64,000 nucleotides of DNA, from NCBI GenBank assembly GCA_977017575.1, contig CDRNVI010000041.1, positions 310,001-374,000 of the forward strand. Reading direction: 5' to 3'. The DNA comes from Paramoeba atlantica. Its lineage: Eukaryota > Protista > Discosea. Position 1 is the stretch's first letter, and each line of letters begins with the position of its first letter. Below the pieces are notes generated by a model. It was not told where the DNA came from. It saw nothing but the letters and a program-made list of their open reading frames with translations, and did no database searches. The position numbers and the translations under genes were made by a program. Shown one piece after another: positions 1-64,000 of the stretch.

Positions 1-57
1 CGCATGATGGTTACTCGTTTACTTCCTGAGGATCCGCTCTCTCCTACGGAGGTGTAA
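1..57 (+). pseudogene. C-terminal end of a clade-1 CRE-like retrotransposon ORF, cut by the window edge
   Basis: Translates RMMVTRLLPEDPLSPTEV*, matching the conserved end (RMMVSR...EDP) of the other ORFs; followed by the shared 3' module and poly(A) at about 487-506. Confidence 0.8.
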
Positions 58-125
58 ACGTTCGTAAACGTCGACCGCGCCCCTTTTGGCACGGGAACAC
101 GTTTGCGCCCATGAAGAGCTGGTCG

Positions 126-366
126 GGATGCTGGTCGAGTCGACAGAGTCTATACTCACGCCTAGCCCGCGAGGGCTAGGTACCTCAAGTGAGGTAGTAC
201 ACGGGTAGTGAATCTCCTCCCCGTCGGCCAGCATCCTGTTTCGTGACCGTGTCGCTGCCGACACAGGCCCGCGCCTGCGCCCTCCCATATAACAAGGGGG
301 AAGGGTTTACAAGTCAGGCCGTGGAGAGGTCGAAAGACCCGGTCCGGAACGCTCGAATGGATTGGG
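126..366 (+). ncRNA. Conserved structured 3' UTR RNA module, copy 1
   Basis: Closing helix 126-138/224-236, CCTAGCCC-GCGA-GGGCTAGG hairpin, GTGTCG-CTGC-CGACAC hairpin, GGTC-GAAA-GACC hairpin; recurs downstream of divergent ORFs. Confidence 0.75.
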
Positions 367-504
367 AATGGATTGCTTGTTTTTATTGTTATTGTTTTTA
401 TTGTTCTTATACTTACGGGAGATCGAATTGCTAGTTTTGGGCTCCAAAATATGAAATTGCTAATTTGATTGCTTGTTTAAAAAGACAAAAAAAAAAAAAA
501 AAAA

Positions 505-542
505 AACTTTAACGATAAAGATACAGTTTCTGTACCTTGTTG
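505..542 (+). other. Spliced-leader (mini-exon) sequence, 5'-truncated, at the head of element A
   Basis: AACTTTAACGATAAAGATACAGTTTCTGTACCTTGTTG carries the kinetoplastid SL core ACAGTTTCTGTAC...TTG; not followed by a GT intron. Confidence 0.85.
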
Positions 543-592
543 AATTATTTTTCCTTTCTTTAGTTACTCCCCGGGGATTAGCGTCCTTCCCC

Positions 593-3500
593 ATGAAAAG
601 CGATCAAAGTCTTCGATCTCGCGCAAGCCTAGACAAAAATCCACCTTCACCCCACATATTGACTAACACAAACGAAGGTAAGCTCAGCGAAGGCACTTTC
701 ACCGATGAAGAGCGTTCCCACCGACTCGGCAGTTGGGACCAGTTTGAGGGGAACAAACACTTGATCTCCACTGCAAGTACATACAACGAGCAACTTTATA
801 CCACGCCGATCCCCATGGATATTCCCGCGGAATGGATGGATCACGCACGCCAAATTGCACAGGAGAGGGAAACTCCAGACACGGGCCATACTGAGGCAGA
901 AAACGAGGAAATGCAACACTGTGGGGTAAGACGGCAGAGCACAACTCATGAAAACGCACCTGCATCTCGGACCCCCGACAAAGCACTGAAGCTTAATGCC
1001 GTAGTACAGGACGTCTCTCCCCGTCTGCTACACAACGTTTCTCCCTCGAAAGGACCCACGAAGACAGACACGAGGCATTCTAAACGAATACCGGCGACAG
1101 AGAAAAACCCTCCCTCACCTCTCCTAGCTGAGGCCAAGGACTCAGCCACCGAAGTTACACAAAACAGAGAAGAATTCCGAGAATGCTCGGCGATGGGATG
1201 CACTTGGCGGAGCCCGGCGCACGGGGTATCGTGGCAAGCGTTTTATAACCACGTCGCCTGTCGCCACGGTAGCAGCATCCCTGCCGCCTGGTGGGCTACA
1301 GAAGGTAGATTCCTGTGTGCTGCATGCGGGCGCTCTTACGATGTCAATAAAACGGAAACACACCCACAGTCCTGAAAGGGAAAGATGACAACCCCTCAAA
1401 GCCCATCACACATGTCACACCCAAGCGACGAAAGCCACCCACCCACAACTCAGATGCATCAACCCGAGCTTCCCTCGTTGGCCTCTATTTCTCAGACACA
1501 ATTGAGCACTTGCAAAGACGTCCCCGCCCGATGCCGTCATCTTTGGGGAGAAATCTTAACAAAAACGGCCGAAAACGCAGTCAAGGAAAACTCCCCCGCC
1601 GCGTGGACGTTATTCGCTATGCTCCCGAAGTGTCTCCTACCAGCTCCGCACCGAGGAGGACGCAAGCATCACACAACATACGCATCATTCGTCGAAAAGT
1701 GCATGAACCGATGGCTGGCGCAAGATTACGTACCCTTGTGGAATGATACAGTAAACAACGCCCTCAAAAAGCAATCCGCAACCCCTAACATAGTTCACGA
1801 TGAGGAGGAAAAAGCTGCCATCCGGTCAGAATTGCTGGTTCGACAAGGCGAGTACTCAAGAGGAATGGCAGCACTCACGGCTGACCCAATGGCTCCTGAC
1901 GACGAAGAAACGTATATCAAGCTTCAGAACAAACACCCGTGCCGCCTTTCAGACAGCGACGCCATCGATTACACCCCCCCACCAACAGCGCCCTTACAGG
2001 TAGATGAAGCGACAGTCGCGAAAACCATCAAAAGCTTTCACCGAGGCTCCTCCGCCGGAACCATGGGCCTACGCCCAGAACACCTACAAGTGGCACTCCT
2101 AGCGCAGGTAGACAACACTACGAAACCTCTCAAAGCTATTACAAACCTCGTAAATCACCTTCTAGCCGGTAAAGCCCCTCTAGAGGTTCAACCGTATTTC
2201 GCCGGAGCCAGACTTTGCGCCTTAGAAAAGGGCGAAAACGACGTCCGACCCATAGCTGCGGGGGAAACTATTCGTCGATTGGTCAGCAAAACTGCGTGCA
2301 ACGTAGTTAAAGCCAAGGCAAGCGGCATATTCGCAGGGCTACAGTTCGGAGTGGCGACACCAGTCGGAGCTGAACGCATAATCCACACTTGTCGACAAGC
2401 CATGGCCATCCACACTGATAACCCTGACTTTGTTCTTTGCAAAGTAGACCTCAGAAACGCCTCTAACAACGTTAGCAGAACCGCCTTCCTGAAGCTTGTA
2501 AGCGAGCACTTCCCAGAATTATTCCCATGGGCAAGCTGGTGCTATACCACCACTAGTGCATTGACTTACCGAACCCACACGCTCCTATCGGACGAAGGTG
2601 TCCAACAAGGGGACCCCCTCGGACCTCTTTTCTTCTCCCTGGTCGCCCTGGAATTAGCAAACGAAATCAATCACCAGGCCGACTTGGACCTACAATTATG
2701 GTACCTTGACGACGGGGTTCTCATAGGCAAGGCCCAAGACACCAGAAATGCACTGGACACGATCGCCAGGGTAGGCCCTCGCTGGGGCTTGCACTTGAAC
2801 ATGTCGAAGTGTGAAATCATTACCTCCCCTGCCTCGGCTAACGTGACAAATTTGTTTCCCGACATACCGGACACCAAAATCAAAGTACGTGGCGACTTTA
2901 GCGTTCTAGGAAGTCCGATTGGATCCCCAGAGTATTGCTCCGAATACCTGACAACGCACGCCATTGAACCAGCAGAAACGGCGTTAGAAGCTATAACTAG
3001 AATCAAAGACCCACAGGTTTCAATGGCGCTTATTCGGCAATGCGCCGGGTTCTGCAAAATGGTCCACGCTCTCCGCACGACCCCACCACAATCACTTACA
3101 CTTTTATGCGAGCGTCTGGATGATTTTCTCATGCACGCGGTAGAGTCATGTTTATGCCCCTTGCCTCCCTCTGCACGGTCCCAAATTCAGCGCCTGAAAA
3201 AACACGGAGGATTCGGGTTACGGTCAGCATCCTTTCACGCAACCTCAGCCTACGTTTCCTCGGTTGCTTTTGCAGCAGACATGGACTCTTGGGATCCATC
3301 CGAAGTAGAAGGCTTTCTATCATCTATTGACGACATAAACGCGAAGGTTGGCACCAAGCTTCTCAACTCAAGTGGCCGTGTGTGCACTATCCCGCACCAC
3401 AAATGCGAAGAATTTCCTCCGAGGCATCGCCCCGCAAAGCGCCCACGCCAGCCGGATACCCATGATCCTACTTCATCTGCGAATCCCCCTTCCCTTCCAC

Positions 3501-4490
3501 ACGATCGCCCCCCCTTGTCACCCGATGATCTCCCCCCTACGTCATGCCCATTGTATGCAACGGAGGATTGCTTTGACGCGAAGCTGCCGGACTGGGCGAA
3601 AAAGGGTATCCCCCGCCAAAGGGACATAAGCCACGCGATTTCGGCTACGGAATTTTCGCGAGCTTATGAAAAGGCTGACGCCAGGACTCGCGCACGTTGG
3701 GTCTCCCAGAGCGGGAAAGGGGCCAATAGCTGGGCTTTCGTAACGCCATCCAAAGACACTGGTCACGCCTTCACCCCAACAGAATTCCGTACCTTGTCCC
3801 GCTGGTGGTTGGGGGTACCAGTCTACGGGGAAGAATCAAAATGCCCCAGGGAGAACTGCACGCTCCCCCTTGACATACACGGAGACCATGCTCTCACGTG
3901 TAAGCATGGGGAAGGTATCATCCGGCGACACCACTCGTTAGTCGATCAGTTTGCTGCCACCTGCAGCCAGGCCCACCTAGCACCCCAGCGCGAGAAAAGC
4001 CTCGGGAATAGGGGCCCAGGGGGTGCCTTGACCAGACCGGGGGACGTCTTCATGCCGAGCCTCTTCCTCGGAAAACCTATAGTGCTTGACTTCGCGGTCA
4101 CTCACGCCCAGCAATCAAAATACACGGACACAGTCCAAATGCTAGCTGGGTGCACATGTTCCAAATGCTAGCTGGGTGGCCGCGGGGTCTTTCGCTGAGC
4201 ACTACGCCTCCGACCAGAAAGCTCGACAGCGCCGTGAATCTGAGTCGGCGGGAAGCGACTTCACAGCAATGGTCGTAGAGAGCTACGGCTCTTGGAGCTC
4301 TAGTGCCTTAGCAGTACTTCGGAAAGTAGGAGAACGTCGGGCCAAAGCGTCCAACGGCATTCTCAGTGACGGAGCAACTACGTTACAGCTCGTCACAGAC
4401 TTGAACATAACGCTGATGCGTCGCCAGGCACGTATGATGATATCAAGAATGCCGGTAGACGACCTTCCCACTCCGCTGATCGAGCAATAG
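593..4490 (+). pseudogene. LsmAD-like + zinc fingers + RT + REL endonuclease polyprotein (family A)
   Basis: RPIAAGE, GVQQGDPLGPLFF, WYLDDG, GGFGLR, RHH, TRPGDV, LDFAVTH motifs. In-frame TGA at 1373-1375 where other copies have Cys; 26-nt duplication-insertion near 4135-4176 shifts the frame; NAFN is changed to NASN. Confidence 0.9.
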
Positions 4491-4588
4491 CTTGGTAACG
4501 GAGTAAGTAGCCCTCGTGGGATAATCGTTTCCTAACCACACCGTTGTCGGCACAGGCCCACGTTAGCGCCCTCGGAAACAACTGATCT

Positions 4589-4830
4589 GGAAGCTGGTCG
4601 AGTCGACAGAGTCTATGCTCACGCCTAGCTCGCCGAGGGCTAGGTACCCCAAGTGAGGTAGTACACGGGTAGTGAATCTCCTCCCCGTCGACCAGCTTCC
4701 TGTTTCGCGACCGTGTCGCTGTCGACACAGGCCCGCGCCTGCGCCCTCCCATATAACAAGGGAAGGGTCCACAAGTCAGGCCGTGGTGAGGTCGAAAGAC
4801 CCGGTCCGGAACGCGCGGATGGATTGGGCG
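4589..4830 (+). ncRNA. Conserved 3' RNA module copy
   Basis: GGAAGCTGGTCGA (4589) pairs perfectly with TCGACCAGCTTCC (4688), a compensatory change relative to copy 1. Confidence 0.75.
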
Positions 4831-5059
4831 TGGATTGCTTCCTTTTTTATTATTATTGTTATCAGAATCATAAATAACTTAAGGCAGGTTGAATTACTAG
4901 TTTTGGGCTACAACATGTGAAATTGCTAATTTGCTTGCTTGTTTACAAATCATATACCCCCCCCAATGGACCTTCATGGTTCATGTATTGGGTAATATAG
5001 AGGCAATGCCGCGTTTCATACTTCTCCCCCCTTATTAATCGCATAAAAAAAAAAAAAAA

Positions 5060-6595
5060 CGAACCCTGCCTCGGCACACCAAACTGCTCTTTTTTCCGAT
5101 ATTCCGGAACCCAAGATAAACCGCGAAGGAAATTTTGACATTCTTGGGAGCCCCATAGGCTCTGCTCAACATTGCATAGATTTCCTTACGACACACGCCG
5201 TGGAACCGGCAGAAGAGACCCTGGAAGCTATAGAAATGCTCGAAGATCCTCAAATTGCCTTGTCATTGATCAGAAAGTGTGCGGGTTTTTGTCAAATGGT
5301 CCATTCGCTTCGAACTACCCCACCACATGAGCTTTCTGCACTCTGTCAGCGCCTTGATGAAGCAGTCCTCCATGCGTATGAATGGAATATATGCCCGCTT
5401 AGCTCCTCAGCTCGATCACAAGTTCAACGCCCGAAACGGTATGGAGGTTTTGGTCTCCGATCTGCATCTGCGCACCGCTCAGCGGCGTACGTGTCTTCAG
5501 TTGCTTTTGCTGCAGAGACGGATCGTTGGCTACCGTCAGATGCAGAAGGATTCTCTTCCGCAGTCCTGGACATCAATCGCCGGAGCGGAGGCCCCGTAGT
5601 TGATCCGGACACGGGAAGAGCATTAGAGGAGATCAGCTCCCCTTTTCCGACAGGATCTAGTCAAAGTACAGAAACGGACAATTCTTGCACCCCCCGTCAA
5701 CGTGCCTTGAGCGACGCAATCTCGGCGCACGAATTTTCATGTGCGTACGCAGCGGCGGACAGTAGCACTCGCGCGAGGTACACCTCTCAGACTGGAGATG
5801 GGGCCAGCAGCACACGTGCTCCAAGGCGAATTTATCACCTTCACGTGAGGTAAGCCTGGGGAACCTAGGGCCTGGCGGCTGTCCCACGAGGCCGGGCGAT
5901 GTCTTTATTCCGGGCTATGAGAAAGCTCAAGGTCTGGTGCTTGATTTTGCTGTCACCCACGTTCAGCAACCTAAATACACGGACTTAGTCCGCAACGCTA
6001 ACGGGGTGGCGGCAGGATCATTTGCGGAGCACTACGCCGCTTCTCACAAGGTGAAAGAGAGAGAGGAGGCGGAACAAGCAAAACATGTGTTTGTTGCCAT
6101 GGTGGTAGAATCATATGGTGCTTGGAGTGCAAGTGCCCTATCAATCCTTAGATGGGTTTGGAAGCATCGCGCCTCATGTTCCCAGGGGACTCTATCTCAA
6201 GAAGCAGCTACCCGTCAGCTGCTTCAAGAGCTTAACCTCACCCTGATGCGTTCTCAATCGAGAATGCTTGTCTCACGCATGCCGGCTGAAGATCCACAAC
6301 CGGCACTTATTTTGCAGTAGCCTAAACCAAGGCTCGCGGATACCGGCATGTTCGAAGGCTGAGGGTGCTGGTCTCGTCGACAGAGTCTATACTCACGCCT
6401 AGTCCGTCAGGGCTAGGTACCCCAAGTGAGGTAGTACACGGGTAGTGAATCTCCTCCCCGTCGGCCCGCATCCTGTTTCGCGACCGTGTCGCTGTCGACA
6501 CAGGCCCGCGCCTGCGCCCTCCCGTATAACAAGGGAAGGGTCCACAAGTCAGGCCGTGGAGAGGTCGAAAGACCCGGTCCGGAACGCGCGAATGG
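5060..6595 (+). mobile_element. 5'-truncated family C fragment with an internal deletion of about 230 bp
   Basis: Near-identical to 48253-50014; deletion junction at about 5811 causes a frameshift; includes a 3' module at 6362-6595. Confidence 0.9.
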
Positions 6596-6875
6596 TTGAG
6601 GAGTCGCCTGCAGGCCGGGTGAGGCGAAGCTGAGGGAGACCTTACCCCCCTGAAAAGTTGAAAAGTTGGGTAGGGGAAAGCAGGAAAGTAGGGAGAAAGG
6701 TGGGAAAAGTATGTCAAGAGGTGAGAAAGAGGAGAAAGAGAGAGAAAAATTTTCTTTATTTGCATAAAAACAATATAAAAAAAAAAAAAAACTTCAATTT
6801 GCGCCGTATGCTCAATGGAGGCTTTTTCAAATAAATTCGGATTTCTCGAGAGTTTGACAAAAAAAAAAAAAAAAA
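6596..6875 (+). repeat. Purine-rich 3' tail (type P1) + poly(A) + 68-nt segment + poly(A)
   Basis: The same tail recurs at 11341-11537, 21766-22036 and 50015-50182. Confidence 0.75.
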
Positions 6876-6906
6876 CGAATAAAGATACAGTTTCTGTACC
6901 TTGTTG
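6876..6906 (+). other. SL exon nt 13-42 (one extra A) at the head of element B
   Basis: poly(A) then CGAATAAAGATACAGTTTCTGTACCTTGTTG. Confidence 0.85.
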
Positions 6907-6937
6907 AATTATTTTTTTTATCTCATTCTTACGCCCT

Positions 6938-9900
6938 ATGGTCACAACCCGATCCAAAGCTAAGCAGGGCACAGGTTTCGAACGAGAAGCGAACGAGCAT
7001 GAGCTAGGGTCATGGAATCAATTTGAAGCAAACAAACATCTCGTGGAGGGAGTAAGCACATACGATGAGAGTCTATATACCACTCCTCTCCCACGCGATC
7101 CCTCGTCTGAATTGTCGGAACGTGCCGAAAAGATTGCCCGCGACATTAAAGACTCGGTAGAAGGTGAAACGCCAGACACAGGGCACCAGAACACAGCCAC
7201 CGAAGAAGAACTTTTCTCTAGCATCCTCCCGGCCGTGAGTTCGTCGACCGAGAGTTCCGAGTTTCAGTTTGAAGGAACCCACCCATCTTCACTCAGCCAG
7301 CTCAAAAAATCTAATCAGGCTGTGAAGGGGAAGGTCCTCAGGTCGAGCCGCTCCGAATACGACTATGAGGAAAATAAGTTAGCATTTCCCGATCTTACAC
7401 CTCCGGATCTCGATTTCTCAGTGGCCAAAAGTTGTAGAGGACGCAAAAAGAAGAAACGCCCGAAGGGTATCACTCTCTCCCAGTTGAGTACGAGGCTCGG
7501 GGCTACTGTCGAGCTGAGTGCCGAGTCCGGGGTGGACAGCGAAGACCGGGACAACACAGACTCCATTTTGAACTCCTCCAAGCCATGTACTCCTGTAGCA
7601 GAACATGTGGACAACTCCTCGGGAGAAATGTTCCACGACGGACGGAACCGAACCACATCGCCAGGGAAACGTAAACGTCACTAGGTGTCGAAAATCAGGC
7701 CCGCCGAGCCCATGGGCGCCGAGAAACCCCACCACATAGCCAAGACACTCCACGCTACACGAGAAGAGGCATCCACGAGAAGAGGGCATCCACGAGAAGA
7801 GGCATCCATCGAAAATGTAAACGTACGGAAGTGCCATTTCCAGGGATGCGTATGGAAAACATTGTCTCACGGGGGGCAGTGGCAAGCATTCTATAACCAC
7901 ATAGCCCACAGACACGGGGACCAGGTCCCGGATACGTGGTGGATAGAAGAAGGTCGCTTTCTTTGCAAGGAGTGCAACAAACACTATGACCTAGGCAAAC
8001 GGGACACGCACACGAAGAGTTGCACGTCCCGCCGTTCACTACCTCAAATCCCACAGACAACCCCTCCGAGCAGCAACATCATCCCTGCAGCGAATCCTCA
8101 TCTTAATGACACCCCCCAACCAGATCTTCGCGCGGCCTCCGCACCAGCTGACCAATCCACGGAAAGTCAGAGCGCCCAGGTCGATCTACCCCTTCCGAGT
8201 TTATCTTCCGTGAGCGCTCTGCCAATAAATACTTGCAAGGACATCCCAGATAGCTGCCGACAAGAATGGGCCAAGACGCTTTGTGGATGTATATCCACGG
8301 CGATCTGCGAAAACACACTCCAAGCGTGGACGCTTCTCGCCATGTTGCCCAAGTGCGTTTTACCTGCCCCCCACCGCGGAGGTAACCGCGCGAAAGCGTC
8401 GTACGCTTCCCATGTGAAGAAGTGTCTAGCTAGATGGCGCAATGGAGAATTCTTAGCGCTATGGAACGAAGCGGTTTCTAGTCTCGTACGGAAAAAGAAA
8501 AGTGTAGCACAAGCGCAAGACATTGACGACGAAATCAAGAAAGCGGCTTTACGCGCTAAACGGCTTGTTCGCGACTCGGAGCTTTCTCGCGCTATGACTG
8601 CCCTGACTTCTGAACCTCTCGCCCCTGACGATGAAGCGACCCATGCGAAACTCCTGTCTAAGCACCCACCCAGACTCTCCACCTCCAACGTGGACTGCTT
8701 TCCGGCTCGGGACGTTGAGCCACTTAAAGCGACTGAGGAAGAAGTGGCCGAAGCTCTTTCCAACTTTCACCGAGGGTCCTCAGGTGGGGCCTTTGGTCTG
8801 CGACCCGAGCACCTTCAGACAGCCATGCAATATCATCACGACGCTTATACCGACCCTCTGGGCACTCTCACTAAGTTCGTCAACCACATGCTCGCAGGAA
8901 AAGTGCCGTTAGAAGTCAAAGGTCACTATGCAGGTGGTCGATTGTGCGCCCTGAAGAAAGGGGAACGTGACGTACGCCCTATTGCCGCAGGGGAAACTCT
9001 TCGTCGCCTGACAAGCAAAGTAGCCTGCTTCGCGGCTAAAGAACAACCCCGCAAACTTTTCAAAGGACACCAGTATGGTGTAGCCACACCTGCGGGTTCA
9101 GAGCGTGTGATACATCTCTGCCGGAAGACCATCGCTGAACACATTGACGACGACGACTTCATACTTTGTAAAGTCGATCTAAAAAACGCATTTAATAATG
9201 TTTCGCGAGATTCTTTTACGGCCCTAGCGCGCCGCCACTTCCCTAAACTGGGTTGCTATGTGGAATGGTGCTACAATGCGGGAAGCATTCTTACCTTTGG
9301 TTCCCGGACCATCGAATCCTCCGAAGGGGTACAGCAAGGCGACCCGCTTGGACCTCTTCTTTTCTCACTGGTCATGAAAGAAGTCGCATGGAAAATCCGT
9401 GTGGCCGCCCCAAACCTCGACCTCAACATGTGGTTCTTGGATGACGGGGTACTAGCAGGACCATCTTGCGACGTACGGCATGCTCTAGACGTGATTGCGA
9501 TAACCGGCCCAAAATGGGGATTACACCTCAACGTAGCAAAGTGCGAGCTTATATCACACCCCGCTTCCTCCCACCGTTATTCCCTTTTCCCCGACATTCC
9601 CGGTTTGAACAAAAATGGGGAAGGTAATTTCCATATTTTGGGGAGCCCGGTTGGATCCACCCAATTTTGCCGAGAGTTCTTCCTCAAAAACGCAATCGAC
9701 TTAGCCGAAGAGTCGTTGGAGGCCATAACCACGCTTGATGATCCCCAGATTGCATTGTCTCTGATCCGACACTGTACAGGTTTCTGTCAAATGGTGTACT
9801 CTCTCAGATCCACTCCGACCGCTGAACTACAGGATATCTGCAAACGCCTAGACGATGCCGTCCAGCGTACCACTGAACACTTCTTTCGCCCTCTGAGCGA

Positions 9901-11056
9901 TGGGGCCCGACGCCAGGCGCAACGTGAAAACCGGTACGGGGGGTTGGGGCTCCGGTCAGCGGAGGAACACGCGAGTTCCGCCTACGTAGCCTCCGTCGCT
10001 TTTGCATCAAACAAAGACCGGTGGGACCCAGAGGACGCTGAGGGGTTCACCCAAGCTGTTCGGGAGGTCAACAAACGCACCGGGACGGCAGTCATCGAAC
10101 AGTGCGGATTAATATCAAAAAGCCTCGCATTGTCGATGACCACGCTTAACTCGAATAACGATGCACAAGAACCTAGCACAGAGCTGGTAATTCCTCGCCA
10201 ACGCGATCTGAGTCATGCCATCGCTTCCTACGAATTTCGGGAGTCGTTTGCTCGTGCCGACCTTCGAACGAGGGCCAGATGGACATCGGAAACGGGAGAA
10301 GGGGCCTCGGAGTGGGCTTTCGTAATCCCCTCCAAGAAAAGCGGCTTAGCCTACACACCGACTGAATTCCGTACTCTTGTGCGTTGGTGGCTCGGGGATA
10401 CTATTTACCCAGCTTTCCGGCCCTGTCCTCTGGAGAAATGCTCGTTGCCGCTTGACCCCGAGGGTGACCACGCACTGGTATGCAAGTGCGGGCACGGCAT
10501 AATCGCACGGCACAACGCCATTGCGGGACAGTTCACAACAGAGTGTGCCAAAGCCGGGTTTACCCCACGGCGAGAAGTGAGTCTGGGGAATACGGGCCCC
10601 GGAGGCACCCTCACCAGGCCAGCGGACGTATTTCTTTCCACATTCGACGTAGGCCAGTCTCTCGTATTAGACTTCGCTGTCACTCACGTCCAGCAGCCAA
10701 AGTATACGGACTTAGTCCGTGACGCTAACTGGGTGGCAGCGGGGTCTTTCGCGGAGCGCTACGCGACGGAAAACAAAAAGAAACAAAGAGAGGAAGCAGA
10801 AGCCGCACGCCACAGGTTTAGTGCTATGGTGGTGGAGACCTACGGGGCATGGAGTCCCAGTGCCTTCGCCATTCTCAAGGAGGTAGCTGCTTCACGGTAA
10901 GCGTACTCCGGGGGACTCTCGAAGGGTGAAGCCCTTCATCAACTGGTGACAACGCTGAACGTCGCCCTCATGAGGACACAAGCTCGTATGCTTGTACTGC
11001 GCCTCCCCGCAGCCTCCCCCGATATCTGTGTTAATGGGTACGGGAACGAAGAGTAG
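6938..11056 (+). pseudogene. CRE-like family B polyprotein (LsmAD-like, C2H2/CCHC fingers, RT, REL) with two in-frame stops
   Basis: One frame throughout with TAG at 7682-7684 and TAA at 10898-10900 (TCA in the copy at about 52277); RT and REL motifs otherwise intact. Confidence 0.9.
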
Positions 11057-11537
11057 TCTTAGTGGAACCCGCGGCTTTTCTTGGGAGTTTTCTTGGGTGG
11101 GGGGCCCTTTTCTATGATGGGGGGATGTGGCCAGCGTCCGGATTTCCTGCGGATTTTAAGGTACGGGGTTGGCGTTTTGAAGGGAGGTAGGGGTTTGCTA
11201 GTTTTTGGTTTGCTAGTTTCGGGATTAAGACTTTTGGATACGTAATTGGACAGTTGTAACAAATGCAAAACACATTGCTATCAAAAAAAAAATGTAAACT
11301 TGAGAAAGTAATTTCGATTCCGTCAAAAAAAAAAAAAAAAGTGAGGCGAAGCTGAGGGAGACCTTACCCCCCATGAAAAGTTGAAAAGTTGGGTAGGGGA
11401 AAGCAGGAAAGTAGGGAGAAAGGTGGGAAAAGTATGTCAAGAGGTGAGAAAGAGGAGAAAGAGAGAGAAAAATTTTCTTTATTTGCATAAAAACAATATA
11501 AAATTGCTAATTTAAAAAAAAAAAAAAAAAAAAAAAA

Positions 11538-14073
11538 CCGAGAGTATTCTCACTTACGGTTTCCGTCAGATTTCTTCAAAGGAGGGTGTGCAACAAGGGG
11601 ATCCGTTGGGTCCTTTACTTTTTTCCCTCGTCATGCAACTGGTTACTACCGAGATAGATCGACAACTTCCTGGTCTTCTTAAGCTTAATCTGTGGTATTT
11701 GGATGACGGCATTCTCGGGGGGAAGGCTCAAGACGTCAGACGAGCTTTAGACATCATCGAACGAGTCGGCCCACAGTGGGGCATCTTCCTAAACGCCAAC
11801 AAGTGCGAGGCGATCACACATCCTGAATCCGCCGAACACCTGGACAGCTTCGGCAACATCCCGACGACTAAAAAGACAAGCGAGGGAAATTTTTCAATTT
11901 TAGGTAGCCCTGTAGGAACGACTGATTTCTGCACAGAATTTCTCCGTGAACACACCCTGTTGCCTGCTGAAGAATCCCTAGCCGCGATCGAATACATGGA
12001 AGACCCGCAAGTTTCCCTCGCACTCATCCGACAGTGTGCTGGTTTCAGCCAAATGGCATATTCTCTTAGAACCACACCCACCAATTCCGTCCATGAGTTA
12101 TGCGAAGAACTTGACACAGCAATACTACATACCACGGAACGCTCTATATGCCCTTTAAATGAAGATGCTGCCGCACAAGTACAACGTCCAAAATCTTACG
12201 GTGGATTCGGGCTGCGCTCTTCAGCGATGCATGCCTCATCGGCGTACGTTTCCTCAGTCTCTTTCGCAGCGGATAAGGACAACTGGAACTCCCTCGACGC
12301 AAAAGATTTTGCTGATGCAGTACTGGACGTCAATTCACGAGCGGGCACCAGCGTCCTGGAAGAGAAAACCGGTCTAATTTCCCCTCAGCACGCTTCCTCT
12401 CTCTCTCACCTCAAAAAAGTACTGGGTCTCCGTGGATCAAAACGACCTCTCCCGGCGAATCTTCCCGTAGCACCACCCGGAGACACGACGACCCCTTACT
12501 TTGAACAAACGAAACTCGACCACGAGTTTTCATCTTCCAACGACCGAGTCGCACGCCAAAAGGTGCTCAGCCGTGCAATTTCTTCCCGCGAGTACACCGA
12601 TGCATATCAGAAAGCTGATCCTCAAACGAGGGCACGTTGGATATCTCAATCTGGAAAAGGGGCAGGTGACTGGCTGTTTGTCACGCCCTCCAGGGAAAAG
12701 GGGCACGCCTTTACTAAAACGGAGTTCCGCACCCTGTGCACCTGGTGGCTAGGACAAAAAGTATATCCAGAAACACACCCCTGTCCCGTCTCAGGCTGCA
12801 CGCTTCCGATGGGACCACAAGGAGACCACGCATTGGTCTGTAAACACGACTACGGGATCTCTGCGAGGCATAATGCCTTGGCCCTCCAGTTCTTTGACGT
12901 TTGTCAAAAGGCCAATTTGTCTCCGAAAAGGGAGCACAGCCTCGGCAACAGAGGTCCAGGGGGGGCACTCACAAGACCAGGGGATGTGTTCCTTCCGAGC
13001 TACACGCTCGGTAAAGGCCTTGTCTTTGATTTTGCGGTGACCCACGTCCAGCAACAGAAATATACGGACCTGGTCCGTTCTGCTGGCATGGTAGCTGCAG
13101 GGGCCTTCGCAGAGAAATATGCAACGAACCACAAGCGTGGACAAAGGCAAGAGGCTATAGAGGCCGGACATGATTTCACCGCCATGGTAGTGGAATCGTA
13201 CGGATCATGGAGCCCGACGTCCCTCCATATGCTGAAGAAGATCGCGGGAAAAAGAGCCGCAGCATGTAAGGGTGATATGTCCGAGCAAGCGTCAATGTTT
13301 TTTCTTCTCCAGGACATGAACGTTACGCTCATGCGGTCTCAGGCACGAATGCTTGTAAGACGCATGGCAGACGTGGATATCCATGCCAGTCTCGCTTTAC
13401 TGAACGAGGCACCCTCTGACACCACACCAAATCGTGCCAGCTGCGGACCGGCAGGAGCGATCGAGCCTACAGTGCCTATTCTCACGCCTCGCCTTCTTGA
13501 GTGAGGTACCCCAAGGTGAGATAGGTAGGGATTCGGACTGACAGTCCTATTTCAGCACGAAGACGCCATGGTATCCAGGACGGGTGCTGGTCGGGTCGAC
13601 AGAGTCTATACTCACGCCTAGCCCGCGAGGGCTAGGTACCCCAAGTGAGGTAGTACACGGGTAGTGAATCTCCTCCCCGTCGGCCAGCATCCTGTTTCGT
13701 GACCGTGTCGCTGTCGACACAGGCCCGCGCCTGCGCCCTCCCGTATAGCAAGGGAAGGGTTCACAAGTCAGGCCGTGGAGAGGTCGAAAGACCAGGTCCG
13801 GAACGCGCGAATGGATTGGGCATGGATTGCTTGCTTTAATTTTTACTGTTTTTCTTGTTTGTAGTATATACTTAGGGGAGACTAAATTGCTAGTTTTGGG
13901 CTGAGAAAAAAGGTACATCTGTGGACAGAAAAAGAATTGCTAATTTGATTGTTTGTTTTCAACTCGTATACCCCCCCCAATGGACCTACTTGGTTCGTCT
14001 ACTGGGTCAAAATATAGAGGCAATGCCGCGATTCATACTTCTCCCCCCTTATTAATTGCAAAAAAAAAAAAAA
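11538..14073 (+). mobile_element. 5'-truncated CRE-like family D element
   Basis: Open frame to 13504 with QQGDPLGPLLF, WYLDDG, RHN, TRPGDV, FDFAVTH; 3' module at about 13582-13825; poly(A) 14058-14073. Confidence 0.9.
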
Positions 14074-14107
14074 AACTGTTGTCAAAAAAAAAAAAAAAAA
14101 AAAAAAA

Positions 14108-14428
14108 CACGGGTAGTGAATCTCCTCCCCGTCGGCCAGCATCCTGTTTCGCGACCGTGTCGCTGTCGACACAGGCCCGCGCCTGCGCCCTCCCATATAG
14201 CAAGGGAAGGGTTCACAAGTCAGGCCGTGGAGTGGTCGAAAGACGCGGTCCGGAACGCGCGAATGGATTGGGTCTGTATTGCTTGTTTTAGTTTTTACTG
14301 TTTCTTGTTTGTAGTATATACTTAGGGGAGATTAAATTGCTAGTTTTGGGCTGAGAAAAAACAAAAGGTACATCTGTGGAAACAAAAAGAATTGCTAATT
14401 TGATTGCTTGTTTTCAAAAAAAAAAAAT
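14108..14428 (+). mobile_element. Isolated 3'-end fragment (half of the 3' module + tail + poly(A))
   Basis: Starts at CACGGGTAGTG after poly(A); near-identical to 24985-25290. Confidence 0.8.
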
Positions 14429-14801
14429 AATAGTCCACGTTTTGAAATTTAGCCGAGGGGCTGTTATGTATTTGCCTGCTGGCCCTTCGGGGCACATAAT
14501 TTCTTCAAATTATGATTTGTGCTCTATAATTACATGGATTGGATATTCTACTATTGAGGGAGATACGGAGTATCTAACTCGCTTACTAAGGTTAATTCCA
14601 AAACTTGAAAATGCCCTTCAAAGAAGCGAGAGATCGAGTTTTTTCAAAATTTTAAAACGTAGCAGTAGCTCATTAGATGAACTCTTTAATACTCGAAAAA
14701 TCATCTACAACGACCTCATTTCCCAAATTGTAGAACACTTTTGGTAAAAAAAAGTGCGTCTGCAAATGTCTGCGATACGACAAACTGGTTGACTAAGGAG
14801 A

Positions 14802-14883
14802 GTCCTTTGAGTAGTCCAGTTGGTAAAGGGGTTCCATTTTGACGCTGGATGTCCGCGGTTCGATTCCCGGCGTCGACATTTTT
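14802..14883 (+). promoter_or_regulatory. Degenerate tRNA-like sequence with Pol III box A, box B and a T-run
   Basis: Box A-like TAGTCCAGTTGG at 14812, box B GGTTCGATTCC at 14857, TTTTT at 14879; stems pair poorly, so it is not a functional tRNA. Confidence 0.5.
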
Positions 14884-15049
14884 GAACAAAAAGAAATTAT
14901 ATGCTCAAAATCGCGAAAAAAACAAATTCGGAACGATTTTTTTTTTCAGATTTTTTTTTCTTGAAAAAAGTGGCCAGCTGGGCCACCAAAAACACGGTTT
15001 GCATTTTGTATATATATAGAGGGAAAAATAATGTGCAGGTCCGAGTGGT

Positions 15050-16790
15050 ACAGTGTGTAGCTACAGTGGCCCTTGAGAGAGTGAGAGCAGTGCCACGTGA
15101 GGCAGTGATTGCACAGTGATGCAGTGCAGCTGCAGTGGCACGTGCCAGAGTAAGTGCACTTCCATGTGAGGCAGTGACTGCAGTGATGCAGTGTAGCTGC
15201 AGTGGCACGTGCCAGAGTAAGTGCACTGCCATGTGAGGCAGTGACTGCAGTGATGCAGTGTAGCTGCAGTGGCACGTTCCAGAGTAAGTGCACTGCCATG
15301 TGAGGCAGTGACTGCAGTGATGCAGTGTAGCTGCAGTGGCACGTGAGAGAGTAAGTGCACTGCCATGTGAGGCAGTGACTGCAGTGATGCAGTGTAGCTG
15401 CAGTGGCACGTGAGAGAGTAAGAGTAGGGCCACGTGAGGCAGTGACTGCAGTGATGCAGCGCAGCTGCAGCGGCACGTGCGAGAGTAAGATTACTGCCAC
15501 GTGAGGCAGTGAATGCAGTGTAGATACAGTGGAATGTGAGAGAGTCAGTGACTCGCGGGCGTAGTTGGTAGACGGTGGGCCTTACAACCTGCAGGTTGTT
15601 GGTTCGATTCCCGCTATCGACAAAACTCGCAACCTGGCGGCCTCACTACAAAGGGAAAGCGATCAGGAGTGCCTTCAAGGCCCACACCCAACCCCGCTCC
15701 CCTGTAGGACCGACCCGGAACCGCCGAGCTGAACCAGGCTCCAGCGCAGCCGCTAAATTGCGAGCTGCTTACGCAAAGGAGGCTTGAGACACAGCCTACA
15801 TGATGCAACGGGGTTGGGCGCCCGTCCTGGTAGCTACGGTTGGGTAGCCGTGCTCGGGCCGCAAGGCGTCGAGTGCCGTCTGGGAAGGGGGTAGCAAGAC
15901 GATGAAGGTCGGTGTCCTGAGACTCTACCCTAACGGTTGGCGCTGCAGAGCCCTCCGTGTTCTTCTCTTCTCTAAGATTACTGCCACGTGAGGCAGTGAA
16001 TGCAGTGTAGATACAGTGGAATGTGAGAGAGTCAGTGACTGCAGTGTAGCTACAGTGGCACGTGAGAGAGTAAGATTACTGCCACGTGAGGCAGTGACTG
16101 CAGTGATGCAGTGCAGCTGCAGTAACACGTGAGAGAGTGAGAGTACTTCCACGTGAGGCAGTGACTGCAGTGATGCAGTGCAGCTGCAGTAACACGTGAG
16201 AGAGTGAGAGTACTGCCACGTGAGGCAGTGACTGCAGTGTAGCTGCAGTAGCACTTGAGAGAGTAAGTGTACTGCCACGTGAGGCAGTGACTGCAGTGTA
16301 GCTTCAGTAGCACGTGAGAGAGTGAGAGTACTGCCACGTGAGGCAGTGATTGCAGTGTAGATACAGTGGCAGAGTGACAGGCAGTGCCACGTGAGGCAGT
16401 GACTGCAGTGATGCAGTGCAGCTGCAGTAGCACGTGAGAGAGTAAGATTACTGCCACGTGAGGCAGTGAATGCATCGGCACTGTACCTACAGTGGCACGT
16501 GAGAGAGTGAGAGCAGTGCCCCGTGAGGCAGTGATGCAGTGTAGCTGCAGTGGCACGTGAGAGAGTAAGAGCAGTGCCACGTGAGGCTGCAGTGTAGTTG
16601 ACTGCAGTGTAGCTGCAGTAGCACGTGAGAGAGTGAGAGTACTTCCACGTGAGGCAGTGATCGCAGTGCAGCTGCATTGGCACGTGCGAGAGTAAGAGTA
16701 GTGTCACGTGAGGCAGCGACTGCAGTGTAGATACAGTGGCACGTGAGAGAGTAAGTGTACTGCCACGTGGGGCAGTGACTCACGTTGAGT
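15050..16790 (+). repeat. 59-67 bp minisatellite rich in CAGTG/CACGTG, interrupted at about 15550-15975
   Basis: Unit CAGTGGCACGTGCCAGAGTAAGTGCACTGCCATGTGAGGCAGTGACTGCAGTGATGCAGTGTAGCTG, period 67 (15133, 15200). Confidence 0.9.
15550..15621 (+). promoter_or_regulatory. Second tRNA-like box A/box B sequence
   Basis: GCGTAGTTGGTAGA ... GGTTCGATTCCC ... TCGACA, ending like the copy at 14802. Confidence 0.4.
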
Positions 16791-16824
16791 GAGTCCACTG
16801 AGTGAGTCCCACGGGGGTGGGAGA

Positions 16825-17050
16825 GTGTTGTGGAAGAGTGGCCTGCTGGCCATGTTGTGGAAGGGTGGCCAGCTGGGCATGTTGTGGAAGTGACCATGTT
16901 TTGGAAGTGGCCATGTTGTGGAAGTGACCATGTTTTAGGAGTGGCCAATTTGTGGAAGGGTGGCCAGCTGGCCATGTTGTGGAAGGGTCGCCAGCTGGCC
17001 ACCAAAAACACGGTATGTGCTTCGTCGAAAAGTCGCCAGCTGGCCACCAA
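16825..17050 (+). repeat. About 27-bp tandem repeats GGCCAGCTGGCCATGTTGTGGAAGGGT
   Basis: Several degenerate copies; also at 31990-32170. Confidence 0.8.
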
Positions 17051-17212
17051 AAACACGGTTTGCATTTTGTATATATGTAGAGAAAAAAAAACGAGCAGGG
17101 TCATACTTCAAAAAAAAGATTTCAGAAGCTTGTTTCCTTCAAGATTACTTGTCACGAGGTAAAGCACCACCCGCGCCAGCGGGTCTGCACCGCCTCGAAC
17201 GGCCCGCCGTAT

Positions 17213-17417
17213 AACCCAGATTGAAAGGGGCGAGGGAGATACGAAGCAAGAGGCGTGGCAGATTCCCACTGAAAAGAAATGGTATCTCCCGCACGAAGTT
17301 TGTCTCCGAGCTAGAAAGCGCAAAGGCTTTTCTCGTGCGGGGAGATACCATTTCTTTTCAGTGGGAATCTGCCACGCCTGTTGCTTCGTATCTCCCTCGC
17401 CCCTTTCAATCTGGGTT
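17213..17417. repeat. 205-bp palindromic (foldback/MITE-like) element, copy 1
   Basis: About 85-bp arms AACCCAGATTGAAAGGGGCG... around a 36-nt spacer. Confidence 0.85.
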
Positions 17418-17462
17418 TCTTATATATCCTTGTTAGGTTGTTAGTAAAAAAAAAAAAAAAAA

Positions 17463-19464
17463 CGAACCCTGCCTCGGCACACCAAACTGCTCTTTTTTCC
17501 GATATTCCGGAACCCAAGATAAACCGCGAAGGAAATTTTGACATTCTTGGGAGCCCCATAGGCTCTGCTCAACATTGCATAGATTTCCTTACGACACACG
17601 CCGTGGAACCGGCAGAAGAGACCCTGGAAGCTATAGAAATGCTCGAAGATCCTCAAATTGCCTTGTCATTGATCAGAAAGTGTGCGGGTTTTTGTCAAAT
17701 GGTCCATTCGCTTCGAACTACCACACCACATGAGCTTTCTGCACTCTGTCAGCGCCTTGATGAAGCAGTCCTCCATGCGTATGAATGGAATATATGCCCG
17801 CTTAGCTCCTCAGCTCGATCACAAGTTCAACGCCCGAAACGGTATGGAGGTTTTGGTCTCCGATCTGCATCTGCGCACCGCTCAGCGGCGTACGTGTCTT
17901 CAGTTGCTTTTGCTGCAGAGACGGATCGTTGGCTACCGTCAGATGCAGAAGGATTATCTTCCGCAGTCCTGGACATCAATCACCGGAGCGGAGGACCCGT
18001 AGTTGATCCGGACACGGGAAGAGCATTAGAGGAGATCAGCTCCCCTTTTCCGACAGGATCTAGTCAAAGTACAGAAACGGACAATTCTTGCACCCCCCGT
18101 CAACGTGCCTTGAGCGACGCAATCTCGGCGCACGAATTTTCATGTGCGTACGCAGCGGCGGACAGTAGCACTCGCACGAGGTACACCTCTCAGACTGGAG
18201 ATGGGGCCAGCAGCTGGGCATTTTGCATCCCATCAACTGAGCTTGGCCACGCTTACACACCCACAGAATTCCGCGCCCTCTCCAGGTGGTGGTTAGGTGC
18301 CAAGGTCTACAACGAGTTGAGCACGTGCCCAATTAACACATGCCAACAACCTCTCGACCTCGAAGGAAACCATGCAGTGTCTTGCAAAAGTGGGAATGGA
18401 CTGATCTCCCGCCACAATGCGCTCATTACACAATTCACCGACACGTGCTCCAAGGCGAATTTATCACCTTCACGTGAGGTAAGCCTGGGGAACCTAGGGC
18501 CTGGCGGCTGTCCCACGAGTCCGGGCGATGTCTTTATTCCGGGCTATGAGAAAGCTCAAGGTCTGGTGCTTGATTTTGCTGTCACCCACGTTCAGCAACC
18601 TAAATACACGGACTTAGTCCGCAACGCTAACGGGGTGGCGGCAGGATCATTTGCGGAGCACTACGCCGCTTCTCACAAGGTGAAAGAGAGAGAGGAGGCG
18701 GAACAAGCAAAACATGTGTTTGTTGCCATGGTGGTAGAATCATATGGTGCTTGGAGTGCAAGTGCCCTATCAATCCTTAGATGGGTTGGGAAGCATCGCG
18801 CCTCATGTTCCCAGGGGACTCTATCTCAAGAAGCAGCTACCCGTCAGCTGCTTCAAGAGCTTAACCTCACCCTGATGCGTTCTCAATCGAGAATGCTTGT
18901 CTCACGCATGCCGGCTGAAGATCCACAACCGGCACTTATTTTGCAGTAGCCTAAACCAAGGCTCGCGGATACCGGCATGTTCGAAGGCTGAGGGTGCTGG
19001 TCTCGTCGACAGAGTCTATACTCACGCCTAGTCCGTCAGGGCTAGGTACCCCAAGTGAGGTAGTACACGGGTAGTGAATCTCCTCCCCGTCGGCCCGCAT
19101 CCTGTTTCGCGACCTTGTCGCTGTCGACACAGGCCCGCGCCTGCGCCCTCCCGTATAACAAGGGAAGGGTCCACAAGTCAGGCCGTGGAGAGGTCGAAAG
19201 ACCCGGTCCGGAACGCGCGGATGGATTGGGCGTGGATTGCTTCCTTTTTTATTATTATTGTTATCAGAATCATAAATAACTTAAGGCAGGTTGAATTACT
19301 AGTTTTGGGCTACAACATGTGAAATTGCTAATTTGATTGCTTGTTTACAAATCATATACCCCCCCCAATGGACCTTCATGGTTCATGTATTGGGTAATAT
19401 AGAGGCAATGCCGCGTTTCATACTTCTCCCCCCTTATTAATCGCATAAAAAAAAAAAAAAAAAA
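17463..19464 (+). mobile_element. 5'-truncated family C copy, tandem unit 1
   Basis: Starts at CGAACCC after poly(A); open frame to 18949; 3' module at about 18990-19230; poly(A) 19447-19464. Confidence 0.9.
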
Positions 19465-21465
19465 CGAACCCTGCCTCGGCACACCAAACTGCTCTTTTTT
19501 CCGATATTCCGGAACCCAAGATAAACCGCGAAGGAAATTTTGACATTCTTGGGAGCCCCATAGGCTCTGCTCAACATTGCATAGATTTCCTTACGACACA
19601 CGCCGTGGAACCGGCAGAAGAGACCCTGGAAGATATAGAAATGCTCGAAGATCCTCAAATTGCCTTGTCATTGATCAGAAAGTGTGCGGGTTTTTGTCAA
19701 ATGGTCCATTCGCTTCGAACTACCCCACCACATGAGCTTTCTGCACTCTGTCAGCGCCTTGATGAAGCAGTCCTCCATGCGTATGAATGGAATATATGCC
19801 CGCTTAGCTCCTCAGCTCGATCACAAGTTCAACGCCCGAAACGGTATGGAGGTTTTGGTCTCCGATCTGCATCTGCGCACCGCTCAGCGGCGTACGTGTC
19901 TTCAGTTGCTTTTGCTGCAGAGACGGATCGTTGGCTACCGTCAGATGCAGAAGGATTCTCTTCCGCAGTCCTGGACATCAATCACCGGAGCGGAGGCCCC
20001 GTAGTTGATCCGGACACGGGAAGAGCATTAGAGGAGATCAGCTCCCCTTTTCCGACAGGATCTAGTCAAAGTACAGAAACGGACAATTCTTGCACCCCCC
20101 GACAACGTGCCTTGAGCGACGCAATCTCGGCGCACGAATTTTCATGTGCGTACGCAGCGGCGGACAGTAGCACTCGCGCGAGGTACACCTCTCAGACTGG
20201 AGATGGGGCCAGCAGCTGGGCATTTTGCATCACATCAACTGAGCTTGGCCACGCTTACACACCCACAGAATTCCGCGCCCTCTCCAGGTGGTGGTTAGGT
20301 GCCAAGGTCTACAACGAGTTGAGCACGTGCCCAATTAACACATGCCAACAACCTCTCGACCTCGAAGGAAACCATGCAGTGTCTTGCAAAAGTGGGAATG
20401 GACTGATCTCCCGCCACAATGCGCTCATTACACAATTCACCGACACGTGCTCCAAGGCGAATTTATCACCTTCACGTGAGGTAAGACTGGGGAACCTAGG
20501 GCCTGGCGGCTGTCCCACGAGTCCGGGCGATGTCTTTATTCCGGGCTATGAGAAAGCTCAAGGTCTGGTGCTTGATTTTGCTGTCACCCACGTTCAGCAA
20601 CCTAAATACACGGACTTAGTCCGCAACGCTAACGGGGTGGCGGCAGGATCATTTGCGGAGCACTACGCCGCTTCTCACAAGGTGAAAGAGAGAGAGGAGG
20701 CGGAACAAGCAAAACATGTGTTTGTTGCCATGGTGGTAGAATCATATGGTGCTTGGAGTGCAAGTGCCCTATCAATCCTTAGATGGGTTGGGAAGCATCG
20801 CGCCTCATGTTCCCAGGGGACTCTATCTCAAGAAGCAGCTACCCGTCAGCTGCTTCAAGAGCTTAACCTCACCCTGATGCGTTCTCAATCGAGAATGCTT
20901 GTCTCACGCATGCCAGCTGAAGATCCACAACAGGCACTTATTTTGCAGTAGCCTAAACCAAGGCTCGCGGATACCGGCATGTTCGAAGGCTGAGGGTGCT
21001 GGTCTCGTCGACAGAGTCTATACTCACGCCTAGTCCGTCAGGGCTAGGTACCCCAAGTGAGGTAGTACACGGGTAGTGAATCTCCTCCCCGTCGGCCCGC
21101 ATCCTGTTTCGCGACCGTGTCGCTGTCGACACAGGCCCGCGCCTGCGCCCTCCCGTATAACAAGGGAAGGGTCCACAAGTCAGGCCGTGGAGAGGTCGAA
21201 AGACCCGGTCCGGAACGCGCGGATGGATTGGGCGTGGATTGCTTCCTTTTTTATTATTATTGTTATCAGAATCATAAATAACTTAAGGCAGGTTGAATTA
21301 CTAGTTTTGGGCTACAACATGTGAAATTGCTAATTTGATTGCTTGTTTACAAATCATATACCCCCCCCAATGGACCTTCATGGTTCATGTATTGGGTAAT
21401 ATAGAGGCAATGCCGCGTTTCATACTTCTCCCCCCTTATTAATCGCATAAAAAAAAAAAAAAAAA
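19465..21465 (+). mobile_element. 5'-truncated family C copy, tandem unit 2
   Basis: Period of about 2 kb with a few SNPs relative to unit 1; open frame to 20951; 3' module at about 20992-21235. Confidence 0.9.
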
Positions 21466-22436
21466 CGAACCCTGCCTCGGCACACCAAACTGCTCTTTTT
21501 TCCGATATTCCGGAACCCAAGATAAACCGCGAAGGAAATTTTGACATTCTTGGGAGCCCCATAGGCTCTGCTCAACATTGCATAGATTTCCTTACGACAC
21601 ACGCCGTGGAACCGGCAGAAGAGACCCTGGAAGCTATAGAAATGCTCGAAGATCCTCAAATTGCCTTGTCATTGATCAGACAGTGTGCGGGTTTTTGTCA
21701 AATGGTCCATTCGCTTCGAACTACCCCACCACATGAGCTTTCTGCACTCTGTCAGCGCCTTGATGGCCGGGTGAGGCGAAGCTGAGGGAGACCTTACCCC
21801 CCCTGAAAAGTTGAAAAGTTGGGTAGGGGAAAGCAGGAAAGTAGGGAGAAAGGTGGGAAAAGTATGTCAAGAGGTGAGAAAGAGGAGAAAGAGAGAGAAA
21901 AATTTTCTTTATTTGCATAAAAACAATATAAAAAAAAAAAAAAAAACTTCAATTTGCGCCGTATGCTCAATGGAGGCTTTTTCAAATAAATTCGGATTTC
22001 TCGAGAGTTTGACAAAAAAAAAAAAAAAAAAAAAAACGAACCCTGCCTCGGCACACCAAACTGCTCTTTTTTCCGATATTCCGGAACCCAAGATAAACCG
22101 CGAAGGAAATTTTGACATTCTTGGGAGCCCCATAGGCTCTGCTCAACATTGCATAGATTTCCTTACGACACACGCCGTGGAACCGGCAGAAGAGACCCTG
22201 GAAGCTATAGAAATGCTCGAAGATCCTCAAATTGCCTTGTCATTGATCAGACAGTGTGCGGGTTTTTGTCAAATGGTCCATTCGCTTCGAACTACCCCAC
22301 CACATGAGCTTTCTGCTCAAGGAAGTAGGGTAAAAGGTTTTAAGTGGTGGAAAGTTCGAAACGTAGATATAAACATTAGAATCAATACTAAAAAAAAAAA
22401 AACAATATAAAATTGCAAAAAAAAAAAAAAAAAAAA
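21466..22436 (+). mobile_element. Stack of short fragments: C (21466-21765), P1 tail, C (22037-22316), P2 tail, with poly(A) tracts
   Basis: Both C pieces start at the same CGAACCC nucleotide; the tails match 6613-6875 and 52680-52760. Confidence 0.85.
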
Positions 22437-25410
22437 ACCTCCCCTGGAAGAAGAAGCTTTAAAACTGGACGAATCCGAGGTAAGAAAAGCAGTAGATACC
22501 TTCCGTCGCGGATCCTCTGCTGGGACTATGGGGCTCCGGCCTGAACACCTCCAAACAGCGCTTCAAGAGCACGTCGACCAGAATATGAATCCTCTTACGA
22601 CGCTCACTTCCTTCGTAAACCATCTCCTAGCTGGCAAAGCCCCAGACGAAGTGCAACCTTTTTTTGCAGGGGCACGGCTATGCGCACTCGAAAAAGGGGA
22701 AGATGACGTGCGTCCTATCGCTGCGGGGGAAACCCTTAGACGTCTGGTGAGCAAGGCAGTGTGCCTTTCGATAAAAGAAAAAGCAGGATCCTTCTTTGGA
22801 CGTCGTCAATACGGGGTCGCAGCGTCTGCTGGGGCGGAAAGAGTGATACACCTTTGTCGCCGTCTAATGAGAAATAATGAAGAAAATGAGAACATAACGT
22901 TCTGTAAGGTGGATCGTAAGGTGGATCTTCGGAACGCCTTTAATAACGTGAGCCAACCCGTCTTCATCTTTCTCACACGAAAGCATTTCCCTGAACTATC
23001 CCCATGGGTAGAATGGTGTTATGCCAATCACAGCTGTCTCACATTCGGCAATGATTTTATCCCCTCGGCAGAAGGAGTGCAACAAGGAGACCCTCTGGGC
23101 CCACTCCTCTTCTCCTTGGTGTTAGCAGAGGTAACAGAAGAAATTGCATCAAATTCTAACCTACGAACACAATTATGGTATTTAGATGACGGTGTGCTTG
23201 TAGGTGAGCCCAAAGAAGTCCGTAAAGCCCTAGACGTCCTCGACGAGATAGGGCCGAAGTGGGGACTCTTCCTGAATCTCTCCAAGTGCGAGGTCATTAC
23301 CCCCCCAGCATCAGCTCATACCTCCGTTTTCTTTCCTGACATCCCCAGCGATAAAATACGGTACGACGGGAACTTCGACATTCTTGGAAGCCCAATAGGC
23401 TCTGCGGAACACTGTGCGGAGTTTCTCATGACACACGCGATTGAACCAGCCCGCGAAACATTAGAAGCTACTGCTGTGTTAGAAGATCCCCAAATAGCTC
23501 TCGCACTAATACGGCAATGTTCGGGGTTTTGTCAGATGGTGTACGCACTGCGCACCACTCCTCCCCAAGCCCTTGGAGAATTATGCCAAAAACTTGACTC
23601 TCATCTAGTCCAGGCCGTGGAGCACGCAATTTCTCCCTTAGGCGTCGCCGCTCGCGACCAAATACAACGACCAAAACGCCACGGCGGGTTCGGACTTCGC
23701 TCATCAATTCTCCACCAGTCAGCAGCCTACGTTTCTTCCGTCGCGCACGCCGCTAGCTTGGACAACTGGGACCCCACAGAAGCTGAGGGATTTTCCAGCT
23801 CAGCACATGACATAAATGACAAAGTTGGGACTGATCTGGTTGATCCATACACTGGACGCATTACCAAACCTAGTGTGCCTGGTGAATATCATGCAAATCG
23901 GAGCATCCTTTCCCGCCCAGCGAAAAGAAAACTCGCACAATCCCTCAATCACGCCCTTCTCCCGGTCTCGACGGATCAGGAAAAGATCATCCCGAGGCAA
24001 AAACATCTCAGCCAAGCTATCTCGGATAGGGAATTTCAAACGGCATATTCAAAGGCAGACGCAAGAACGCGGGCGCGATGGATCTCGCAGTCCGGAAAAG
24101 GGGCCGGAAACTGGGCTTTCGCAACTCCCTCCAAGACCAGAGGCTACGCTTTCACCCACACGGAGTTTCGTACCCTAACACGCTGGTGGCTAGGCATGGA
24201 CGTCTTCCCCGAAGATCGGCCTTGCCCAGCTGACGGGTGCACCCTTCCCTTGCTCAAGAATGGAGAGCACGCTTTGCTCTGCAAGAACGGCCATGGTATC
24301 ATCTCACGGCACAACGCTCTGGCCCAACAATTTACATCGTTCTGCAGCAGTGCCTTCCTGGCGCCACAGAGAGAGAAGAGTTTGGGAAATCGGGGTCCTG
24401 GGGGGGCTCTCACGAGACCAGCAGACGTATTTCTGCCAACTGCCTCCATCGCCAAAGGATCTTTAGCGCAAGGCATGGTCCTAGATTTTGCGGTCACTCA
24501 CGCACAGCAAACAAAGTATTTGGACTCAGTCCACAATGCTAGCTGGGTGACCCCGGGGTCTTTTGCCGAGCACTTCGCGGAGACCAAGGCGCGACAGCGA
24601 CAAGAAGCAGAAAAAGCAGGACACCTCTTCACAGCGATGGTGGTGGAATCCTTTGGTTCCTGGAGCGAGAGTGCGCTAGCGTTACTCCGGGACATCGGAA
24701 CCCAACGGGCGAATGCATCCAAAGGGCTCCTTTCACGAGACCAAGCGCGAAACGATCTCCTAACAGATCTGAACGTGACGCTAATGCGTTCTCAAGCCAG
24801 GATGATGGTTTCGCGCATCCGCGTAGAGGACCCAGCGGATCCTTTGGTAGAGGCTTAAGCCTCTACTGACAGTCCTATTTCAGCACGAAGACGCCATGGT
24901 ATCCAGGACGGGTGCTGGTCGGGTCGACAGAGTCTATGCTCACGCCTAGCCCGCGAGGGCTAGGTACCCCAAGTGAGGTAGTACACGGGTAGTGAATCTC
25001 CTCCCCGTCGACCAGCATCCTGTTTCGCGACCGTGTCGCTGTCGACACAGGCCCGCGCCTGCGCCCTCCCACATAACAAGGGAAGGGTTCACAAGTCAGG
25101 CCGTGGAGTGGTCGAAAGACCCGGTCCGGAACGCGCGAATGGATTGGGTCTGTATTGCTTGTTTTAGTTTTTACTGTTTCTTGTTTGTAGTATATACTTA
25201 GGGGAGATTAAATTGCTAGTTTTGGGCTGAGAAAAAACAAAAGGTACATCTGTGGAAACAAAAAGAATTGCTAATTTGATTGCTTGTTTTCAACTCGTAT
25301 ACCCCCCCCAATGGACCTACTTGGTTCGTCTACTGGGTCAAAATATAGAGGCAATGCCGCGATTCATACTTCTCCCCCCTTATTAACTGCAAAAAAAAAA
25401 AAAAAAAAAA
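22437..25410 (+). mobile_element. 5'-truncated CRE-like family F element
   Basis: Open frame to 24858 with full RT and REL motifs; in-frame 12-nt duplication (KVDRKVDL); 3' module at about 24910-25145; poly(A) 25391-25410. Confidence 0.9.
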
Positions 25411-25412
25411 GA

Positions 25413-25454
25413 AACTAACTTTAACGATAAAGATACAGTTTCTGTACCTTGTTG
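25413..25454 (+). other. Complete 42-nt SL exon at the head of element E
   Basis: AACTAACTTTAACGATAAAGATACAGTTTCTGTACCTTGTTG begins with the canonical AACTAAC; no upstream SL-gene sequence and no intron. Confidence 0.88.
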
Positions 25455-25498
25455 ACTTATTTTAATTATCCCACTTTTTTCCCTGGGAGGGTATAACC

Positions 25499-28400
25499 AT
25501 GCCACAAGACGACCTTTTCGACGCGAACACATTACCTATGGACGACGACTCTTTCCGCCAGGAAGAAAATTCTCACAACACGGGTGATTGGGACCAATTT
25601 GCAGGTAACGCACACTTAATCTCTGGACAGAGCTCCTACAATGAACTTCTATACACGACACCCATTCCCAAGAACATACCGAAACACTGGGCAGAAAGAG
25701 CCGCCAAGTTCGCTGGAGAGAATCCCACGCCTGACACGGGCAGAGTGACGGATAATGAAGAGACCAATCATTCTCGCGTTGTGGATGCGAGCGCAGGAAT
25801 CCCGCCTGAGGTCTCTGGCGCGAAAATTTCTTCTCCAAACAAGCGCAAGAACGCAAACCCGTTACCGTCTCTACAACACAGCCCGCAACGAGTATGTCCA
25901 GCGGAAGGATGCTCTTGGAAGACGCCTCCACATGGTGGACAATGGCAAGCGTATTACAACCATGTGGCCCACCGACACGGCGAAAGCGTACCCACAGACT
26001 GGTGGGAGGGAGAAGGAAGATTTCTCTGCAAAGATTGCGGCAGGCACTACGACAAAAACAAGGAAAAGGCTCACCCCAAGCACTGCAAAGGCTGCGACCA
26101 CCATGTCCGATCTCCAACCCCGCCTAGACCAACGACACGTCCTAGAAACGCAGAGGATGTTCCTCCGGAAAACCTGCTACCAACGCTAAGCTCTGTGTGC
26201 GCACTGCCCATAAGCAAATGTAAAGACGTCCCACATTCCTGTAGATTCCTATGGGCGAGCATTTTGACACAAGCCTTTACTACTGCTGTTCAAGAAAACA
26301 CGGTGGAGGCATGGACGTTACTCGCAATGCTCCCTAAATGCGTCTTACCTGCACCGTACCGAGGCGGACGCAAAGGACACATGTCGTATTCTACACATGT
26401 GGAAAAAAATATGGAGCTTTGGTTAGCAGGAGAGTACCTTTTACTCTGGGAACAGGCCCTGAAAGATCACGGAAAAAAACGCTCCAAGCCTAGAAATACC
26501 GAAAGTGAAGAAGATAGAGCAGCAATCAGGGCAGAACTCTTGGCACGTCAAGGGGAGTACTCTAGGGGAATGGCCGCCCTAACTGCAGCACCCATGGCGC
26601 CAGACAACGAGGAGACCCTCGCGAAGCTATTAGAAAAGCACCCAGAGCCACCCGAAAACCCACTCGAGAACAACATACCACCAATCGAGGGTAACCCCCT
26701 GCGCCTGGAGGAAGTGGAGGTCAGGAAAGCTATCGATAGTTTTCACAGAGGGTCTTCCGCCGGAACAATGGGTCTACGCCCCGAGCACATCCAGTCAGCC
26801 ATTTTGGAACACGTCGACAAGAATGTGAATCCTCTCTCGGCACTCACTCGCCTCGCGAACCATATGCTCCGAGGAAAGGCACCGCCAGAAGTTCAATTAT
26901 TCTACGCTGGAGCTCGTCTCTGCGCCCTTGAGAAAGGTGAGGGGGACGTCCGACCCATAGCAGCAGGCGAAACCCTCAGACGCCTAATAAGCAAAGCAGC
27001 ATGCATCGCCGTAAAGGAGAAGGCTGGAACTTTATTCCGAGGGCAACAATATGGTGTGGCAGCATCCGCGGGGGCCGAACGAGTAATTCATCTTTGCCGG
27101 AAAACAATGCTAAACAATTTGGGGAGCGACAGTTTTGTCATCTGCAAAGTGGACCTCAGAAACGCTTTCAACAACGTCAGCAGACCGGTATTCACTTTGC
27201 TCACACGCATGAACTTTCCAGAACTTTCACCTTGGGTAGAGTGGTGTTACAAAAGCCCGAGTTGTCTTACTTATGGAAACCACTTCCTATCCTCAGCCGA
27301 AGGCGTGCAACAGGGTGATCCATTGGGCCCGCTTCTCTTTTCTCTTGTCCTTTCTGAAATTACTACAGAAATATCATCCCGGTCAAACTTAGACTCTCAA
27401 CTATGGTATTTGGACGACGGGGTGCTCATGGGGGAGGCTGCGGAGGTACGAAAGGCGCTGAACGTTCTTTCCGAGTTTGGACCACGGTGCGGACTTTTCT
27501 TTAACCCAACGAAATGTGAAATTATTACACCACCTCCATCAGCCCATCTCACAACATTATTTCCCGAGATACCAACGGCAAAATCCCGAGTGGACGGGAA
27601 TTTCGACATTCTTGGATCCCCAATCGGGTCTTCAGAACATTGCGCGGAGTTCCTCATGTCACACGCCATTGATCCTGCACGTGAGACTCTAGCTGCGATT
27701 GGGCTAATAAAAGACCCACAAGTCGCCATCGCCCTAATTCGCCAATGCACAGGTTTTTGTCAAATGGTGTACGCACTCCGCACCACACCCCCGCAGGCTC
27801 TTTCCCAGCTTTGTAGTATACTTGATGAAAACGTTTTAACAGCCGTGGAGTGGGCACTTTTTCCCCTGGAACCCCACGCACGAGACCAAATCCAACGCAG
27901 GAAGCGTCATGGAGGTTTCGGCCTCAGGTCTTCAACACTTCATGCATCAGCCGCTTACGTTTCTTCCGTTGCGCACGCCGCCGATATGGATGACTGGGAC
28001 CCTACAGAGGCTGACGGATTTACTGCCTCGGTAAAAGATGTAAACAGTAAGGCAGGAGTATCTCTAGTGGACCCTATTACGGGGCGCACACCAAAGCAGA
28101 ACAAGTCACACCATGACTCAGGCCAACGTCACAATTTCCTCTCGAAAAGAAAACGCCCACGGTGTACGCTCAACAAAATGGAGGCAGACAGGGCGACAGA
28201 GCCGGAGATGGTCATCCCCCGGCAGCAACAGCTCAGCCAGGCTATCTCCCAACAGGAATTCACCACAGCCTACGGGCAGGCCGACCCCCGCACGCGCGCA
28301 CGATGGGTCTCGCAGTCGGGGAAGGGAGCTGGCAGCTGGGCTTTTGTCACGCCCTCTAGGAACAAAGGATACGCTTTCACACCCACCGAGTTCCGCACGC

Positions 28401-29077
28401 TATCACGCTGGTGGCTAGGCTCCGATATTTACCAACAAGATCGACCTTGTCCCGCAAAAGGATGCGCATCACCCTTGCAGAGAGATGGGGAACATGCCTT
28501 GCTATGCAAGAACGGACACGGCCTCATCACCAGGCATAACGCGGTGTGCGAACAATTCGCCTCATTTTGCAGGAAAGCCGACATGGCACCACAAAGGGAA
28601 AAAATCCTGGGAAACAGGGGACCTGGAGGGGGTCTCACCAGGCCCGCCGACGTGTTCATACCCAACTTCACCCTGGGAAATGGTATGGTGTTAGACTTCG
28701 CAGTCACCCACGCACAGCAACTAAAGTATTTGGACTCCGTCCGAAATGCTAGCTGGGTGGCTGCGGGGTCTTTCGCTGAACATTACTCAACAACGAAGAA
28801 TACCCAACGTCAGGAAGCGGAAAAGGAAAACTTACTCTTCACCGCCATGGTGGTTGAGTCCTTTGGGTCGTGGAGCAAAAGTGCTCTAGCAGTCTTGTGG
28901 AAGGTGGGGGCGCTACGCGCCAGTGCGTCTAATGGTCTTCTTACTGACACACAGGCTCGAAATGAACTCTTAAAAGAGTTGAACGTGACGCTCATGCGCT
29001 CACAGGCCCGAATGATGGTCTCCAGGTTGGTCGTAAGTGACCCCAGCGCCCCCTTGGAAGGGGCCTCACTCTCATGA
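25499..29077 (+). CDS. Intact CRE-like retrotransposon polyprotein, family E (1192 aa): LsmAD-like, zinc fingers, RT, REL
   Basis: ATG 45 nt after the SL; CPAEGC...HVAHRH finger; CKDC...H...C; RT motifs KVDLRNAFN, QQGDPLGPLLF, WYLDDG; C-terminal C..GC...H...C, RHN, RPADV, LDFAVTH. Confidence 0.93.
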   Translation: MPQDDLFDANTLPMDDDSFRQEENSHNTGDWDQFAGNAHLISGQSSYNELLYTTPIPKNIPKHWAERAAKFAGENPTPDTGRVTDNEETNHSRVVDASAGIPPEVSGAKISSPNKRKNANPLPSLQHSPQRVCPAEGCSWKTPPHGGQWQAYYNHVAHRHGESVPTDWWEGEGRFLCKDCGRHYDKNKEKAHPKHCKGCDHHVRSPTPPRPTTRPRNAEDVPPENLLPTLSSVCALPISKCKDVPHSCRFLWASILTQAFTTAVQENTVEAWTLLAMLPKCVLPAPYRGGRKGHMSYSTHVEKNMELWLAGEYLLLWEQALKDHGKKRSKPRNTESEEDRAAIRAELLARQGEYSRGMAALTAAPMAPDNEETLAKLLEKHPEPPENPLENNIPPIEGNPLRLEEVEVRKAIDSFHRGSSAGTMGLRPEHIQSAILEHVDKNVNPLSALTRLANHMLRGKAPPEVQLFYAGARLCALEKGEGDVRPIAAGETLRRLISKAACIAVKEKAGTLFRGQQYGVAASAGAERVIHLCRKTMLNNLGSDSFVICKVDLRNAFNNVSRPVFTLLTRMNFPELSPWVEWCYKSPSCLTYGNHFLSSAEGVQQGDPLGPLLFSLVLSEITTEISSRSNLDSQLWYLDDGVLMGEAAEVRKALNVLSEFGPRCGLFFNPTKCEIITPPPSAHLTTLFPEIPTAKSRVDGNFDILGSPIGSSEHCAEFLMSHAIDPARETLAAIGLIKDPQVAIALIRQCTGFCQMVYALRTTPPQALSQLCSILDENVLTAVEWALFPLEPHARDQIQRRKRHGGFGLRSSTLHASAAYVSSVAHAADMDDWDPTEADGFTASVKDVNSKAGVSLVDPITGRTPKQNKSHHDSGQRHNFLSKRKRPRCTLNKMEADRATEPEMVIPRQQQLSQAISQQEFTTAYGQADPRTRARWVSQSGKGAGSWAFVTPSRNKGYAFTPTEFRTLSRWWLGSDIYQQDRPCPAKGCASPLQRDGEHALLCKNGHGLITRHNAVCEQFASFCRKADMAPQREKILGNRGPGGGLTRPADVFIPNFTLGNGMVLDFAVTHAQQLKYLDSVRNASWVAAGSFAEHYSTTKNTQRQEAEKENLLFTAMVVESFGSWSKSALAVLWKVGALRASASNGLLTDTQARNELLKELNVTLMRSQARMMVSRLVVSDPSAPLEGASLS

Positions 29078-29099
29078 GTGAGGTTCTCCAATGTGAGCC

Positions 29100-29340
29100 C
29101 GGATGCTGGTCGTGTCGACAGAGTCTATACTCACGCCTAGCTCGCGAGGGCTAGGTACCCCAAGTGAGGTATTACACGGGCAGTGAATCTCCTCCCCGTC
29201 GGCCAGCATCCTGTTTCGCGACCGTGTCGCTGTCGACACAGGCCCGCGCCTGCGCCCTCCCACATAACAAGGGAAGGGTTCACAAGTCAGGCCGTGGAAA
29301 GGTCGAAAGACCCGGTCCGAAGCGCGCGAATGGATTGGGC
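29100..29340 (+). ncRNA. Conserved 3' RNA module copy (family E)
   Basis: Same helices; CCTAGCTC-GCGA-GGGCTAGG with a G-U substitution; poly(A) 29536-29556. Confidence 0.75.
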
Positions 29341-29610
29341 ATGGATTGCTTGCTTTAATTTTTACTGTTTCTTGTTTGTAGTATATACTTAGGGGAGAGT
29401 AAATCGCTAGTTTTGGGCTGAGAAAAAAAGAAAAAGAAAATATACTTCTGTGGAAATAAAAAGAATTGCTAATTTGATTGCTTGTTTTAAATTCATATAC
29501 CCCCCTAATGGACCTACTATGTACTTGGTTCGTCTAAAAAAAAAAAAAAAAAAAAAGAGCGGACGGGGTCCTGGGGTATGGAGGTTGTCCCTATAATTTT
29601 GGAAGGTTAT

Positions 29611-29890
29611 GGATGTTAATCGGTTAACAGGCTTTATTCTCACGCCTTGTTTCCTTTTCGGAAGCAAGGTTCCCCAATGTGAGGTAAATATGAGTAAAGG
29701 TTTCCTTTATTCTACGATTAACGCCTTAATGTTTTTTAACCGCGTCACTGTTGACACGGCCGTACACCACGCCTAGTTGCTCCACACTTCTAGGTCCCAA
29801 GTTGGTGCATGGGCAGAGGTTGAAAGCGTAACCTGTGTAGCTCGTGTGAGCTTGTAAAGGGCGTGGCAGTGGACTGGTCATCTATTGCTA
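29611..29890 (+). ncRNA. Divergent homolog of the 3' RNA module (clade-2 G-type UTR)
   Basis: Colinear motifs TATTCTCACGCCTTG...CAAGGTTCCCCAATGTGAGGTA, GTCACTGTTGAC and AGAGGTTGAAA, with compensatory changes. Confidence 0.7.
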
Positions 29891-30460
29891 TCGTTATCCT
29901 TGTACGAGTTCTGTAAGTGAGGTTTGATTATGATTTCTTTTCTATATATGATTTACTATGTGTCCGGGCATTTTTATACAGGTTTTATTTTGTGTGACGT
30001 GTGTGCGGGCAGGTTGGTCGAGGGTTCCGGTGGGGGGAACCACGTTAACAGAGTGACAGTGACATATATGTTTGCAGGCCTAAAATTGTCGTGAGAACAT
30101 ATTATTTACAGTTTAATGTTGATGTTATGTTTTGAGATTGGGAAATAGGGCTTGTGAGCAATCAGATACATTTTAGTTGTTTCTTTGTTTACTATTCGAT
30201 ACATGTTATTTATTGAGGGAGATACGGAGTATCTAACTCGCTTACTAAGGTTAATTCCAAAACATGAAAATGCCCATCAAAGAAGCGAGAGATCGAGTTT
30301 TTTCAAAATTTTAAAACGTAGCAGTACCTCACTAGATGAACTCTTTAATACTCGAAAAATCATCTACAACGACCTCATTTCCCAAATTGTAGAACACTTT
30401 TGGTAAAAAACAGTGCGTCTGCAAAGGTCTGCGATACGACAAACTGGTTGACTAAGGAGA

Positions 30461-30542
30461 GTCCTTTGAGTAGTCCAGTTGGTAAAGGGGTTCCATTTTG
30501 ACGCTGGATGTCCGCGGTTCGATTCCCGGCATCGACATTTTT
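30461..30542 (+). promoter_or_regulatory. tRNA-like box A/B sequence (duplicate of 14802)
   Basis: Lies in a duplicated block, 30211-32170 matching 14553-17000 apart from the 15550-15975 insert. Confidence 0.5.
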
Positions 30543-30709
30543 GAACAAAAAAAATTATATGCTCAAAATCGCGAAAAAAACAAATTCGGAACGATTTTTT
30601 TTTTCAGAAATTTTTTCTTGAAAAAAGTGGCCAGCTGGCCACCAAAAACACGGTTTACATTTTGTATATATATAGAGAGAAAAATAATGTGCAGGTCCGA
30701 GTGGTACAG

Positions 30710-31950
30710 TGTGTAGCTACAGTGGCCCTTGAGAGAGTGAGAGCAGTGCCACGTGAGGCAGTGATTGCACAGTGATGCAGTGCAGCTGCAGTGGCACGTG
30801 CCAGAGTAAGTGCACTTCCATGTGAGGCAGTGACTGCAGTGATGCAGTGTAGCTGCAGTGGCACGTTAGAGAGTAAGTGCACTGCCATGTGAGGCAGTGA
30901 CTGCAGTGAGGCAGTGTAGCTGCAGTGGCACGTGCCAGAGTAAGTGCACTGCCATGTGAGGCAGTGACTGCAGTGATGCAGTGTAGCTGCAGTGGCACGT
31001 GCGAGAGTAAGTGCACTGCCATGTGAGGCAGTGACTGCAGTGATGCAGTGTAGCTGCAGTGGCACGTTAGAGAGTAAGTGCACTGCCATGTGAGGCAGTG
31101 ACTGCAGTGATGCAGCGCAGCTGCAGCGGCACGTGCGAGAGTAAGATTACCGCCACGTGAGACAGTGAATGCAGTGATGCAGTGCAGCTGCAATAGCACG
31201 TGAGAGAGTGAGAGTACTGCCACGTGAGGCAGTGATGCAGTGTAGCTGCAGTGGCACGTACGAGAGTAAGAGTAGAGGCAGTGAATGCAGTGCAGCTGCA
31301 ATAGCACGTGAGAGAGTGAGAGTACTGCCACGTGAGGCAGTGACTGCAGTGTAGCTGCAGTGGCACGTGAGAGAGTGAGAGTACTGCCACGTGAGGCAGT
31401 GACTGCAGTGTAGATACAGTGGAATGTGAGAGAGTCAGTGACTGCAGTGTAGCTACAGTGGAACGTGAGAGAGTGAGAGTACTGCCACGTGAGGCAGTTA
31501 CTGCAGTGTAGCTGCAGTAGCACGTGAGAGAGTGAGAGTACTGCCACGTGAGGCAGTGACTGCCGTGTAGATACAGTGGAATGTGAGAGAGTCAGTGACT
31601 GCAGTGTAGCTACAGTAGCACGTGAGAGAGTGAGTGTACTGCCACGTGAGGCAGTGACTGCAGTGTAGATACAGTGGAATGTGAGAGAGTCAGTGACTGC
31701 AGTGTAGATACAGTGGCACGTGAGAGAGTAAGTGTACTGCCATGTGAGGCAGTGACTGCAGTGATGCAGTGTAGCTGCAGTGGCAGGTGAGAGAGTAAGT
31801 GCACTGCCATGTGAGGCAGTGACTCCAGTGCAGCTGCATTGGCACGTGCGAGAGTAAGAGTAGTGTCACGTGAGGCAGCGACTGCAGTGTAGATACAGTG
31901 GCACGTGAGAGAGTAAGTGTACTGCCACGTGGGGCAGTGACTCACGTTGA
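30710..31950 (+). repeat. 59-67 bp CAGTG minisatellite, second array
   Basis: Same unit as 15050-16790, without the internal insert. Confidence 0.9.
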
Positions 31951-32189
31951 GTGAGTCCACTGAGTGAGTCCCACGGGGGTGGGAGAGTGTTGTGGAAGAG
32001 TGGCCAGCTGGCCATGTTGTGGAAGGGTGGCCAGCTGGCCATGTTTTGGAAGTGGCCATGTTGTGGAAGTGACCATGTTTTAGAAGTGGCCAATTTGTGG
32101 AAGGGTGGCCAGCTGGCCATGTTGTGGAAGGGCGGCCAGCTGGCCATGTTGTGGAAGGGTGGCCAGCTGGCTTTCGCTACTGTTTTGCC

Positions 32190-32665
32190 GTAGCCATATT
32201 TGACGCATTGGAGAGCCCATTTTCACCGAAGGTCCATGGGTGTCGCCCCATAGTTGTAGTGTTGCTGTTTCGTCCATTGATCGATTTCTGTCACCGTGAC
32301 GAACCTCCATCCTATTTTTCGGACCCTTTTTCCACGGTTATACCCTTTTTCCACGGTTTGTATTTCCGTTTTCCTATGAATGTTTCATCCACTTGCAGTT
32401 TGGAAAAGTTAAAATCCGTGTTTCCTTGGTGGAACGCTGCTTTACCTACCATGTGAAGGAACTTTGTGACAGTGCCTTGCCGCACTCCACGGTTACGACT
32501 GATTTGCCCTGTCGTGAGGTTGTTCGCGATGTCCCCCCATATTAGAAGAAGAGTATCTATATCCACTCCAGAGCGACTGTTCAAAAAAAGGGGAGAATAT
32601 AAACGCTCGCGCACGACATGGGTTGCAAGCATCGTCAGCACGATACGTAAATACAGGGGGTGCAC
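32190..32665 (-). pseudogene. Merlin/IS1595(ISXO2)-like DDE transposase remnant
   Basis: LQVDETFIGKRKY, then after a short duplication YNRGKRVRKIGW, reconstructing the VDETxxGKRKYNRG...W signature; HTH-like segment upstream. Confidence 0.75.
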
Positions 32666-32927
32666 GAAATTATGGGGGGGGGGTCAAAATTCTTACAACT
32701 CGGCCAATTTTGGAAAATAATAGCGCATTCGAGAGCTCTCACAGAGTTACGTGTCATGTGATATAACGTTTTACGTAGTTTCCAGGTATATGCATTCTCC
32801 TGGAGGGCGGAGGTGGCGGAGTGGCAAGAATTCAAAGTTTGAAGCACATGGTGCTCAGACGGCGAGTTCAAACCCGCTCATCGCAATATTCCTGGCGGCC
32901 TCACTCTAAGAGGCTGGGCTGATAACC

Positions 32928-33448
32928 GACTAGGCCCAGTACTCGTAGGACCGTCCCGGACCCTCCCCTCAGGGAACCAGCTCCCTTACCCGGCTTACAC
33001 CTCTTGGGTAAGCCGTGTTGACGCACAGTTCGTCGACGCAGCGTGTTGGCAACAGCACGTTGGTGCCGCCTTGGACAAGCGGAATCTGGTAGAGGACGTC
33101 GGCCTCGGAACTTCCAAATCTGTCTGTGAAGGGTCTGGCTTGCCAGTGACCATCCGGAGCAATCCGGAATGATTTGGATTTTGGATTGGACTAGGCCCAG
33201 TACTCGGAGGACCGTCCCGGACCCTCCCCACAGGGAACCAGCTCCCTTACCAGGCTTACACCTCTTGGGTAAGCCGTGTTGACGCACAGTTCGTCGACGC
33301 AGCGTGTTGGCAACAGCACGTTGGTGCCGCCTTGGACAAGCGGAAACTGGTAGAGGACGTCGGCCTCGGAACTTCCAAATCTGTCTGTGAAGGGTCTGGC
33401 TTGCCAGTGACCATCCGGATCAATCCGGAATGATTTGGATTTTTTGGA
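32928..33448. repeat. Two tandem copies of a 261-bp GC-rich unit
   Basis: GACTAGGCCCAGTACTCG at 32928 and 33189. Confidence 0.85.
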
Positions 33449-33835
33449 TTTTTGGCATTCTCCTGAATACCGTAAAAAGGGCAACTGCAAGTTTTTTTTC
33501 TGGTAAGAAAAAAGTTAGTATCCACAATTTCCACCTTTTTTCTCCAGCACAATTTTCACACGGGTTGAAACACTCTTTAAAGTCCTCAAAAATACATCGT
33601 ATTGCGCCTCTTCTAATTTTTCGACCCCAGAAGCGATCTCTCGTCTCAAATCTGCACGATTCGTTGGACAAAGCGAGTTTTTATGCTCGTCCATATCAGA
33701 ATCGAGAATTTTTTAACCATGATAGTTTACGAGAGGAAATTTAGACGAGAACAAATACGAATTTGAAAAGACTTCTTTTTCTCAAATGGCCCTCGAGGCA
33801 CATAATCTCTGATTATGAATTCTATTATATCTTTT

Positions 33836-34040
33836 AACCCAGATTGAAAGGGGCGAGGGAGATACGAAGCAACAGGCGTGGCAGATTCCCACTGAAAAGA
33901 AATGGTATCTCCCCGCACGAGAAAAGCCTTTGCGCTTTCTAGCTCGGAGACAAGCTTCGTGCGGGAGATACCATTTCTTTTCAGTGGGAATCTGCCACGC
34001 CTGTTGCTTCGTATCTCCCTCGCCCCTTTCAATCTGGGTT
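33836..34040. repeat. 205-bp palindromic element, copy 2, spacer in the opposite orientation
   Basis: Arms as in 17213-17417; spacer is the reverse complement with one mismatch. Confidence 0.85.
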
Positions 34041-34428
34041 ATGCCCCGCGGCGTGGATTTCTAATAGTCCACGTTTGGAAATTTAGCCGCGGGGCAGGGA
34101 GTTGTTTATGCCTGCTTGGCCCTTCGGGGCACATAATTTCTTCAAATTATGATTTGTTTCAAATAGTGTTGTAATTTCATTATTCATTCTTTATATTCTT
34201 GGTAGGCTATTTTTTCTACTTACGTTTCAAAAGTTTTTGTGCCCGCCCACCGAGCCCCCAGCCATTTGGTCGAGGGTTCCGGTGGGGGGAACCACGTTAA
34301 CAGAGTGACAGTGACATATATGTTTGCAGGCCTAAAATTGTCGTGAGAACATATTATTTACAGTTTAATGTTGATGTTATGTTTTGAGATTGGGAAATAG
34401 GGCTTGTGAGCAATCAGATACATTTTAG

Positions 34429-36522
34429 TTGTTTCTTTGTTTACTATTCGATACATGTTATTTATTATGCCCAGCGGCGTGGATTTCCTTACCGGCCGTA
34501 CCTCTACGCGATAGTGGCTGGCCCGGGGACACCCGAACTGGCTCAGTTTGTGGGAAGTTTGAGACCAGGCCAACGCCTGTGTTACACGACGGTCCGGGAG
34601 ATGGACCACAGGATAAATCAGCTTCTCGGTCCGGGGTATGGAACGCATTCCACAAAAAGAGGTGCAATAACTTGCCTGTTTCACGAGATCTCCCTCGGGA
34701 ATCTCAGGATGGAGGACGTCCAGAACCTCACGAAACACCTCAACGTCGAATCACTGTTGCGCTACAACGCAAGCAGTATTACAACGGCAAGGGCTCTCGG
34801 GACGCAGAGAGTCTCAGTACTTCTCCCAGTGCTGTAACCTCGGAGCACGTGGCAAAGTGCTTCGAGGAAGTGCCTTACCTTCGCAGGCACTCCGTTGTTT
34901 GTGCACGCCGCTCTTCACGGCTAGCCAAGGCACACGACGCTCACCTACCTTTGCACGTTAAGAAGTCGATACCTGTTATCCATATGGATCAGGTTAAGGA
35001 GTGGATGAGTCTGTCAGCTGCCACTCGTTTTCGCAAGGTAGTGGATGAACTATTATGGGTACCTAAAGCCCCGTACCCCGAACCTAGTGTGAAAGGTTCG
35101 TTGCCTGAGGCGGACGTCCGATTGTTGGAGGACGCAGGCATAATCTCTAAGGTCCCGGCGCAGGAGTTGAGAAAGCGCCCATCTGTGCAGTTCATGATTC
35201 CCTTCACGGTTGTGGAGACCGATGATGAGGGCAATCAGCGCAGAAGATTTATTTCATGGACAAGGGACGATAACGATAGATTAAAATCATATGAACCAAA
35301 GGTCCCATTATATCATCCCTCCAAGTATCTTCATAAGGCGCATGAGCCGATGGCTGTGAAGCGGGACTTCACATGCGGGTTTTACCAGATTGGTATCCCG
35401 AAGAGGGCGCGGCCCAAATTCCGCCTTAGAACGACCAGTGGAGACGTGTATGAGATGAACGTCCTCCCGATGGGCCATAGGTGTGCACCGGAGGTTATGC
35501 ACACGGTTACCGCCGCGATTGCTGGCGAGGCGTCGATTTGTTCTCAGCGCTACTCGTTTCACCGAGGCGCTATCGACGTTTATGTTGACGGAGTTCGGTT
35601 TGCAGGAACCGACTCCGAGGCCACCACGTACGCTCAGTTCATTGACGAGCGTTGCGACAAAGCGAACGGTCTTTTCAAAGATCGGGGTCAGCCCCCTGTA
35701 GCACAGTACGTGTTCAATGGGGTGGCGTTCGACCATAACGCGCATACGGTCTGCCTGGGGCCGCGAGTGATCAGGAAACTGAGAGCCGACTCTTTCTTCA
35801 ACATTTCCTTTGTTGACCTAGAGGCGGTGGTGGGGCGCCTCATTTATGGCTCCGCAGTTCTCCGACTCAATATGCCGCGATTTTATTTCGCTTTGAAGGT
35901 GGCGCAACGGCGTATCAACTTGTTGAACCGTTGCCCGAAGTTATGTGACCGTCCGGTCGCACTCCCTGTCGTCACTCGCTCCATGCTAGCAGAGTGGAGA
36001 AACGAGTTGTTGGAGAATGTTCCACGGTCTCCACCTCCCCATCCCGATGTTGTTCCACACAAGCATCGTCTCTACACCGATGCCTCGGTGAAAGGATGGG
36101 GAGCGATTATGTATTTAGACAGCGGAGAGGTTTTGATTACGGGAGAGGCGTGGCCTGAGTCATCCTCGTATGAGGTGAATCGTGCGGAAGCTGCAGCAGT
36201 CCGCTTAGCCCTCGAGAAGTTTTCCGCGCATTGCCCCCGTGGAACCTGCTTGGATGTTTTTGTTGATAACACCTCCTGTCAGGCTGCACTGAACAGGATG
36301 ATCTCCAAGTCAGAGGGGGTTTCAATGGAATTGCGCGAAGTCCTGCGACTGACAGAGGAGAAAGGTATTTGTGTGAAGGCAGCGTATATATCCACGGATG
36401 AGAACCCGGCGGATGCTGTCAGTCGCGGGAAGGAGATTGAGATGGAGAAGGTCGAGAGATACGAAGGTAAGATCGAGAGAGACATTAGTAAGGTAGGCAG
36501 TCATATTCAGAGAAAGCCCTAA
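34429..36522 (+). CDS. DIRS/TATE-type reverse transcriptase + RNase H (true start lies downstream of the ORF-finder start)
   Basis: RRRFISW, KRDFTCGFYQI, LPMGHRCAPEVMH, YVDG, FNGV; RNase H YTDASVKGWGA, NRAEAAAV, FVDNTS, NPADAVSR. Confidence 0.85.
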   Translation: MFLCLLFDTCYLLCPAAWISLPAVPLRDSGWPGDTRTGSVCGKFETRPTPVLHDGPGDGPQDKSASRSGVWNAFHKKRCNNLPVSRDLPRESQDGGRPEPHETPQRRITVALQRKQYYNGKGSRDAESLSTSPSAVTSEHVAKCFEEVPYLRRHSVVCARRSSRLAKAHDAHLPLHVKKSIPVIHMDQVKEWMSLSAATRFRKVVDELLWVPKAPYPEPSVKGSLPEADVRLLEDAGIISKVPAQELRKRPSVQFMIPFTVVETDDEGNQRRRFISWTRDDNDRLKSYEPKVPLYHPSKYLHKAHEPMAVKRDFTCGFYQIGIPKRARPKFRLRTTSGDVYEMNVLPMGHRCAPEVMHTVTAAIAGEASICSQRYSFHRGAIDVYVDGVRFAGTDSEATTYAQFIDERCDKANGLFKDRGQPPVAQYVFNGVAFDHNAHTVCLGPRVIRKLRADSFFNISFVDLEAVVGRLIYGSAVLRLNMPRFYFALKVAQRRINLLNRCPKLCDRPVALPVVTRSMLAEWRNELLENVPRSPPPHPDVVPHKHRLYTDASVKGWGAIMYLDSGEVLITGEAWPESSSYEVNRAEAAAVRLALEKFSAHCPRGTCLDVFVDNTSCQAALNRMISKSEGVSMELREVLRLTEEKGICVKAAYISTDENPADAVSRGKEIEMEKVERYEGKIERDISKVGSHIQRKP
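34466..34837 (+). pseudogene. C-terminal fragment of a tyrosine recombinase (TATE/VIPER/DIRS type)
   Basis: GTHSTKRGAIT (HxxR/K-type box), TKH...LLRY (catalytic H and Y) and ARALGTQ; overlaps the RT frame as in DIRS-order elements. Confidence 0.7.
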
Positions 36523-36657
36523 GGGACAGGATCACCAAATACAAAAAAAAACAAGACAAGAAAAAAAGAAAAAAAACAAAGACAAAAAAAAAAAAAAAAA
36601 AAAGCGGACGGGGTCCTGGGGTATGGAGGTTGTCCCTATAATTTTGGAAGGTTATGG

Positions 36658-38762
36658 ATGTTAATCGCTCACAGTGTACGCAAACGTCTGACTCGTTGCA
36701 GAATCATTGCTCTAGCCAAACCGAACAGCGGCGTAAGACCTGCAGCGATGGGGGATACCATAATTAAAATATGTGGCACAATTCTTCTTCAGCGTCATGA
36801 GGCTGCGCTAAAATCGCTCTTCCAACCTATCCAGCGAGGGATCTTGCAGAAGAATGCCTGTGAATCAATTGTACACGAGTTACTTTCTGAGTATGAAGCT
36901 GGAAATACGGTGCTCACCATTGACTTCAAAAACGCGTATAATACACCTCATCGAACAGCAATAGAAAGAGCTCTAACTCAATATCCCATCTTCAAACATT
37001 TCATGCGGATTTTTTATTTGGAATATGGCCAGCCAACCGAACTTCCCTTCTTTGCTAACAACTCGCTGCATTCAGTCATAGAAAGCTCCTCTGGGGTTCG
37101 GCAAGGATCCGCGCTGTCATCGCTTTATTTCTGCGCTGTGTTGCATGGAGCTTTGAAAGAAGTAGCTGATGCTTACCCCGAGGTCACCGTACGCGCGTAC
37201 CAGGATGATGTAACGATGTGTTCTAAAAACGAGGCATCTCTCGAGGTTGCATTCTTGCATTTCAAAGAGCTTACGAGCGATCTGAACTTAGAAATAAACT
37301 ACCGCAAATGCGAAATTTTTCAAGGATCCAGGGCATTACACATCAAAGATTCCTCTCTTCGGGAACTTGGGGTTCAAGACTGCGTAGATACAATCAAAGT
37401 GCTCGGAGGATACATAGGCAACAACAAAGCCGTAGAACGCAAACTTCTCGAAAAATTGGAGAAGCATAACTGTCTGTTTCGAAGACTCAGCCGCATGGGG
37501 CCAAGTAATCTTTCCCTCGCAATTTTAAAGCGTTGCACGATACCGCGCCACGATTATCACCTGCGAGTACATAAACCGGGCGCATCACTCCTTCTAGCTC
37601 AGACTTTTGACAAAGAGATCCAACAAGTCTTAAGAAAGTGGTGCGATGCTGACGAAGATGCCTTAGCACTTGCCTCTTTGCCGTGCAAAATGGGAGGATT
37701 GGGAATAACCTCCACAGTTCTGAAACATCGCTATCTTTTTGAAGCTTCCCGTCAATCTATTGATGAGCATTTCAACCCATATGAAGCTCCGATAGAAAAC
37801 TCTGAGAAGCAACAAAAAGGCAACAAGACCACAGGGACACAAGGAGTACGCACGGCACTGAAGAAACTAGTCAATGACGAGCACGAAAAACTTGCGGCAG
37901 AGCTGAAAACAAAACCACGTTTCAGTGGAGTTATGAAGCGCTCGAAGGAAGCAAATTTTCATCTCCTCTCGACCAACAACTACGTAAACCCTTACCTCTT
38001 CCAGCAAACGCTCAAGATGAGGCTGGCCGTCAGTCTCCCTTCTTCGAGTAATATCTCCTGTCCTGGATGCGGGGTCAGTGAATCGCCCTCCGGAATATTT
38101 CCACACGTTGCAGGTTGCTCGAAATGTGCTGGGATGAACTGTACGAGAAAACACTCACACATTGTTCGATACCTTTCAAATCTATGTGGAAAAGCTGGAC
38201 TCCCATGTGCGTTGGAACCGCGTCTGTATTCATCGTTCTTTTGCACGAAGTGTAAGTGCTCTATTTCACCAGAAGCAGCGGAGAAAAAAAAAAAGCTTAA
38301 GGATCTACACCCGGAGGGATAACGTCAAAAAAAAAGAAAGCTATCGGACACCCATGCAGAGCTCGTCGTATACGTTCGGGCCCCGATCTGGCCATAATGT
38401 GGCCAGATATTGGAGAAGTCCTCTACGATGTCACAGTCGTACACACACTCTGCAGCAGCTACCAGAAACAGTCCAGCAAAGCCCTTCTAGAGAGTGCCAT
38501 AGAAAGAAAACATCGAAAATACATAGTGGAGAAAGGAGTGGATCCAAACTATTTTCGATGCATAGAGCTAACTGATTGTGGAATGCTGCACGAAAATACG
38601 AAGGAGCTGATTAAAGACCTCTCGAAACGCGCTGACTTAGACCCCAAAGTGATACGGGAAGCCTTCCAATTGGAAAACGAAAAGTTCGCAGCATACACAA
38701 TCGTGTCGCAGCTGCGAAATCACATCAAGGGCGAAAAGTGGCTAGGAGGCCTCAGACTCTGA
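36658..38762 (+). pseudogene. 5'-truncated clade-2 CRE-like RT-REL, family G, disrupted at about 38283-38338
   Basis: IDFKNAYN, GVRQGSALSSLYF, AYQDDV, GGLGI, CPGC, KH, EPR, SGPDL, YDVTVVH; poly(A)-bounded micro-insertion breaks the frame. Confidence 0.88.
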
Positions 38763-38887
38763 ATGTAGTCGGTTTTCGCGACTCTCCGACAGCACTCCCA
38801 TCTTATGCCTTTTACTTTACGACCTGTGCCTCCGAAATGTGGTCGTTCTGGGGTTTGGAGGTTGTCCCTATAATTTTGGAAGGTTAT

Positions 38888-39170
38888 GGGTGTTAATCGG
38901 TTAACAGCTCTTTATTCTCACTCCTTGTTTTTTCGGAAGCAAGGTTCCCCAATGTGAGGTAGGGATGAGTAAAGGTTTCCTTTGCACTACGGTTAGCGCC
39001 TTAATGTTTTTAGCCGCGTCACTGTTGACACGGCCCTACGCATCACGCCTAGTTGCTCCACACTTCTAGGTACACAAGTTGGTCTAGGGCAGAGGATAAA
39101 AACGTAACCTGCGTAGCTCGTGTGAGCTTGTAAAGGGCGTGGCAGTGGACTGGTCATCTATTGCTATCGT
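38888..39170 (+). ncRNA. G-type homolog of the 3' RNA module in the family G 3' UTR
   Basis: GGGTGTTAATCG (38888) pairs with CGGTTAGCGCCT (38990) using G-U pairs; same internal motifs as 29611. Confidence 0.7.
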
Positions 39171-39479
39171 TATCCTTTTGTGAGTTCTGGGATGGTATAT
39201 AAAAAATGATTTTACTATGTGATTGGGCATTTCTTTTGTTTATTTATATTGATTGTGTGACGTGTGTGTGGGCAGGTTGGCCGAGGGTTCCGGTGGGGGG
39301 GAACCCCGTTAACAACGTGACATATGATTTTTTGGTTTTATGCAGGCTTTCTTTTGAACGAGGTATAAGCGTGTGAATTCTATCTACTATACGTTCTTGG
39401 ATTTCGGGACGATTTCGATGTGTGATTATATTAGTCATAGTTGTTTACTTATATTTGTTTGTTTACGTATATGTTTTCA

Positions 39480-39765
39480 TGGAGCCCAGCTTCTTACAGA
39501 TGCAATCAAGCGCAAACGGGATACATATGTGACATCCGGAAAAATTCCCGACTTCGCATTTCAGTGCATCCCAGTGCTGTCCTGCGGCTCTCTTCATCAA
39601 AATACGAGATCTCTGTTGCATGTCCTATCCGACGCGGCACTCTTAAATCGTCGAGCAACTGAAATGGAGTTCAAGCTTCTACTTCAGGAACTGAATGGGA
39701 CGGAAGTGTACGCCCAGTTGCGGAACCACTTATCCCCGGAAGGCAGCAGCAGGTACAGCATTTGA
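39480..39765 (+). pseudogene. C-terminal REL fragment of clade-2 family K
   Basis: DAIKRKRDTYVTSGKIPDFAFQCIPVLSCGSLHQNTR is homologous to the family J C-terminus. Confidence 0.8.
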
Positions 39766-40269
39766 GCCAAATGTATCAACATAGTTTCGTTTTTCAATGC
39801 CTATATGTATTATTATATACATAGTATTTATAAGAACACCATTTTTATAATAATTTTCCTCCGGGACATTTGACTGTTTTATGTAGTACGAAAACTAAAT
39901 ATAATATGATATATTGACCTACAGCTATCACAGACTTTATTTGTTTTCGTAGAGCATGTCCCTGACGGTGCCTGTTTGCTGGACCGTGTTTCAGCAACGC
40001 AAATTGGCGTGAGGAAGACGAGTTTGTCAATTCCCCTGCGCTTTTCAGCACTTTACGTGTTGGACGCGTTGAAAAGGGTTATTTTCTGACCAATCACCGC
40101 AACGACCGAACGCGACAACGAAACGGCTCACGTACGAAGTTGCTTAACAGTGGGCCACTGGTTCGCGAGGTCTGAAATCAAGCTGTGTTTTGTGAGATGA
40201 AGCAGATTGCTTCTTTGTAGAGCCTCGATGGGGATGTTTTGGAGTAATGGCGGATGCCCCCTTGTTCTA

Positions 40270-40983
40270 TTCTATTCTATGACCCACATACCTGGATGCG
40301 TACGCTGTTCTGGAATTAACGCGACAACCAAACATAATTCTCTGACGAGATATATTTATGAGTTATGTCTGAAAGCAGGTCTGCCATGCGCCCGTGAGCC
40401 CAGAGAATTTACCTCTTACACTTGCTCTGCATGTTCACAAGTGTTAAGCGAAGAAAACAAGATCGAGCACGCGAAATTATGTCGGGGTGCAGCATTGCAC
40501 CGATCAGGCCCTGACCTTGTGATATATTGGGCTTCTGGCGCGACGTACTATGACCTAACCGTGGTACATGAGCTATCACCTTCTTATGAAAGGGTATCAG
40601 CACAAAAGGCGTTGCAGGACGCCATCGCTCGGAAGCATGCGAAATATGTAAAATCAACTATGTTGCGAAATGATCAATTTCAATGCCTCCCTATATTGTC
40701 CTGCGGGGCTCTCCACAATAACACAAAATCTCTACTACAGCTCCCGGCGGAAAAGGTCTACCGCGAACCCAAGGCGATTCTGAATGATTTTGTGCTTCTT
40801 CAACAGGAATTGAATGGAGCGATAGTCCAGGCACAATTGCGTAGCTACTTACCGGATCCGAAAGATGAGTATGCTTATTAGAGTCGAGTCCGAGTCTGGA
40901 CTTATTTGGTGGATAAGGTAGTAATAGGAAGAAGTGGAAAAGGTAGGAGGATAAATTAGGAATACGAAAAAAAAAAAAAAAAA
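40270..40983 (+). mobile_element. 3' fragment of clade-2 family H with poly(A)
   Basis: Near-identical to 44858-45556. Confidence 0.85.
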
Positions 40984-41312
40984 CTATTTGACACCCATTT
41001 GGCCTTGACAGGCTGTGGGTCCTCTACCGTCCACGCGAGGGGGCCCGACGGCTCGGATGTTACTCCGATGCGTACGACCGGTCCTTGCGGACCGGCGGGC
41101 GAGCCAGCCGTAGAAAGCCACGGCTGGCACTTCACTTAGGACGGGAGTCGGAGACGCAGCGTGGCTAGGCCACACACTGACCAGCGGTCCCTACGAGAGG
41201 GGCAACCAATCCTCCGCGCGCCTTCAAAGAAGGTGGTACAAAACGTTTAATTTAAAGTTATTGAATTCCAGATGCCCTACGTTTCCTTTTTCGAGCCCAC
41301 GTCCCGTCTTCT

Positions 41313-43868
41313 TTGTGGTTCTTTATAGCTTGGGCCCACCTATTTCTGTTCTGGGCCATCGTCTTCCTCGTTCAGTTGGAGTGCCAAAATTTAGAGAAGA
41401 ACTTTAAGAAGCGACCGCGAGGATCCTGGAGGATGGTTAAGGAGGTTATAGGGGATGAAAGGACAGCTATTCATGTACAAGGAAAGTCTGTCAAAGATAA
41501 GCTTGAAACGCTGAAAACGCACTTTGCAGCAAACTATTGCCCAGTGAAAGAAAACTCGTCCACAGACTTTGAACAAGTTAAGGGTATTAAAATATGTGAT
41601 GACCCTTTTTTGTTCGAGGAGCTGTTGGCAGCGCAGAAGCAAATCGCTCGAAGGAAAGCCACTGGTTCTGACGATATCCCGATAGAAGCATACTGCGCGC
41701 TAACCGAGCACGACGAGTTATCCAGGACATTATTACGTTTGATCAACTCGGTGTACTTAAAGGGATATACGCCGGACTCGTGGCGCGAAATACTTCATGT
41801 GCCAATTCCGAAAAAAGGTGATCTCTCTCAGCTGAAAAACTGGCGTGCTATCTGTTTGACGAATCACATAGCCAAATTGGTGAACTACATGATTTTGAAT
41901 AGATTACAACCAGAAATCGAACCAAGACTGCGTAATGCACAGTTTGGCTTCCGACCCTTTCGATCGACAGTTGGTGCACAAGCGATTCTAACAGAAGTAT
42001 TCGGAAAGGCATCTCGGCATGCACATGATCTTTTCTTGGGATTCATCGATTTTCAGAGCGCGTTTCCCTCGATATCACATGACGCCATCAAAAAAGCACT
42101 GGATGCTTTTGCAGTGCCGCCAATGCTGAGGCAGATGATTCTTGCGTCGTACAATGCGCCCTCTGGGTACGTCCGTGTCGATTTCGGGGAAACAGATCAT
42201 TTTGACATCTCCTCTGGAGTGCTTCAAGGTGATGTCCTTGCCCCGTTTCTTTTTATAATGTGTCTGGACAGAATACTCGAGCGAGCAATGCAGAATTCGG
42301 AATTCGGGATCACACTTCGACGTATTGGAACTAAAAGCCGAGGTATGCAGGAAATCAAATTGACAGACATTGACTACGCCGACGACATCGTGTTCTTTTC
42401 CAATACGAAGGAAACTCTCGAGGCTATGATTCTAGCATTGATCAAAGAAGCAGGGAAAGCGGGGATGAAATTAAATGTAGGTCCAATGAAAACAGCGTGG
42501 ATGGTTGTTGGGCGAACAGCTAGGAAGCAAGAAGGACGTATTATCCTACCAGAGTTGGGTCTTGTACCGCGAGTCGAATCCTACCGCTACCTAGGGCACA
42601 TGATGAGCGCCTACGCGACATCGGCAACGCTGAAAAACCGAATAAAGCTAGCATAGATGGCGTTTCACCGATTGAAACCACTATGGAACAATGGTCTAAA
42701 CGTTATCCTTCGTCTTCGTATTTTCAATGCGATGGTGAGCTCCGTCCTTTCATATGGGTGCGCAACTCTCACGCCGAGTAAAACAGAGCTTAAATCAGCA
42801 GATATAGAAGTCAACAAAATGAGGAGGCTGGCTACAGGAACTCCTTTGTGGGATGGACACAAATCAATCCCAACGAAGGCTCTCTATCGAGGAGGCTTGA
42901 TGTTTTCGACTGTAGTGAAAGTAAGCAGAGTCAAACTTGTAGGACACCTTCTAAGACATGACACTCCGTTTTATGACGTTATGATGTGGAACAAGGACCC
43001 CAATTCACGCGTAAAATCACTATCTGAAGCGTGCGCGGAGGACCTGGGCATTGAAATCGAACACTTATGGGAACAGGCCCAAGATCGTACAGCATGGCGT
43101 ATGCTGGTTGAAGGCTTAAGGGAGAACCTTGAACCTACCGCACGTTACGTACCTGTGTCAATAAAAAAGCGAGAAATAGAACAAATCTTACTCTCAAACG
43201 CGAGCGCGATGGAAAAGTGGGAATCTTTGCAGTTTTTCGAAGAGGGATCGACGTTATGGCCCGATTATGGGCTCTTGCACATGTATTGTGATGGGTCATC
43301 ACAACGTAAATTCAACCAAATAGTCGCGGGAGCTGCGGTAGCTGTGGCACAGAACGGGTATGTTGCCTTTTCGAAGAAACAATCATTGCAAAAGGCGGAC
43401 GCCACATCCATCAGATCAGAGCTTCACGCATTTTTTCTTGCACTGCAAATCGGGGAGGGTAAGCAAGAATCCTTCGTTGTGCATGTCGATTCGGAGTACG
43501 TCTGGAACTTTTGGCACAAAGTACGTGTACCGTATCAGTTGGGTAAATACGCAGACTGGGAAAATGCAGATTTGCTTGAACGTATTTCCAGCTTGGCCCG
43601 TTCGATTTTGAAGAAATACAAGATTTTCGTAGTGAAAGTTCGAGCTCATAGCGGAAACTTTATGAATGAACTCGTGGACAAACTAGCGAACGAGGCAGAA
43701 GTCGAACTCGTGCGTGAACCAGTGAATCCCTCAACCACAGCGTGTAGAGTTATAAATTCTACGGCCGAATGCGGCCATAAGTGCCGTGATAAGGCCTCAT
43801 GTCTACATTCCTGTTGTAAGCGGCATTTAGGAGTAGCGAAGGATAATGTCAACATTTCTTTGTCATAA
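41313..43868 (+). pseudogene. RTE/ingi-like LINE RT + RNase H, one in-frame TAG, no visible AP endonuclease
   Basis: PIPKKGD...WRAICL, QFGFR, FIDFQSAF, GVLQGDVLAPFLF, YADD, YRYLG. TAG at 42654-42656 replaces the W of RI..AW.AF. RNase H CDGS, SELHA, DSEYV, KVRAHSGN.MNELVDKLA; (ATT)n tail at about 43905-43928. Confidence 0.87.
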
Positions 43869-44039
43869 TAGTCGAACACTTAGCCACTTAGTCAGAAAGT
43901 GGTATATTATTATTATTATTATTATTATCGTCTTCCACAGTTGTGGTGGTATTCCTGACCTTTCACACGCTTTTTCTACGGCTTGAACGTAAGGAGGATT
44001 TGTCAGTGAATGTAAGGAGGATTTGTCCGACTGCAGGGA

Positions 44040-45556
44040 CTGCTAGAACAAAGAAAGGTCCAACTGGCGCGCAACAAATGTATATTTTTTCAAGGAAAGA
44101 GCGGATCTGACATACCTGAAGATTTATTGCAAGCGGGAGTGAAGAAGGAAACGATTGCAATAAAAATATTAGGTGCCTTTATCGGAGAAGATATGCCTGT
44201 GAGCGAACTTTTGATGCAAAAGCTGGAGAAGCACAAAAATATATTTCGCCGGCTCCAAAAAATGGGGGCGAGCAATTTTTCATCCCTGATTTTGTCCAAG
44301 AGCGTTAACGTTCGTCATAGGTTTCACATTAGAGTCCACAAGCCTCAAGCTACCGAAAAAATTGCGTCGGAATTCGACACGGAGGTCGATAGAGTCTTAA
44401 AGTCGTGGTTTGGCAAACTATCGGATATGCAACTGAAGTGGGCCAGAATGCCGCTGAAAATGGGAGGTTTCGGCCTTTCATCAACTTATGCACTACGGGA
44501 AAATTCATATGCAGCTTCTCGTCACGCATCCTTAGAGCGCCGAAAAGTATATTCAGCTCAGGATGGGAGACACTTGGGGATGTCGATCTCGAGGGTAGTG
44601 CCGGACGAAGAAGGGGCAGTAGATCTCAAGTTGCACAAACAAGTGAAAGAAGAGCTGTGTAAAGATCCCAAAATCGGTAGAATTATATCAGCGACGTCCA
44701 GAAAAGGAAGCTACCAATGGATACACGCCACCGAAAGATACATCCCTCCAATGCAATTTACGCTTTCTGTGATGCCAAGGCTTGGTATTCGTCATCCCAA
44801 ACTTCCCGACTCTCTACTGTGCCCAGGTTGCAGGACTCTATTAGATGCAGCTAGCGCTATGACCCACATACCTGGATGCGTACGCTGTTCTGGAATTAAC
44901 GCGACAACCAAACATAATTCTCTGACGAGATATATTTATGAGTTATGTCTGAAAGCAGGTCTGCCATGCGCCCGTGAGCCCAGAGAATTTACCTCTTACA
45001 CTTGCTCTGCATGTTCACAAGTGTTAAGCGAAGAAAACAAGATCGAGCACGCGAAATTATGTCGGGGTGCAGCATTGCACCGATCAGGCCCTGACCTTGT
45101 GATATATTGGGCTTCTGGCGCGACGTACTATGACCTAACCGTGGTACATGAGCTATCACCTTCTTATGAAAGGGTATCAGCACAAAAGGCGTTGCAGGAC
45201 GCCATCGCTCGGAAGCATGCGAAATATGTAAAATCAACTATGTTGCGAAATGATCAATTTCAATGCCTCCCTATATTGTCCTGCGGGGCTCTCCACAATA
45301 ACACAAAATCTCTACTACAGCTCCTGGCGGAAAAGGTCTACCGCGAACCCAAGGCGATTCTGAATGATTTTGTGCTTCTTCAACAGGAATTGAATGGAGC
45401 GATAGTTCAGGCGCAATTGCGTAGCTACTTACCGGATCCGAAAGATGAGTATGCTTATTAGAGTCGAGTCCGAGTCTGGACTTATTTGGTGGATAAGGTA
45501 GTAATAGGAAGAAGTGGAAAAGGTAGGAGGATAAATTAGGAATACGAAAAAAAAAA
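44040..45556 (+). mobile_element. 5'-truncated clade-2 family H element
   Basis: Open frame to 45461 (GGFGL, CPGC, KHN, EPR, SGPDL, YDLTVVH); purine-rich tail; poly(A). Confidence 0.87.
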
Positions 45557-45716
45557 GCTTAAGGATCTACACCCGGAGGGATAACGTCATTAGTTCCCTT
45601 GCTCTTCAGAAGAACACCGAAAGGTTTAAAAAAAAAAAAAAAAGATGACGAAGTAAAAAATGTATTTGATAGATTACGAGAGGAAAAAAAAAAAAAAAAA
45701 AAAAAACGATAAAGAT

Positions 45717-45752
45717 CTTTAACGATAAAGATACAGTTTCTGTACCTTGTTG
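45717..45752 (+). other. SL exon (nt 7-42) at the head of element C, preceded by a duplicated CGATAAAGAT
   Basis: poly(A)-CGATAAAGAT-CTTTAACGATAAAGATACAGTTTCTGTACCTTGTTG. Confidence 0.85.
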
Positions 45753-45797
45753 AATTATTTTTATTAATTTGTTCTTTGTTACCCGGGTCGCGATCCC

Positions 45798-48700
45798 ATG
45801 CCCACATCCGTTGAAGAGCAAAATCCGACCTTCGAGGAGGAGGCGTCGTCTCACACACTTGGGTCCTGGGATCAATTTGCGGCAAACAAATCTTTAGCGA
45901 AGGGACCTAGCACGTACGATGAGCTAATCTACACCACAGCCCTCCCTAATGATATTCCTCAGGACTGGGAAAAGAGAACGGACGAAATCCTTCGAAGTAT
46001 GAAGACGGCAACGCAGGACTCAACGCCAGATTTGGGGCATGCGAATGAACTATCAAGTGAAAGAACCGAGGAAGAGATACACTGCAGTGTGCGTCGGGAC
46101 GATGAACCTTCCCCTTTCCATTTCGAGGGAACGCACTCAAATTCACCCAGCCAATTACAAACTTCAAACAGGGCTGTGAAGGAGAGATGCCTGCGTCGAA
46201 CAAGGAGAATGGAAGGTGCCGTTGACACAGAGAACGCGATGATGTTTCCAGACCTCACGCCTACTGAACTTGACTTCACAATCACAACAAAACGCAAAGG
46301 TAGGAGAAAGAAGAAACGAATAAAACGAACGGCAACGACGTGTACTGACGGTACCAACTCTTCAAGCCCCGAGGGTGACGAGCACGAAGACAGCGTGACA
46401 CCTGAGCCCACTCAAAACGGTAAACAAAAGCGCCGCCGAGAAATAGCGAAAAGCTTCTCGAATTATTTTCCTACGACAGGTCACCGGACAGACAAAACAC
46501 CAAGCGGCAAATCCCAACTTCCTCCGTCTGTAGCCGCATTCCGCAACACGCCTCAGGACTCTTTGAAAACTTGCCCAGTTAAAGGGTGCGTGTGGAAAAC
46601 ACTCGCTCATGGCGGCAGGTGGCAAGCTTACTACAACCACGTAGCTACAAGACACGCGAATGAAGTGCCCGAATCCTGGTGGACGAACGAAGGGCGCTTT
46701 CTCTGCCAGAAATGCGGGCGACATTACGAAGAAGGCAAACGAGCAACACACGACAACGCTTGCAAAGGAACCTCGACTGACTCTGTAGCCAATCCCGCGA
46801 ATAACTTGACGCAGAGTTCATTGGACCACGGTTCGCGCAGCACCGATGTCTCACAGAGTGTCCAACCTCTTCCTTTACCATCGCTTTCTGATATTTGCAT
46901 GACTCCTATCAACACTTCTAGGGATGTTCCATTCCGATGCCGCTACCAATGGGCGAAAACGCTCACCGATGTATTATCCTCCGTAGCCAGCGAGAACTCC
47001 GTAGCGGCATGGACCCGTCTCGGCATGCTGCCTAAATGCGTTCTACCGGCCCCGAACCGCGGGGGGCGCAAAGGTCGTCTTTCTTATGCCTCACATGTGA
47101 CAAAAAGCCTAGAAAGGTGGGGAAAAGGGGAATTTACCGCTCTGTGGATTGAAGCGACCAAAAACAACACGAAGTCGTCGCACCCATCAACCAAAGACCA
47201 AGATCAAGACCAGGAGCTTGCGCAAGAAGTAAGAAGGGCAAAAGAACGATGCGAAAAACTTGTACGCCAGGGTGAAGTCTCTCGTGGAATGAGTGCACTA
47301 ACGGCGGCACCCTTTGCACCTGACAACGACGAAACGTACTGCAAGTTGATGGCAAAGCATCCCACTCGTGCGCAGGACTGCATGCTTCAAGATCTCCCGT
47401 ACCCTAACGCACCTCCCTTGAAAGTAAACGAAGAAGAAGTTAAGCACGCTTTGGGCAGCTTTCGCAAGGGATCATCTGGCGGAACGATGTCGCTGAGAGC
47501 TGAGCACCTTCAGATAGCACTACGTGCCCACGTGGACGAGAAAGTACACCCTCTCACCGCTCTTACAGACGTAGTCAATGTGCTTCTTTCTGGAAAAGCT
47601 CCATTCGAGATTCAGGAACGTTTCGCTGGGGCCAGATTGTGTGCACTTCAGAAAGGAGAATGTGACGTCCGACCTATAGCCGCAGGCGAGACAATCCGTC
47701 GTTTGGTTGGTAAAGTGGCATGTCTAACAGCCAAGAAAAAAGCTAGTCGCTTGTTTAAAGGAATACAGTATGGGGTTGCTACGCCAGCCGGATCGGAGAG
47801 GGTGATCCACCTCTGCCGACAGACTATGTCCCGCCATGCCGATGACACGAACTTTGTGCTATGTAAGGTGGACCTAGCGAACGCGTTCAATAGAGTATCC
47901 AGATCTGCGTTCATCGCCTTACTTCGCAAACATTTTCCAGAATTGTCAGCATGGGTGGAGTGGACCTACTCCACGGATAGTCTCCTAACTTACGGTTCCA
48001 GAACTCTTCCATCATCCGAGGGGGTTCAACAAGGGGACCCCCTAGGGCCTCTCCTTTTTTCCCTCGTAATGCTCGAAGCCGCGAAAATGATCAAAGAAGC
48101 ACTCCCAGGCAGTCTCCAGCTTCACCTCTGGTACCTCGACGACGGGGTAATAGCCGGTAAGGCCGAAGACGTCAGTTTCGCTTTAGAGACTCTTTCTCGA
48201 GTTGGTCCTAAGTGGGGTCTTCACATCAATACCTCTAAATGCGAAATAATAACGAACCCTGCCTCGGCACACCAAACTGCTCTTTTTTCCGATATTCCGG
48301 AACCCAAGATAAACCGCGAAGGAAATTTTGACATTCTTGGGAGCCCCATAGGCTCTGCTCAACATTGCATAGATTTCCTTACGACACACGCCGTGGAACC
48401 GGCAGAAGAGACCCTGGAAGCTATAGAAATGCTCGAAGATCCTCAAATTGCCTTGTCATTGATCAGACAGTGTGCGGGTTTTTGTCAAATGGTCCATTCG
48501 CTTCGAACTACCCCACCACATGAGCTTTCTGCACTCTGTCAGCGCCTTGATGAAGCAGTCCTCCATGCGTATGAATGGAACATATGCCCGCTTAGCTCCT
48601 CAGCTCGATCACAAGTTCAACGCCCGAAACGGTATGGAGGTTTTGGTCTCCGATCTGCATCTGCGCACCGCTCAGCGGCGTACGTGTCTTCAGTTGCTTT

Positions 48701-49739
48701 TGCTGCAGAGACGGATCGTTGGCTACCGTCAGATGCAGAAGGATTCTCTTCCGCAGTCCTGGACATCAATCGCCGGAGCGGAGGCCCCGTAGTTGATCCG
48801 GACACGGGAAGAGCATTAGAGGAGATCAGCTCCCCTTTTCCGACAGGATCTAGTCAAAGTACAGAAACGGACAATTCTTGCACCCCCCGTCAACGTGCCT
48901 TGAGTGACGCAATCTCGGCGCACGAATTTTCATGTGCGTACGCAGCGGCGGACAGTAGCACTCGCGCGAGGTACACCTCTCAGACTGGAGATGGGGCCAG
49001 CAGCTGGGCATTTTGCATCCCATCAACAGAGCTTGGCCACGCTTACACACCCACAGAATTCCGCGCCCTCTCCAGGTGGTGGTTAGGTGCCAAGGTCTAC
49101 AACGAGTTGAGCACGTGCCCAATTAACACATGCCAACAACCTCTCGACCTCGAAGGAAACCATGCAGTGTCTTGCAAAAGTGGGAATGGACTGATCTCCC
49201 GCCACAATGCGCTCATTACACAATTCACCGACACGTGCTCCAAGGCGAATTTATCACCTTCACGTGAGGTAAGCCTGGGGAACCTAGGGCCTGGCGGCTG
49301 TCCCACGAGGCCGGGCGATGTCTTTATTCCGGGCTATGAGAAAGCTCAAGGTCTGGTGCTTGATTTTGCTGTCACCCACGTTCAGCAACCTAAATACACG
49401 GACTTAGTCCGCAACGCTAACGGGGTGGCGGCAGGATCATTTGCGGAGCACTACGCCGCTTCTCACAAGGTGAAAGAGAGAGAGGAGGCGGAACAAGCAA
49501 AACATGTGTTTGTTGCCATGGTGGTAGAATCATATGGTGCTTGGAGTGCAAGTGCCCTATCAATCCTTAGATGGGTTGGGAAGCATCGCGCCTCATGTTC
49601 CCAGGGGACTCTATCTCAAGAAGCAGCTACCCGTCAGCTGCTTCAAGAGCTTAACCTCACCCTGATGCGTTCTCAATCGAGAATGCTTGTCTCACGCATG
49701 CCGGCTGAAGATCCACAACCGGCACTTATTTTGCAGTAG
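45798..49739 (+). CDS. Intact CRE-like retrotransposon polyprotein, family C (1313 aa): LsmAD-like, zinc fingers, RT, REL
   Basis: Uninterrupted ORF 45 nt after the SL with all RT and REL motifs; parent of the truncated C copies. Confidence 0.93.
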   Translation: MPTSVEEQNPTFEEEASSHTLGSWDQFAANKSLAKGPSTYDELIYTTALPNDIPQDWEKRTDEILRSMKTATQDSTPDLGHANELSSERTEEEIHCSVRRDDEPSPFHFEGTHSNSPSQLQTSNRAVKERCLRRTRRMEGAVDTENAMMFPDLTPTELDFTITTKRKGRRKKKRIKRTATTCTDGTNSSSPEGDEHEDSVTPEPTQNGKQKRRREIAKSFSNYFPTTGHRTDKTPSGKSQLPPSVAAFRNTPQDSLKTCPVKGCVWKTLAHGGRWQAYYNHVATRHANEVPESWWTNEGRFLCQKCGRHYEEGKRATHDNACKGTSTDSVANPANNLTQSSLDHGSRSTDVSQSVQPLPLPSLSDICMTPINTSRDVPFRCRYQWAKTLTDVLSSVASENSVAAWTRLGMLPKCVLPAPNRGGRKGRLSYASHVTKSLERWGKGEFTALWIEATKNNTKSSHPSTKDQDQDQELAQEVRRAKERCEKLVRQGEVSRGMSALTAAPFAPDNDETYCKLMAKHPTRAQDCMLQDLPYPNAPPLKVNEEEVKHALGSFRKGSSGGTMSLRAEHLQIALRAHVDEKVHPLTALTDVVNVLLSGKAPFEIQERFAGARLCALQKGECDVRPIAAGETIRRLVGKVACLTAKKKASRLFKGIQYGVATPAGSERVIHLCRQTMSRHADDTNFVLCKVDLANAFNRVSRSAFIALLRKHFPELSAWVEWTYSTDSLLTYGSRTLPSSEGVQQGDPLGPLLFSLVMLEAAKMIKEALPGSLQLHLWYLDDGVIAGKAEDVSFALETLSRVGPKWGLHINTSKCEIITNPASAHQTALFSDIPEPKINREGNFDILGSPIGSAQHCIDFLTTHAVEPAEETLEAIEMLEDPQIALSLIRQCAGFCQMVHSLRTTPPHELSALCQRLDEAVLHAYEWNICPLSSSARSQVQRPKRYGGFGLRSASAHRSAAYVSSVAFAAETDRWLPSDAEGFSSAVLDINRRSGGPVVDPDTGRALEEISSPFPTGSSQSTETDNSCTPRQRALSDAISAHEFSCAYAAADSSTRARYTSQTGDGASSWAFCIPSTELGHAYTPTEFRALSRWWLGAKVYNELSTCPINTCQQPLDLEGNHAVSCKSGNGLISRHNALITQFTDTCSKANLSPSREVSLGNLGPGGCPTRPGDVFIPGYEKAQGLVLDFAVTHVQQPKYTDLVRNANGVAAGSFAEHYAASHKVKEREEAEQAKHVFVAMVVESYGAWSASALSILRWVGKHRASCSQGTLSQEAATRQLLQELNLTLMRSQSRMLVSRMPAEDPQPALILQ

Positions 49740-49779
49740 CCTAAACCAAGGCTCGCGGATCCCGGCATGTTCGAAGGCT

Positions 49780-50014
49780 GAGGGTGCTGGTCTCGTCGAC
49801 AGAGTCTATACTCACGCCTAGTCCGTCAGGGCTAGGTACCCCAAGTGAGGTAGTACACGGGTAGTGAATCTCCTCCCCGTCGGCCCGCATCCTGTTTCGC
49901 GACCGTGTCGCTGTCGACACAGGCCCGCGCCTGCGCCCTCCCGTATAACAAGGGAAGGGTCCACAAGTCAGGCCGTGGAGAGGTCGAAAGACCCGGTCCG
50001 GAACGCGCGAATGG
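49780..50014 (+). ncRNA. Conserved 3' RNA module copy (family C), joined to a P1 tail
   Basis: Same junction (CGAATGG|TTGAGG) as at 6595. Confidence 0.75.
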
Positions 50015-50259
50015 TTGAGGAGCCGCCTGCAGGCCGGGTGAGGCGAAGCTGAGGGAGACCTTACCCCCGCCCCCTGAAAAGTTGAAAAGTTGGGTAGGGG
50101 AAAGCAGGAAAGTAGGGAGAAAGGTGGGAAAAGTATGTCAAGAGGTGAGAAAGAGGAGGAAAAAAAAAAAAAAAAAAAAAATTTCGGAGATCGAATTGCT
50201 AGTTTTGGGCTCCAAAATATGAAATTGCTAAAAAAAAAAAAAAAAAAAAAAATGTGCAT

Positions 50260-52778
50260 TTCGTCAACCACATGCTCGCAGGAAAAGTGCCGTTAGAAGT
50301 CAAAGGTCACTATGCAGGTGGTCGGTTGTGCGCCCTGAAGAAAGGGGAACGTGACGTACGCCCTATTGCCGCAGGGGAAACTCTTCGTCGCCTGACAAGC
50401 AAAGTAGCCTGCTTCGCGGCTAAAGAACAACCCCGCAAACTTTTCAAAGGACACCAGTATGGTGTAGCCACACCTGCGGGTTCAGAGCGTGTGATACATC
50501 TCTGCCGGAAGACCATCGCTGAACACATTGACGACGACGACTTCATACTTTGTAAAGTCGATCTAAAAAACGCATTTAATAATGTTTCGCGAGATTCTTT
50601 TACGGCCCTAGCGCGCCGCCACTTCCCTAAACTGGGTTGCTATGTGGAATGGTGCTACAATGCGGGAAGCATTCTTACCTTTGGTTCCCGGACCATCGAA
50701 TCCTCCGAAGGGGTACAGCAAGGCGACCCGCTTGGACCTCTTCTTTTCTCACTGGTCATGAAAGAAGTCGCATGGAAAATCCGTGTGGCCGCCCCAAACC
50801 TCGACCTCAACATGTGGTTCTTGGATGACGGGGTACTAGCAGGACCATCTTGCGACGTACGGCATGCTCTAGACGTGATTGCGATAACCGGCCCAAAATG
50901 GGGATTACACCTCAACGTAGCAAAGTGCGAGCTTATATCACACCCCGCTTCCTCCCACCGTTATTCCCTTTTCCCCGACATTCCCGGTTTGAACAAAAAT
51001 GGGGAAGGTAATTTCCATATTTTGGGGAGCCCGGTTGGATCCACCCAATTTTGCCGAGAGTTCTTCCTCAAAAACGCAATCGACTTAGCCGAAGAGTCGT
51101 TGGAGGCCATAACCACGCTTGATGATCCCCAGATTGCATTGTCTCTGATCCGACACTGTACAGGTTTCTGTCAAATGGTGTACTCTCTCAGATCCACTCC
51201 GACCGCTGAACTACAGGATATCTGCAAACGCCTAGACGATGCCGTCCAGCGTACCACTGAACACTTCTTTCGCCCTCTGAGCGATGGGGCCCGACGCCAG
51301 GCGCAACGTGAAAACCGGTACGGGGGGTTGGGGCTCCGGTCAGCGGAGGAACACGCGAGTTCCGCCTACGTAGACTCCGTCGCTTTTGCATCAAACAAAG
51401 ACCGGTGGGACCCAGAGGACGCTGAGGGGTTCACCCAAGCTGTTCGGGAGGTCAACAAACGCACCGGGACGGCAGTCGTCGAACAGTGCGGATTAATATC
51501 AAAAAGCCTCGCATTGTCGATGACCACGCTTAACTCGAATAACGATGCACAAGAACCTAGCACAGAGCTGGTAATTCCTCGCCAACGCGATCTGAGTCAT
51601 GCCATCGCTTCCTACGAATTTCGGGAGTCGTTTGCTCGTGCCGACCTTCGAACGAGGGCCAGATGGACATCGGAAACGGGAGAAGGGGCCTCGGAGTGGG
51701 CTTTCGTAACCCCCTCCAAGAAAAGCGGCTTAGCCTACACACCGACTGAATTCCGTACTCTTGTGCGTTGGTGGCTCGGGGATACTATTTACCCAGCTTT
51801 CCGGCCCTGTCCTCTGGAGAAATGCTCGTTGCCGCTTGACCCCGAGGGTGACCACGCACTGGTATGTGCGGGCACGGCATAATCGCACGGCACAACGCCA
51901 TTGCGGGACAGTTCACAACAGAGTGTGCCAAAGCCGGGTTTACCCCACGGCGAGAAGTGAGTCTGGGGAATACGGGCCCCGGAGGCACCCTCACCAGGCC
52001 AGCGGACGTATTTCTTTCCACATTCGACGTAGGCCAGTCTCTCGTATTAGACTTCGCTGTCACTCACGTCCAGCAGCCAAAGTATACGGACTTAGTCCGT
52101 GACGCTAACTGGGTGGCAGCGGGGTCTTTCGCGGAGCGCTACGCGACGGAAAACAAAAAGAAACAAAGAGAGGAAGCAGAAGCCGCACGCCACAGGTTTG
52201 GTGCTATGGTGGTGGAGACCTACGGGGCATGGAGTCCCAGTGCCTTCGCCATTCTCAAGGAGGTAGCTGCTTCACGGTCAGCGTACTCCGGGGGACTCTC
52301 GAAGGGTGAAGCCCTTCATCAACTGGTGACAACGCTGAACGTCGCCCTCATGAGGACACAAGCTCGTATGCTTGTACTGCGCCTCCCCGCAGCCTCCCCC
52401 GATATCTGCGTTAATGGAACGAAGAGTAGTCTTCGTGGAACCCGCGGCTTTTCTTGGGAGTTTTCTTGGGTGGGGGGCCCTTTTCTATGATGGGGGGATG
52501 TGGCCAGCGTCCGGATTCCCTGCGGATTTTAAGGTACGGGGTTGGCGTTTTGAAGGGAGGTAGGGGTTTGCTAGTTTTTGGTTTGCTAGTTTCGGGTTTA
52601 AGTGGGGGGGGAAGGGAAGTGAATGTAGTTAGGGGAAGGAAGTAGGGGAAGGAAGGAAGGAAGGAAGGAAGTAGGGGAAGGAAGGAAGTAGGGTGAAGGG
52701 TTTTAAGTGGTGGAAAGTTCGAAACGTACATAAAAACATTAGACTCAATACTAAAAAAAAAAGAAAAAAAAAAAAAAA
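50260..52778 (+). mobile_element. 5'-truncated family B copy with purine-rich tail and poly(A), flanked by a TGTGCAT duplication
   Basis: Near-identical to 8876-11220; 4-nt deletion at about 51865; TGTGCAT at 50253 and 52779. Confidence 0.9.
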
Positions 52779-52785
52779 TGTGCAT

Positions 52786-52900
52786 GGTAAGCGGTGGTGC
52801 ATTAGTATCCCGAATAGCGTCTTATTAGGGTGCCGATGTTCATCCATACGAGCTACGTGCCCTGCATAGCTGAGAATTCTTAGGTCATAAAGCAGTTGAG
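52786..52900 (-). pseudogene. Short inverted fragment of an RTE-like LINE C-terminus
   Basis: LRILSYAGHVARMDEHRHPNKTLFG resembles the LRWAGHVARM...R.PK..L.G motif. Confidence 0.6.
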
Positions 52901-55900
52901 TAGGCTCCATGTCAAAGCGAAAGAGGCTGGTGTAGCACCGGTTATTTTGCCCCTCCCCCCCACCCGGCGGAAAAAGCATTCTCAGAATACGCAGTGTGCT
53001 GCGCCGCCATCTCCCGCTGCGCCGTCTGCTGCGCCGCCATCTCTTTCCCCTGCGCCGTCTGCTGCGCCGCCATCTCCCGCCGCGACGTCTCTTCCCGCCG
53101 TGTCGTCTGCAACGTCTGCTGCGTTTCCTCTTCCGCCCGATGTGCCTGTCGCTCCCGCGGTGATCGTCGATCATCCCATCGCTTCTCCGCCCACTGTGGT
53201 GACCACTGCGCCGCCCGATATGCTGTCATCTCCGCGCTCTGCCGAGCTGCCCGTCGTGATGTGTGCGGCGCCGCCTCTTCTGACCTCCGATACGGCCTCC
53301 GTCGCGCCGATTCCGCCTCCCTCCGTGTCGCTCGTTGGGCCTCCGCCGTTGTCAAGGCCAAGCATGCACACCTCATCACGAAGAGCACGCATGAGAGCCT
53401 TGAACTTAGAGACATGGAAGGCAGAACCATCACGGCAGGCATCAACAAAAACTCCGCCTCCAGCATCTCATCTCCCTTCACAGCGAACAAACATTGAAAC
53501 ATTGCGACCTCCAATTGCGTCTCAACCCTTGAAGCTTCCCTCGCCACTCCCCTTGCGGATGTCGTATCCAGTCGAATTGCTAGCATCTCCAGCTAAGGCG
53601 GCGTCATGTTCTCCCGCGGCCCCGATTGGAGAACCGAACGAGACGGGAAAATGGCGCATTCGTATTAAAAAAACTTGTGCCGTCGCAGCTGGCGCCTTAA
53701 AAGCGGCATCCAACGCCATGCCAGATGCAGTTTTCAATGCAGCAGGTGACGCACAACCTCCGGACACGAGCAAGGAATCCGGTCAATCACTTGAGCCACC
53801 TGTCAGGAACGAGGAAATAGCAGCCGCATCTGAAGGTTTGGAGGATCACTCAGCGCATGAGTTCCAGGATTGCGACTCGCCTCAGGGAGATAAACCACAA
53901 CGGGAAGGTGCTGTCCATCCGATCAGCTTTATTAACGACGAACACCCGGACGGAAGCTCAGGAGTCTTTGAGATTATGCAGAACACTGACGTCAAAACAC
54001 AATTCCCCATACCACCTGACGAAATCTGGAGACAATCCAAGCAAATAAAGGCAGGAACTTTGTGTTCGATAGTGTGGGCTTTTGCAAATCAGGAAAAGAT
54101 CAATATGGCGTGCGGTAAGGTAGTGCGAACGCATAGCAAGCGTGGAGGGATGGGGAAACTCTCAATGCAATACACGGGGATCTCAGGGTACAAAGAAGAA
54201 CAGGAATACACAGGATCTCTGCCGCCCCAAGAAAACGTGAGAATCTTCCGCATTATCTGGCATCAAGCGCCACCTCCGATTGATGTTACCGTGTTACGTG
54301 ATAGCACTATCGAGAATCATCTGATCACACTGACCCCAGACGACGTACATGGGGAGGGAGTTGATCTCTTACCAATACCCACCGTTCGGAATATCAGTCC
54401 TGACCTTATTCCATGCGTCATCGCAACTTTTCGTGAAATTGTAAAGGATTACATCAATGCCGATCACCAGCAGAGGAATATTATTTGGCATCGACTGCTG
54501 TCGGCGATGAAGCTGTCGCTTGCAGGAGTACGCCGCGCCAGTGGGAGGAGTAGGAGACAAAGACCATATCTTAAAAATAACGATGACAAGGAAGATCAGG
54601 CCGCCTTGAATGACCGGAGAGCTATCAAAAGAGCAACGCGGTTGGTTACTGAAGGGTGCGCGTCAAAAGCAGCCAGAGTATTAGATCAAGCCTTTACGCC
54701 AAGTAATCTTCCGGATGAGGAAACCTTGGACAAGTTGTCAGAATTGCATCCTCAAAAAGAATGCGACTTCAGAATCCCAGCAGACGCGCCAATAATGTCT
54801 GGGATTGAAATGGAAGAACTCCGTGCTGCTGGAAAGCGCCTGGCGAAAGGGGCCAATCCGGGTCCAACAGGGATGACGGATAGCATTGTACGGCTGCTGC
54901 TTGATGATGAACTTTGCTGCATCAATTTGTGTCACATGATATGTGATCTCATCAACGGTTTCCTGGGCAAGGACGTGATTCGTCGCATCAACCGCTCTAG
55001 GCTGGTTGCCATTCCCAAAAGTTGTGGAGGGGTTCGCCCAGTCGCAATGGGTGAGGTGCTCAATAAATTGGCCGGCATAGTCCTAATGCAAAGGTATGAG
55101 CATACGCTGGCTCCGTTATTTGCACCCATGCAACAGGGCGTTTTCTCAAAAGCGGGATGTGAGAAAATAGTGCACCAACTTCGGAATCGCCACAGCAGTG
55201 GATATTCCATTCTATCCGTAGACGTTAAAAATGCCTTTAACTCGCCGAGCAGAATGGATATAGCAAAGCACGTTTTAGCCTTCAGTGCACTCCGCCCTTT
55301 CCAGCGATTCTTCGAGGTCGAATACTCGGGGGCCTCTGAATTGCTGTATTATGGTTCAGAAGGAAAATTGGTCGGAACAGTCCTAAGCACATCAGGTCTG
55401 CGGCAGGGTTCACCATTGGCTTCCATGTATTATTGCGCCTTTTTTCAACCCATGCTGGAAACACTGTCGATGGAATTTCCCGAAGTGGAGTTTCACGCTT
55501 TCATCGATGACGTTACCATGTCCTCCCTAAAAAGTGCTCAAATCGAAAAAGCGTTTCAGAGACTCCAAGAGTTGATGGTTCAATACTCGCTCACGCTAGC
55601 AACAAAGAAGTGTATATGGTTTGGGGAGGGGTCGGCTCAGCCAATCCCACCAAGCCTGAAGGTACAGGGTGTGCGCAATGAGGAAGAAGCGGTCAAAGTA
55701 TTGGGGGCACACATCGGCAAAGAGAATCAGATCAAGAAAAGATTAATGGAAGCAGTGGATAAACAAGATACAAGCTTCCAGAGATTAAAAGCAATGGGAT
55801 TAAGCAATGTAGCATTGATACTTCTTTCGCAATGTATCAATGTTAAGCAACAATACGTCATGCGCGTCCATCCGCCGTCTGTGACAAAGGAGGCCTCCAC

Positions 55901-57017
55901 TAAATTCGATGACAATGTCGAGAGCGTATTGAAGAAGTGGCTCGGTCCATTGACGGAAAAGCAGGTGGAGATGGCCCGGCTGCCCATGAAAAAGGGAGGC
56001 CTAGGATTGACGTCTTGTTCAAAGGTTCGTGAAGCGGCATATTTGGCATCACGCTACCAAGCTCTTGAGCGAATAAAATCTTTTACTGCTCGGGCTTGGT
56101 TGCCAAACCAAAACGTCCCTTACACTGGAGAAGAAGAGAATTCAGCTTTGCCACCTATGGATGAAGTTACGACGGCAGCGGTACTTCACGAAAAAGTGGT
56201 TGCGAGGTTAAAACAAGATCCGGAGTATTCTAATATTTTAAGGGTAACAACCCGAAAGGGAAATTATGATTGGCTTAAATCGGAGGTCCGCTTCGTTCCC
56301 TCACATGCCTTTGAAATACCAGTTATGGCACGACTTGGAATTCCTCACCCAAGAATCCCAGCAACGATCCTATGTCCAGGTTGTAAGACTTTGCTGAACA
56401 ATAAGACTGCTTTGGTACATATCCCAGGGTGCGCTCAGTGTTCGGGGCAGAACGCTACCGTGAAGCACAATCGTCTCGTCAAATACCTCTTTGACCTAAG
56501 TCAAAAGTCAGGGATACCTTGCGAACGTGAACCTAGGGCCTTCAGTTCCTGGAAGTGCGCCACATGTAAAGTGGCTGTGAATCCGGAAAACAGGGGAATT
56601 CATGAGAAGACATGCTCAGGGCGGCAGTTGTTCAGGTCAGGCCCTGACCTCGTGATTTATTGGTCAACAGGCGAACTGTTTTACGACCTTACAGTGATTC
56701 ACGAGCTTGCGCCGTCGAACATTAGTAAGACATGCGCGAACCTGGCAAAAGAAGCAATAAAACGGAAGCATCAAACATACGTAGAATCAGGAAAGATCCC
56801 TGACGTAGCTTTCCAATGCTTGCCGGTTTTTTCTTGCGGATCCTTGCATCAGAACACCCGATTCCTCATCCATGCTTTGGCGGACGCTGCGTGCCTTGAT
56901 CGCCACAGAACAGAGATGGAGTTTAAATTACTGTTGCAAGAACAAAATGGGCTCGAAGTGTATGCGCAGCTTCGTAGTCACCTGGCCGACAGGAAGGTGC
57001 AAGAATTAAGTGTTTAG
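52896..57017 (+). CDS. Clade-2 CRE-like RT-REL polyprotein, family J (open frame; start uncertain, probably 5'-truncated)
   Basis: Pro/Ala-rich N-terminus; RPVAMGE, SVDVKNAFN, GLRQGSPL, FIDD, GGLGL, CPGC, KHN, EPR, SGPDL, YDLTVIH. Confidence 0.85.
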   Translation: MSRLHVKAKEAGVAPVILPLPPTRRKKHSQNTQCAAPPSPAAPSAAPPSLSPAPSAAPPSPAATSLPAVSSATSAAFPLPPDVPVAPAVIVDHPIASPPTVVTTAPPDMLSSPRSAELPVVMCAAPPLLTSDTASVAPIPPPSVSLVGPPPLSRPSMHTSSRRARMRALNLETWKAEPSRQASTKTPPPASHLPSQRTNIETLRPPIASQPLKLPSPLPLRMSYPVELLASPAKAASCSPAAPIGEPNETGKWRIRIKKTCAVAAGALKAASNAMPDAVFNAAGDAQPPDTSKESGQSLEPPVRNEEIAAASEGLEDHSAHEFQDCDSPQGDKPQREGAVHPISFINDEHPDGSSGVFEIMQNTDVKTQFPIPPDEIWRQSKQIKAGTLCSIVWAFANQEKINMACGKVVRTHSKRGGMGKLSMQYTGISGYKEEQEYTGSLPPQENVRIFRIIWHQAPPPIDVTVLRDSTIENHLITLTPDDVHGEGVDLLPIPTVRNISPDLIPCVIATFREIVKDYINADHQQRNIIWHRLLSAMKLSLAGVRRASGRSRRQRPYLKNNDDKEDQAALNDRRAIKRATRLVTEGCASKAARVLDQAFTPSNLPDEETLDKLSELHPQKECDFRIPADAPIMSGIEMEELRAAGKRLAKGANPGPTGMTDSIVRLLLDDELCCINLCHMICDLINGFLGKDVIRRINRSRLVAIPKSCGGVRPVAMGEVLNKLAGIVLMQRYEHTLAPLFAPMQQGVFSKAGCEKIVHQLRNRHSSGYSILSVDVKNAFNSPSRMDIAKHVLAFSALRPFQRFFEVEYSGASELLYYGSEGKLVGTVLSTSGLRQGSPLASMYYCAFFQPMLETLSMEFPEVEFHAFIDDVTMSSLKSAQIEKAFQRLQELMVQYSLTLATKKCIWFGEGSAQPIPPSLKVQGVRNEEEAVKVLGAHIGKENQIKKRLMEAVDKQDTSFQRLKAMGLSNVALILLSQCINVKQQYVMRVHPPSVTKEASTKFDDNVESVLKKWLGPLTEKQVEMARLPMKKGGLGLTSCSKVREAAYLASRYQALERIKSFTARAWLPNQNVPYTGEEENSALPPMDEVTTAAVLHEKVVARLKQDPEYSNILRVTTRKGNYDWLKSEVRFVPSHAFEIPVMARLGIPHPRIPATILCPGCKTLLNNKTALVHIPGCAQCSGQNATVKHNRLVKYLFDLSQKSGIPCEREPRAFSSWKCATCKVAVNPENRGIHEKTCSGRQLFRSGPDLVIYWSTGELFYDLTVIHELAPSNISKTCANLAKEAIKRKHQTYVESGKIPDVAFQCLPVFSCGSLHQNTRFLIHALADAACLDRHRTEMEFKLLLQEQNGLEVYAQLRSHLADRKVQELSV

Positions 57018-57137
57018 TGTGATAATCATAATCTATTAATGTCCTTTATTAAGACCTTCACCTTTATTAAGACCTTTAGGTAATACAATAGAAGTCTACG
57101 CATGGAAATTTAACCGAGGGGCTAATATCGGGTCAAA

Positions 57138-60100
57138 TGCCCGTCGTGATGTGTGCGGCGCCGCCTCTTCTGACCTCCGATACGGCCTCCGTCGCGCCGA
57201 TTCCGCCTCCCTCCGTGTCGCTCGTTGGGCCTCCGCCGTTGTCAAGGCCAAGCATGCACACCTCATCACGAAGAGCACGCATGAGAGCCTTGAACTTAGA
57301 GACATGGAAGGCAGAACCATCACGGCAGGCATCAACAAAAACTCCGCCTCCAGCATCTCATCTCCCTTCACAGCGAACAAACATTGGCTAGGGGGGACCT
57401 TCGATGAGTACTCATCGTAAGTTGTAGACTTTCGATGAGTCTCACGGAAAGTTGTAGACTTTCGATGAGTACTCATCGAAGGTGTTTTTGACTTTTTCAA
57501 TTTTTCGTATTTTATCAATTTTTTGCGAAGGGCCAACTGTGAGCGTAGCCCTGGGACATAATAATACCCGTGCGCTCCAGCGTGCGGGTCGCGCACTGAG
57601 AACCTGTGTCTACCCCTGCTTGGGGGTACGTTCGTTGATTTCTCAACGAAAATCCGGATTTTCGTTGAGTACTCAACGAACGTACCCTGTGACCGTAAAA
57701 AATCTGCAGGTCCTTAGAGGGAGGAGGAAGAAAGGCCCAACTGTGAGCGAAGCCCACGCCTGCAAGCAAGGCCCGACTGTGAGCGAAGCCCACTACTGGT
57801 GGCAAAAGCCCCCGTTTGCGAGCAAGGCCCAACTGTTCGTTAACTTCGTTAACTTAACTTAAACTTCGTTTAACTTATCGTGAAAGATTATTGTACGTGT
57901 GCTTCTCTCTAGATTCGTGGGAAGCAATTTGCGAAGCCCAACTACCTTGATAACAAATTTTAGTACCCATTCGTGGGAAGCAATTGGCGAAACCCAACTA
58001 CCTTGATAACAAATTTTAGTACCCATTTTGGCCGCGCGGGGGCCCCCGCGTGAGCGGGGGTGCGCGCGGCCGCGAAACGGCGAGGGCCCGCGTGAGCGGG
58101 CCTGAGCCGTACCCCGCGTAGGGTTCCCCTGTGTGTCGTTAGTGGGAAGCAATTTTGCGAAGCTCACTGAATTTCGTAGTTTTCGCTACGCAGGCGTTGT
58201 CAACGTATGTAGCGAAGTGTAGGATACTGAACGCACGGAAAAAGAAAATCAAAAAAAATTCTTGGGTGTTCCACAAAAGTCCTTGACTTATGCAAAAGTC
58301 CGTGACTTCCACCGTAAATTTCCGTTCGTTGAGAAATAAACGAACGTACCCCCAACCCGTCTACCTACCCCTTCTTCCAGGATTGTCCAGAGGCAAGGCC
58401 CAACTGTGAGCGTAGCCCACTTCTGGAGGCAAAAGCCCCTGTTTGCAAGCAAGGCCCAACTGTGAGCGTAGCCCTGGGACATAATAATATTTTTTGGCGA
58501 CCCGTGCGCTCCAGCAGCTGAGAACCTGTGTCTACCCCTTCCGCAGGATTGCGAATTTGTTTTCCACAAATGCTCCAGTTTGTTTGCCGCAAACGCTTCG
58601 GTGAGTAATAAAAAAAGCTCGAAAATCGCTATTAGAGTCGCTCAAAAACGCTTCGATGAGTACTCATCGAAAGTTGTAGACTGTCGATGAGACTCACGGA
58701 AAGTTGTAGACTTTCGATGAGTACTCATCGAAGGTCCCCCCTACCCCAAACATTGAAACATTGCGACCTCCAATTGCGTCTCAACCCTTGAAGCTTCCCT
58801 CGCCACTCCCCTTACGGATGTCGTATCCAGTCGAATTGCTAGCATCTCCAGCTAAGGCGGCGTCATGTTCTCCCGCGGCCCCGATTGGAGAACCGAACGA
58901 GACGGGAAAATGGCGCATTCGTATTAAAAAAACTTGTGCCGTCGCAGCTGGCGCCTTAAAAGCGGCATCCAACGCCATGCCAGATGCAGTTTTCAATGCA
59001 GCAGGTGACGCACAACCTCCGGACACGAGCAAGGAATCCGGTCAATCACTTGAGCCACCTGTCAGGAACGAGGAAATAGCAGCCGCATCTGAAGGTTTGG
59101 AGGATCACTCAGCGCATGAGTTCCAGGATTGCGACTCGCCTCAGGGAGATAAACCACAACGGGAAGGTGCTGTCCATCCGATCAGCTTTATTAACGACGA
59201 ACACCCGGACGGAAGCTCAGGAGTCTTTGAGATTATGCAGAACATTGACGTCAAAACACAATTCCCCATACCACCTGACGAAATCTGGAGACAATCCAAG
59301 CAAATAAAGGCAGGAACTTTGTGTTCGATAGTGTGGGCTTTTGCAAATCAGGAAAAGATCAATATGGCGTGCGGTAAGGTAGTGCGAACGCATAGCAAGC
59401 GTGGAGGGATGGGGAAACTCTCAATGCAATACACGGGGATCTCAGGGTACAAAGAAGAACAGGAATACACAGGATCTCTGCCGCCCCAAGAAAACGTGAG
59501 AATCTTCCGCATTATCTGGCATCAAGCGCCACCTCCGATTGATGTTACCGTGTTACGTGATAGCACTATCGAGAATCATCTGATCACACTGACCCCAGAC
59601 GACGTACATGGGGAGGGAGTTGATCTCTTACCAATACCCACCGTTCGGAATATCAGTCCTGACCTTATTCCATGCGTCATCGCAACTTTTCGTGAAATTG
59701 TAAAGGATTACATCAATGCCGATCACCAGCAGAGGAATATTATTTGGCATCGACTGCTGTCGGCGATGAAGCTGTCGCTTGCAGGAGTACGCCGCGCCAG
59801 TGGGAGGAGTAGGAGACAAAGACCATATCTTAAAAATAACGATGACAAGGAAGATCAGGCCGCCTTGAATGACCGGAGAGCTATCAAAAGAGCAACGCGG
59901 TTGGTTACTGAAGGGTGCGCGTCAAAAGCAGCCAGAGTATTAGATCAAGCCTTTACGCCAAGTAATCTTCCGGATGAGGAAACCTTGGACAAGTTGTCAG
60001 AATTGCATCCTCAAAAAGAATGCGACTTCAGAATCCCAGCAGACGCGCCAATAATGTCTGGGATTGAAATGGAAGAACTCCGTGCTGCTGGAAAGCGCCT

Positions 60101-62446
60101 GGCGAAAGGGGCCAATCCGGGTCCAACAGGGATGACGGATAGCATTGTACGGCTGCTGCTTGATGATGAACTTTGCTGCATCAATTTGTGTCACATGATA
60201 TGTGATCTCATCAACGGTTTCCTGGGCAAGGACGTGATTCGTCGCATCAACCGCTCTAGGCTGGTTGCCATTCCCAAAAGTTGTGGAGGGGTTCGCCCAG
60301 TCGCAATGGGTGAGGTGCTCAATAAATTGGCCGGCATAGTCCTAATGCAAAGGTATGAGCATACGCTGGCTCCGTTATTTGCACCCATGCAACAGGGCGT
60401 TTTCTCAAAAGCGGGATGTGAGAAAATAGTGCACCAACTTCGGAATCGCCACAGCAGTGGATATTCCATTCTATCCGTAGACGTTAAAAATGCCTTTAAC
60501 TCGCCGAGCAGAATGGATATAGCAAAGCACGTTTTAGCCTTCAGTGCACTCCGCCCTTTCCAGCGATTCTTCGAGGTCGAATACTCGGGGGCCTCTGAAT
60601 TGCTGTATTATGGTTCAGAAGGAAAATTGGTCGGAACAGTCCTAAGCACATCAGGTCTGCGGCAGGGTTCACCATTGGCTTCCATGTATTATTGCGCCTT
60701 TTTTCAACCCATGCTGGAAACACTGTCGATGGAATTTCCCGAAGTGGAGTTTCACGCTTTCATCGATGACGTTACCATGTCCTCCCTAAAAAGTGCTCAA
60801 ATCGAAAAAGCGTTTCAGAGACTCCAAGAGTTGATGGTTCAATACTCGCTCACGCTAGCAACAAAGAAGTGTATATGGTTTGGGGAGGGGTCGGCTCAGC
60901 CAATCCCACCAAGCCTGAAGGTACAGGGTGTGCGCAATGAGGAAGAAGCGGTCAAAGTATTGGGGGCACACATCGGCAAAGAGAATCAGATCAAGAAAAG
61001 ATTAATGGAAGCAGTGGATAAACAAGATACAAGCTTCCAGAGATTAAAAGCAATGGGATTAAGCAATGTAGCATTGATACTTCTTTCGCAATGTATCAAT
61101 GTTAAGCAACAATACGTCATGCGCGTCCATCCGCCGTCTGTGACAAAGGAGGCCTCCACTAAATTCGATGACAATGTCGAGAGCGTATTGAAGAAGTGGC
61201 TCGGTCCATTGACGGAAAAGCAGGTGGAGATGGCCCGGCTGCCCATGAAAAAGGGAGGCCTAGGATTGACGTCTTGTTCAAAGGTTCGTGAAGCGGCATA
61301 TTTGGCATCACGCTACCAAGCTCTTGAGCGAATAAAATCTTTTACTGCTCGGGCTTGGTTGCCAAACCAAAACGTCCCTTACACTGGAGAAGAAGAGAAT
61401 TCAGCTTTGCCACCTATGGATGAAGTTACGACGGCAGCGGTACTTCACGAAAAAGTGGTTGCGAGGTTAAAACAAGATCCGGAGTATTCTAATATTTTAA
61501 GGGTAACAACCCGAAAGGGAAATTATGATTGGCTTAAATCGGAGGTCCGCTTCGTTCCCTCACATGCCTTTGAAATACCAGTTATGGCACGACTTGGAAT
61601 TCCTCACCCAAGAATCCCAGCAACGATCCTATGTCCAGGTTGTAAGACTTTGCTGAACAATAAGACTGCTTTGGTACATATCCCAGGGTGCGCTCAGTGT
61701 TCGGGGCAGAACGCTACCGTGAAGCACAATCGTCTCGTCAAATACCTCTTTGACCTAAGTCAAAAGTCAGGGATACCTTGCGAACGTGAACCTAGGGCCT
61801 TCAGTTCCTGGAAGTGCGCCACATGTAAAGTGGCTGTGAATCCGGAAAACAGGGGAATTCATGAGAAGACATGCTCAGGGCGGCAGTTGTTCAGGTCAGG
61901 CCCTGACCTCGTGATTTATTGGTCAACAGGCGAACTGTTTTACGACCTTACAGTGATTCACGAGCTTGCGCCGTCGAACATTAGTAAGACATGCGCGAAC
62001 CTGGCAAAAGAAGCAATAAAACGGAAGCATCAAACATACGTAGAATCAGGAAAGATCCCTGACGTAGCTTTCCAATGCTTGCCGGTTTTTTCTTGCGGAT
62101 CCTTGCATCAGAACACCCGATTCCTCATCCATGCTTTGGCGGACGCTGCGTGCCTTGATCGCCACAGAACAGAGATGGAGTTTAAATTACTGTTGCAAGA
62201 ACAAAATGGGCTCGAAGTGTATGCGCAGCTTCGTAGTCACCTGGCCGACAGGAAGGTGCAAGAATTAAGTGTTTAGTGTGATAATCATAATCTATTAATG
62301 TCCTTTATTAAGACCTTCACCTTTATTAAGACCTTTAGGTAATACAATAGAAGTCTACGCATGGAAATTTAACCGAGGGGCTAATATCGGGTCAAATGCC
62401 CCGGAAGGGGGTTATAATTTTCAAAAAAAAAAAAAGAAAAAAAAAA
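57138..62446 (+). mobile_element. Second family J copy (tandem duplicate) interrupted by a TIR element; ends in poly(A)
   Basis: 57138-57385 plus 58747-62276 match 53252-57017; poly(A) 62423-62446. Confidence 0.9.
57386..58746. mobile_element. Non-autonomous TIR DNA transposon, 1361 bp, 8-bp TSD CAAACATT, GG termini (Merlin-like)
   Basis: Left end GGCTAGGGGGGACCTTCGATGAGTACTCATCG, right end reverse-complements to GGGTAGGGGGGACCTTCGATGAGTACTCATCG; CAAACATT at 57378 and 58747; the empty site is seen at about 53489. Confidence 0.85.
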
Positions 62447-62619
62447 TTCTAACACACACTTTCATTCAAATATTTTCATCGCATTCAAACGAACACAGAA
62501 TTTAGGCTCGTAGCTATCTGTCTCTCTCCGCGCTCTTCTCCCTCGGCGTGACGTCGTCTTTGTGTTTCGTGGCCTCGTCTCCCACCCTCGTACGGCAACC
62601 AAAAGTATTTATTACTGCT

Positions 62620-62848
62620 AACGGGGTGGGAGCGGAGGTGCAGGACCATACGGGCCTGGGTGCATGCGGATCGGTGAGTGGGGTAGGGAGTGGGGGAAGG
62701 GAAGTACGAGAGGGCTAAGAGGAGTAGGTGTGGAAAGTATGGGGAGTAAGGGAAAGTGAAGGGCCGTAAGTGTGGAAATTGTGGAAAAGTTGGACTCCAT
62801 ACATAAAAAGTTAGACTCAATACTAAAAAAAAAAAAAAAAAAAAAAAA
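62620..62848 (+). repeat. Purine-rich retroelement 3' tail (P2-related) with poly(A)
   Basis: Ends CATAAAAAGTTAGACTCAATACT-poly(A), like 52730-52778 and 22360-22402. Confidence 0.7.
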
Positions 62849-63509
62849 ATCCATGTCAGACATTCGCATCACCTTGGAGTTGCTGGTTCGTTTGCGTTCG
62901 GGGCAGGTATTTCCATCAATTGGGCTCCATGGAATCTTGAGTGCCCTCCGGATCAGGTCGGGAATGTACCTTGCCTCTGTAGATGGGGGCCCACACAGCT
63001 GTTCGTGTGGACTATTGTGTGTGTGTGTTGGAGGATTGAACTCCATGGATAAAGTTCTGCGTATGCTTGCCTTTTATTTGTGCGTGGTTTTAAATTTCTT
63101 TGGCATTGGCAAATTTTGTTTTGTTTCTCTTTTCCACATGCCGTCCATTTTTGTGCGCTTGTGTTTGTGGAATGTTGTGCCCACTCCACTGCGCAGTGAG
63201 TGTTACAAGGGCTGCCGCCCCCACACGCCCTTTGCTTCACGTTACGGTGGGTATGGCACTTTCGGTGCGTAGACCACTTTACGAAGCGATTGGGAGATGC
63301 ACAAACCCTCCATCACAACGGGGCGTTCGACGCCCCCCTCCCCTCGTGCAAATACGTAGAAATGACTGCACCTCGCCATTCCAGGCCCTGTGCTGACATG
63401 TTTGTTTATCATGCGCTCTTTGGCGCAGAGATAATCCTCTTAATGCGACGGCCGATATCATCGGCACATAATCCGCCCACAACGGATGTCGCCAAAGGGG
63501 GTTCGACAC

Positions 63510-63811
63510 GGACTCGGTCGGTATAGGGGGTCCAGGCAACTCGCCCTCTCTTTACGCAGCCGGAGGGGCGTACTGCAACCGACTCGGCCCCAGTCGGTAG
63601 AGGTGGTCCAGGCAACTCACCACCTCTTTACGCAGCCGGAGGGGCGTACTGCAACCGACTCGGTCCCAGTCGGTAGAGGTGGTCCAGGCAACTCACCACC
63701 TCTTTACGCAGCCGGAGGGGCGTACTGCAACCGACTCGGTCCCAGTCGGTAGAGGTGGTCCAGGCAACTCACCACCTCTTTACGCAGCCGGAGGGGCGCA
63801 CTGCAACCGAC
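63510..63811. repeat. About 4 copies of a 76-bp hairpin-rich tandem repeat
   Basis: GGCAACTC at 63535, 63611, 63687 and 63763. Confidence 0.9.
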
Positions 63812-64000
63812 CGCTGCCTCGCGATAATGCGAGGCAGAGTCACGCCCAGTGGTCCTCAAGGGAGGCCACCATGGCGCATAGCTCCCGGGAAGAGACAGGC
63901 GCGAGAAGAAGAAAGCCGGGGAGGGAAGAAAACTCACTCAAGGAGTGAGCCGGGGAGGGGTGAAAAGTCGGAAGTACGTCCCCTACTTCCACGACAAAGA

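What the first reader, a model, noticed from the sequence alone, without database searches (positions are those of the whole stretch)
126..366. An unrecognised ~240-nt structured RNA shared by the 3' ends of divergent retrotransposon families
Seen: ORFs A, C, D, E, F and the edge element are visibly divergent in protein sequence, yet all are followed by a near-identical module (126, 4589, 6362, 13582, 14108 partial, 18990, 20992, 24910, 29100, 49780). The variation preserves pairing. The closing helix is GGATGCTGGTCGA/TCGGCCAGCATCC, GGAAGCTGGTCGA/TCGACCAGCTTCC or GGGTGCTGGTCGG/TCGACCAGCATCC. The hairpin CCTAGCCC-GCGA-GGGCTAGG tolerates only G-U swaps or a bulge, and there is a GAAA tetraloop. 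I do not recognise it as an rRNA, snRNA or known ribozyme. Inference: an RT-binding/TPRT signal, a catalytic RNA, or a promoter/processing signal for the next element in the array, as with the HeT-A 3' promoter.
Basis: partly seen in the sequence, partly recalled or inferred. Interest (0 to 1): 0.9.

Follow-up and report, generated by a model that had tools for sequence, protein, structure and literature searches.

The report
Shared folded RNA tail of jumping genes
A 240-letter folded RNA follows the coding part of several only distantly related jumping-gene families in this protist, and it spread between them by swapping. It is probably the handle by which the elements' RNA is recognised for copying, but that is untested.

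Summary
Window 126-366 is one of nine full copies and one 5'-truncated copy, all on the + strand. Each starts 24-100 nt after the stop codon of a reverse-transcriptase ORF with a restriction-like endonuclease motif.

- **Conservation:** the ORFs are 50-68% identical in protein and 64-73% in patchy DNA matches. The module is 93-96% identical. The genome holds about 600 or more copies.
- **Known families:** there is no Rfam match and no tRNA.
- **Structure:** near-identical copies show almost no covariation. Diverged variants do, supporting two domains (P1-P4, P5-P8) and an 8-bp long-range pairing that crosses P1. These variants are an 82% type, the G-type in a tyrosine-recombinase retroelement, and a P2/P3 core in the second LINE clade. 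Over 79 pairs, 95% are paired against 34-44% in slid controls, and 24 pairs change on both sides against 4-8.
- **Evolution:** the near-identity is horizontal. A family 75% identical to family A in protein carries the 82% type, while 50%-identical families share the canonical module. Families A, C and F keep decayed older modules just upstream, and tails switch at the 3' edge.
- **Function:** most likely an R2-like protein-recognition element in the 3' UTR (0.45). A host-factor element is the main rival. Neither a ribozyme nor a promoter gets support.

Earlier notes of this scan had already flagged the G-type copy and the pseudoknot idea.

The parts
126..366 (+). Canonical 3' module, copy at the window edge (domain D1 126-236, domain D2 238-350, small terminal hairpin to 366)
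126..236 (+). D1. P1 closing helix 126-137/225-236. Single-stranded X segment 139-146. P2 and its extension 148-159/189-200. P3 hairpin 160-168/173-181, followed by the conserved unpaired ACC(C/T)CAA. P4 202-211/215-223
   Evidence: P1 has 7 pairs changed on both sides, P3 has 4 (four pair types at one position), P4 has 2
238..350 (+). D2. P5 238-248/341-350. P6 hairpin 249-254/259-264. P7 long imperfect hairpin 269-286/298-324. P8 GAAA hairpin 328-331/336-339
   Evidence: P5, P6 and P8 each show compensatory changes. P7 aligns poorly in the G-type
139..262 (+). Long-range 8-bp pairing of X (139-146) with Z (255-262, the P6 loop plus its 3' strand). It crosses P1, so it is a pseudoknot, and it excludes P6
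   Evidence: 98% paired, 3 pairs changed on both sides, one of them in the P6 loop; duplex -11.7 versus hairpin -6.2 kcal/mol
367..506 (+). Variable tail and poly(A), followed at 507 by a copied spliced-leader exon of the next element
4589..4828 (+). Canonical module, family A
6363..6601 (+). Canonical module, family D, beta tail
13582..13820 (+). Canonical module, family C
14107..14272 (+). 5'-truncated module starting at module position 74, directly after a poly(A)
18992..19230 (+). Canonical module, family D, alpha-prime tail
20994..21232 (+). Canonical module, family D, alpha-prime tail
24910..25148 (+). Canonical module, family E. It shares a further 45 nt upstream with family C
29101..29339 (+). 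Canonical module, family F
49782..50020 (+). Canonical module, family D, beta tail
13453..13553 (+). Decayed older D1-like module of family C. It overlaps the ORF end, and the stop codon at 13502-13504 lies inside its P3
   Evidence: (35 bits)
29063..29097 (+). Decayed older P2/P3 core of family F. It overlaps the ORF end (stop at 29075-29077) and ends 3 nt before the canonical module
4549..4588 (+). Remnant of an older D2 (P6 3' strand and P7 5' strand, like the 82% type) just upstream of the family A module. The same remnant lies at 88-125 in the edge element
29609..29880 (+). Diverged G-type module, part of the 3' non-coding region of a tyrosine-recombinase retroelement
   Evidence: (88 bits)
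38886..39160 (+). Second G-type module, at a junction with a clade-2 LINE copy that is unique in the genome (junction at about 38846)

Best explanation
The stretch is the sense-strand 3' UTR RNA module of spliced-leader-associated LINEs that carry a restriction-like endonuclease. It folds into two domains tied together by a long-range pairing. Most likely it is the cis-acting handle by which the element's own protein recognises its RNA for target-primed reverse transcription, as the R2 3' UTR element does. That protein would be the RT or its RNP. The most conserved part is the P2/P3 hairpin with its unpaired CCCCAA bulge, and this is the likeliest contact. The near-identity across families is not ancient conservation. 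One module version spread horizontally among families by template switching or ectopic recombination at its edges, was stacked downstream of older modules, and replaced them. Shown: the copies, the fold, the covariation, the position and the horizontal history. Inferred: the protein partner and the role in reverse transcription.
For: - **Position:** the module starts 24-100 nt after the stop of an RT ORF. That ORF ends in a CCHC motif plus a PD..D..K endonuclease motif, and its nearest solved relatives are R2 proteins.
- **Structure under selection:** 95.4% of pair cells are paired against 34-44% in slid controls. 24 pairs change on both sides against 4-8. D1 alone across five module types gives 87.8% against 36-52%. 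The long-range helix is 98% paired with 3 covarying pairs.
- **Core in both LINE clades:** the P2/P3 core occurs in clade 1 and clade 2, whose RTs are about 25% identical.
- **Horizontal spread:**
  - The sister family of A is 75% identical to A in protein but carries the 82% module. A, C, D, E and F share the 93-96% module.
  - Older module remnants lie upstream of the canonical module in A, C and F.
  - E shares 45 extra upstream nucleotides with C.
  - D copies 99% identical in ORF and module carry two different tails.
Against: - No binding or retrotransposition data exist, and no RNA reads were available.
- The module lies 100-330 nt from a poly(A) whose site varies. R2 and stringent-type signals sit at the very 3' end.
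- Family B, with two 99%-identical copies, has no module detectable with the D1 model.
- A structurally conserved version sits in a tyrosine-recombinase retroelement, which does not use TPRT. That fits a general host factor better than a LINE RT.
Confidence: 0.45

Rival explanations
1. It is a portable post-transcriptional element that recruits a host protein for RNA stability, export, translation or escape from silencing. It would work like retroviral CTE/RTE elements and would be useful to any retroelement RNA.
For: A diverged version with the same structure is kept in the 3' non-coding region of an unrelated class of element with Gag knuckle, tyrosine recombinase and RT-RNase H. It also lies after the last ORF there. 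The module moves freely between families. Its distance from the poly(A) is variable.
Against: All these mRNAs are already capped by the spliced leader and polyadenylated, so the need for such an element is unclear. Family B does without it. No host gene copy was seen, although this was not searched exhaustively.
Confidence: 0.28
2. It is an RNA-RNA interaction device. The X segment keeps a 6-nt self-complementary sequence in every type, and the X/Z versus P6 alternative could act as a switch or a dimerisation site. Either would bring two element RNAs together and promote the template switching that shuffles modules.
For: X, the P6 5' strand and Z covary three ways. The self-complementary hexamer is kept through two independent double changes: GTCGAC, GCCGGC and GTTAAC. 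The mosaic history is shown.
Against: The self-complementarity partly follows from the X/Z pairing itself. D1-only modules keep an X-like segment without any Z. LINE RNA dimerisation has no precedent that I know of.
Confidence: 0.08
3. It has no function of its own. The sequence is similar because it was copied recently, and it is homogenised by gene conversion inside the arrays.
For: Canonical copies differ by only 4-7% and show one compensatory pair. The arrays are dense and tandemly duplicated.
Against: Variants 18-40% diverged keep the helices through many double changes. The identity boundary is sharp at P1 in all families. Older modules decay once a new one is present, which implies that one intact module is what selection keeps.
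Confidence: 0.08
4. It is a self-cleaving ribozyme or another RNA-processing signal.
For: It has a compact pseudoknotted fold. Other elements of this genome are headed by twister ribozymes according to earlier notes, and trypanosomatid Pr77 is an HDV-like ribozyme (PMC5814959).
Against: No ribozyme family matches, even at E up to 10. 5'-truncated copies start at scattered positions: 30, 67, 74, 74, 90 and 99 inside the module, and 6-94 nt upstream of it. Full elements retain the module joined to the ORF.
Confidence: 0.04
5. It is a DNA-level promoter for the next element in the array, as in HeT-A.
For: The arrays are head to tail.
Against: Selection preserves sense-strand RNA pairs, including many G-U pairs that would be C-A mismatches on the other strand. 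The distance to the next element varies and includes a poly(A). The next element starts with a copied leader exon not followed by a GT splice donor, which an earlier follow-up reads as copying from leader-bearing RNA.
Confidence: 0.03

Closest known systems
R2 3' UTR RNA element, the TPRT initiation signal of R2 retrotransposons
   Same: A structured RNA of a few hundred nucleotides that lies directly after the RT ORF of a non-LTR element with a restriction-like endonuclease. Some R2 elements have a pseudoknotted version that is necessary and sufficient for TPRT (PMC12222951).
   Different: No match to any Rfam model. It lies 100-330 nt upstream of a poly(A) instead of abutting the target. It is shared almost unchanged by families only 50% identical in protein, and a version occurs in a tyrosine-recombinase element. 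Binding is untested.
Stringent-type LINE 3' tails (eel UnaL2, zebrafish ZfL2) shared with partner SINEs
   Same: A 3' RNA structure recognised by the LINE protein and shared between different elements (PMC1636434, PMC4176376).
   Different: Those are short stem-loops at the extreme 3' end, next to short repeats. This one is a 240-nt two-domain fold placed internally. No SINE-like partner was found in the loci examined.
Pr77 hallmark of trypanosomatid retroposons (L1Tc, NARTc, ingi, SIDER, DIRE)
   Same: A conserved module shared by different retroelement families in a related group of protists. L1Tc RT readily switches templates (PMC5814959).
   Different: Pr77 is the first 77 nt at the 5' end and acts as a promoter and an HDV-like ribozyme. 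This module is 3', 240 nt long, and shows no sign of cleavage.
Retroviral and retroelement transport elements (MPMV CTE, IAP RTE). This comparison is from my own knowledge
   Same: A portable structured RNA placed between the last ORF and the 3' end, found in unrelated retroelements.
   Different: Those bind known host export factors. No partner is known here, and the host mRNAs are trans-spliced.

Membership tests
R2-type 3' UTR TPRT signal | Lies in the 3' UTR directly after the RT ORF of an RLE-type non-LTR element | tested here: met
   The module starts 24-100 nt after the stop codon. CCHC plus PD..D..K motifs at the ORF end. Best PDB hits are R2 proteins.
R2-type 3' UTR TPRT signal | Sequence and structure match to the curated R2 RNA element model in Rfam | tested here: not met
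   No Rfam hit at gathering score in the whole window. No relevant hit at E up to 10.
R2-type 3' UTR TPRT signal | Sits at the very 3' end, next to target-derived sequence | tested here: not met
   A variable tail of 100-330 nt and a poly(A) follow it.
R2-type 3' UTR TPRT signal | Bound by the element's RT and required for TPRT | not testable with these tools
   Needs protein-RNA binding and TPRT assays.
Stringent-type LINE 3' tail | Short stem-loop at the extreme 3' end, followed by short tandem repeats | tested here: not met
   It is a 240-nt two-domain fold, internal to the 3' UTR.
Stringent-type LINE 3' tail | The same tail is carried by a non-autonomous partner (SINE) | tested here: inconclusive
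   The short module-bearing units examined are 5'-truncated LINE copies. The genome was not searched exhaustively.
Self-cleaving ribozymes (HDV-like, hammerhead, twister, pistol, hatchet) | Match to a known catalytic core | tested here: not met
Self-cleaving ribozymes (HDV-like, hammerhead, twister, pistol, hatchet) | Copies or transcripts end at one defined cleavage site | tested here: not met
   Truncation points are scattered. The sample is small: 13 ends.
Pr77-type hallmark | First 77 nt of the element, with promoter and HDV-like ribozyme activity | tested here: not met
   The module is in the 3' UTR. Pr77 features are taken from PMC5814959.
HeT-A-type 3' promoter | DNA in the 3' end drives transcription of the downstream element | not testable with these tools
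   Sense-strand G-U covariation points to selection at the RNA level. Promoter activity itself was not tested.
CTE/RTE-like host-factor element | Portable between unrelated retroelements and placed after the last ORF | tested here: met
   The G-type follows the RT-RNase H ORF of an element with a Gag knuckle and an HxxR..Y recombinase ORF.
CTE/RTE-like host-factor element | Binds a host export or stability factor | not testable with these tools
   Needs a pull-down or a reporter assay.

The most novel reading that the evidence does not exclude
The module is a portable pseudoknotted RNA cassette that passes between LINE families and a tyrosine-recombinase retroelement. It works through a conformational switch or RNA-RNA pairing (X/Z against P6, with a self-complementary hexamer). 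It would either license any retroelement RNA via a shared factor or pair two RNAs and so drive the template switching that spreads it. In that case the RNA is itself a selfish, horizontally moving unit inside transposons.
Probability: 0.22. Interest if true: 0.8.

Novelty: new variant of a known kind. Interest (0 to 1): 0.6.

Why it matters
Structured 3' UTR signals are the key to how site-specific LINEs choose their template, and they are now used to engineer R2-based gene insertion. This is an undescribed RNA family with hundreds of copies and natural variants that map its helices. It also leaves an unusually clear record of module capture, with stacking, decay of the old module and mosaic tails, across LINE families and into another class of retroelement. 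If the partner protein is found, it would show whether template recognition in the spliced-leader-targeting LINEs works as in R2. It would also explain why one RNA version swept through competing families.

Tried and rejected
- **Rfam:** gathering scores over the whole window and E-value mode on 1-600 and 29540-29920 gave nothing relevant. ARAGORN found no tRNA-like gene.
- **Metagenome scan:** a search for the P2/P3 core pattern gave 0 hits. No relatives outside this genome were found, so all covariation comes from within one genome.
- **RNA evidence:** no run on record as RNA holds the element. The one possible transcriptome (X4, contigs only) covers only the leader sequence. Expression, ends and processing could therefore not be tested, and this is no evidence of silence.
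- **SINE-like partner:** the short repeated units on C83 (1122 nt) are identical 5'-truncated family C copies.
- **'LINE-owned G-type module' at 38886:** rejected. Other copies of that LINE diverge exactly at 38847 and carry their own D1-like core there, so the window copy is a unique junction.
- **Weak model hits at 57404 and 58656:** these are generic long palindromic hairpins that score on both strands.
- **An error of mine:** model R1 was built with P2 and P3 one column out of register. Its first pair count is therefore meaningless for those helices. I recounted with the correct structure. R1 hits and their bit scores rest mainly on sequence, P1 and P4.
- **Enforcing the long-range helix in a nested fold:** uninformative, because the helix crosses P1.
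- **The recombinase:** Pfam and PDB sequence searches did not detect it. The assignment rests on motifs read by eye.

Full report
**What is there**

Window 126-366 is one copy of a roughly 240-nt module. It recurs nine times in full and once 5'-truncated, always on the + strand. The window is G000:C41:310001-374000 of a 45.7-Mb protist genome. A first look finds 594 candidate copies genome-wide. A D1 model returns 150 hits, its scoring limit, all above 117 bits. In DNA read sets the module bins are roughly 100-700 times deeper than the family F ORF bins.

Each copy starts 24-100 nt after the stop of an RT ORF. It is followed by a variable tail of 100-330 nt, a poly(A), and then the copied spliced-leader exon of the next element.

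The ORFs carry RVT_1 and end in a CCHC motif plus an RPxDV..LDFAVTH..K endonuclease motif. Their best solved relatives are R2 proteins. They are therefore LINEs with a restriction-like endonuclease, of the R2/CRE/NeSL kind.

**How unusual the conservation is**

- The clade-1 families are 50-57% identical in protein, or 68% for E versus F.
- The 1.5 kb upstream of the modules gives only patchy 64-73% DNA matches between families.
- The modules themselves are 93-96% identical.
- Identity begins sharply at the first base of helix P1.

**Not a known RNA**

Rfam 15 gives no hit at gathering score in the window and nothing relevant at E up to 10. ARAGORN finds nothing.

**Structure**

The sense strand folds at -111.2 kcal/mol, z = -4.6. 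Among the canonical copies there is one compensatory pair and otherwise wobble changes, so these copies cannot prove a fold. Diverged relatives can:

- an 82% type with many copies;
- the G-type at 29609 and 38886;
- a D1-only core in a clade-2 LINE;
- decayed cores in families C and F.

On a 38-sequence MAFFT alignment I tested a model drawn on the first copy (P1-P4 in domain 1, P5-P8 in domain 2). It has 95.4% of cells paired against 34-44% when partners are slid. 24 pairs change on both sides against 4-8. Domain 1 across five module types gives 87.8% against 36-52%. One P3 position shows four pair types. P2 (CTCAC/GTGAG) is invariant, and its low score in G rows is a one-base alignment offset. 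The many G-U pairs tie the structure to the sense RNA.

**A long-range pairing**

The unpaired segment X (139-146) is complementary to Z (255-262), which is the loop and 3' strand of hairpin P6.

- The pairing is kept in 98% of cells.
- Three pairs change on both sides, in three lineages. One of them is in the P6 loop, which P6 itself cannot explain.
- X lies inside P1 and Z outside it, so this is a pseudoknot. It excludes P6, which also covaries.
- The X/Z duplex is more stable than the P6 hairpin in every type.

The module is therefore either a pseudoknot or a two-state switch.

**The near-identity is horizontal**

- The 82% type belongs to a family whose RT is 75% identical to family A. Yet A shares the canonical module with families only 50% identical to it.
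- Family C has a decayed D1-like module overlapping its stop codon, directly upstream of the canonical one. Family F has a decayed P2/P3 core in the same position.
- The A lineage keeps fragments of an older D2.
- Family E shares 45 extra upstream nucleotides with C.
- Family D copies that are 99% identical in ORF and module carry two unrelated tails.

New modules were therefore added downstream of old ones, and breakpoints cluster at the module edges. Template switching of the RT, or ectopic recombination in the arrays, would both do this. I cannot tell them apart.

**Beyond LINEs**

Most G-type copies follow an A-rich tract after an RT-RNase H ORF. That element also has a Gag-like zinc-knuckle ORF and an ORF with HSIKRG..LLRY recombinase motifs. 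This agrees with the earlier follow-up on this window.

The 38886 copy looked LINE-owned, because the ORF before it is the C-terminus of a clade-2 LINE. However, all other copies of that LINE diverge exactly there and carry their own D1-like core. The window copy is therefore a unique junction at a module edge.

**What it does**

By position, element type and the R2 precedent (PMC12222951), the best reading is a protein-recognition element for the elements' own RT or RNP, with the invariant P2/P3 bulge as the likely contact.

Four things count against that reading:

- the distance from the poly(A) is variable;
- the poly(A) sites are heterogeneous;
- family B lacks the module;
- a version is kept in a recombinase element, which favours a host-factor element.

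A ribozyme is unsupported: no model matches, and copy ends are scattered. A promoter is unsupported, because selection acts at the RNA level. No RNA reads were available, and no relatives were found outside this genome.

**Verdict**

The feature is real and abundant, and it is a new RNA family. It is best filed as a new variant of the structured 3' UTR signals of RLE LINEs. Its added interest lies in its pseudoknot or switch and in its record of capture between families and element classes.

Noticed in passing
window 13499-13506 and 29073-29083: In families C and F the RT ORF's stop codon lies inside the P3 hairpin of the decayed older core. A terminating ribosome would therefore sit on that structure.
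   Followed up: partly
window 10900-11340 and 51882-52778: Family B, with two copies 99% identical in protein, has a different 3' UTR. No module is detectable there with the D1 model.
   Followed up: partly
window 38846: A junction unique in the genome: a clade-2 LINE copy is joined to the G segment exactly where its sister copies start their own D1-like core. It may be a module swap caught in one copy, or a deletion.
   Followed up: yes
L061:2002-2110 (G000:C83:422665-422773), and L062-L065: A clade-2 LINE family carries a D1-only version of the module (P2/P3 core, 37-43 bits). It is followed by three repeats of about 18-21 nt and has no D2.
   Followed up: partly
G000:C83:390071-392426; G000:C21:716-9954; G000:C22:137885-151688: Tandem arrays with periods of 1122 nt and about 2283 nt, made of identical 5'-truncated element copies. 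This looks like amplification after insertion.
   Followed up: partly
window 367-506, compared with L002:1740-1948 and window 25149-25410: Copies with the same tail type end in poly(A) at different points. This fits heterogeneous host polyadenylation of the source RNA.
   Followed up: no
window 473-1375: The ORF1 of the element after the first module matches the LsmAD (ataxin-2/PBP1) domain just below Pfam's cut-off (23.7 bits against 25).
   Followed up: no
L032:1395-1452 (also L038, L039): The recombinase retroelement has an internal A-rich tract between its RT-RNase H ORF and the G segment. LINE insertions appear to land in it, which would explain why G fragments start right after LINE poly(A) tails (window 29557, L041).
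   Followed up: partly
L032:1910-2131 and 2336-2557: A 222-nt direct repeat lies in the 3' non-coding region of the recombinase retroelement, downstream of the G-type module.
   Followed up: no
window 57404-57474 and 58656-58726: Two roughly 70-nt near-perfect palindromic hairpins lie in the region after the clade-2 ORF at 52896-57017.
   Followed up: no
window 25419-25463: The only part of the stretch covered by the possible transcriptome run X4 is the spliced-leader sequence, at high depth on contigs that continue into unrelated sequence.
   Followed up: no

What the first reader, a model, noticed from the sequence alone, without database searches (positions are those of the whole stretch)
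25411..25498. Elements carry the SL exon at their own 5' end and so can regenerate their target site
Seen: four heads (505, 6876, 25413, 45717) consist of poly(A), SL exon, then AATTATT or ACTTATT and the ATG 30-50 nt later. No copy is followed by the GT intron, and the E copy starts at SL nt 1 with no SL promoter upstream, so it looks RNA-derived (trans-spliced, or transcribed from an SL promoter). Established, from memory: CRE1/SLACS/CZAR insert around nt 11-12 of the SL exon. Inference: each full-length copy deposits a new target, letting arrays grow away from the SL gene locus. The G two bases before the SL (GA-AACTAAC) might be a copied cap, but this is weak.
Basis: partly seen in the sequence, partly recalled or inferred. 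Interest (0 to 1): 0.85.

Follow-up and report, generated by a model that had tools for sequence, protein, structure and literature searches.

The report
Retrotransposons headed by the host's spliced leader
Full-length retrotransposon copies in this euglenozoan genome begin with the host's spliced-leader exon, which shows they were copied from leader-bearing RNA, but I found no good evidence that this copied leader serves as a new landing site.

Summary
Observation confirmed with corrections. Four heads (507, 6876, 25413, 45717) carry the same leader core, followed by a T-rich 29-50 nt UTR and the ATG, never by an intron.

An environmental SL RNA/5S rRNA repeat (L014) shows the sequence is a real spliced-leader exon ending at ...GTTG|GTATGAGAAGC. 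That gene's exon starts AACTTTAACG (38 nt). On that basis the 'poly(A)+CTTTAACG' heads would be near-complete leaders rather than leaders cut at '6^7'.

The window is a one-way stack of about 30 poly(A)-ended retrocopies. In window plus related loci, 10 of 11 N-terminally complete copies carry the leader and 0 of 19 truncated ones do.

The elements are R2/CRE-like LINEs with a restriction-like endonuclease. An AP-endonuclease (APE) LINE shares the same 5' module.

Best reading: the leader is a passenger mark of leader-bearing RNA. Arrays grow by reuse of poly(A) boundaries and by template switching.

'Each copy regenerates its target' is not supported:
- no split-head left halves;
- variation is confined to the cap-proximal bases, with extra nucleotides;
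- the recurrent 'TAA^CGA' site behaves as a recurrent 5' end.

No RNA data could be obtained. First-stage readers noted the same theme repeatedly on other pieces of this genome.

The parts
25391..25410 (+). poly(A) tail (A20) of the upstream 5'-truncated E-like element (22438-25410)
25411..25412 (+). extra GA between the poly(A) and the leader. It could be a 2-nt target duplication (GA also follows E's own poly(A) at 29557-8) or untemplated bases.
   Evidence: weak either way
25413..25454 (+). leader copy of element E: AACT + AACTTTAACGATAAAGATACAGTTTCTGTACCTTGTTG. The last 38 nt equal the exon of the SL RNA gene in L014.
25455..25498 (+). T-rich 5' UTR of E (64% pyrimidine, one AG at +34)
25499..29077 (+). 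single intact ORF of E (1192 aa): LsmAD-like N-terminus, two zinc fingers, reverse transcriptase, CCHC plus restriction-like endonuclease
29536..29556 (+). poly(A) tail of E, followed by GA + GCGGACGGGG (5' end of a 7-kb poly(A)-ended element), not by leader sequence
487..542 (+). head of element A: A20 then leader from CTTTAACG (507-542). The AA of AACTTTAACG would be hidden in the poly(A).
593..4171 (+). element A coding region, one frame, with a TGA nonsense codon at 1373; poly(A) at 5045-5059
6859..6906 (+). head of element B: A17 then CGA-A-TAAAG... (leader from its 9th/13th base with one extra A). The same upstream 67-nt tail + poly(A) precedes CGAACCC at 22014-22040, so this looks like a CGA(A) chimera.
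6938..10900 (+). element B coding region, one frame, with a TAG nonsense codon at 7682
45684..45752 (+). head of element D: A23, partial leader copy CGATAAAGAT (45707-45716), then leader from CTTTAACG (45717-45752)
45798..49739 (+). single intact ORF of D (1313 aa); poly(A) at 50160-50181, followed by a 48-nt tail fragment, not by leader sequence
48244..48262 (+). AAATAATAA|CGAACCC inside D. Five poly(A)-preceded copies start at this C (5060, 17463, 19465, 21466, 22037).
1..64000 (+). one-way stack of about 30 poly(A)-ended retrocopies, from 8 nt to 9.6 kb, all on the + strand

Best explanation
Each head is the 5' end of a full-length cDNA copy of a LINE RNA that carried the host's spliced leader.

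Shown:
- The leader core equals a real SL exon.
- It is fused to the UTR exactly at the exon's 3' end.
- Only 5'-complete copies have it.
- Every unit ends in poly(A) and lies in one orientation.

Inferred:
- The copies were made by target-primed reverse transcription started at, or by template jumps onto, existing poly(A) tails. Each new copy's 5' end therefore lands against an older poly(A).
- The ragged first bases of the leader are what a reverse transcriptase leaves at a capped, modified 5' end. These are an AACT or CT stutter, loss of AA, and extra G/T/GCAG.
- The leader is thus a passenger mark of the RNA, and the reused site is the poly(A) boundary, not the leader.

Unresolved: whether the leader is added afresh by trans-splicing in each cycle or is inherited with a shared 5' module (leader + T-rich UTR + LsmAD domain). 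I put this at about 50:50.
For: - Four exact leader cores against 0 expected.
- L014 is an SL RNA + 5S rRNA tandem unit with exon ...CCTTGTTG|GTATGAGAAGC. The host assembly holds the intron half at L005:7419-7488.
- 10 of 11 complete copies against 0 of 19 truncated copies carry the leader, p = 3.7e-7.
- 74 of 76 poly(A) junctions lie on one strand, mostly abutting randomly truncated elements, with many 8-90 nt abortive pieces.
- Extra bases sit between the poly(A) and CTTTAACG in 5 of 7 such heads.
- Leader bases 9-38 are 98.5% identical across heads, against 53% for the next 30 nt.
- Chimeric copies show that template switching is common.
- A 41%-identical relative in another euglenozoan (L007) runs from ...TCTGTACTTTATTG|AAATT to a poly(A), so it carries its own host's leader version.
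Against: - No RNA evidence: the one RNA-labelled run laid nothing on the region.
- Existing copies have TTG, not AG, before the UTR, so they cannot be re-spliced at the same point. How leader-headed copies are re-expressed is unexplained.
- The same A-N-T-T junction in all families, and in an APE LINE whose N-terminus is homologous, fits inheritance better than repeated splicing.
- Two junctions (B head, D relic) fall at AA^CGA, about 2 nt from where I recall CRE/SLACS inserting.
- Static junction patterns cannot fully separate 'insert at poly(A) boundaries' from 'insert just upstream of a leader head'.
Confidence: 0.6

Rival explanations
1. First reader's model. The endonuclease cuts inside the leader (TAA^C). 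Each full-length copy therefore deposits a fresh target, and arrays propagate away from SL genes by hits into each other's heads.
For: - The elements have an R2/CRE-type restriction-like endonuclease.
- Two junctions lie at poly(A)^CGA(A)TAAAG.
- The 10-nt CGATAAAGAT before D's head could be a target duplication.
- Every leader head is preceded by a poly(A).
Against: - If the exon is 38 nt as in L014, the '6^7' heads are near-complete leaders, and 5 of 7 have extra bases before CTTTAACG.
- No left halves in the window.
- D's poly(A) is not followed by the expected CGATAAAGATACAG.
- The B head has an extra A that matches the CGAA start of truncated D copies in the same upstream context.
- The internal 'TAA^CGA' site has 5 right halves, 0 left halves and 3 structural variants.
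- An insertion flanked by TGAGAAGC repeats sits at a poly(A) boundary with no leader exon.
Confidence: 0.15
2. Master copies sit in genuine SL RNA genes, directly behind an intact leader exon. There the leader end of the cDNA paired with the gene's exon. They are transcribed from the SL promoter, so the leader|UTR junction is inherited. This window holds dead-end offspring, or lies inside an SL locus whose flanks are outside the window.
For: - The conserved A-N-T-T junction across families and in the homologous APE 5' module.
- No AG before the UTR in any copy.
- I recall from the literature that SLACS transcripts start at leader +1.
- Relatives track their own host's leader.
Against: - No SL intron, promoter-like flank or 5S rRNA gene anywhere in the 64 kb, although the SL unit in L014 repeats every 1.8 kb with a 5S gene.
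- Bases upstream of E's leader do not match the gene's upstream flank.
- No such master copy was seen in about 95 kb of related loci.
Confidence: 0.2
3. The junction is not made by the spliceosome on the element's RNA. Instead the reverse transcriptase jumps end-to-end from the element RNA's 5' end onto a free leader exon, a splicing intermediate.
For: - Template switching is frequent here.
- A retrocopy of the SL intron half starts exactly at GT, which suggests the enzyme meets splicing products.
- This route needs no AG.
Against: - Free leader exon is rare and held inside the spliceosome.
- Such jumps usually add untemplated bases at the joint, yet 9 of 10 joints are exact (one has a GTTG duplication).
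Confidence: 0.05

Closest known systems
CRE clade LINEs (CRE1, CRE2, SLACS, CZAR) of trypanosomatids
   Same: Single ORF with N-terminal zinc fingers, reverse transcriptase, C-terminal restriction-like endonuclease and a poly(A) tail (description in PMC12278014); association with the spliced leader.
   Different: CRE-clade elements sit at one fixed position inside the exon of genuine SL RNA genes. Here the leader is at the element's own 5' end, fused to its UTR. The copies lie in poly(A)-to-head stacks with no SL intron or promoter nearby. There is an added LsmAD-like N-terminal domain. RT phylogeny was not tested.
Retrogenes with relic spliced leaders in dinoflagellates (PMC5585692, PMC6050394, PMC12014239)
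   Same: A DNA-encoded leader at the 5' end marks a copy made from a trans-spliced, polyadenylated RNA.
   Different: Here the retrocopied RNAs are those of autonomous LINEs, the leader is the euglenozoan type, and no tandem relic leaders were seen in 12 leader copies.
R2 elements and their reverse transcriptase (structures 8gh6, 9dou, 9nl3)
   Same: The C-terminal domain model matches R2 proteins (Foldseek E 1.5e-5). Untemplated bases and chimeric copies resemble R2's end-to-end template jumping (recalled from the literature).
   Different: No rDNA target. Sequence identity is about 15%. No biochemical data.
Zepp-type LINE clusters of Chlorella (recalled from memory)
   Same: Co-oriented stacks in which each, often 5'-truncated, copy is joined to the poly(A) tail of an earlier copy.
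   Different: Different element class and host. The resemblance is recalled, not tested.

Membership tests
CRE clade (SL-gene-specific LINEs) | Restriction-like endonuclease (CCHC, RHD/N, PD...D) C-terminal to the reverse transcriptase | tested here: met
   Motifs C..C..H..C, RHN, E, RPxD and D-x-A-V are conserved in 8-12 aligned sequences. The model (pLDDT 80.8) hits R2 proteins at E 1.5e-5 to 5e-3.
CRE clade (SL-gene-specific LINEs) | Single ORF, N-terminal zinc fingers, poly(A) tail | tested here: met
   E and D have intact single ORFs. The stops in A and B are nonsense codons at non-homologous positions. Poly(A) tails.
CRE clade (SL-gene-specific LINEs) | Insertion at one fixed position inside the leader exon of genuine SL RNA genes, with the rest of the exon and the intron downstream of the poly(A) | tested here: not met
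   No intron-like sequence in the window. The poly(A) tails of A, B, D and E abut other elements. Only 2 of 76 junctions lie inside the leader at AA^CGA.
CRE clade (SL-gene-specific LINEs) | RT phylogeny groups with CRE1/SLACS/CZAR | not tested
   No reference CRE sequences were returned by the searches.
Retrocopies of trans-spliced RNA (leader-tagged retroposition) | Leader joined to the body exactly at the exon's 3' end, without the intron | tested here: met
   The gene in L014 has ...CCTTGTTG|GTATGAG. All heads have ...CCTTGTTG|A-N-T-T; L016:3382 has an extra GTTG at the joint.
Retrocopies of trans-spliced RNA (leader-tagged retroposition) | 3' poly(A), and no promoter or gene flank upstream of the leader | tested here: met
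Retrocopies of trans-spliced RNA (leader-tagged retroposition) | An unspliced source with an AG acceptor at the junction, or RNA with the leader | not testable with these tools
   The RNA run gave nothing. No AG-leader version was found in about 160 kb examined. Other windows' first-stage notes report some, but I did not check them.
Poly(A)-boundary stacking LINEs (Zepp-like) | Co-oriented units, each 3'-complete with a poly(A), with 5' ends (mostly truncated) abutting the preceding poly(A) | tested here: met
   74 of 76 junctions lie on one strand. The segment map shows 5'-truncated, 3'-complete pieces.

The most novel reading that the evidence does not exclude
The copied leader is functional. 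It lets the end of the element's cDNA pair with leader exons, either in SL genes or in other elements' heads. It would also be recognised by the element's endonuclease. Every full-length copy would then be a new landing pad, and leader-specific LINEs would escape dependence on the SL gene locus and build arrays anywhere.
Probability: 0.15. Interest if true: 0.85.

Novelty: new variant of a known kind. Interest (0 to 1): 0.55.

Why it matters
If it holds, the mature leader-bearing RNA is the retrotransposition template of autonomous LINEs in a trans-splicing eukaryote. The leader would then be a built-in tag for full-length, RNA-derived copies, as in dinoflagellate retrogenes.

It also raises a sharp question. 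No copy keeps an AG at the junction, and the organism probably lacks gene-specific promoters, so how are such copies re-expressed?

The answer bears on how CRE-like, leader-associated LINEs arose and how they relate to SL genes.

Tried and rejected
- Rfam on the window: no hit.
- Public runs: three DNA-like runs hold the region. The only RNA-labelled run laid nothing, so there is no RNA evidence.
- Literature searches for the leader sequence: none.
- Searches for published leader-headed LINEs: none found.
- The E ORF is not on record in the contig index, so the window's flanks could not be fetched.
- The Polarella glacialis relative has no DinoSL in its locus.
- A profile search of the endonuclease domain against PDB sequences gave only noise. 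The fold search was needed.
- The protein atlas gave no CRE label.
- 'GA' as E's target duplication or cap copy: rejected as unsafe, because GA also precedes GCGGACGG 0, 1 or 2 times elsewhere.
- In-frame stops in A and B as programmed readthrough: rejected, because they lie at different positions.
- L005:9844 as an unspliced source copy: rejected. It is truncated within the UTR and fused to a purine-rich tail-like piece.
- Four of the five metagenome hits to the 19-mer are chance matches without leader context.

Full report
**What is there**

The 23-mer GATACAGTTTCTGTACCTTGTTG occurs four times in the window, all on the + strand, at 520, 6884, 25432 and 45730. None is expected by chance.

Each copy follows a poly(A) run of 17-23 A. 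Each is followed by A(A/C)TTATTTT, a 31-50 nt pyrimidine-rich stretch (64-77% Y) and an ATG. None is followed by GT.

The four heads differ at their 5' edge:
- 507: A20 then CTTTAACG...
- 6876: A17 then CGA-A-TAAAG...
- 25413: A20-GA then AACTAACTTTAACG...
- 45717: A23, then CGATAAAGAT, then CTTTAACG...

**Is it the host's spliced leader?**

The sequence has the euglenozoan leader hallmarks (AAC start, ACAGTTTCTGTAC, N4, TTG). These I recall from established knowledge.

A scan of public metagenome contigs for the 19-mer gave independent evidence. One hit, L014, is a 1,785-nt contig whose two ends overlap, so it is a tandem unit.
- It contains ...acgtagt|AACTTTAACGATAAAGATACAGTTTCTGTACCTTGTTG|GTATGAGAAGCTTCG..., followed by a GC-rich hairpin and a T-run.
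- It also contains a 5S rRNA gene at 98 bits.
- This is a classical SL RNA/5S repeat.

The intron half of the same RNA is present in the organism's own ENA assembly at L005:7419-7488. It runs from GT to ...GGGGCTTATT plus A7 and differs from L014 by a compensatory change in the hairpin.

Three conclusions follow.
- In L014 the exon starts AACTTTAACG and is 38 nt long.
- L014 may be a close relative rather than the host, so 38 versus 42 nt remains open.

**What the elements are**

The E copy (25499-29077) is one intact ORF of 1192 aa. In order it has:
- an LsmAD-like N-terminus;
- two zinc fingers;
- RVT_1;
- a C-terminal CCHC...RHN...RPAD...D-F-A-V block.

These C-terminal motifs are conserved across families. 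A model of the last 292 residues (pLDDT 80.8) matches R2 retrotransposon proteins, with the top seven hits at E 1.5e-5 to 5e-3.

D is also intact, at 1313 aa. A and B each have one nonsense codon, at non-homologous positions.

These are therefore R2/CRE-type LINEs with a restriction-like endonuclease. That matches the published description of the CRE clade (PMC12278014).

Close relatives were found only in ENA assembly ERZ24900291. More distant relatives are very numerous in environmental data: 1,524 cluster representatives at E below 1e-30.

**Architecture of the window**

The 64 kb is a one-way stack of about 30 poly(A)-ended pieces, from 8 nt to 9.6 kb.

In the window plus five related loci, 74 of 76 poly(A) junctions lie on one strand. 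Most abut randomly 5'-truncated elements. Tiny tail-only pieces and chimeric copies are common.

The leader is present on 10 of 11 copies that reach the protein's N-terminus and on 0 of 19 truncated coding pieces (Fisher p = 3.7e-7). The one exception, L005:9844, is truncated inside its UTR.

**More heads**

Eight further leader copies were read in the related loci:
- A31-CTTTAACG
- A26-CT-CTTTAACG
- A19-CT-CTTTAACG
- A19-GCAG-CTTTAACG
- A17-T-CTTTAACG, with a GTTG duplication at the leader/UTR joint
- A28-G-CTAACG...
- a 12-nt leader remnant beside an inverted 3' module

Leader bases 9-38 are 98.5% identical across nine heads, while the next 30 nt are 53% identical.

The head at L006:4859 belongs to a LINE with AP endonuclease, RT and RNase H. 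Its N-terminus is homologous to the LsmAD module of the restriction-like-endonuclease elements (37% over 102 aa, E 6e-19). Leader + T-rich UTR + LsmAD is therefore a shared 5' module. The two LINE classes are not independent witnesses.

A 41%-identical relative from another environmental euglenozoan (L007) runs from ...TCTGTACTTTATTG|AAATT... to a poly(A). It carries a different, canonical leader version.

**Does the copied leader act as a target?**

I find no good support for this.
1. The commonest start, CTTTAACG, is at the cap-proximal end. If the exon is 38 nt as in L014, these heads are complete or lack only AA.
2. In five of seven such heads, extra bases (CT, CT, GCAG, T, ...GAT) sit between the poly(A) and CTTTAACG. 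That is typical of a cDNA 5' junction.
3. The AACT and CT duplications look like terminal stutter.
4. AACTAACTTTAA occurs only once in the window, so there are no split-off left halves.
5. The poly(A) tails of A, B, D and E are not followed by leader sequence.
6. It has no left half in 64 kb plus the loci fetched by then.
   - The five copies belong to three structural variants: 2-kb, 481-nt internally deleted, and 366-nt chimeric.
   - The site therefore behaves as a recurrent RNA or cDNA 5' end, not as a hit target.
7. The B head's extra A (CGA-A-TAAAG) matches that CGAA start. It occurs after the same 67-nt tail + poly(A) that precedes CGAACCC at 22014. This suggests a microhomology chimera.
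8. In L005 a 330-nt piece flanked by TGAGAAGC repeats sits at a poly(A) boundary whose downstream partner is the SL intron retrocopy, not a leader exon.

What remains in favour of the target model:
- two junctions at AA^CGA, about 2 nt from where I recall CRE/SLACS elements inserting;
- the 10-nt CGATAAAGAT before D's head, which could be a target duplication. Its expected partner after D's poly(A) is absent.

**Most likely mechanism**

Leader-bearing LINE RNA is reverse-transcribed at, or by jumps onto, existing poly(A) tails. Full-length products keep the leader. The ragged first bases reflect copying of a capped, modified end. This last point is inference from the known behaviour of reverse transcriptases and of cap-4 leaders.

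The origin of the leader on the RNA is unresolved.
- For fresh trans-splicing: the leader is perfectly conserved, and the relative in L007 tracks its own host's leader.
- For inheritance of the junction: all families and the homologous APE module share the same A-N-T-T joint, and no copy has an AG before it.

No RNA evidence could be obtained. The window has no SL intron, promoter-like flank or 5S gene. I could not see beyond its ends.

**Comparison and novelty**

Leader-tagged retrogenes are known in dinoflagellates (PMC5585692, PMC6050394). Leader-gene-specific LINEs are known in trypanosomatids (PMC12278014).

I found no report of LINEs whose genomic copies begin with the leader. I therefore rate this a new variant of known kinds.

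First-stage readers noted the same theme many times on other pieces of this genome. Those notes are unchecked, except where I tested the same claim here.

Noticed in passing
L014:1-1785 (JGI Ga0316204_10168667): Complete 1.78-kb tandem unit with an SL RNA gene (38-nt exon, GTATGAGAAGC intron, GC hairpin, T-run) and an oppositely oriented 5S rRNA gene. It is probably from the host or a close relative.
   Followed up: partly
L005:7392-7488: Retrocopy of the SL RNA intron half, starting exactly at GT and ending ...CTTATT + A7. It carries a compensatory hairpin change relative to L014. TGAGAAGC (intron bases 4-11) occurs three times around it, flanking a 330-nt inserted tail piece. The enzyme may have copied a splicing product.
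   Followed up: partly
window 25499-25800; L006:4922-5300; P0028, P0030: LsmAD-like (ataxin-2/PBP1) N-terminal module on both the restriction-like-endonuclease LINEs and an APE LINE. Environmental relatives instead carry an MLLE (PABP C-terminal) domain. Both point to poly(A)-binding-protein biology.
   Followed up: partly
window 5060, 17463, 19465, 21466, 22037: Five copies of family D start at the same base (CGAACCC) after different poly(A) tails. Two are in tandem (2,002 and 2,001 nt) and two are short chimeric or deleted derivatives. There may be an abundant 5'-shortened RNA species or a strong stop.
   Followed up: partly
window 24891-25481 and 29028-29421: The shared 3' module of these elements has word depths 100-400 times those of the E coding body in three DNA-like public runs, so it is an extremely abundant repeat.
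   Followed up: no
window 15055-16780 and 30711-31942: Long tandem repeats (period about 67 bp) inside a 7-kb poly(A)-ended element that starts GCGGACGGGG. That 5' end is preceded by 0, 1 or 2 copies of GA in different copies.
   Followed up: no
L016:3382-3440 and L016:13100-13180: One head has a GTTG duplication exactly at the leader/UTR joint. Another has only the last 12 nt of the leader, directly beside an inverted 3' module rather than a poly(A).
   Followed up: no
L001:151-1281: Chimeric copy: a leader head and N-terminal region of a restriction-like-endonuclease family fused to the C-terminal part and tail of a different family (F-like).
   Followed up: no
L003 (Polarella glacialis CAJNNV010028932.1): A dinoflagellate genome encodes a 30%-identical relative of these LINEs. 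No DinoSL was found within 4 kb.
   Followed up: partly

What the first reader, a model, noticed from the sequence alone, without database searches (positions are those of the whole stretch)
29611..29890. The same RNA module occurs, heavily covaried, in the other retrotransposon clade
Seen: the G-type UTR (29611 and 38888) aligns motif by motif with the clade-1 module. GGATGTTAATCG/CGATTAACGCC replaces GGATGCTGGTCG/CGGCCAGCATCC (several compensatory pairs). CCTTG/CAAGG replaces CCTAG/CTAGG, GTCA-CTGT-TGAC replaces GTCG-CTGT-CGAC, and GGTT-GAAA..-AACC replaces GGTC-GAAA-GACC. The unpaired motifs CTCAC, CCCCAA and GTGAGGTA are kept. Clade-2 proteins (QGSxL, YQDD/FIDD) are distant from clade 1 (QGDPLGP, YLDD), so the RNA is either ancient or has moved between clades. 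This is the strongest evidence here that the fold is under selection.
Basis: partly seen in the sequence, partly recalled or inferred. Interest (0 to 1): 0.85.

Follow-up and report, generated by a model that had tools for sequence, protein, structure and literature searches.

The report
LINE RNA module captured by recombinase retroelement
The two "G-type" stretches are real, strongly covaried copies of the folded RNA that follows the coding part of this protist's main jumping genes. They belong to a tyrosine-recombinase retroelement, not to the second LINE clade, so the fold behaves as a portable cassette that moves between unrelated mobile elements.

Summary
The core observation holds. A covariance model built only from nine clade-1 copies finds 29609-29761 (51.6 bits, E 5e-10) and 38886-39035 (45.4 bits). 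Background is 22.7 bits or less, and a sequence-only profile gives 21 and 13.5 bits. Of 47 model pairs, each G copy keeps 42, 11 of them through changes on both sides.

Three details need correcting:
- CTCAC and GTGAG pair with each other.
- The 3' half (29762-29890) is only weakly matched.
- The host element was misassigned.

The G module is not the native 3' UTR of the clade-2 LINE:
- The LINE/G junction at 38847|38848 is unique in the genome.
- LINE copies with 98% identical RT carry a different, shortened variant.
- At least nine of 30 G loci continue upstream into a gag / tyrosine recombinase / RT-RNase H element with split direct repeats (VIPER/TATE-like).

Three other families of that element type lack the module. 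Clade-1 LINE families with 48-53% identical proteins share modules that are 93-97% identical. So the cassette is exchanged between elements rather than anciently inherited.

The function is inferred, not shown: probably a protein-binding handle. This scan had already described the clade-1 module on other DNA of this genome.

The parts
29559..30214 (+). G unit, copy 1: the 3' region of a VIPER/TATE-like retroelement. It starts GAGCGGACGG directly after the poly(A) of the clade-1 LINE at 25411-29558, and is cut about 20 nt before its normal end ..GGCGTGGATTTC.
   Evidence: 30 genome loci share this unit. Most start at the same base after an A-rich tract.
29609..29761 (+). G-type module, 5' domain.
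- P1: 29611-29622 with 29715-29725
- Junction GUUAACAGG: 29623-29632
- P2ext/P2/P2a: 29633-29654 with 29660-29670 and 29679-29688
- CCCCAAU loop: 29671-29678
- P3 hairpin: 29692-29712
- P4 hairpin: 29741-29759
   Evidence: R1 gives 51.6 bits. MFE fold. Pair counts.
29756..29890 (+). G-type module, 3' domain: P6 around the P5 hairpin CCUAG..CUAGG, a C-CAAGU loop, and GGUUGAAAGCGUAACC. It has the same layout as the clade-1 3' domain, but homology is weak.
   Evidence: R2 gives 9.1 bits at the expected place. It is 92% conserved among G units against 64% for the spacer that follows.
38886..39035 (+). G-type module, 5' domain, copy 2 (a different G subtype, 87% identical to copy 1).
   Evidence: R1 gives 45.4 bits. 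Identities.
39032..39112 (+). 3' domain of copy 2 (weak match).
   Evidence: R2 gives 7.5 bits, the second-best hit of the 9.5 kb region.
34039..34487 (+). Terminal repeat (A+B) of the VIPER/TATE-like element. The same segment follows the G module in other loci.
   Evidence: 99% identical to L002-L007 positions 2105-2553.
34429..36522 (+). RT / RNase H ORF of the VIPER/TATE-like element (LPMG, YVDG, DAS motifs). A tyrosine-recombinase C-terminal remnant lies in ORF 34406-34837.
   Evidence: The full-length relative L077 has gag-like, YR and RT/RH ORFs.
36523..36667 (+). A-rich linker (36523-36603) plus the first 64 nt of a G unit (36604-36667, 100% identical to 29558-29622). The unit is broken inside the 5' strand of P1.
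36668..38847 (+). Clade-2 RLE-type LINE fragment. It lacks its 5' part and its own 3' module. ORFs are 36658-38322 (RT, YQDD) and 38397-38762 (PD..D..K nuclease part).
   Evidence: The junction ATGTGGTCGTT|CTGGGGTTTGG is unique in the genome.
29099..29345 (+). Clade-1 reference module, starting 24 nt after the ORF stop at 29077. The 5' domain is 29101-29243 and the 3' domain 29240-29327. Other copies start at 126, 4589, 6363, 13582, 18992, 20994, 24910 and 49782. A 5'-truncated copy lies at 14106-14276.
13452..13564 (+). Older divergent module variant (GCCUCG.., CCCCAAG, GUGAGAUA) overlapping the end of ORF 11588-13504. It lies directly before the standard clade-1 module at 13580.
   Evidence: 22.7 bits with R1 and 50.7 bits with R3.
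29063..29092 (+). Relic of a P2/P2a hairpin (CCUCACUCUCAUGAGUGAGGUUCUCCAAUGUGAG), just upstream of the clade-1 module at 29099.
   Evidence: R3 gives 21 bits. Sequence.

Best explanation
The G-type stretches are diverged but true homologues (about 61% identity) of the 5' domain of the structured RNA that begins the 3' UTR of the clade-1 restriction-like-endonuclease LINEs. That domain is a three-way junction closed by an 11-12 bp stem, followed by a hairpin whose loop and 3' strand can also pair with the junction.

The G-type copies sit on the coding strand about 130 nt after the RT/RNase H stop of one family of VIPER/TATE-like tyrosine-recombinase retroelements. They are not in the native 3' UTR of the clade-2 LINE.

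The module behaves as a portable cassette that passes between element families by recombination or template switching. The recombinase element captured an old version of it and keeps it under selection.

Inferred, not shown: the fold is a protein-binding handle. The most likely partner is the clade-1 LINE protein that starts target-primed reverse transcription, as in R2. Elements that carry the fold would then gain access to that protein, or to a host factor that binds the same fold.
For: Homology and structure:
- Model R1, built from clade-1 copies only, scores 51.6 and 45.4 bits against a background of 22.7 or less. The sequence-only profile scores 21.1 and 13.5 bits.
- On the model alignment, 94.7% of cells are paired and 26 of 47 pairs show double changes. 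Slid-partner controls give 38-47% paired and 7-14 pairs.
- Each G copy has 11 compensatory pairs.
- A structure-blind alignment gives the same helices.
- The junction/P4 pseudoknot is 88% paired against 22-59% for slid partners, with 3 covarying pairs.

Host element:
- At least nine of 30 G loci are colinear for 1.5 kb upstream with window 35148-36667.
- L077 has a gag-like CCHC ORF, a YR ORF (atlas features 0.98 to Phage_integrase), an RT/RH ORF, the linker, the G module at 58.4 bits, and split direct repeats. This is the layout described for VIPER/TATE in PMC6681497.
- The LINE/G junction is unique in the genome.
- LINE copies with 98% identical RT carry another variant, which has 13 genome copies.

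Capture and exchange:
- Recombinase-element families at 69, 51 and 41% RT identity lack the module.
- Clade-1 proteins are 48-53% identical, yet their modules are 93-97% identical.
- Old and new modules lie in tandem at 13452/13580 and 29063/29099.

Selection inside the recombinase element:
- The module is 91-92% identical among G units, against 64% for the adjacent spacer.

Analogy:
- R2 proteins bind a structured, pseudoknotted 3' UTR to start TPRT (PMC10499050, PMC11194090, PMC12222951).
Against: - No binding, expression or processing data exist, and no RNA runs were found.
- A recombinase retroelement does not use target-primed reverse transcription and has an unrelated RT. A module that is conserved there argues against a function tied only to the LINE RT.
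- In the G unit the module lies 700-900 nt from the element's 3' end, unlike a LINE tail.
- The 3' domain is not significantly matched.
- Most covariation reflects a few deep splits (clade-1, G, type III), so there are few independent events.
Confidence: 0.6

Rival explanations
1. The G-type module is the native 3' UTR of the clade-2 LINE lineage, inherited from the common ancestor of both LINE clades.
For: At 38886 the module lies 124 nt after the stop of a clade-2 ORF. One clade-2 family does carry a reduced relative of the module (CTCACGCCTTG..CCCCAACGTGAGGTA).
Against: - The junction is unique in the genome.
- Sister LINE copies have a different 3' UTR from the same base onward.
- No module was found in clade-2 families at 88, 79 or 73% RT identity.
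- Twenty-eight of 30 G loci have no LINE ORF upstream, and at least nine continue into the recombinase element.
Confidence: 0.05
2. The G unit is an independent, non-autonomous SINE-like element that uses the LINE machinery. It has repeatedly landed in A-rich tracts, including the tail of the recombinase element.
For: The unit starts at a fixed base right after A-rich tracts or true LINE poly(A) tails of several element types. It has no ORF, and it carries a LINE-type module.
Against: - It has no poly(A) at its own 3' end.
- It runs on into the split direct repeats whose copy also heads the recombinase element (34039-34487), and the flanks diverge only after GGATTTC.
- The upstream ORF, linker and unit are colinear at 94-97% identity in many loci.
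- Where LINE tails abut the unit, the recombinase ORF and linker lie just upstream of the 5'-truncated LINE piece (L018, L020). That is, the LINE inserted into the linker.
Confidence: 0.1
3. The identity and history are the same, but the fold works through a host factor (mRNA stability, export, translation or 3'-end choice) rather than through the LINE reverse transcriptase. Any retroelement mRNA would profit from it.
For: - It is conserved in an element with an unrelated RT and a different integration chemistry.
- It is nearly identical across LINE families whose proteins are only about 50% identical.
- It sits directly after the stop codon.
- Kinetoplastid gene expression is set mainly after transcription (PMC6681497, background section).
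Against: There is no host gene or host mRNA known to carry the fold. All copies seen are in mobile elements. Most clade-2 LINEs and other recombinase families do without it.
Confidence: 0.3
4. The similarity is chance or convergence. The two RNAs are unrelated folds that share short motifs.
For: Sequence identity is only about 61%, and the 3' domain is not significant.
Against: - The sequence-only profile is already significant (E 9e-6 and 0.002).
- The CM E-values are 5e-10 and 1e-8.
- The helices, the CCCCAA loop and the P4 CUGU loop come in the same order.
- Intermediate variants exist (L020, L063 and L058 types).
Confidence: 0.02

Closest known systems
R2 retrotransposon 3' UTR RNA, the recognition element for target-primed reverse transcription (PMC10499050, PMC11194090, PMC12222951)
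   Same: It is a structured RNA of about 150-250 nt in the 3' UTR of a restriction-like-endonuclease non-LTR element. The fold is conserved while the sequence drifts, and a pseudoknot is possible. This holds for the clade-1 copies.
   Different: There is no sequence or Rfam match. Protein binding is untested. Here the fold is shared almost unchanged by LINE families with about 50% identical proteins, and also occurs in a tyrosine-recombinase retroelement. I know of no R2 counterpart for that (from memory, not searched exhaustively).
LINE/SINE partners that share a 3' tail (stringent-type LINEs; established knowledge, not checked here)
   Same: A second element carries the LINE's 3' RNA structure and may thereby use the LINE's protein.
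   Different: The carrier here is an autonomous element with its own gag-like, recombinase and RT/RNase H genes. The module is internal, 700-900 nt from the element's end, and is not followed by poly(A).
VIPER/TATE (VIPER-like) tyrosine-recombinase retroelements of kinetoplastids (PMC6681497)
   Same: The host of the G module has the gag-like, YR, RT/RH ORF order and split direct repeats.
   Different: A structured LINE-type module in the 3' region did not turn up in the passages of that paper retrieved with the search terms; the whole paper was not read. Three other families of this element type in the same assembly lack it.
The clade-1 3' module already noted by this scan on other DNA of the same genome (s1-369982, s1-381666, s1-377400)
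   Same: The G copies have the same fold, and they match a model built from clade-1 copies only.
   Different: About 61% identity, 11 compensatory pairs, a bulge in P1, a larger P2a hairpin and a different host element class.

Membership tests
Clade-1 LINE 3' module of this genome | Scores above background with a covariance model built from clade-1 copies only (5' domain) | tested here: met
   51.6 and 45.4 bits. Unrelated hits score 18 bits or less.
Clade-1 LINE 3' module of this genome | Helices P1, P2ext/P2, P2a, P3 and P4 are kept, with the CCCCAA internal loop and the CUGU loop | tested here: met
   42 of 47 pairs are canonical, 11 of them compensatory. Confirmed by MFE folds and by RNAalifold on a MAFFT alignment.
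Clade-1 LINE 3' module of this genome | 3' domain (P6/P5/GAAA hairpin) present | tested here: inconclusive
   R2 gives 9.1 and 7.5 bits. These are not significant alone, but they are the two best hits and lie at the exact expected places.
Clade-1 LINE 3' module of this genome | Lies directly after the stop of an RLE-type LINE ORF and about 190 nt before its poly(A) | tested here: not met
   The G copies follow a recombinase-element RT/RH ORF and an A-rich linker, and have no poly(A) downstream.
   The junction is unique in the genome. Copies with 98% identical RT have another 3' UTR.
VIPER/TATE-like tyrosine-recombinase retroelement (host of the G module) | ORF order gag-like, tyrosine recombinase, RT/RNase H | tested here: met
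   L077 ORFs are 4175-5611 (CCHC knuckle), 5615-6772 and up to 8472. Pfam matches are weak only (RT_RNaseH 0.006, zf-CCHC 0.016-0.1). The order is as described in PMC6681497.
VIPER/TATE-like tyrosine-recombinase retroelement (host of the G module) | The recombinase has the catalytic R..HxxR..H..Y signature or fold | tested here: inconclusive
   The motifs LRREQF, HSIKRGA and TKH..LLRY were read. Atlas features score 0.97-0.98 to Phage_integrase clusters. There is no Pfam or PDB sequence hit, and no fold was predicted.
VIPER/TATE-like tyrosine-recombinase retroelement (host of the G module) | Split direct repeats at the ends | tested here: met
   L077 repeats are 8989-9223 / 9422-9656 and 4136-4205 / 9328-9397. 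The same repeat lies at window 34039-34487. Flanks diverge after GGATTTC.
R2-type 3' UTR recognition RNA | Bound by the element's own protein and needed to start target-primed reverse transcription | not testable with these tools
   Needs biochemistry.
Any curated RNA family (Rfam 15, including HDV-like and other ribozymes, SRP RNA, snRNAs) | Reaches the family's gathering score | tested here: not met
   No match in the window. Only chance-level hits at E above 3 in 29050-30250.
SINE-like non-autonomous LINE partner | A stand-alone unit ending in the LINE tail with poly(A) | tested here: not met
   The unit ends ..GGCGTGGATTTC without poly(A), and it is contiguous with the recombinase element.

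The most novel reading that the evidence does not exclude
The fold is a portable RNA cassette that works regardless of the kind of reverse transcriptase. An autonomous tyrosine-recombinase retroelement keeps a LINE-derived module for one of two reasons. Either it gives its RNA access to the LINE's ribonucleoprotein machinery (one autonomous element parasitising another), or it binds a host factor that all retroelement RNAs in this protist need. The junction/P4 pairing would act as a pseudoknot or a switch.
Probability: 0.25. Interest if true: 0.8.

Novelty: new variant of a known kind. Interest (0 to 1): 0.55.

Why it matters
- **Independent lineages.** The G and type III lineages of the fold give the covariation that the near-identical clade-1 copies cannot. 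This makes the secondary structure, and a possible pseudoknot, testable.
- **A mobile cassette.** The fold is exchanged among LINE families and has crossed into a retroelement order with a different replication mechanism. That constrains its function. A role tied strictly to one reverse transcriptase is now less likely. Hijacking of LINE proteins or use of a host factor becomes a concrete question for experiment.
- **Annotation.** The clade-2 LINE/G-module junction is a single chimera, not a family trait.

Tried and rejected
- **Known RNA families.** Rfam at gathering and at relaxed thresholds gave nothing. ARAGORN found no tRNA.
- **Spliced-leader intron.** The G unit's leader contains an Sm-like AATTTTGG. 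The idea that it is the intron of a spliced-leader RNA gene was rejected: all SL copies in hand are followed by element 5' UTRs, and one candidate SL gene (L067) has a different intron.
- **Host small-RNA gene as insertion target.** Rejected, because the unit is contiguous with the recombinase element.
- **Plain MAFFT alignment A5.** It shifts the CCCCAA/GUGAG region by one base, so P2 cannot be counted on it. The model alignment A4 was used instead, with a MAFFT/RNAalifold cross-check.
- **3'-domain model R2.** It did not reach significance for the G copies.
- **Combined model R3.** It found no further variants in the clade-2 LINE loci or the other recombinase families. The 15-bit hit at 57537-57667 does not look like the module.
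- **Metagenome scan.** The core motif had no match.
- **RNA evidence.** No RNA runs were on record.
- **Spliced-leader sequence in the literature.** No hits.

Full report
**Setting**

The window is G000:C41:310001-374000 of a 45.7 Mb euglenozoan genome. It is a dense array of plus-strand, poly(A)-tailed non-LTR retrotransposons. Several start with the spliced-leader exon ..ACAGTTTCTGTACCTTGTTG.

Ten copies of a roughly 245-nt "clade-1" module follow the RT ORFs. For example, ORF 25499-29077 stops at 29077 and its module starts at 29101. An AT-rich tail of about 190 nt and the poly(A) then end at 29558.

The clade-1 and clade-2 proteins are only 21% identical over the RT (E 1e-12). Both have a C-terminal PD..D..K nuclease-like part, read.

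**Check of the observation**

I built a covariance model (R1: 145 positions, 47 pairs) from nine clade-1 copies only. Its structure came from clade-1 folding alone.

- With filters off, R1 finds 29609-29761 at 51.6 bits (E 5e-10) and 38886-39035 at 45.4 bits (E 1e-8).
- The next hits are a partial module relic at 22.7 bits and a palindromic tandem repeat at 18 bits.

Several controls agree.

- A sequence-only nhmmer profile of the same alignment gives 21.1 and 13.5 bits. Sequence homology is weak but real, and the structure adds about 30 bits.
- Single-sequence MFE folds of the clade-1 and G-type RNAs independently give the same architecture (z -3.7 and -4.4): a long closing stem P1, a compound hairpin P2ext/P2/P2a with an asymmetric CCCCAA loop, and a hairpin P3.
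- On an alignment of 84 hits (54 distinct), 94.7% of cells pair and 26 of 47 pairs show changes on both sides. With slid partners the values are 38-47% and 7-14 pairs.
- Each window G copy has 26 unchanged pairs, 5 one-sided changes, 11 compensatory changes and 4-5 broken pairs. Shuffled partners give a mean of 19 canonical pairs and a maximum of 30.
- That alignment is fitted to the model, so I also ran RNAalifold on a plain MAFFT alignment of 11 divergent copies. It recovers P1, P2a, P3 and P4 with 11 of 29 pairs compensatory.

**Corrections to the description**

- CTCAC and GTGAG are the two strands of helix P2. A third lineage (L020) has CUCGC/GCGAG.
- The GUA after GUGAG pairs with UAU before CUCAC.
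A clade-1-only model of the 3' domain (R2) gives 9.1 and 7.5 bits. These are non-significant alone, but they are the two best hits in 9.5 kb and sit exactly where the domain should start.
- The junction GUCGACAG (G type GUUAACAG or GUUGACAA) is complementary to the loop plus 3' strand of P4 (CUGUCGAC; CUGUUGAC or UUGUUGAC). This pairing is 88% paired against 22-59% for slid partners and has three covarying positions. It competes with the P4 stem, so it is either a pseudoknot or a switch.

**What the G-type unit really is**

The genome holds at least 96 candidate copies. In 30 fetched loci the unit nearly always starts at the same base, GAGCGGACGG.., right after an A-rich tract.

In at least nine of those loci, the 1.5 kb upstream is colinear at 94-97% identity with window 35148-36667. 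That stretch is the 3' part of ORF 34429-36522, an A-rich linker, and the first 64 nt of the unit.

Downstream, the unit runs through an AT-rich spacer into repeated segments and ends ..GGAGCCCCTCGGCGTGGATTTC. The flanks of different loci diverge after that point. The same repeat lies at 34039-34487, on the 5' side of the ORF.

A full-length relative from an ENA assembly (L077) shows the whole element:

- a gag-like ORF with a CCHC knuckle;
- an ORF with the R..HxxR..H..Y pattern, whose language-model features match Phage_integrase clusters at 0.97-0.98;
- an RT/RNase H ORF (LPMG, YVDG);
- the A-rich linker;
- the G module (58.4 bits with R1);
- split direct repeats.

This is the ORF order and repeat layout described for VIPER/TATE elements of kinetoplastids (PMC6681497).

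Where LINE poly(A) tails abut the unit (window 29558/29559, L011-L014, L018, L020), the recombinase ORF and linker lie just upstream of a 5'-truncated LINE piece wherever the locus reaches that far (L018, L020). So the A-rich linker is a landing place for LINEs.

**Why it is not the clade-2 LINE's UTR**

- The window copy at 36604-39300 is a chimera. It consists of G unit nt 1-64, then a clade-2 LINE fragment lacking its 5' part (36668-38847), then a G unit of another subtype starting from its nt 11.
- The junction ATGTGGTCGTT|CTGGGGTTTGG occurs once in the genome.
- Five LINE copies with 98% identical RT continue after ..ATGTGGTCGTT with a different, shortened variant: short P1, P2/P2a, CCCCAAC loop, no P3. 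That variant has 13 genome copies.
- Clade-2 families at 88, 79 and 73% RT identity show no module within 1.5 kb downstream, with either R1 or the broader model R3.

**History**

The main lineages (clade-1, G, type III of L020) are roughly equidistant at 55-62% identity.

Three other recombinase-element families (69, 51 and 41% RT identity) lack the module. In the 69% family the ORF stop is followed within about 130 nt by the first repeat, with a short motif (GACCGGTCATCTATT) that in the G family lies just after the module (by eye). The G family therefore seems to carry an insertion. This points to capture rather than common inheritance.

Exchange is also evident among LINEs.

- Clade-1 families whose C-terminal 420 residues are 48-53% identical have modules that are 93-97% identical.
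- Old divergent modules or relics lie directly in front of the standard one, at 13452-13564 and 29063-29092.

Inside the recombinase element the module is still constrained. Mean pairwise identity among G units is 91-92% for both domains, against 64% for the adjacent spacer.

**Mechanism (inferred)**

By analogy with R2, whose protein grips a structured, pseudoknotted 3' UTR to start target-primed reverse transcription (PMC10499050, PMC11194090, PMC12222951), the clade-1 module is most simply the handle for the LINE protein.

Two findings weaken a strictly one-RT, one-RNA reading: the module is conserved in an element with an unrelated RT and a recombinase-based integration, and it is nearly identical across divergent LINE proteins. 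They leave two options that I cannot separate. Either carriers exploit the clade-1 LINE machinery, or the fold binds a host factor useful to any retroelement RNA. No RNA data are available.

**Relation to earlier work**

No Rfam family matches, and the literature searches found no description. This scan had already described the clade-1 module on other DNA of this genome and proposed the RT-handle reading.

What is new here is the G lineage, its covariation, and its true host.

A free-living bodonid-like kinetoplastid is plausible, because the assembly has VIPER/TATE-like elements and Merlin-type DDE genes (PMC8101967). That is a guess.

Noticed in passing
window 36523-36603; L018, L020, L011-L014: The A-rich linker between the recombinase element's RT/RH ORF and the G unit is a repeated landing place for 5'-truncated LINE 3' ends. 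Their poly(A) then abuts GAGCGGACGG.
   Followed up: partly
window 36604-39300: A unique chimera. G unit nt 1-64 (G1 subtype) is followed by a clade-2 LINE fragment lacking both its 5' part and its 3' module, then by a G unit from its nt 11 (another subtype). G-unit nt 11-64 is duplicated on both sides at 94.5% identity. Template switching or recombination seems more likely than a normal insertion.
   Followed up: partly
window 13452-13564 and 29063-29092: A divergent older module, or a relic of one, lies directly upstream of the standard clade-1 module. The first overlaps the end of ORF 11588-13504. This suggests that 3' cassettes are added or replaced.
   Followed up: partly
window 1385-49739 (seven ORF/module pairs): Clade-1 LINE families with 48-53% identical C-terminal proteins carry modules that are 93-97% identical. 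The RNA and protein histories are discordant.
   Followed up: yes
window 30466-30535 and 14810-14880: A tRNA-like stretch with A-box and B-box-like motifs (AGTCCAGTTGGTAAAGG .. GGTTCGATTCCCGG) that ARAGORN does not call. It is part of a repeated unit that also holds 67-nt tandem repeats (14981-16900, 30637-32064).
   Followed up: no
window 57090-57140: A piece of the terminal repeat of a second recombinase-element family (as in L078: AGAAGTCTACGCATGGAAATTTAACCGAGGGGCTAATATCGGG) lies after ORF 52896-57017.
   Followed up: no
L077 1-2673: Two genes with a DDE_Tnp_IS1595 (Merlin-type) transposase domain lie next to the recombinase element. Among kinetoplastids, Merlin has been reported only in Bodo saltans and Perkinsela (PMC8101967).
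   Followed up: no
window 29559-29610: The G unit leader contains AATTTTGG, which resembles an Sm site, between two small GC-rich hairpins. Its meaning is unknown.
   Followed up: partly
window 41313-43868: A different LINE type with RT (YADD) and a C-terminal RNase H domain. No module is detected near it.
   Followed up: no
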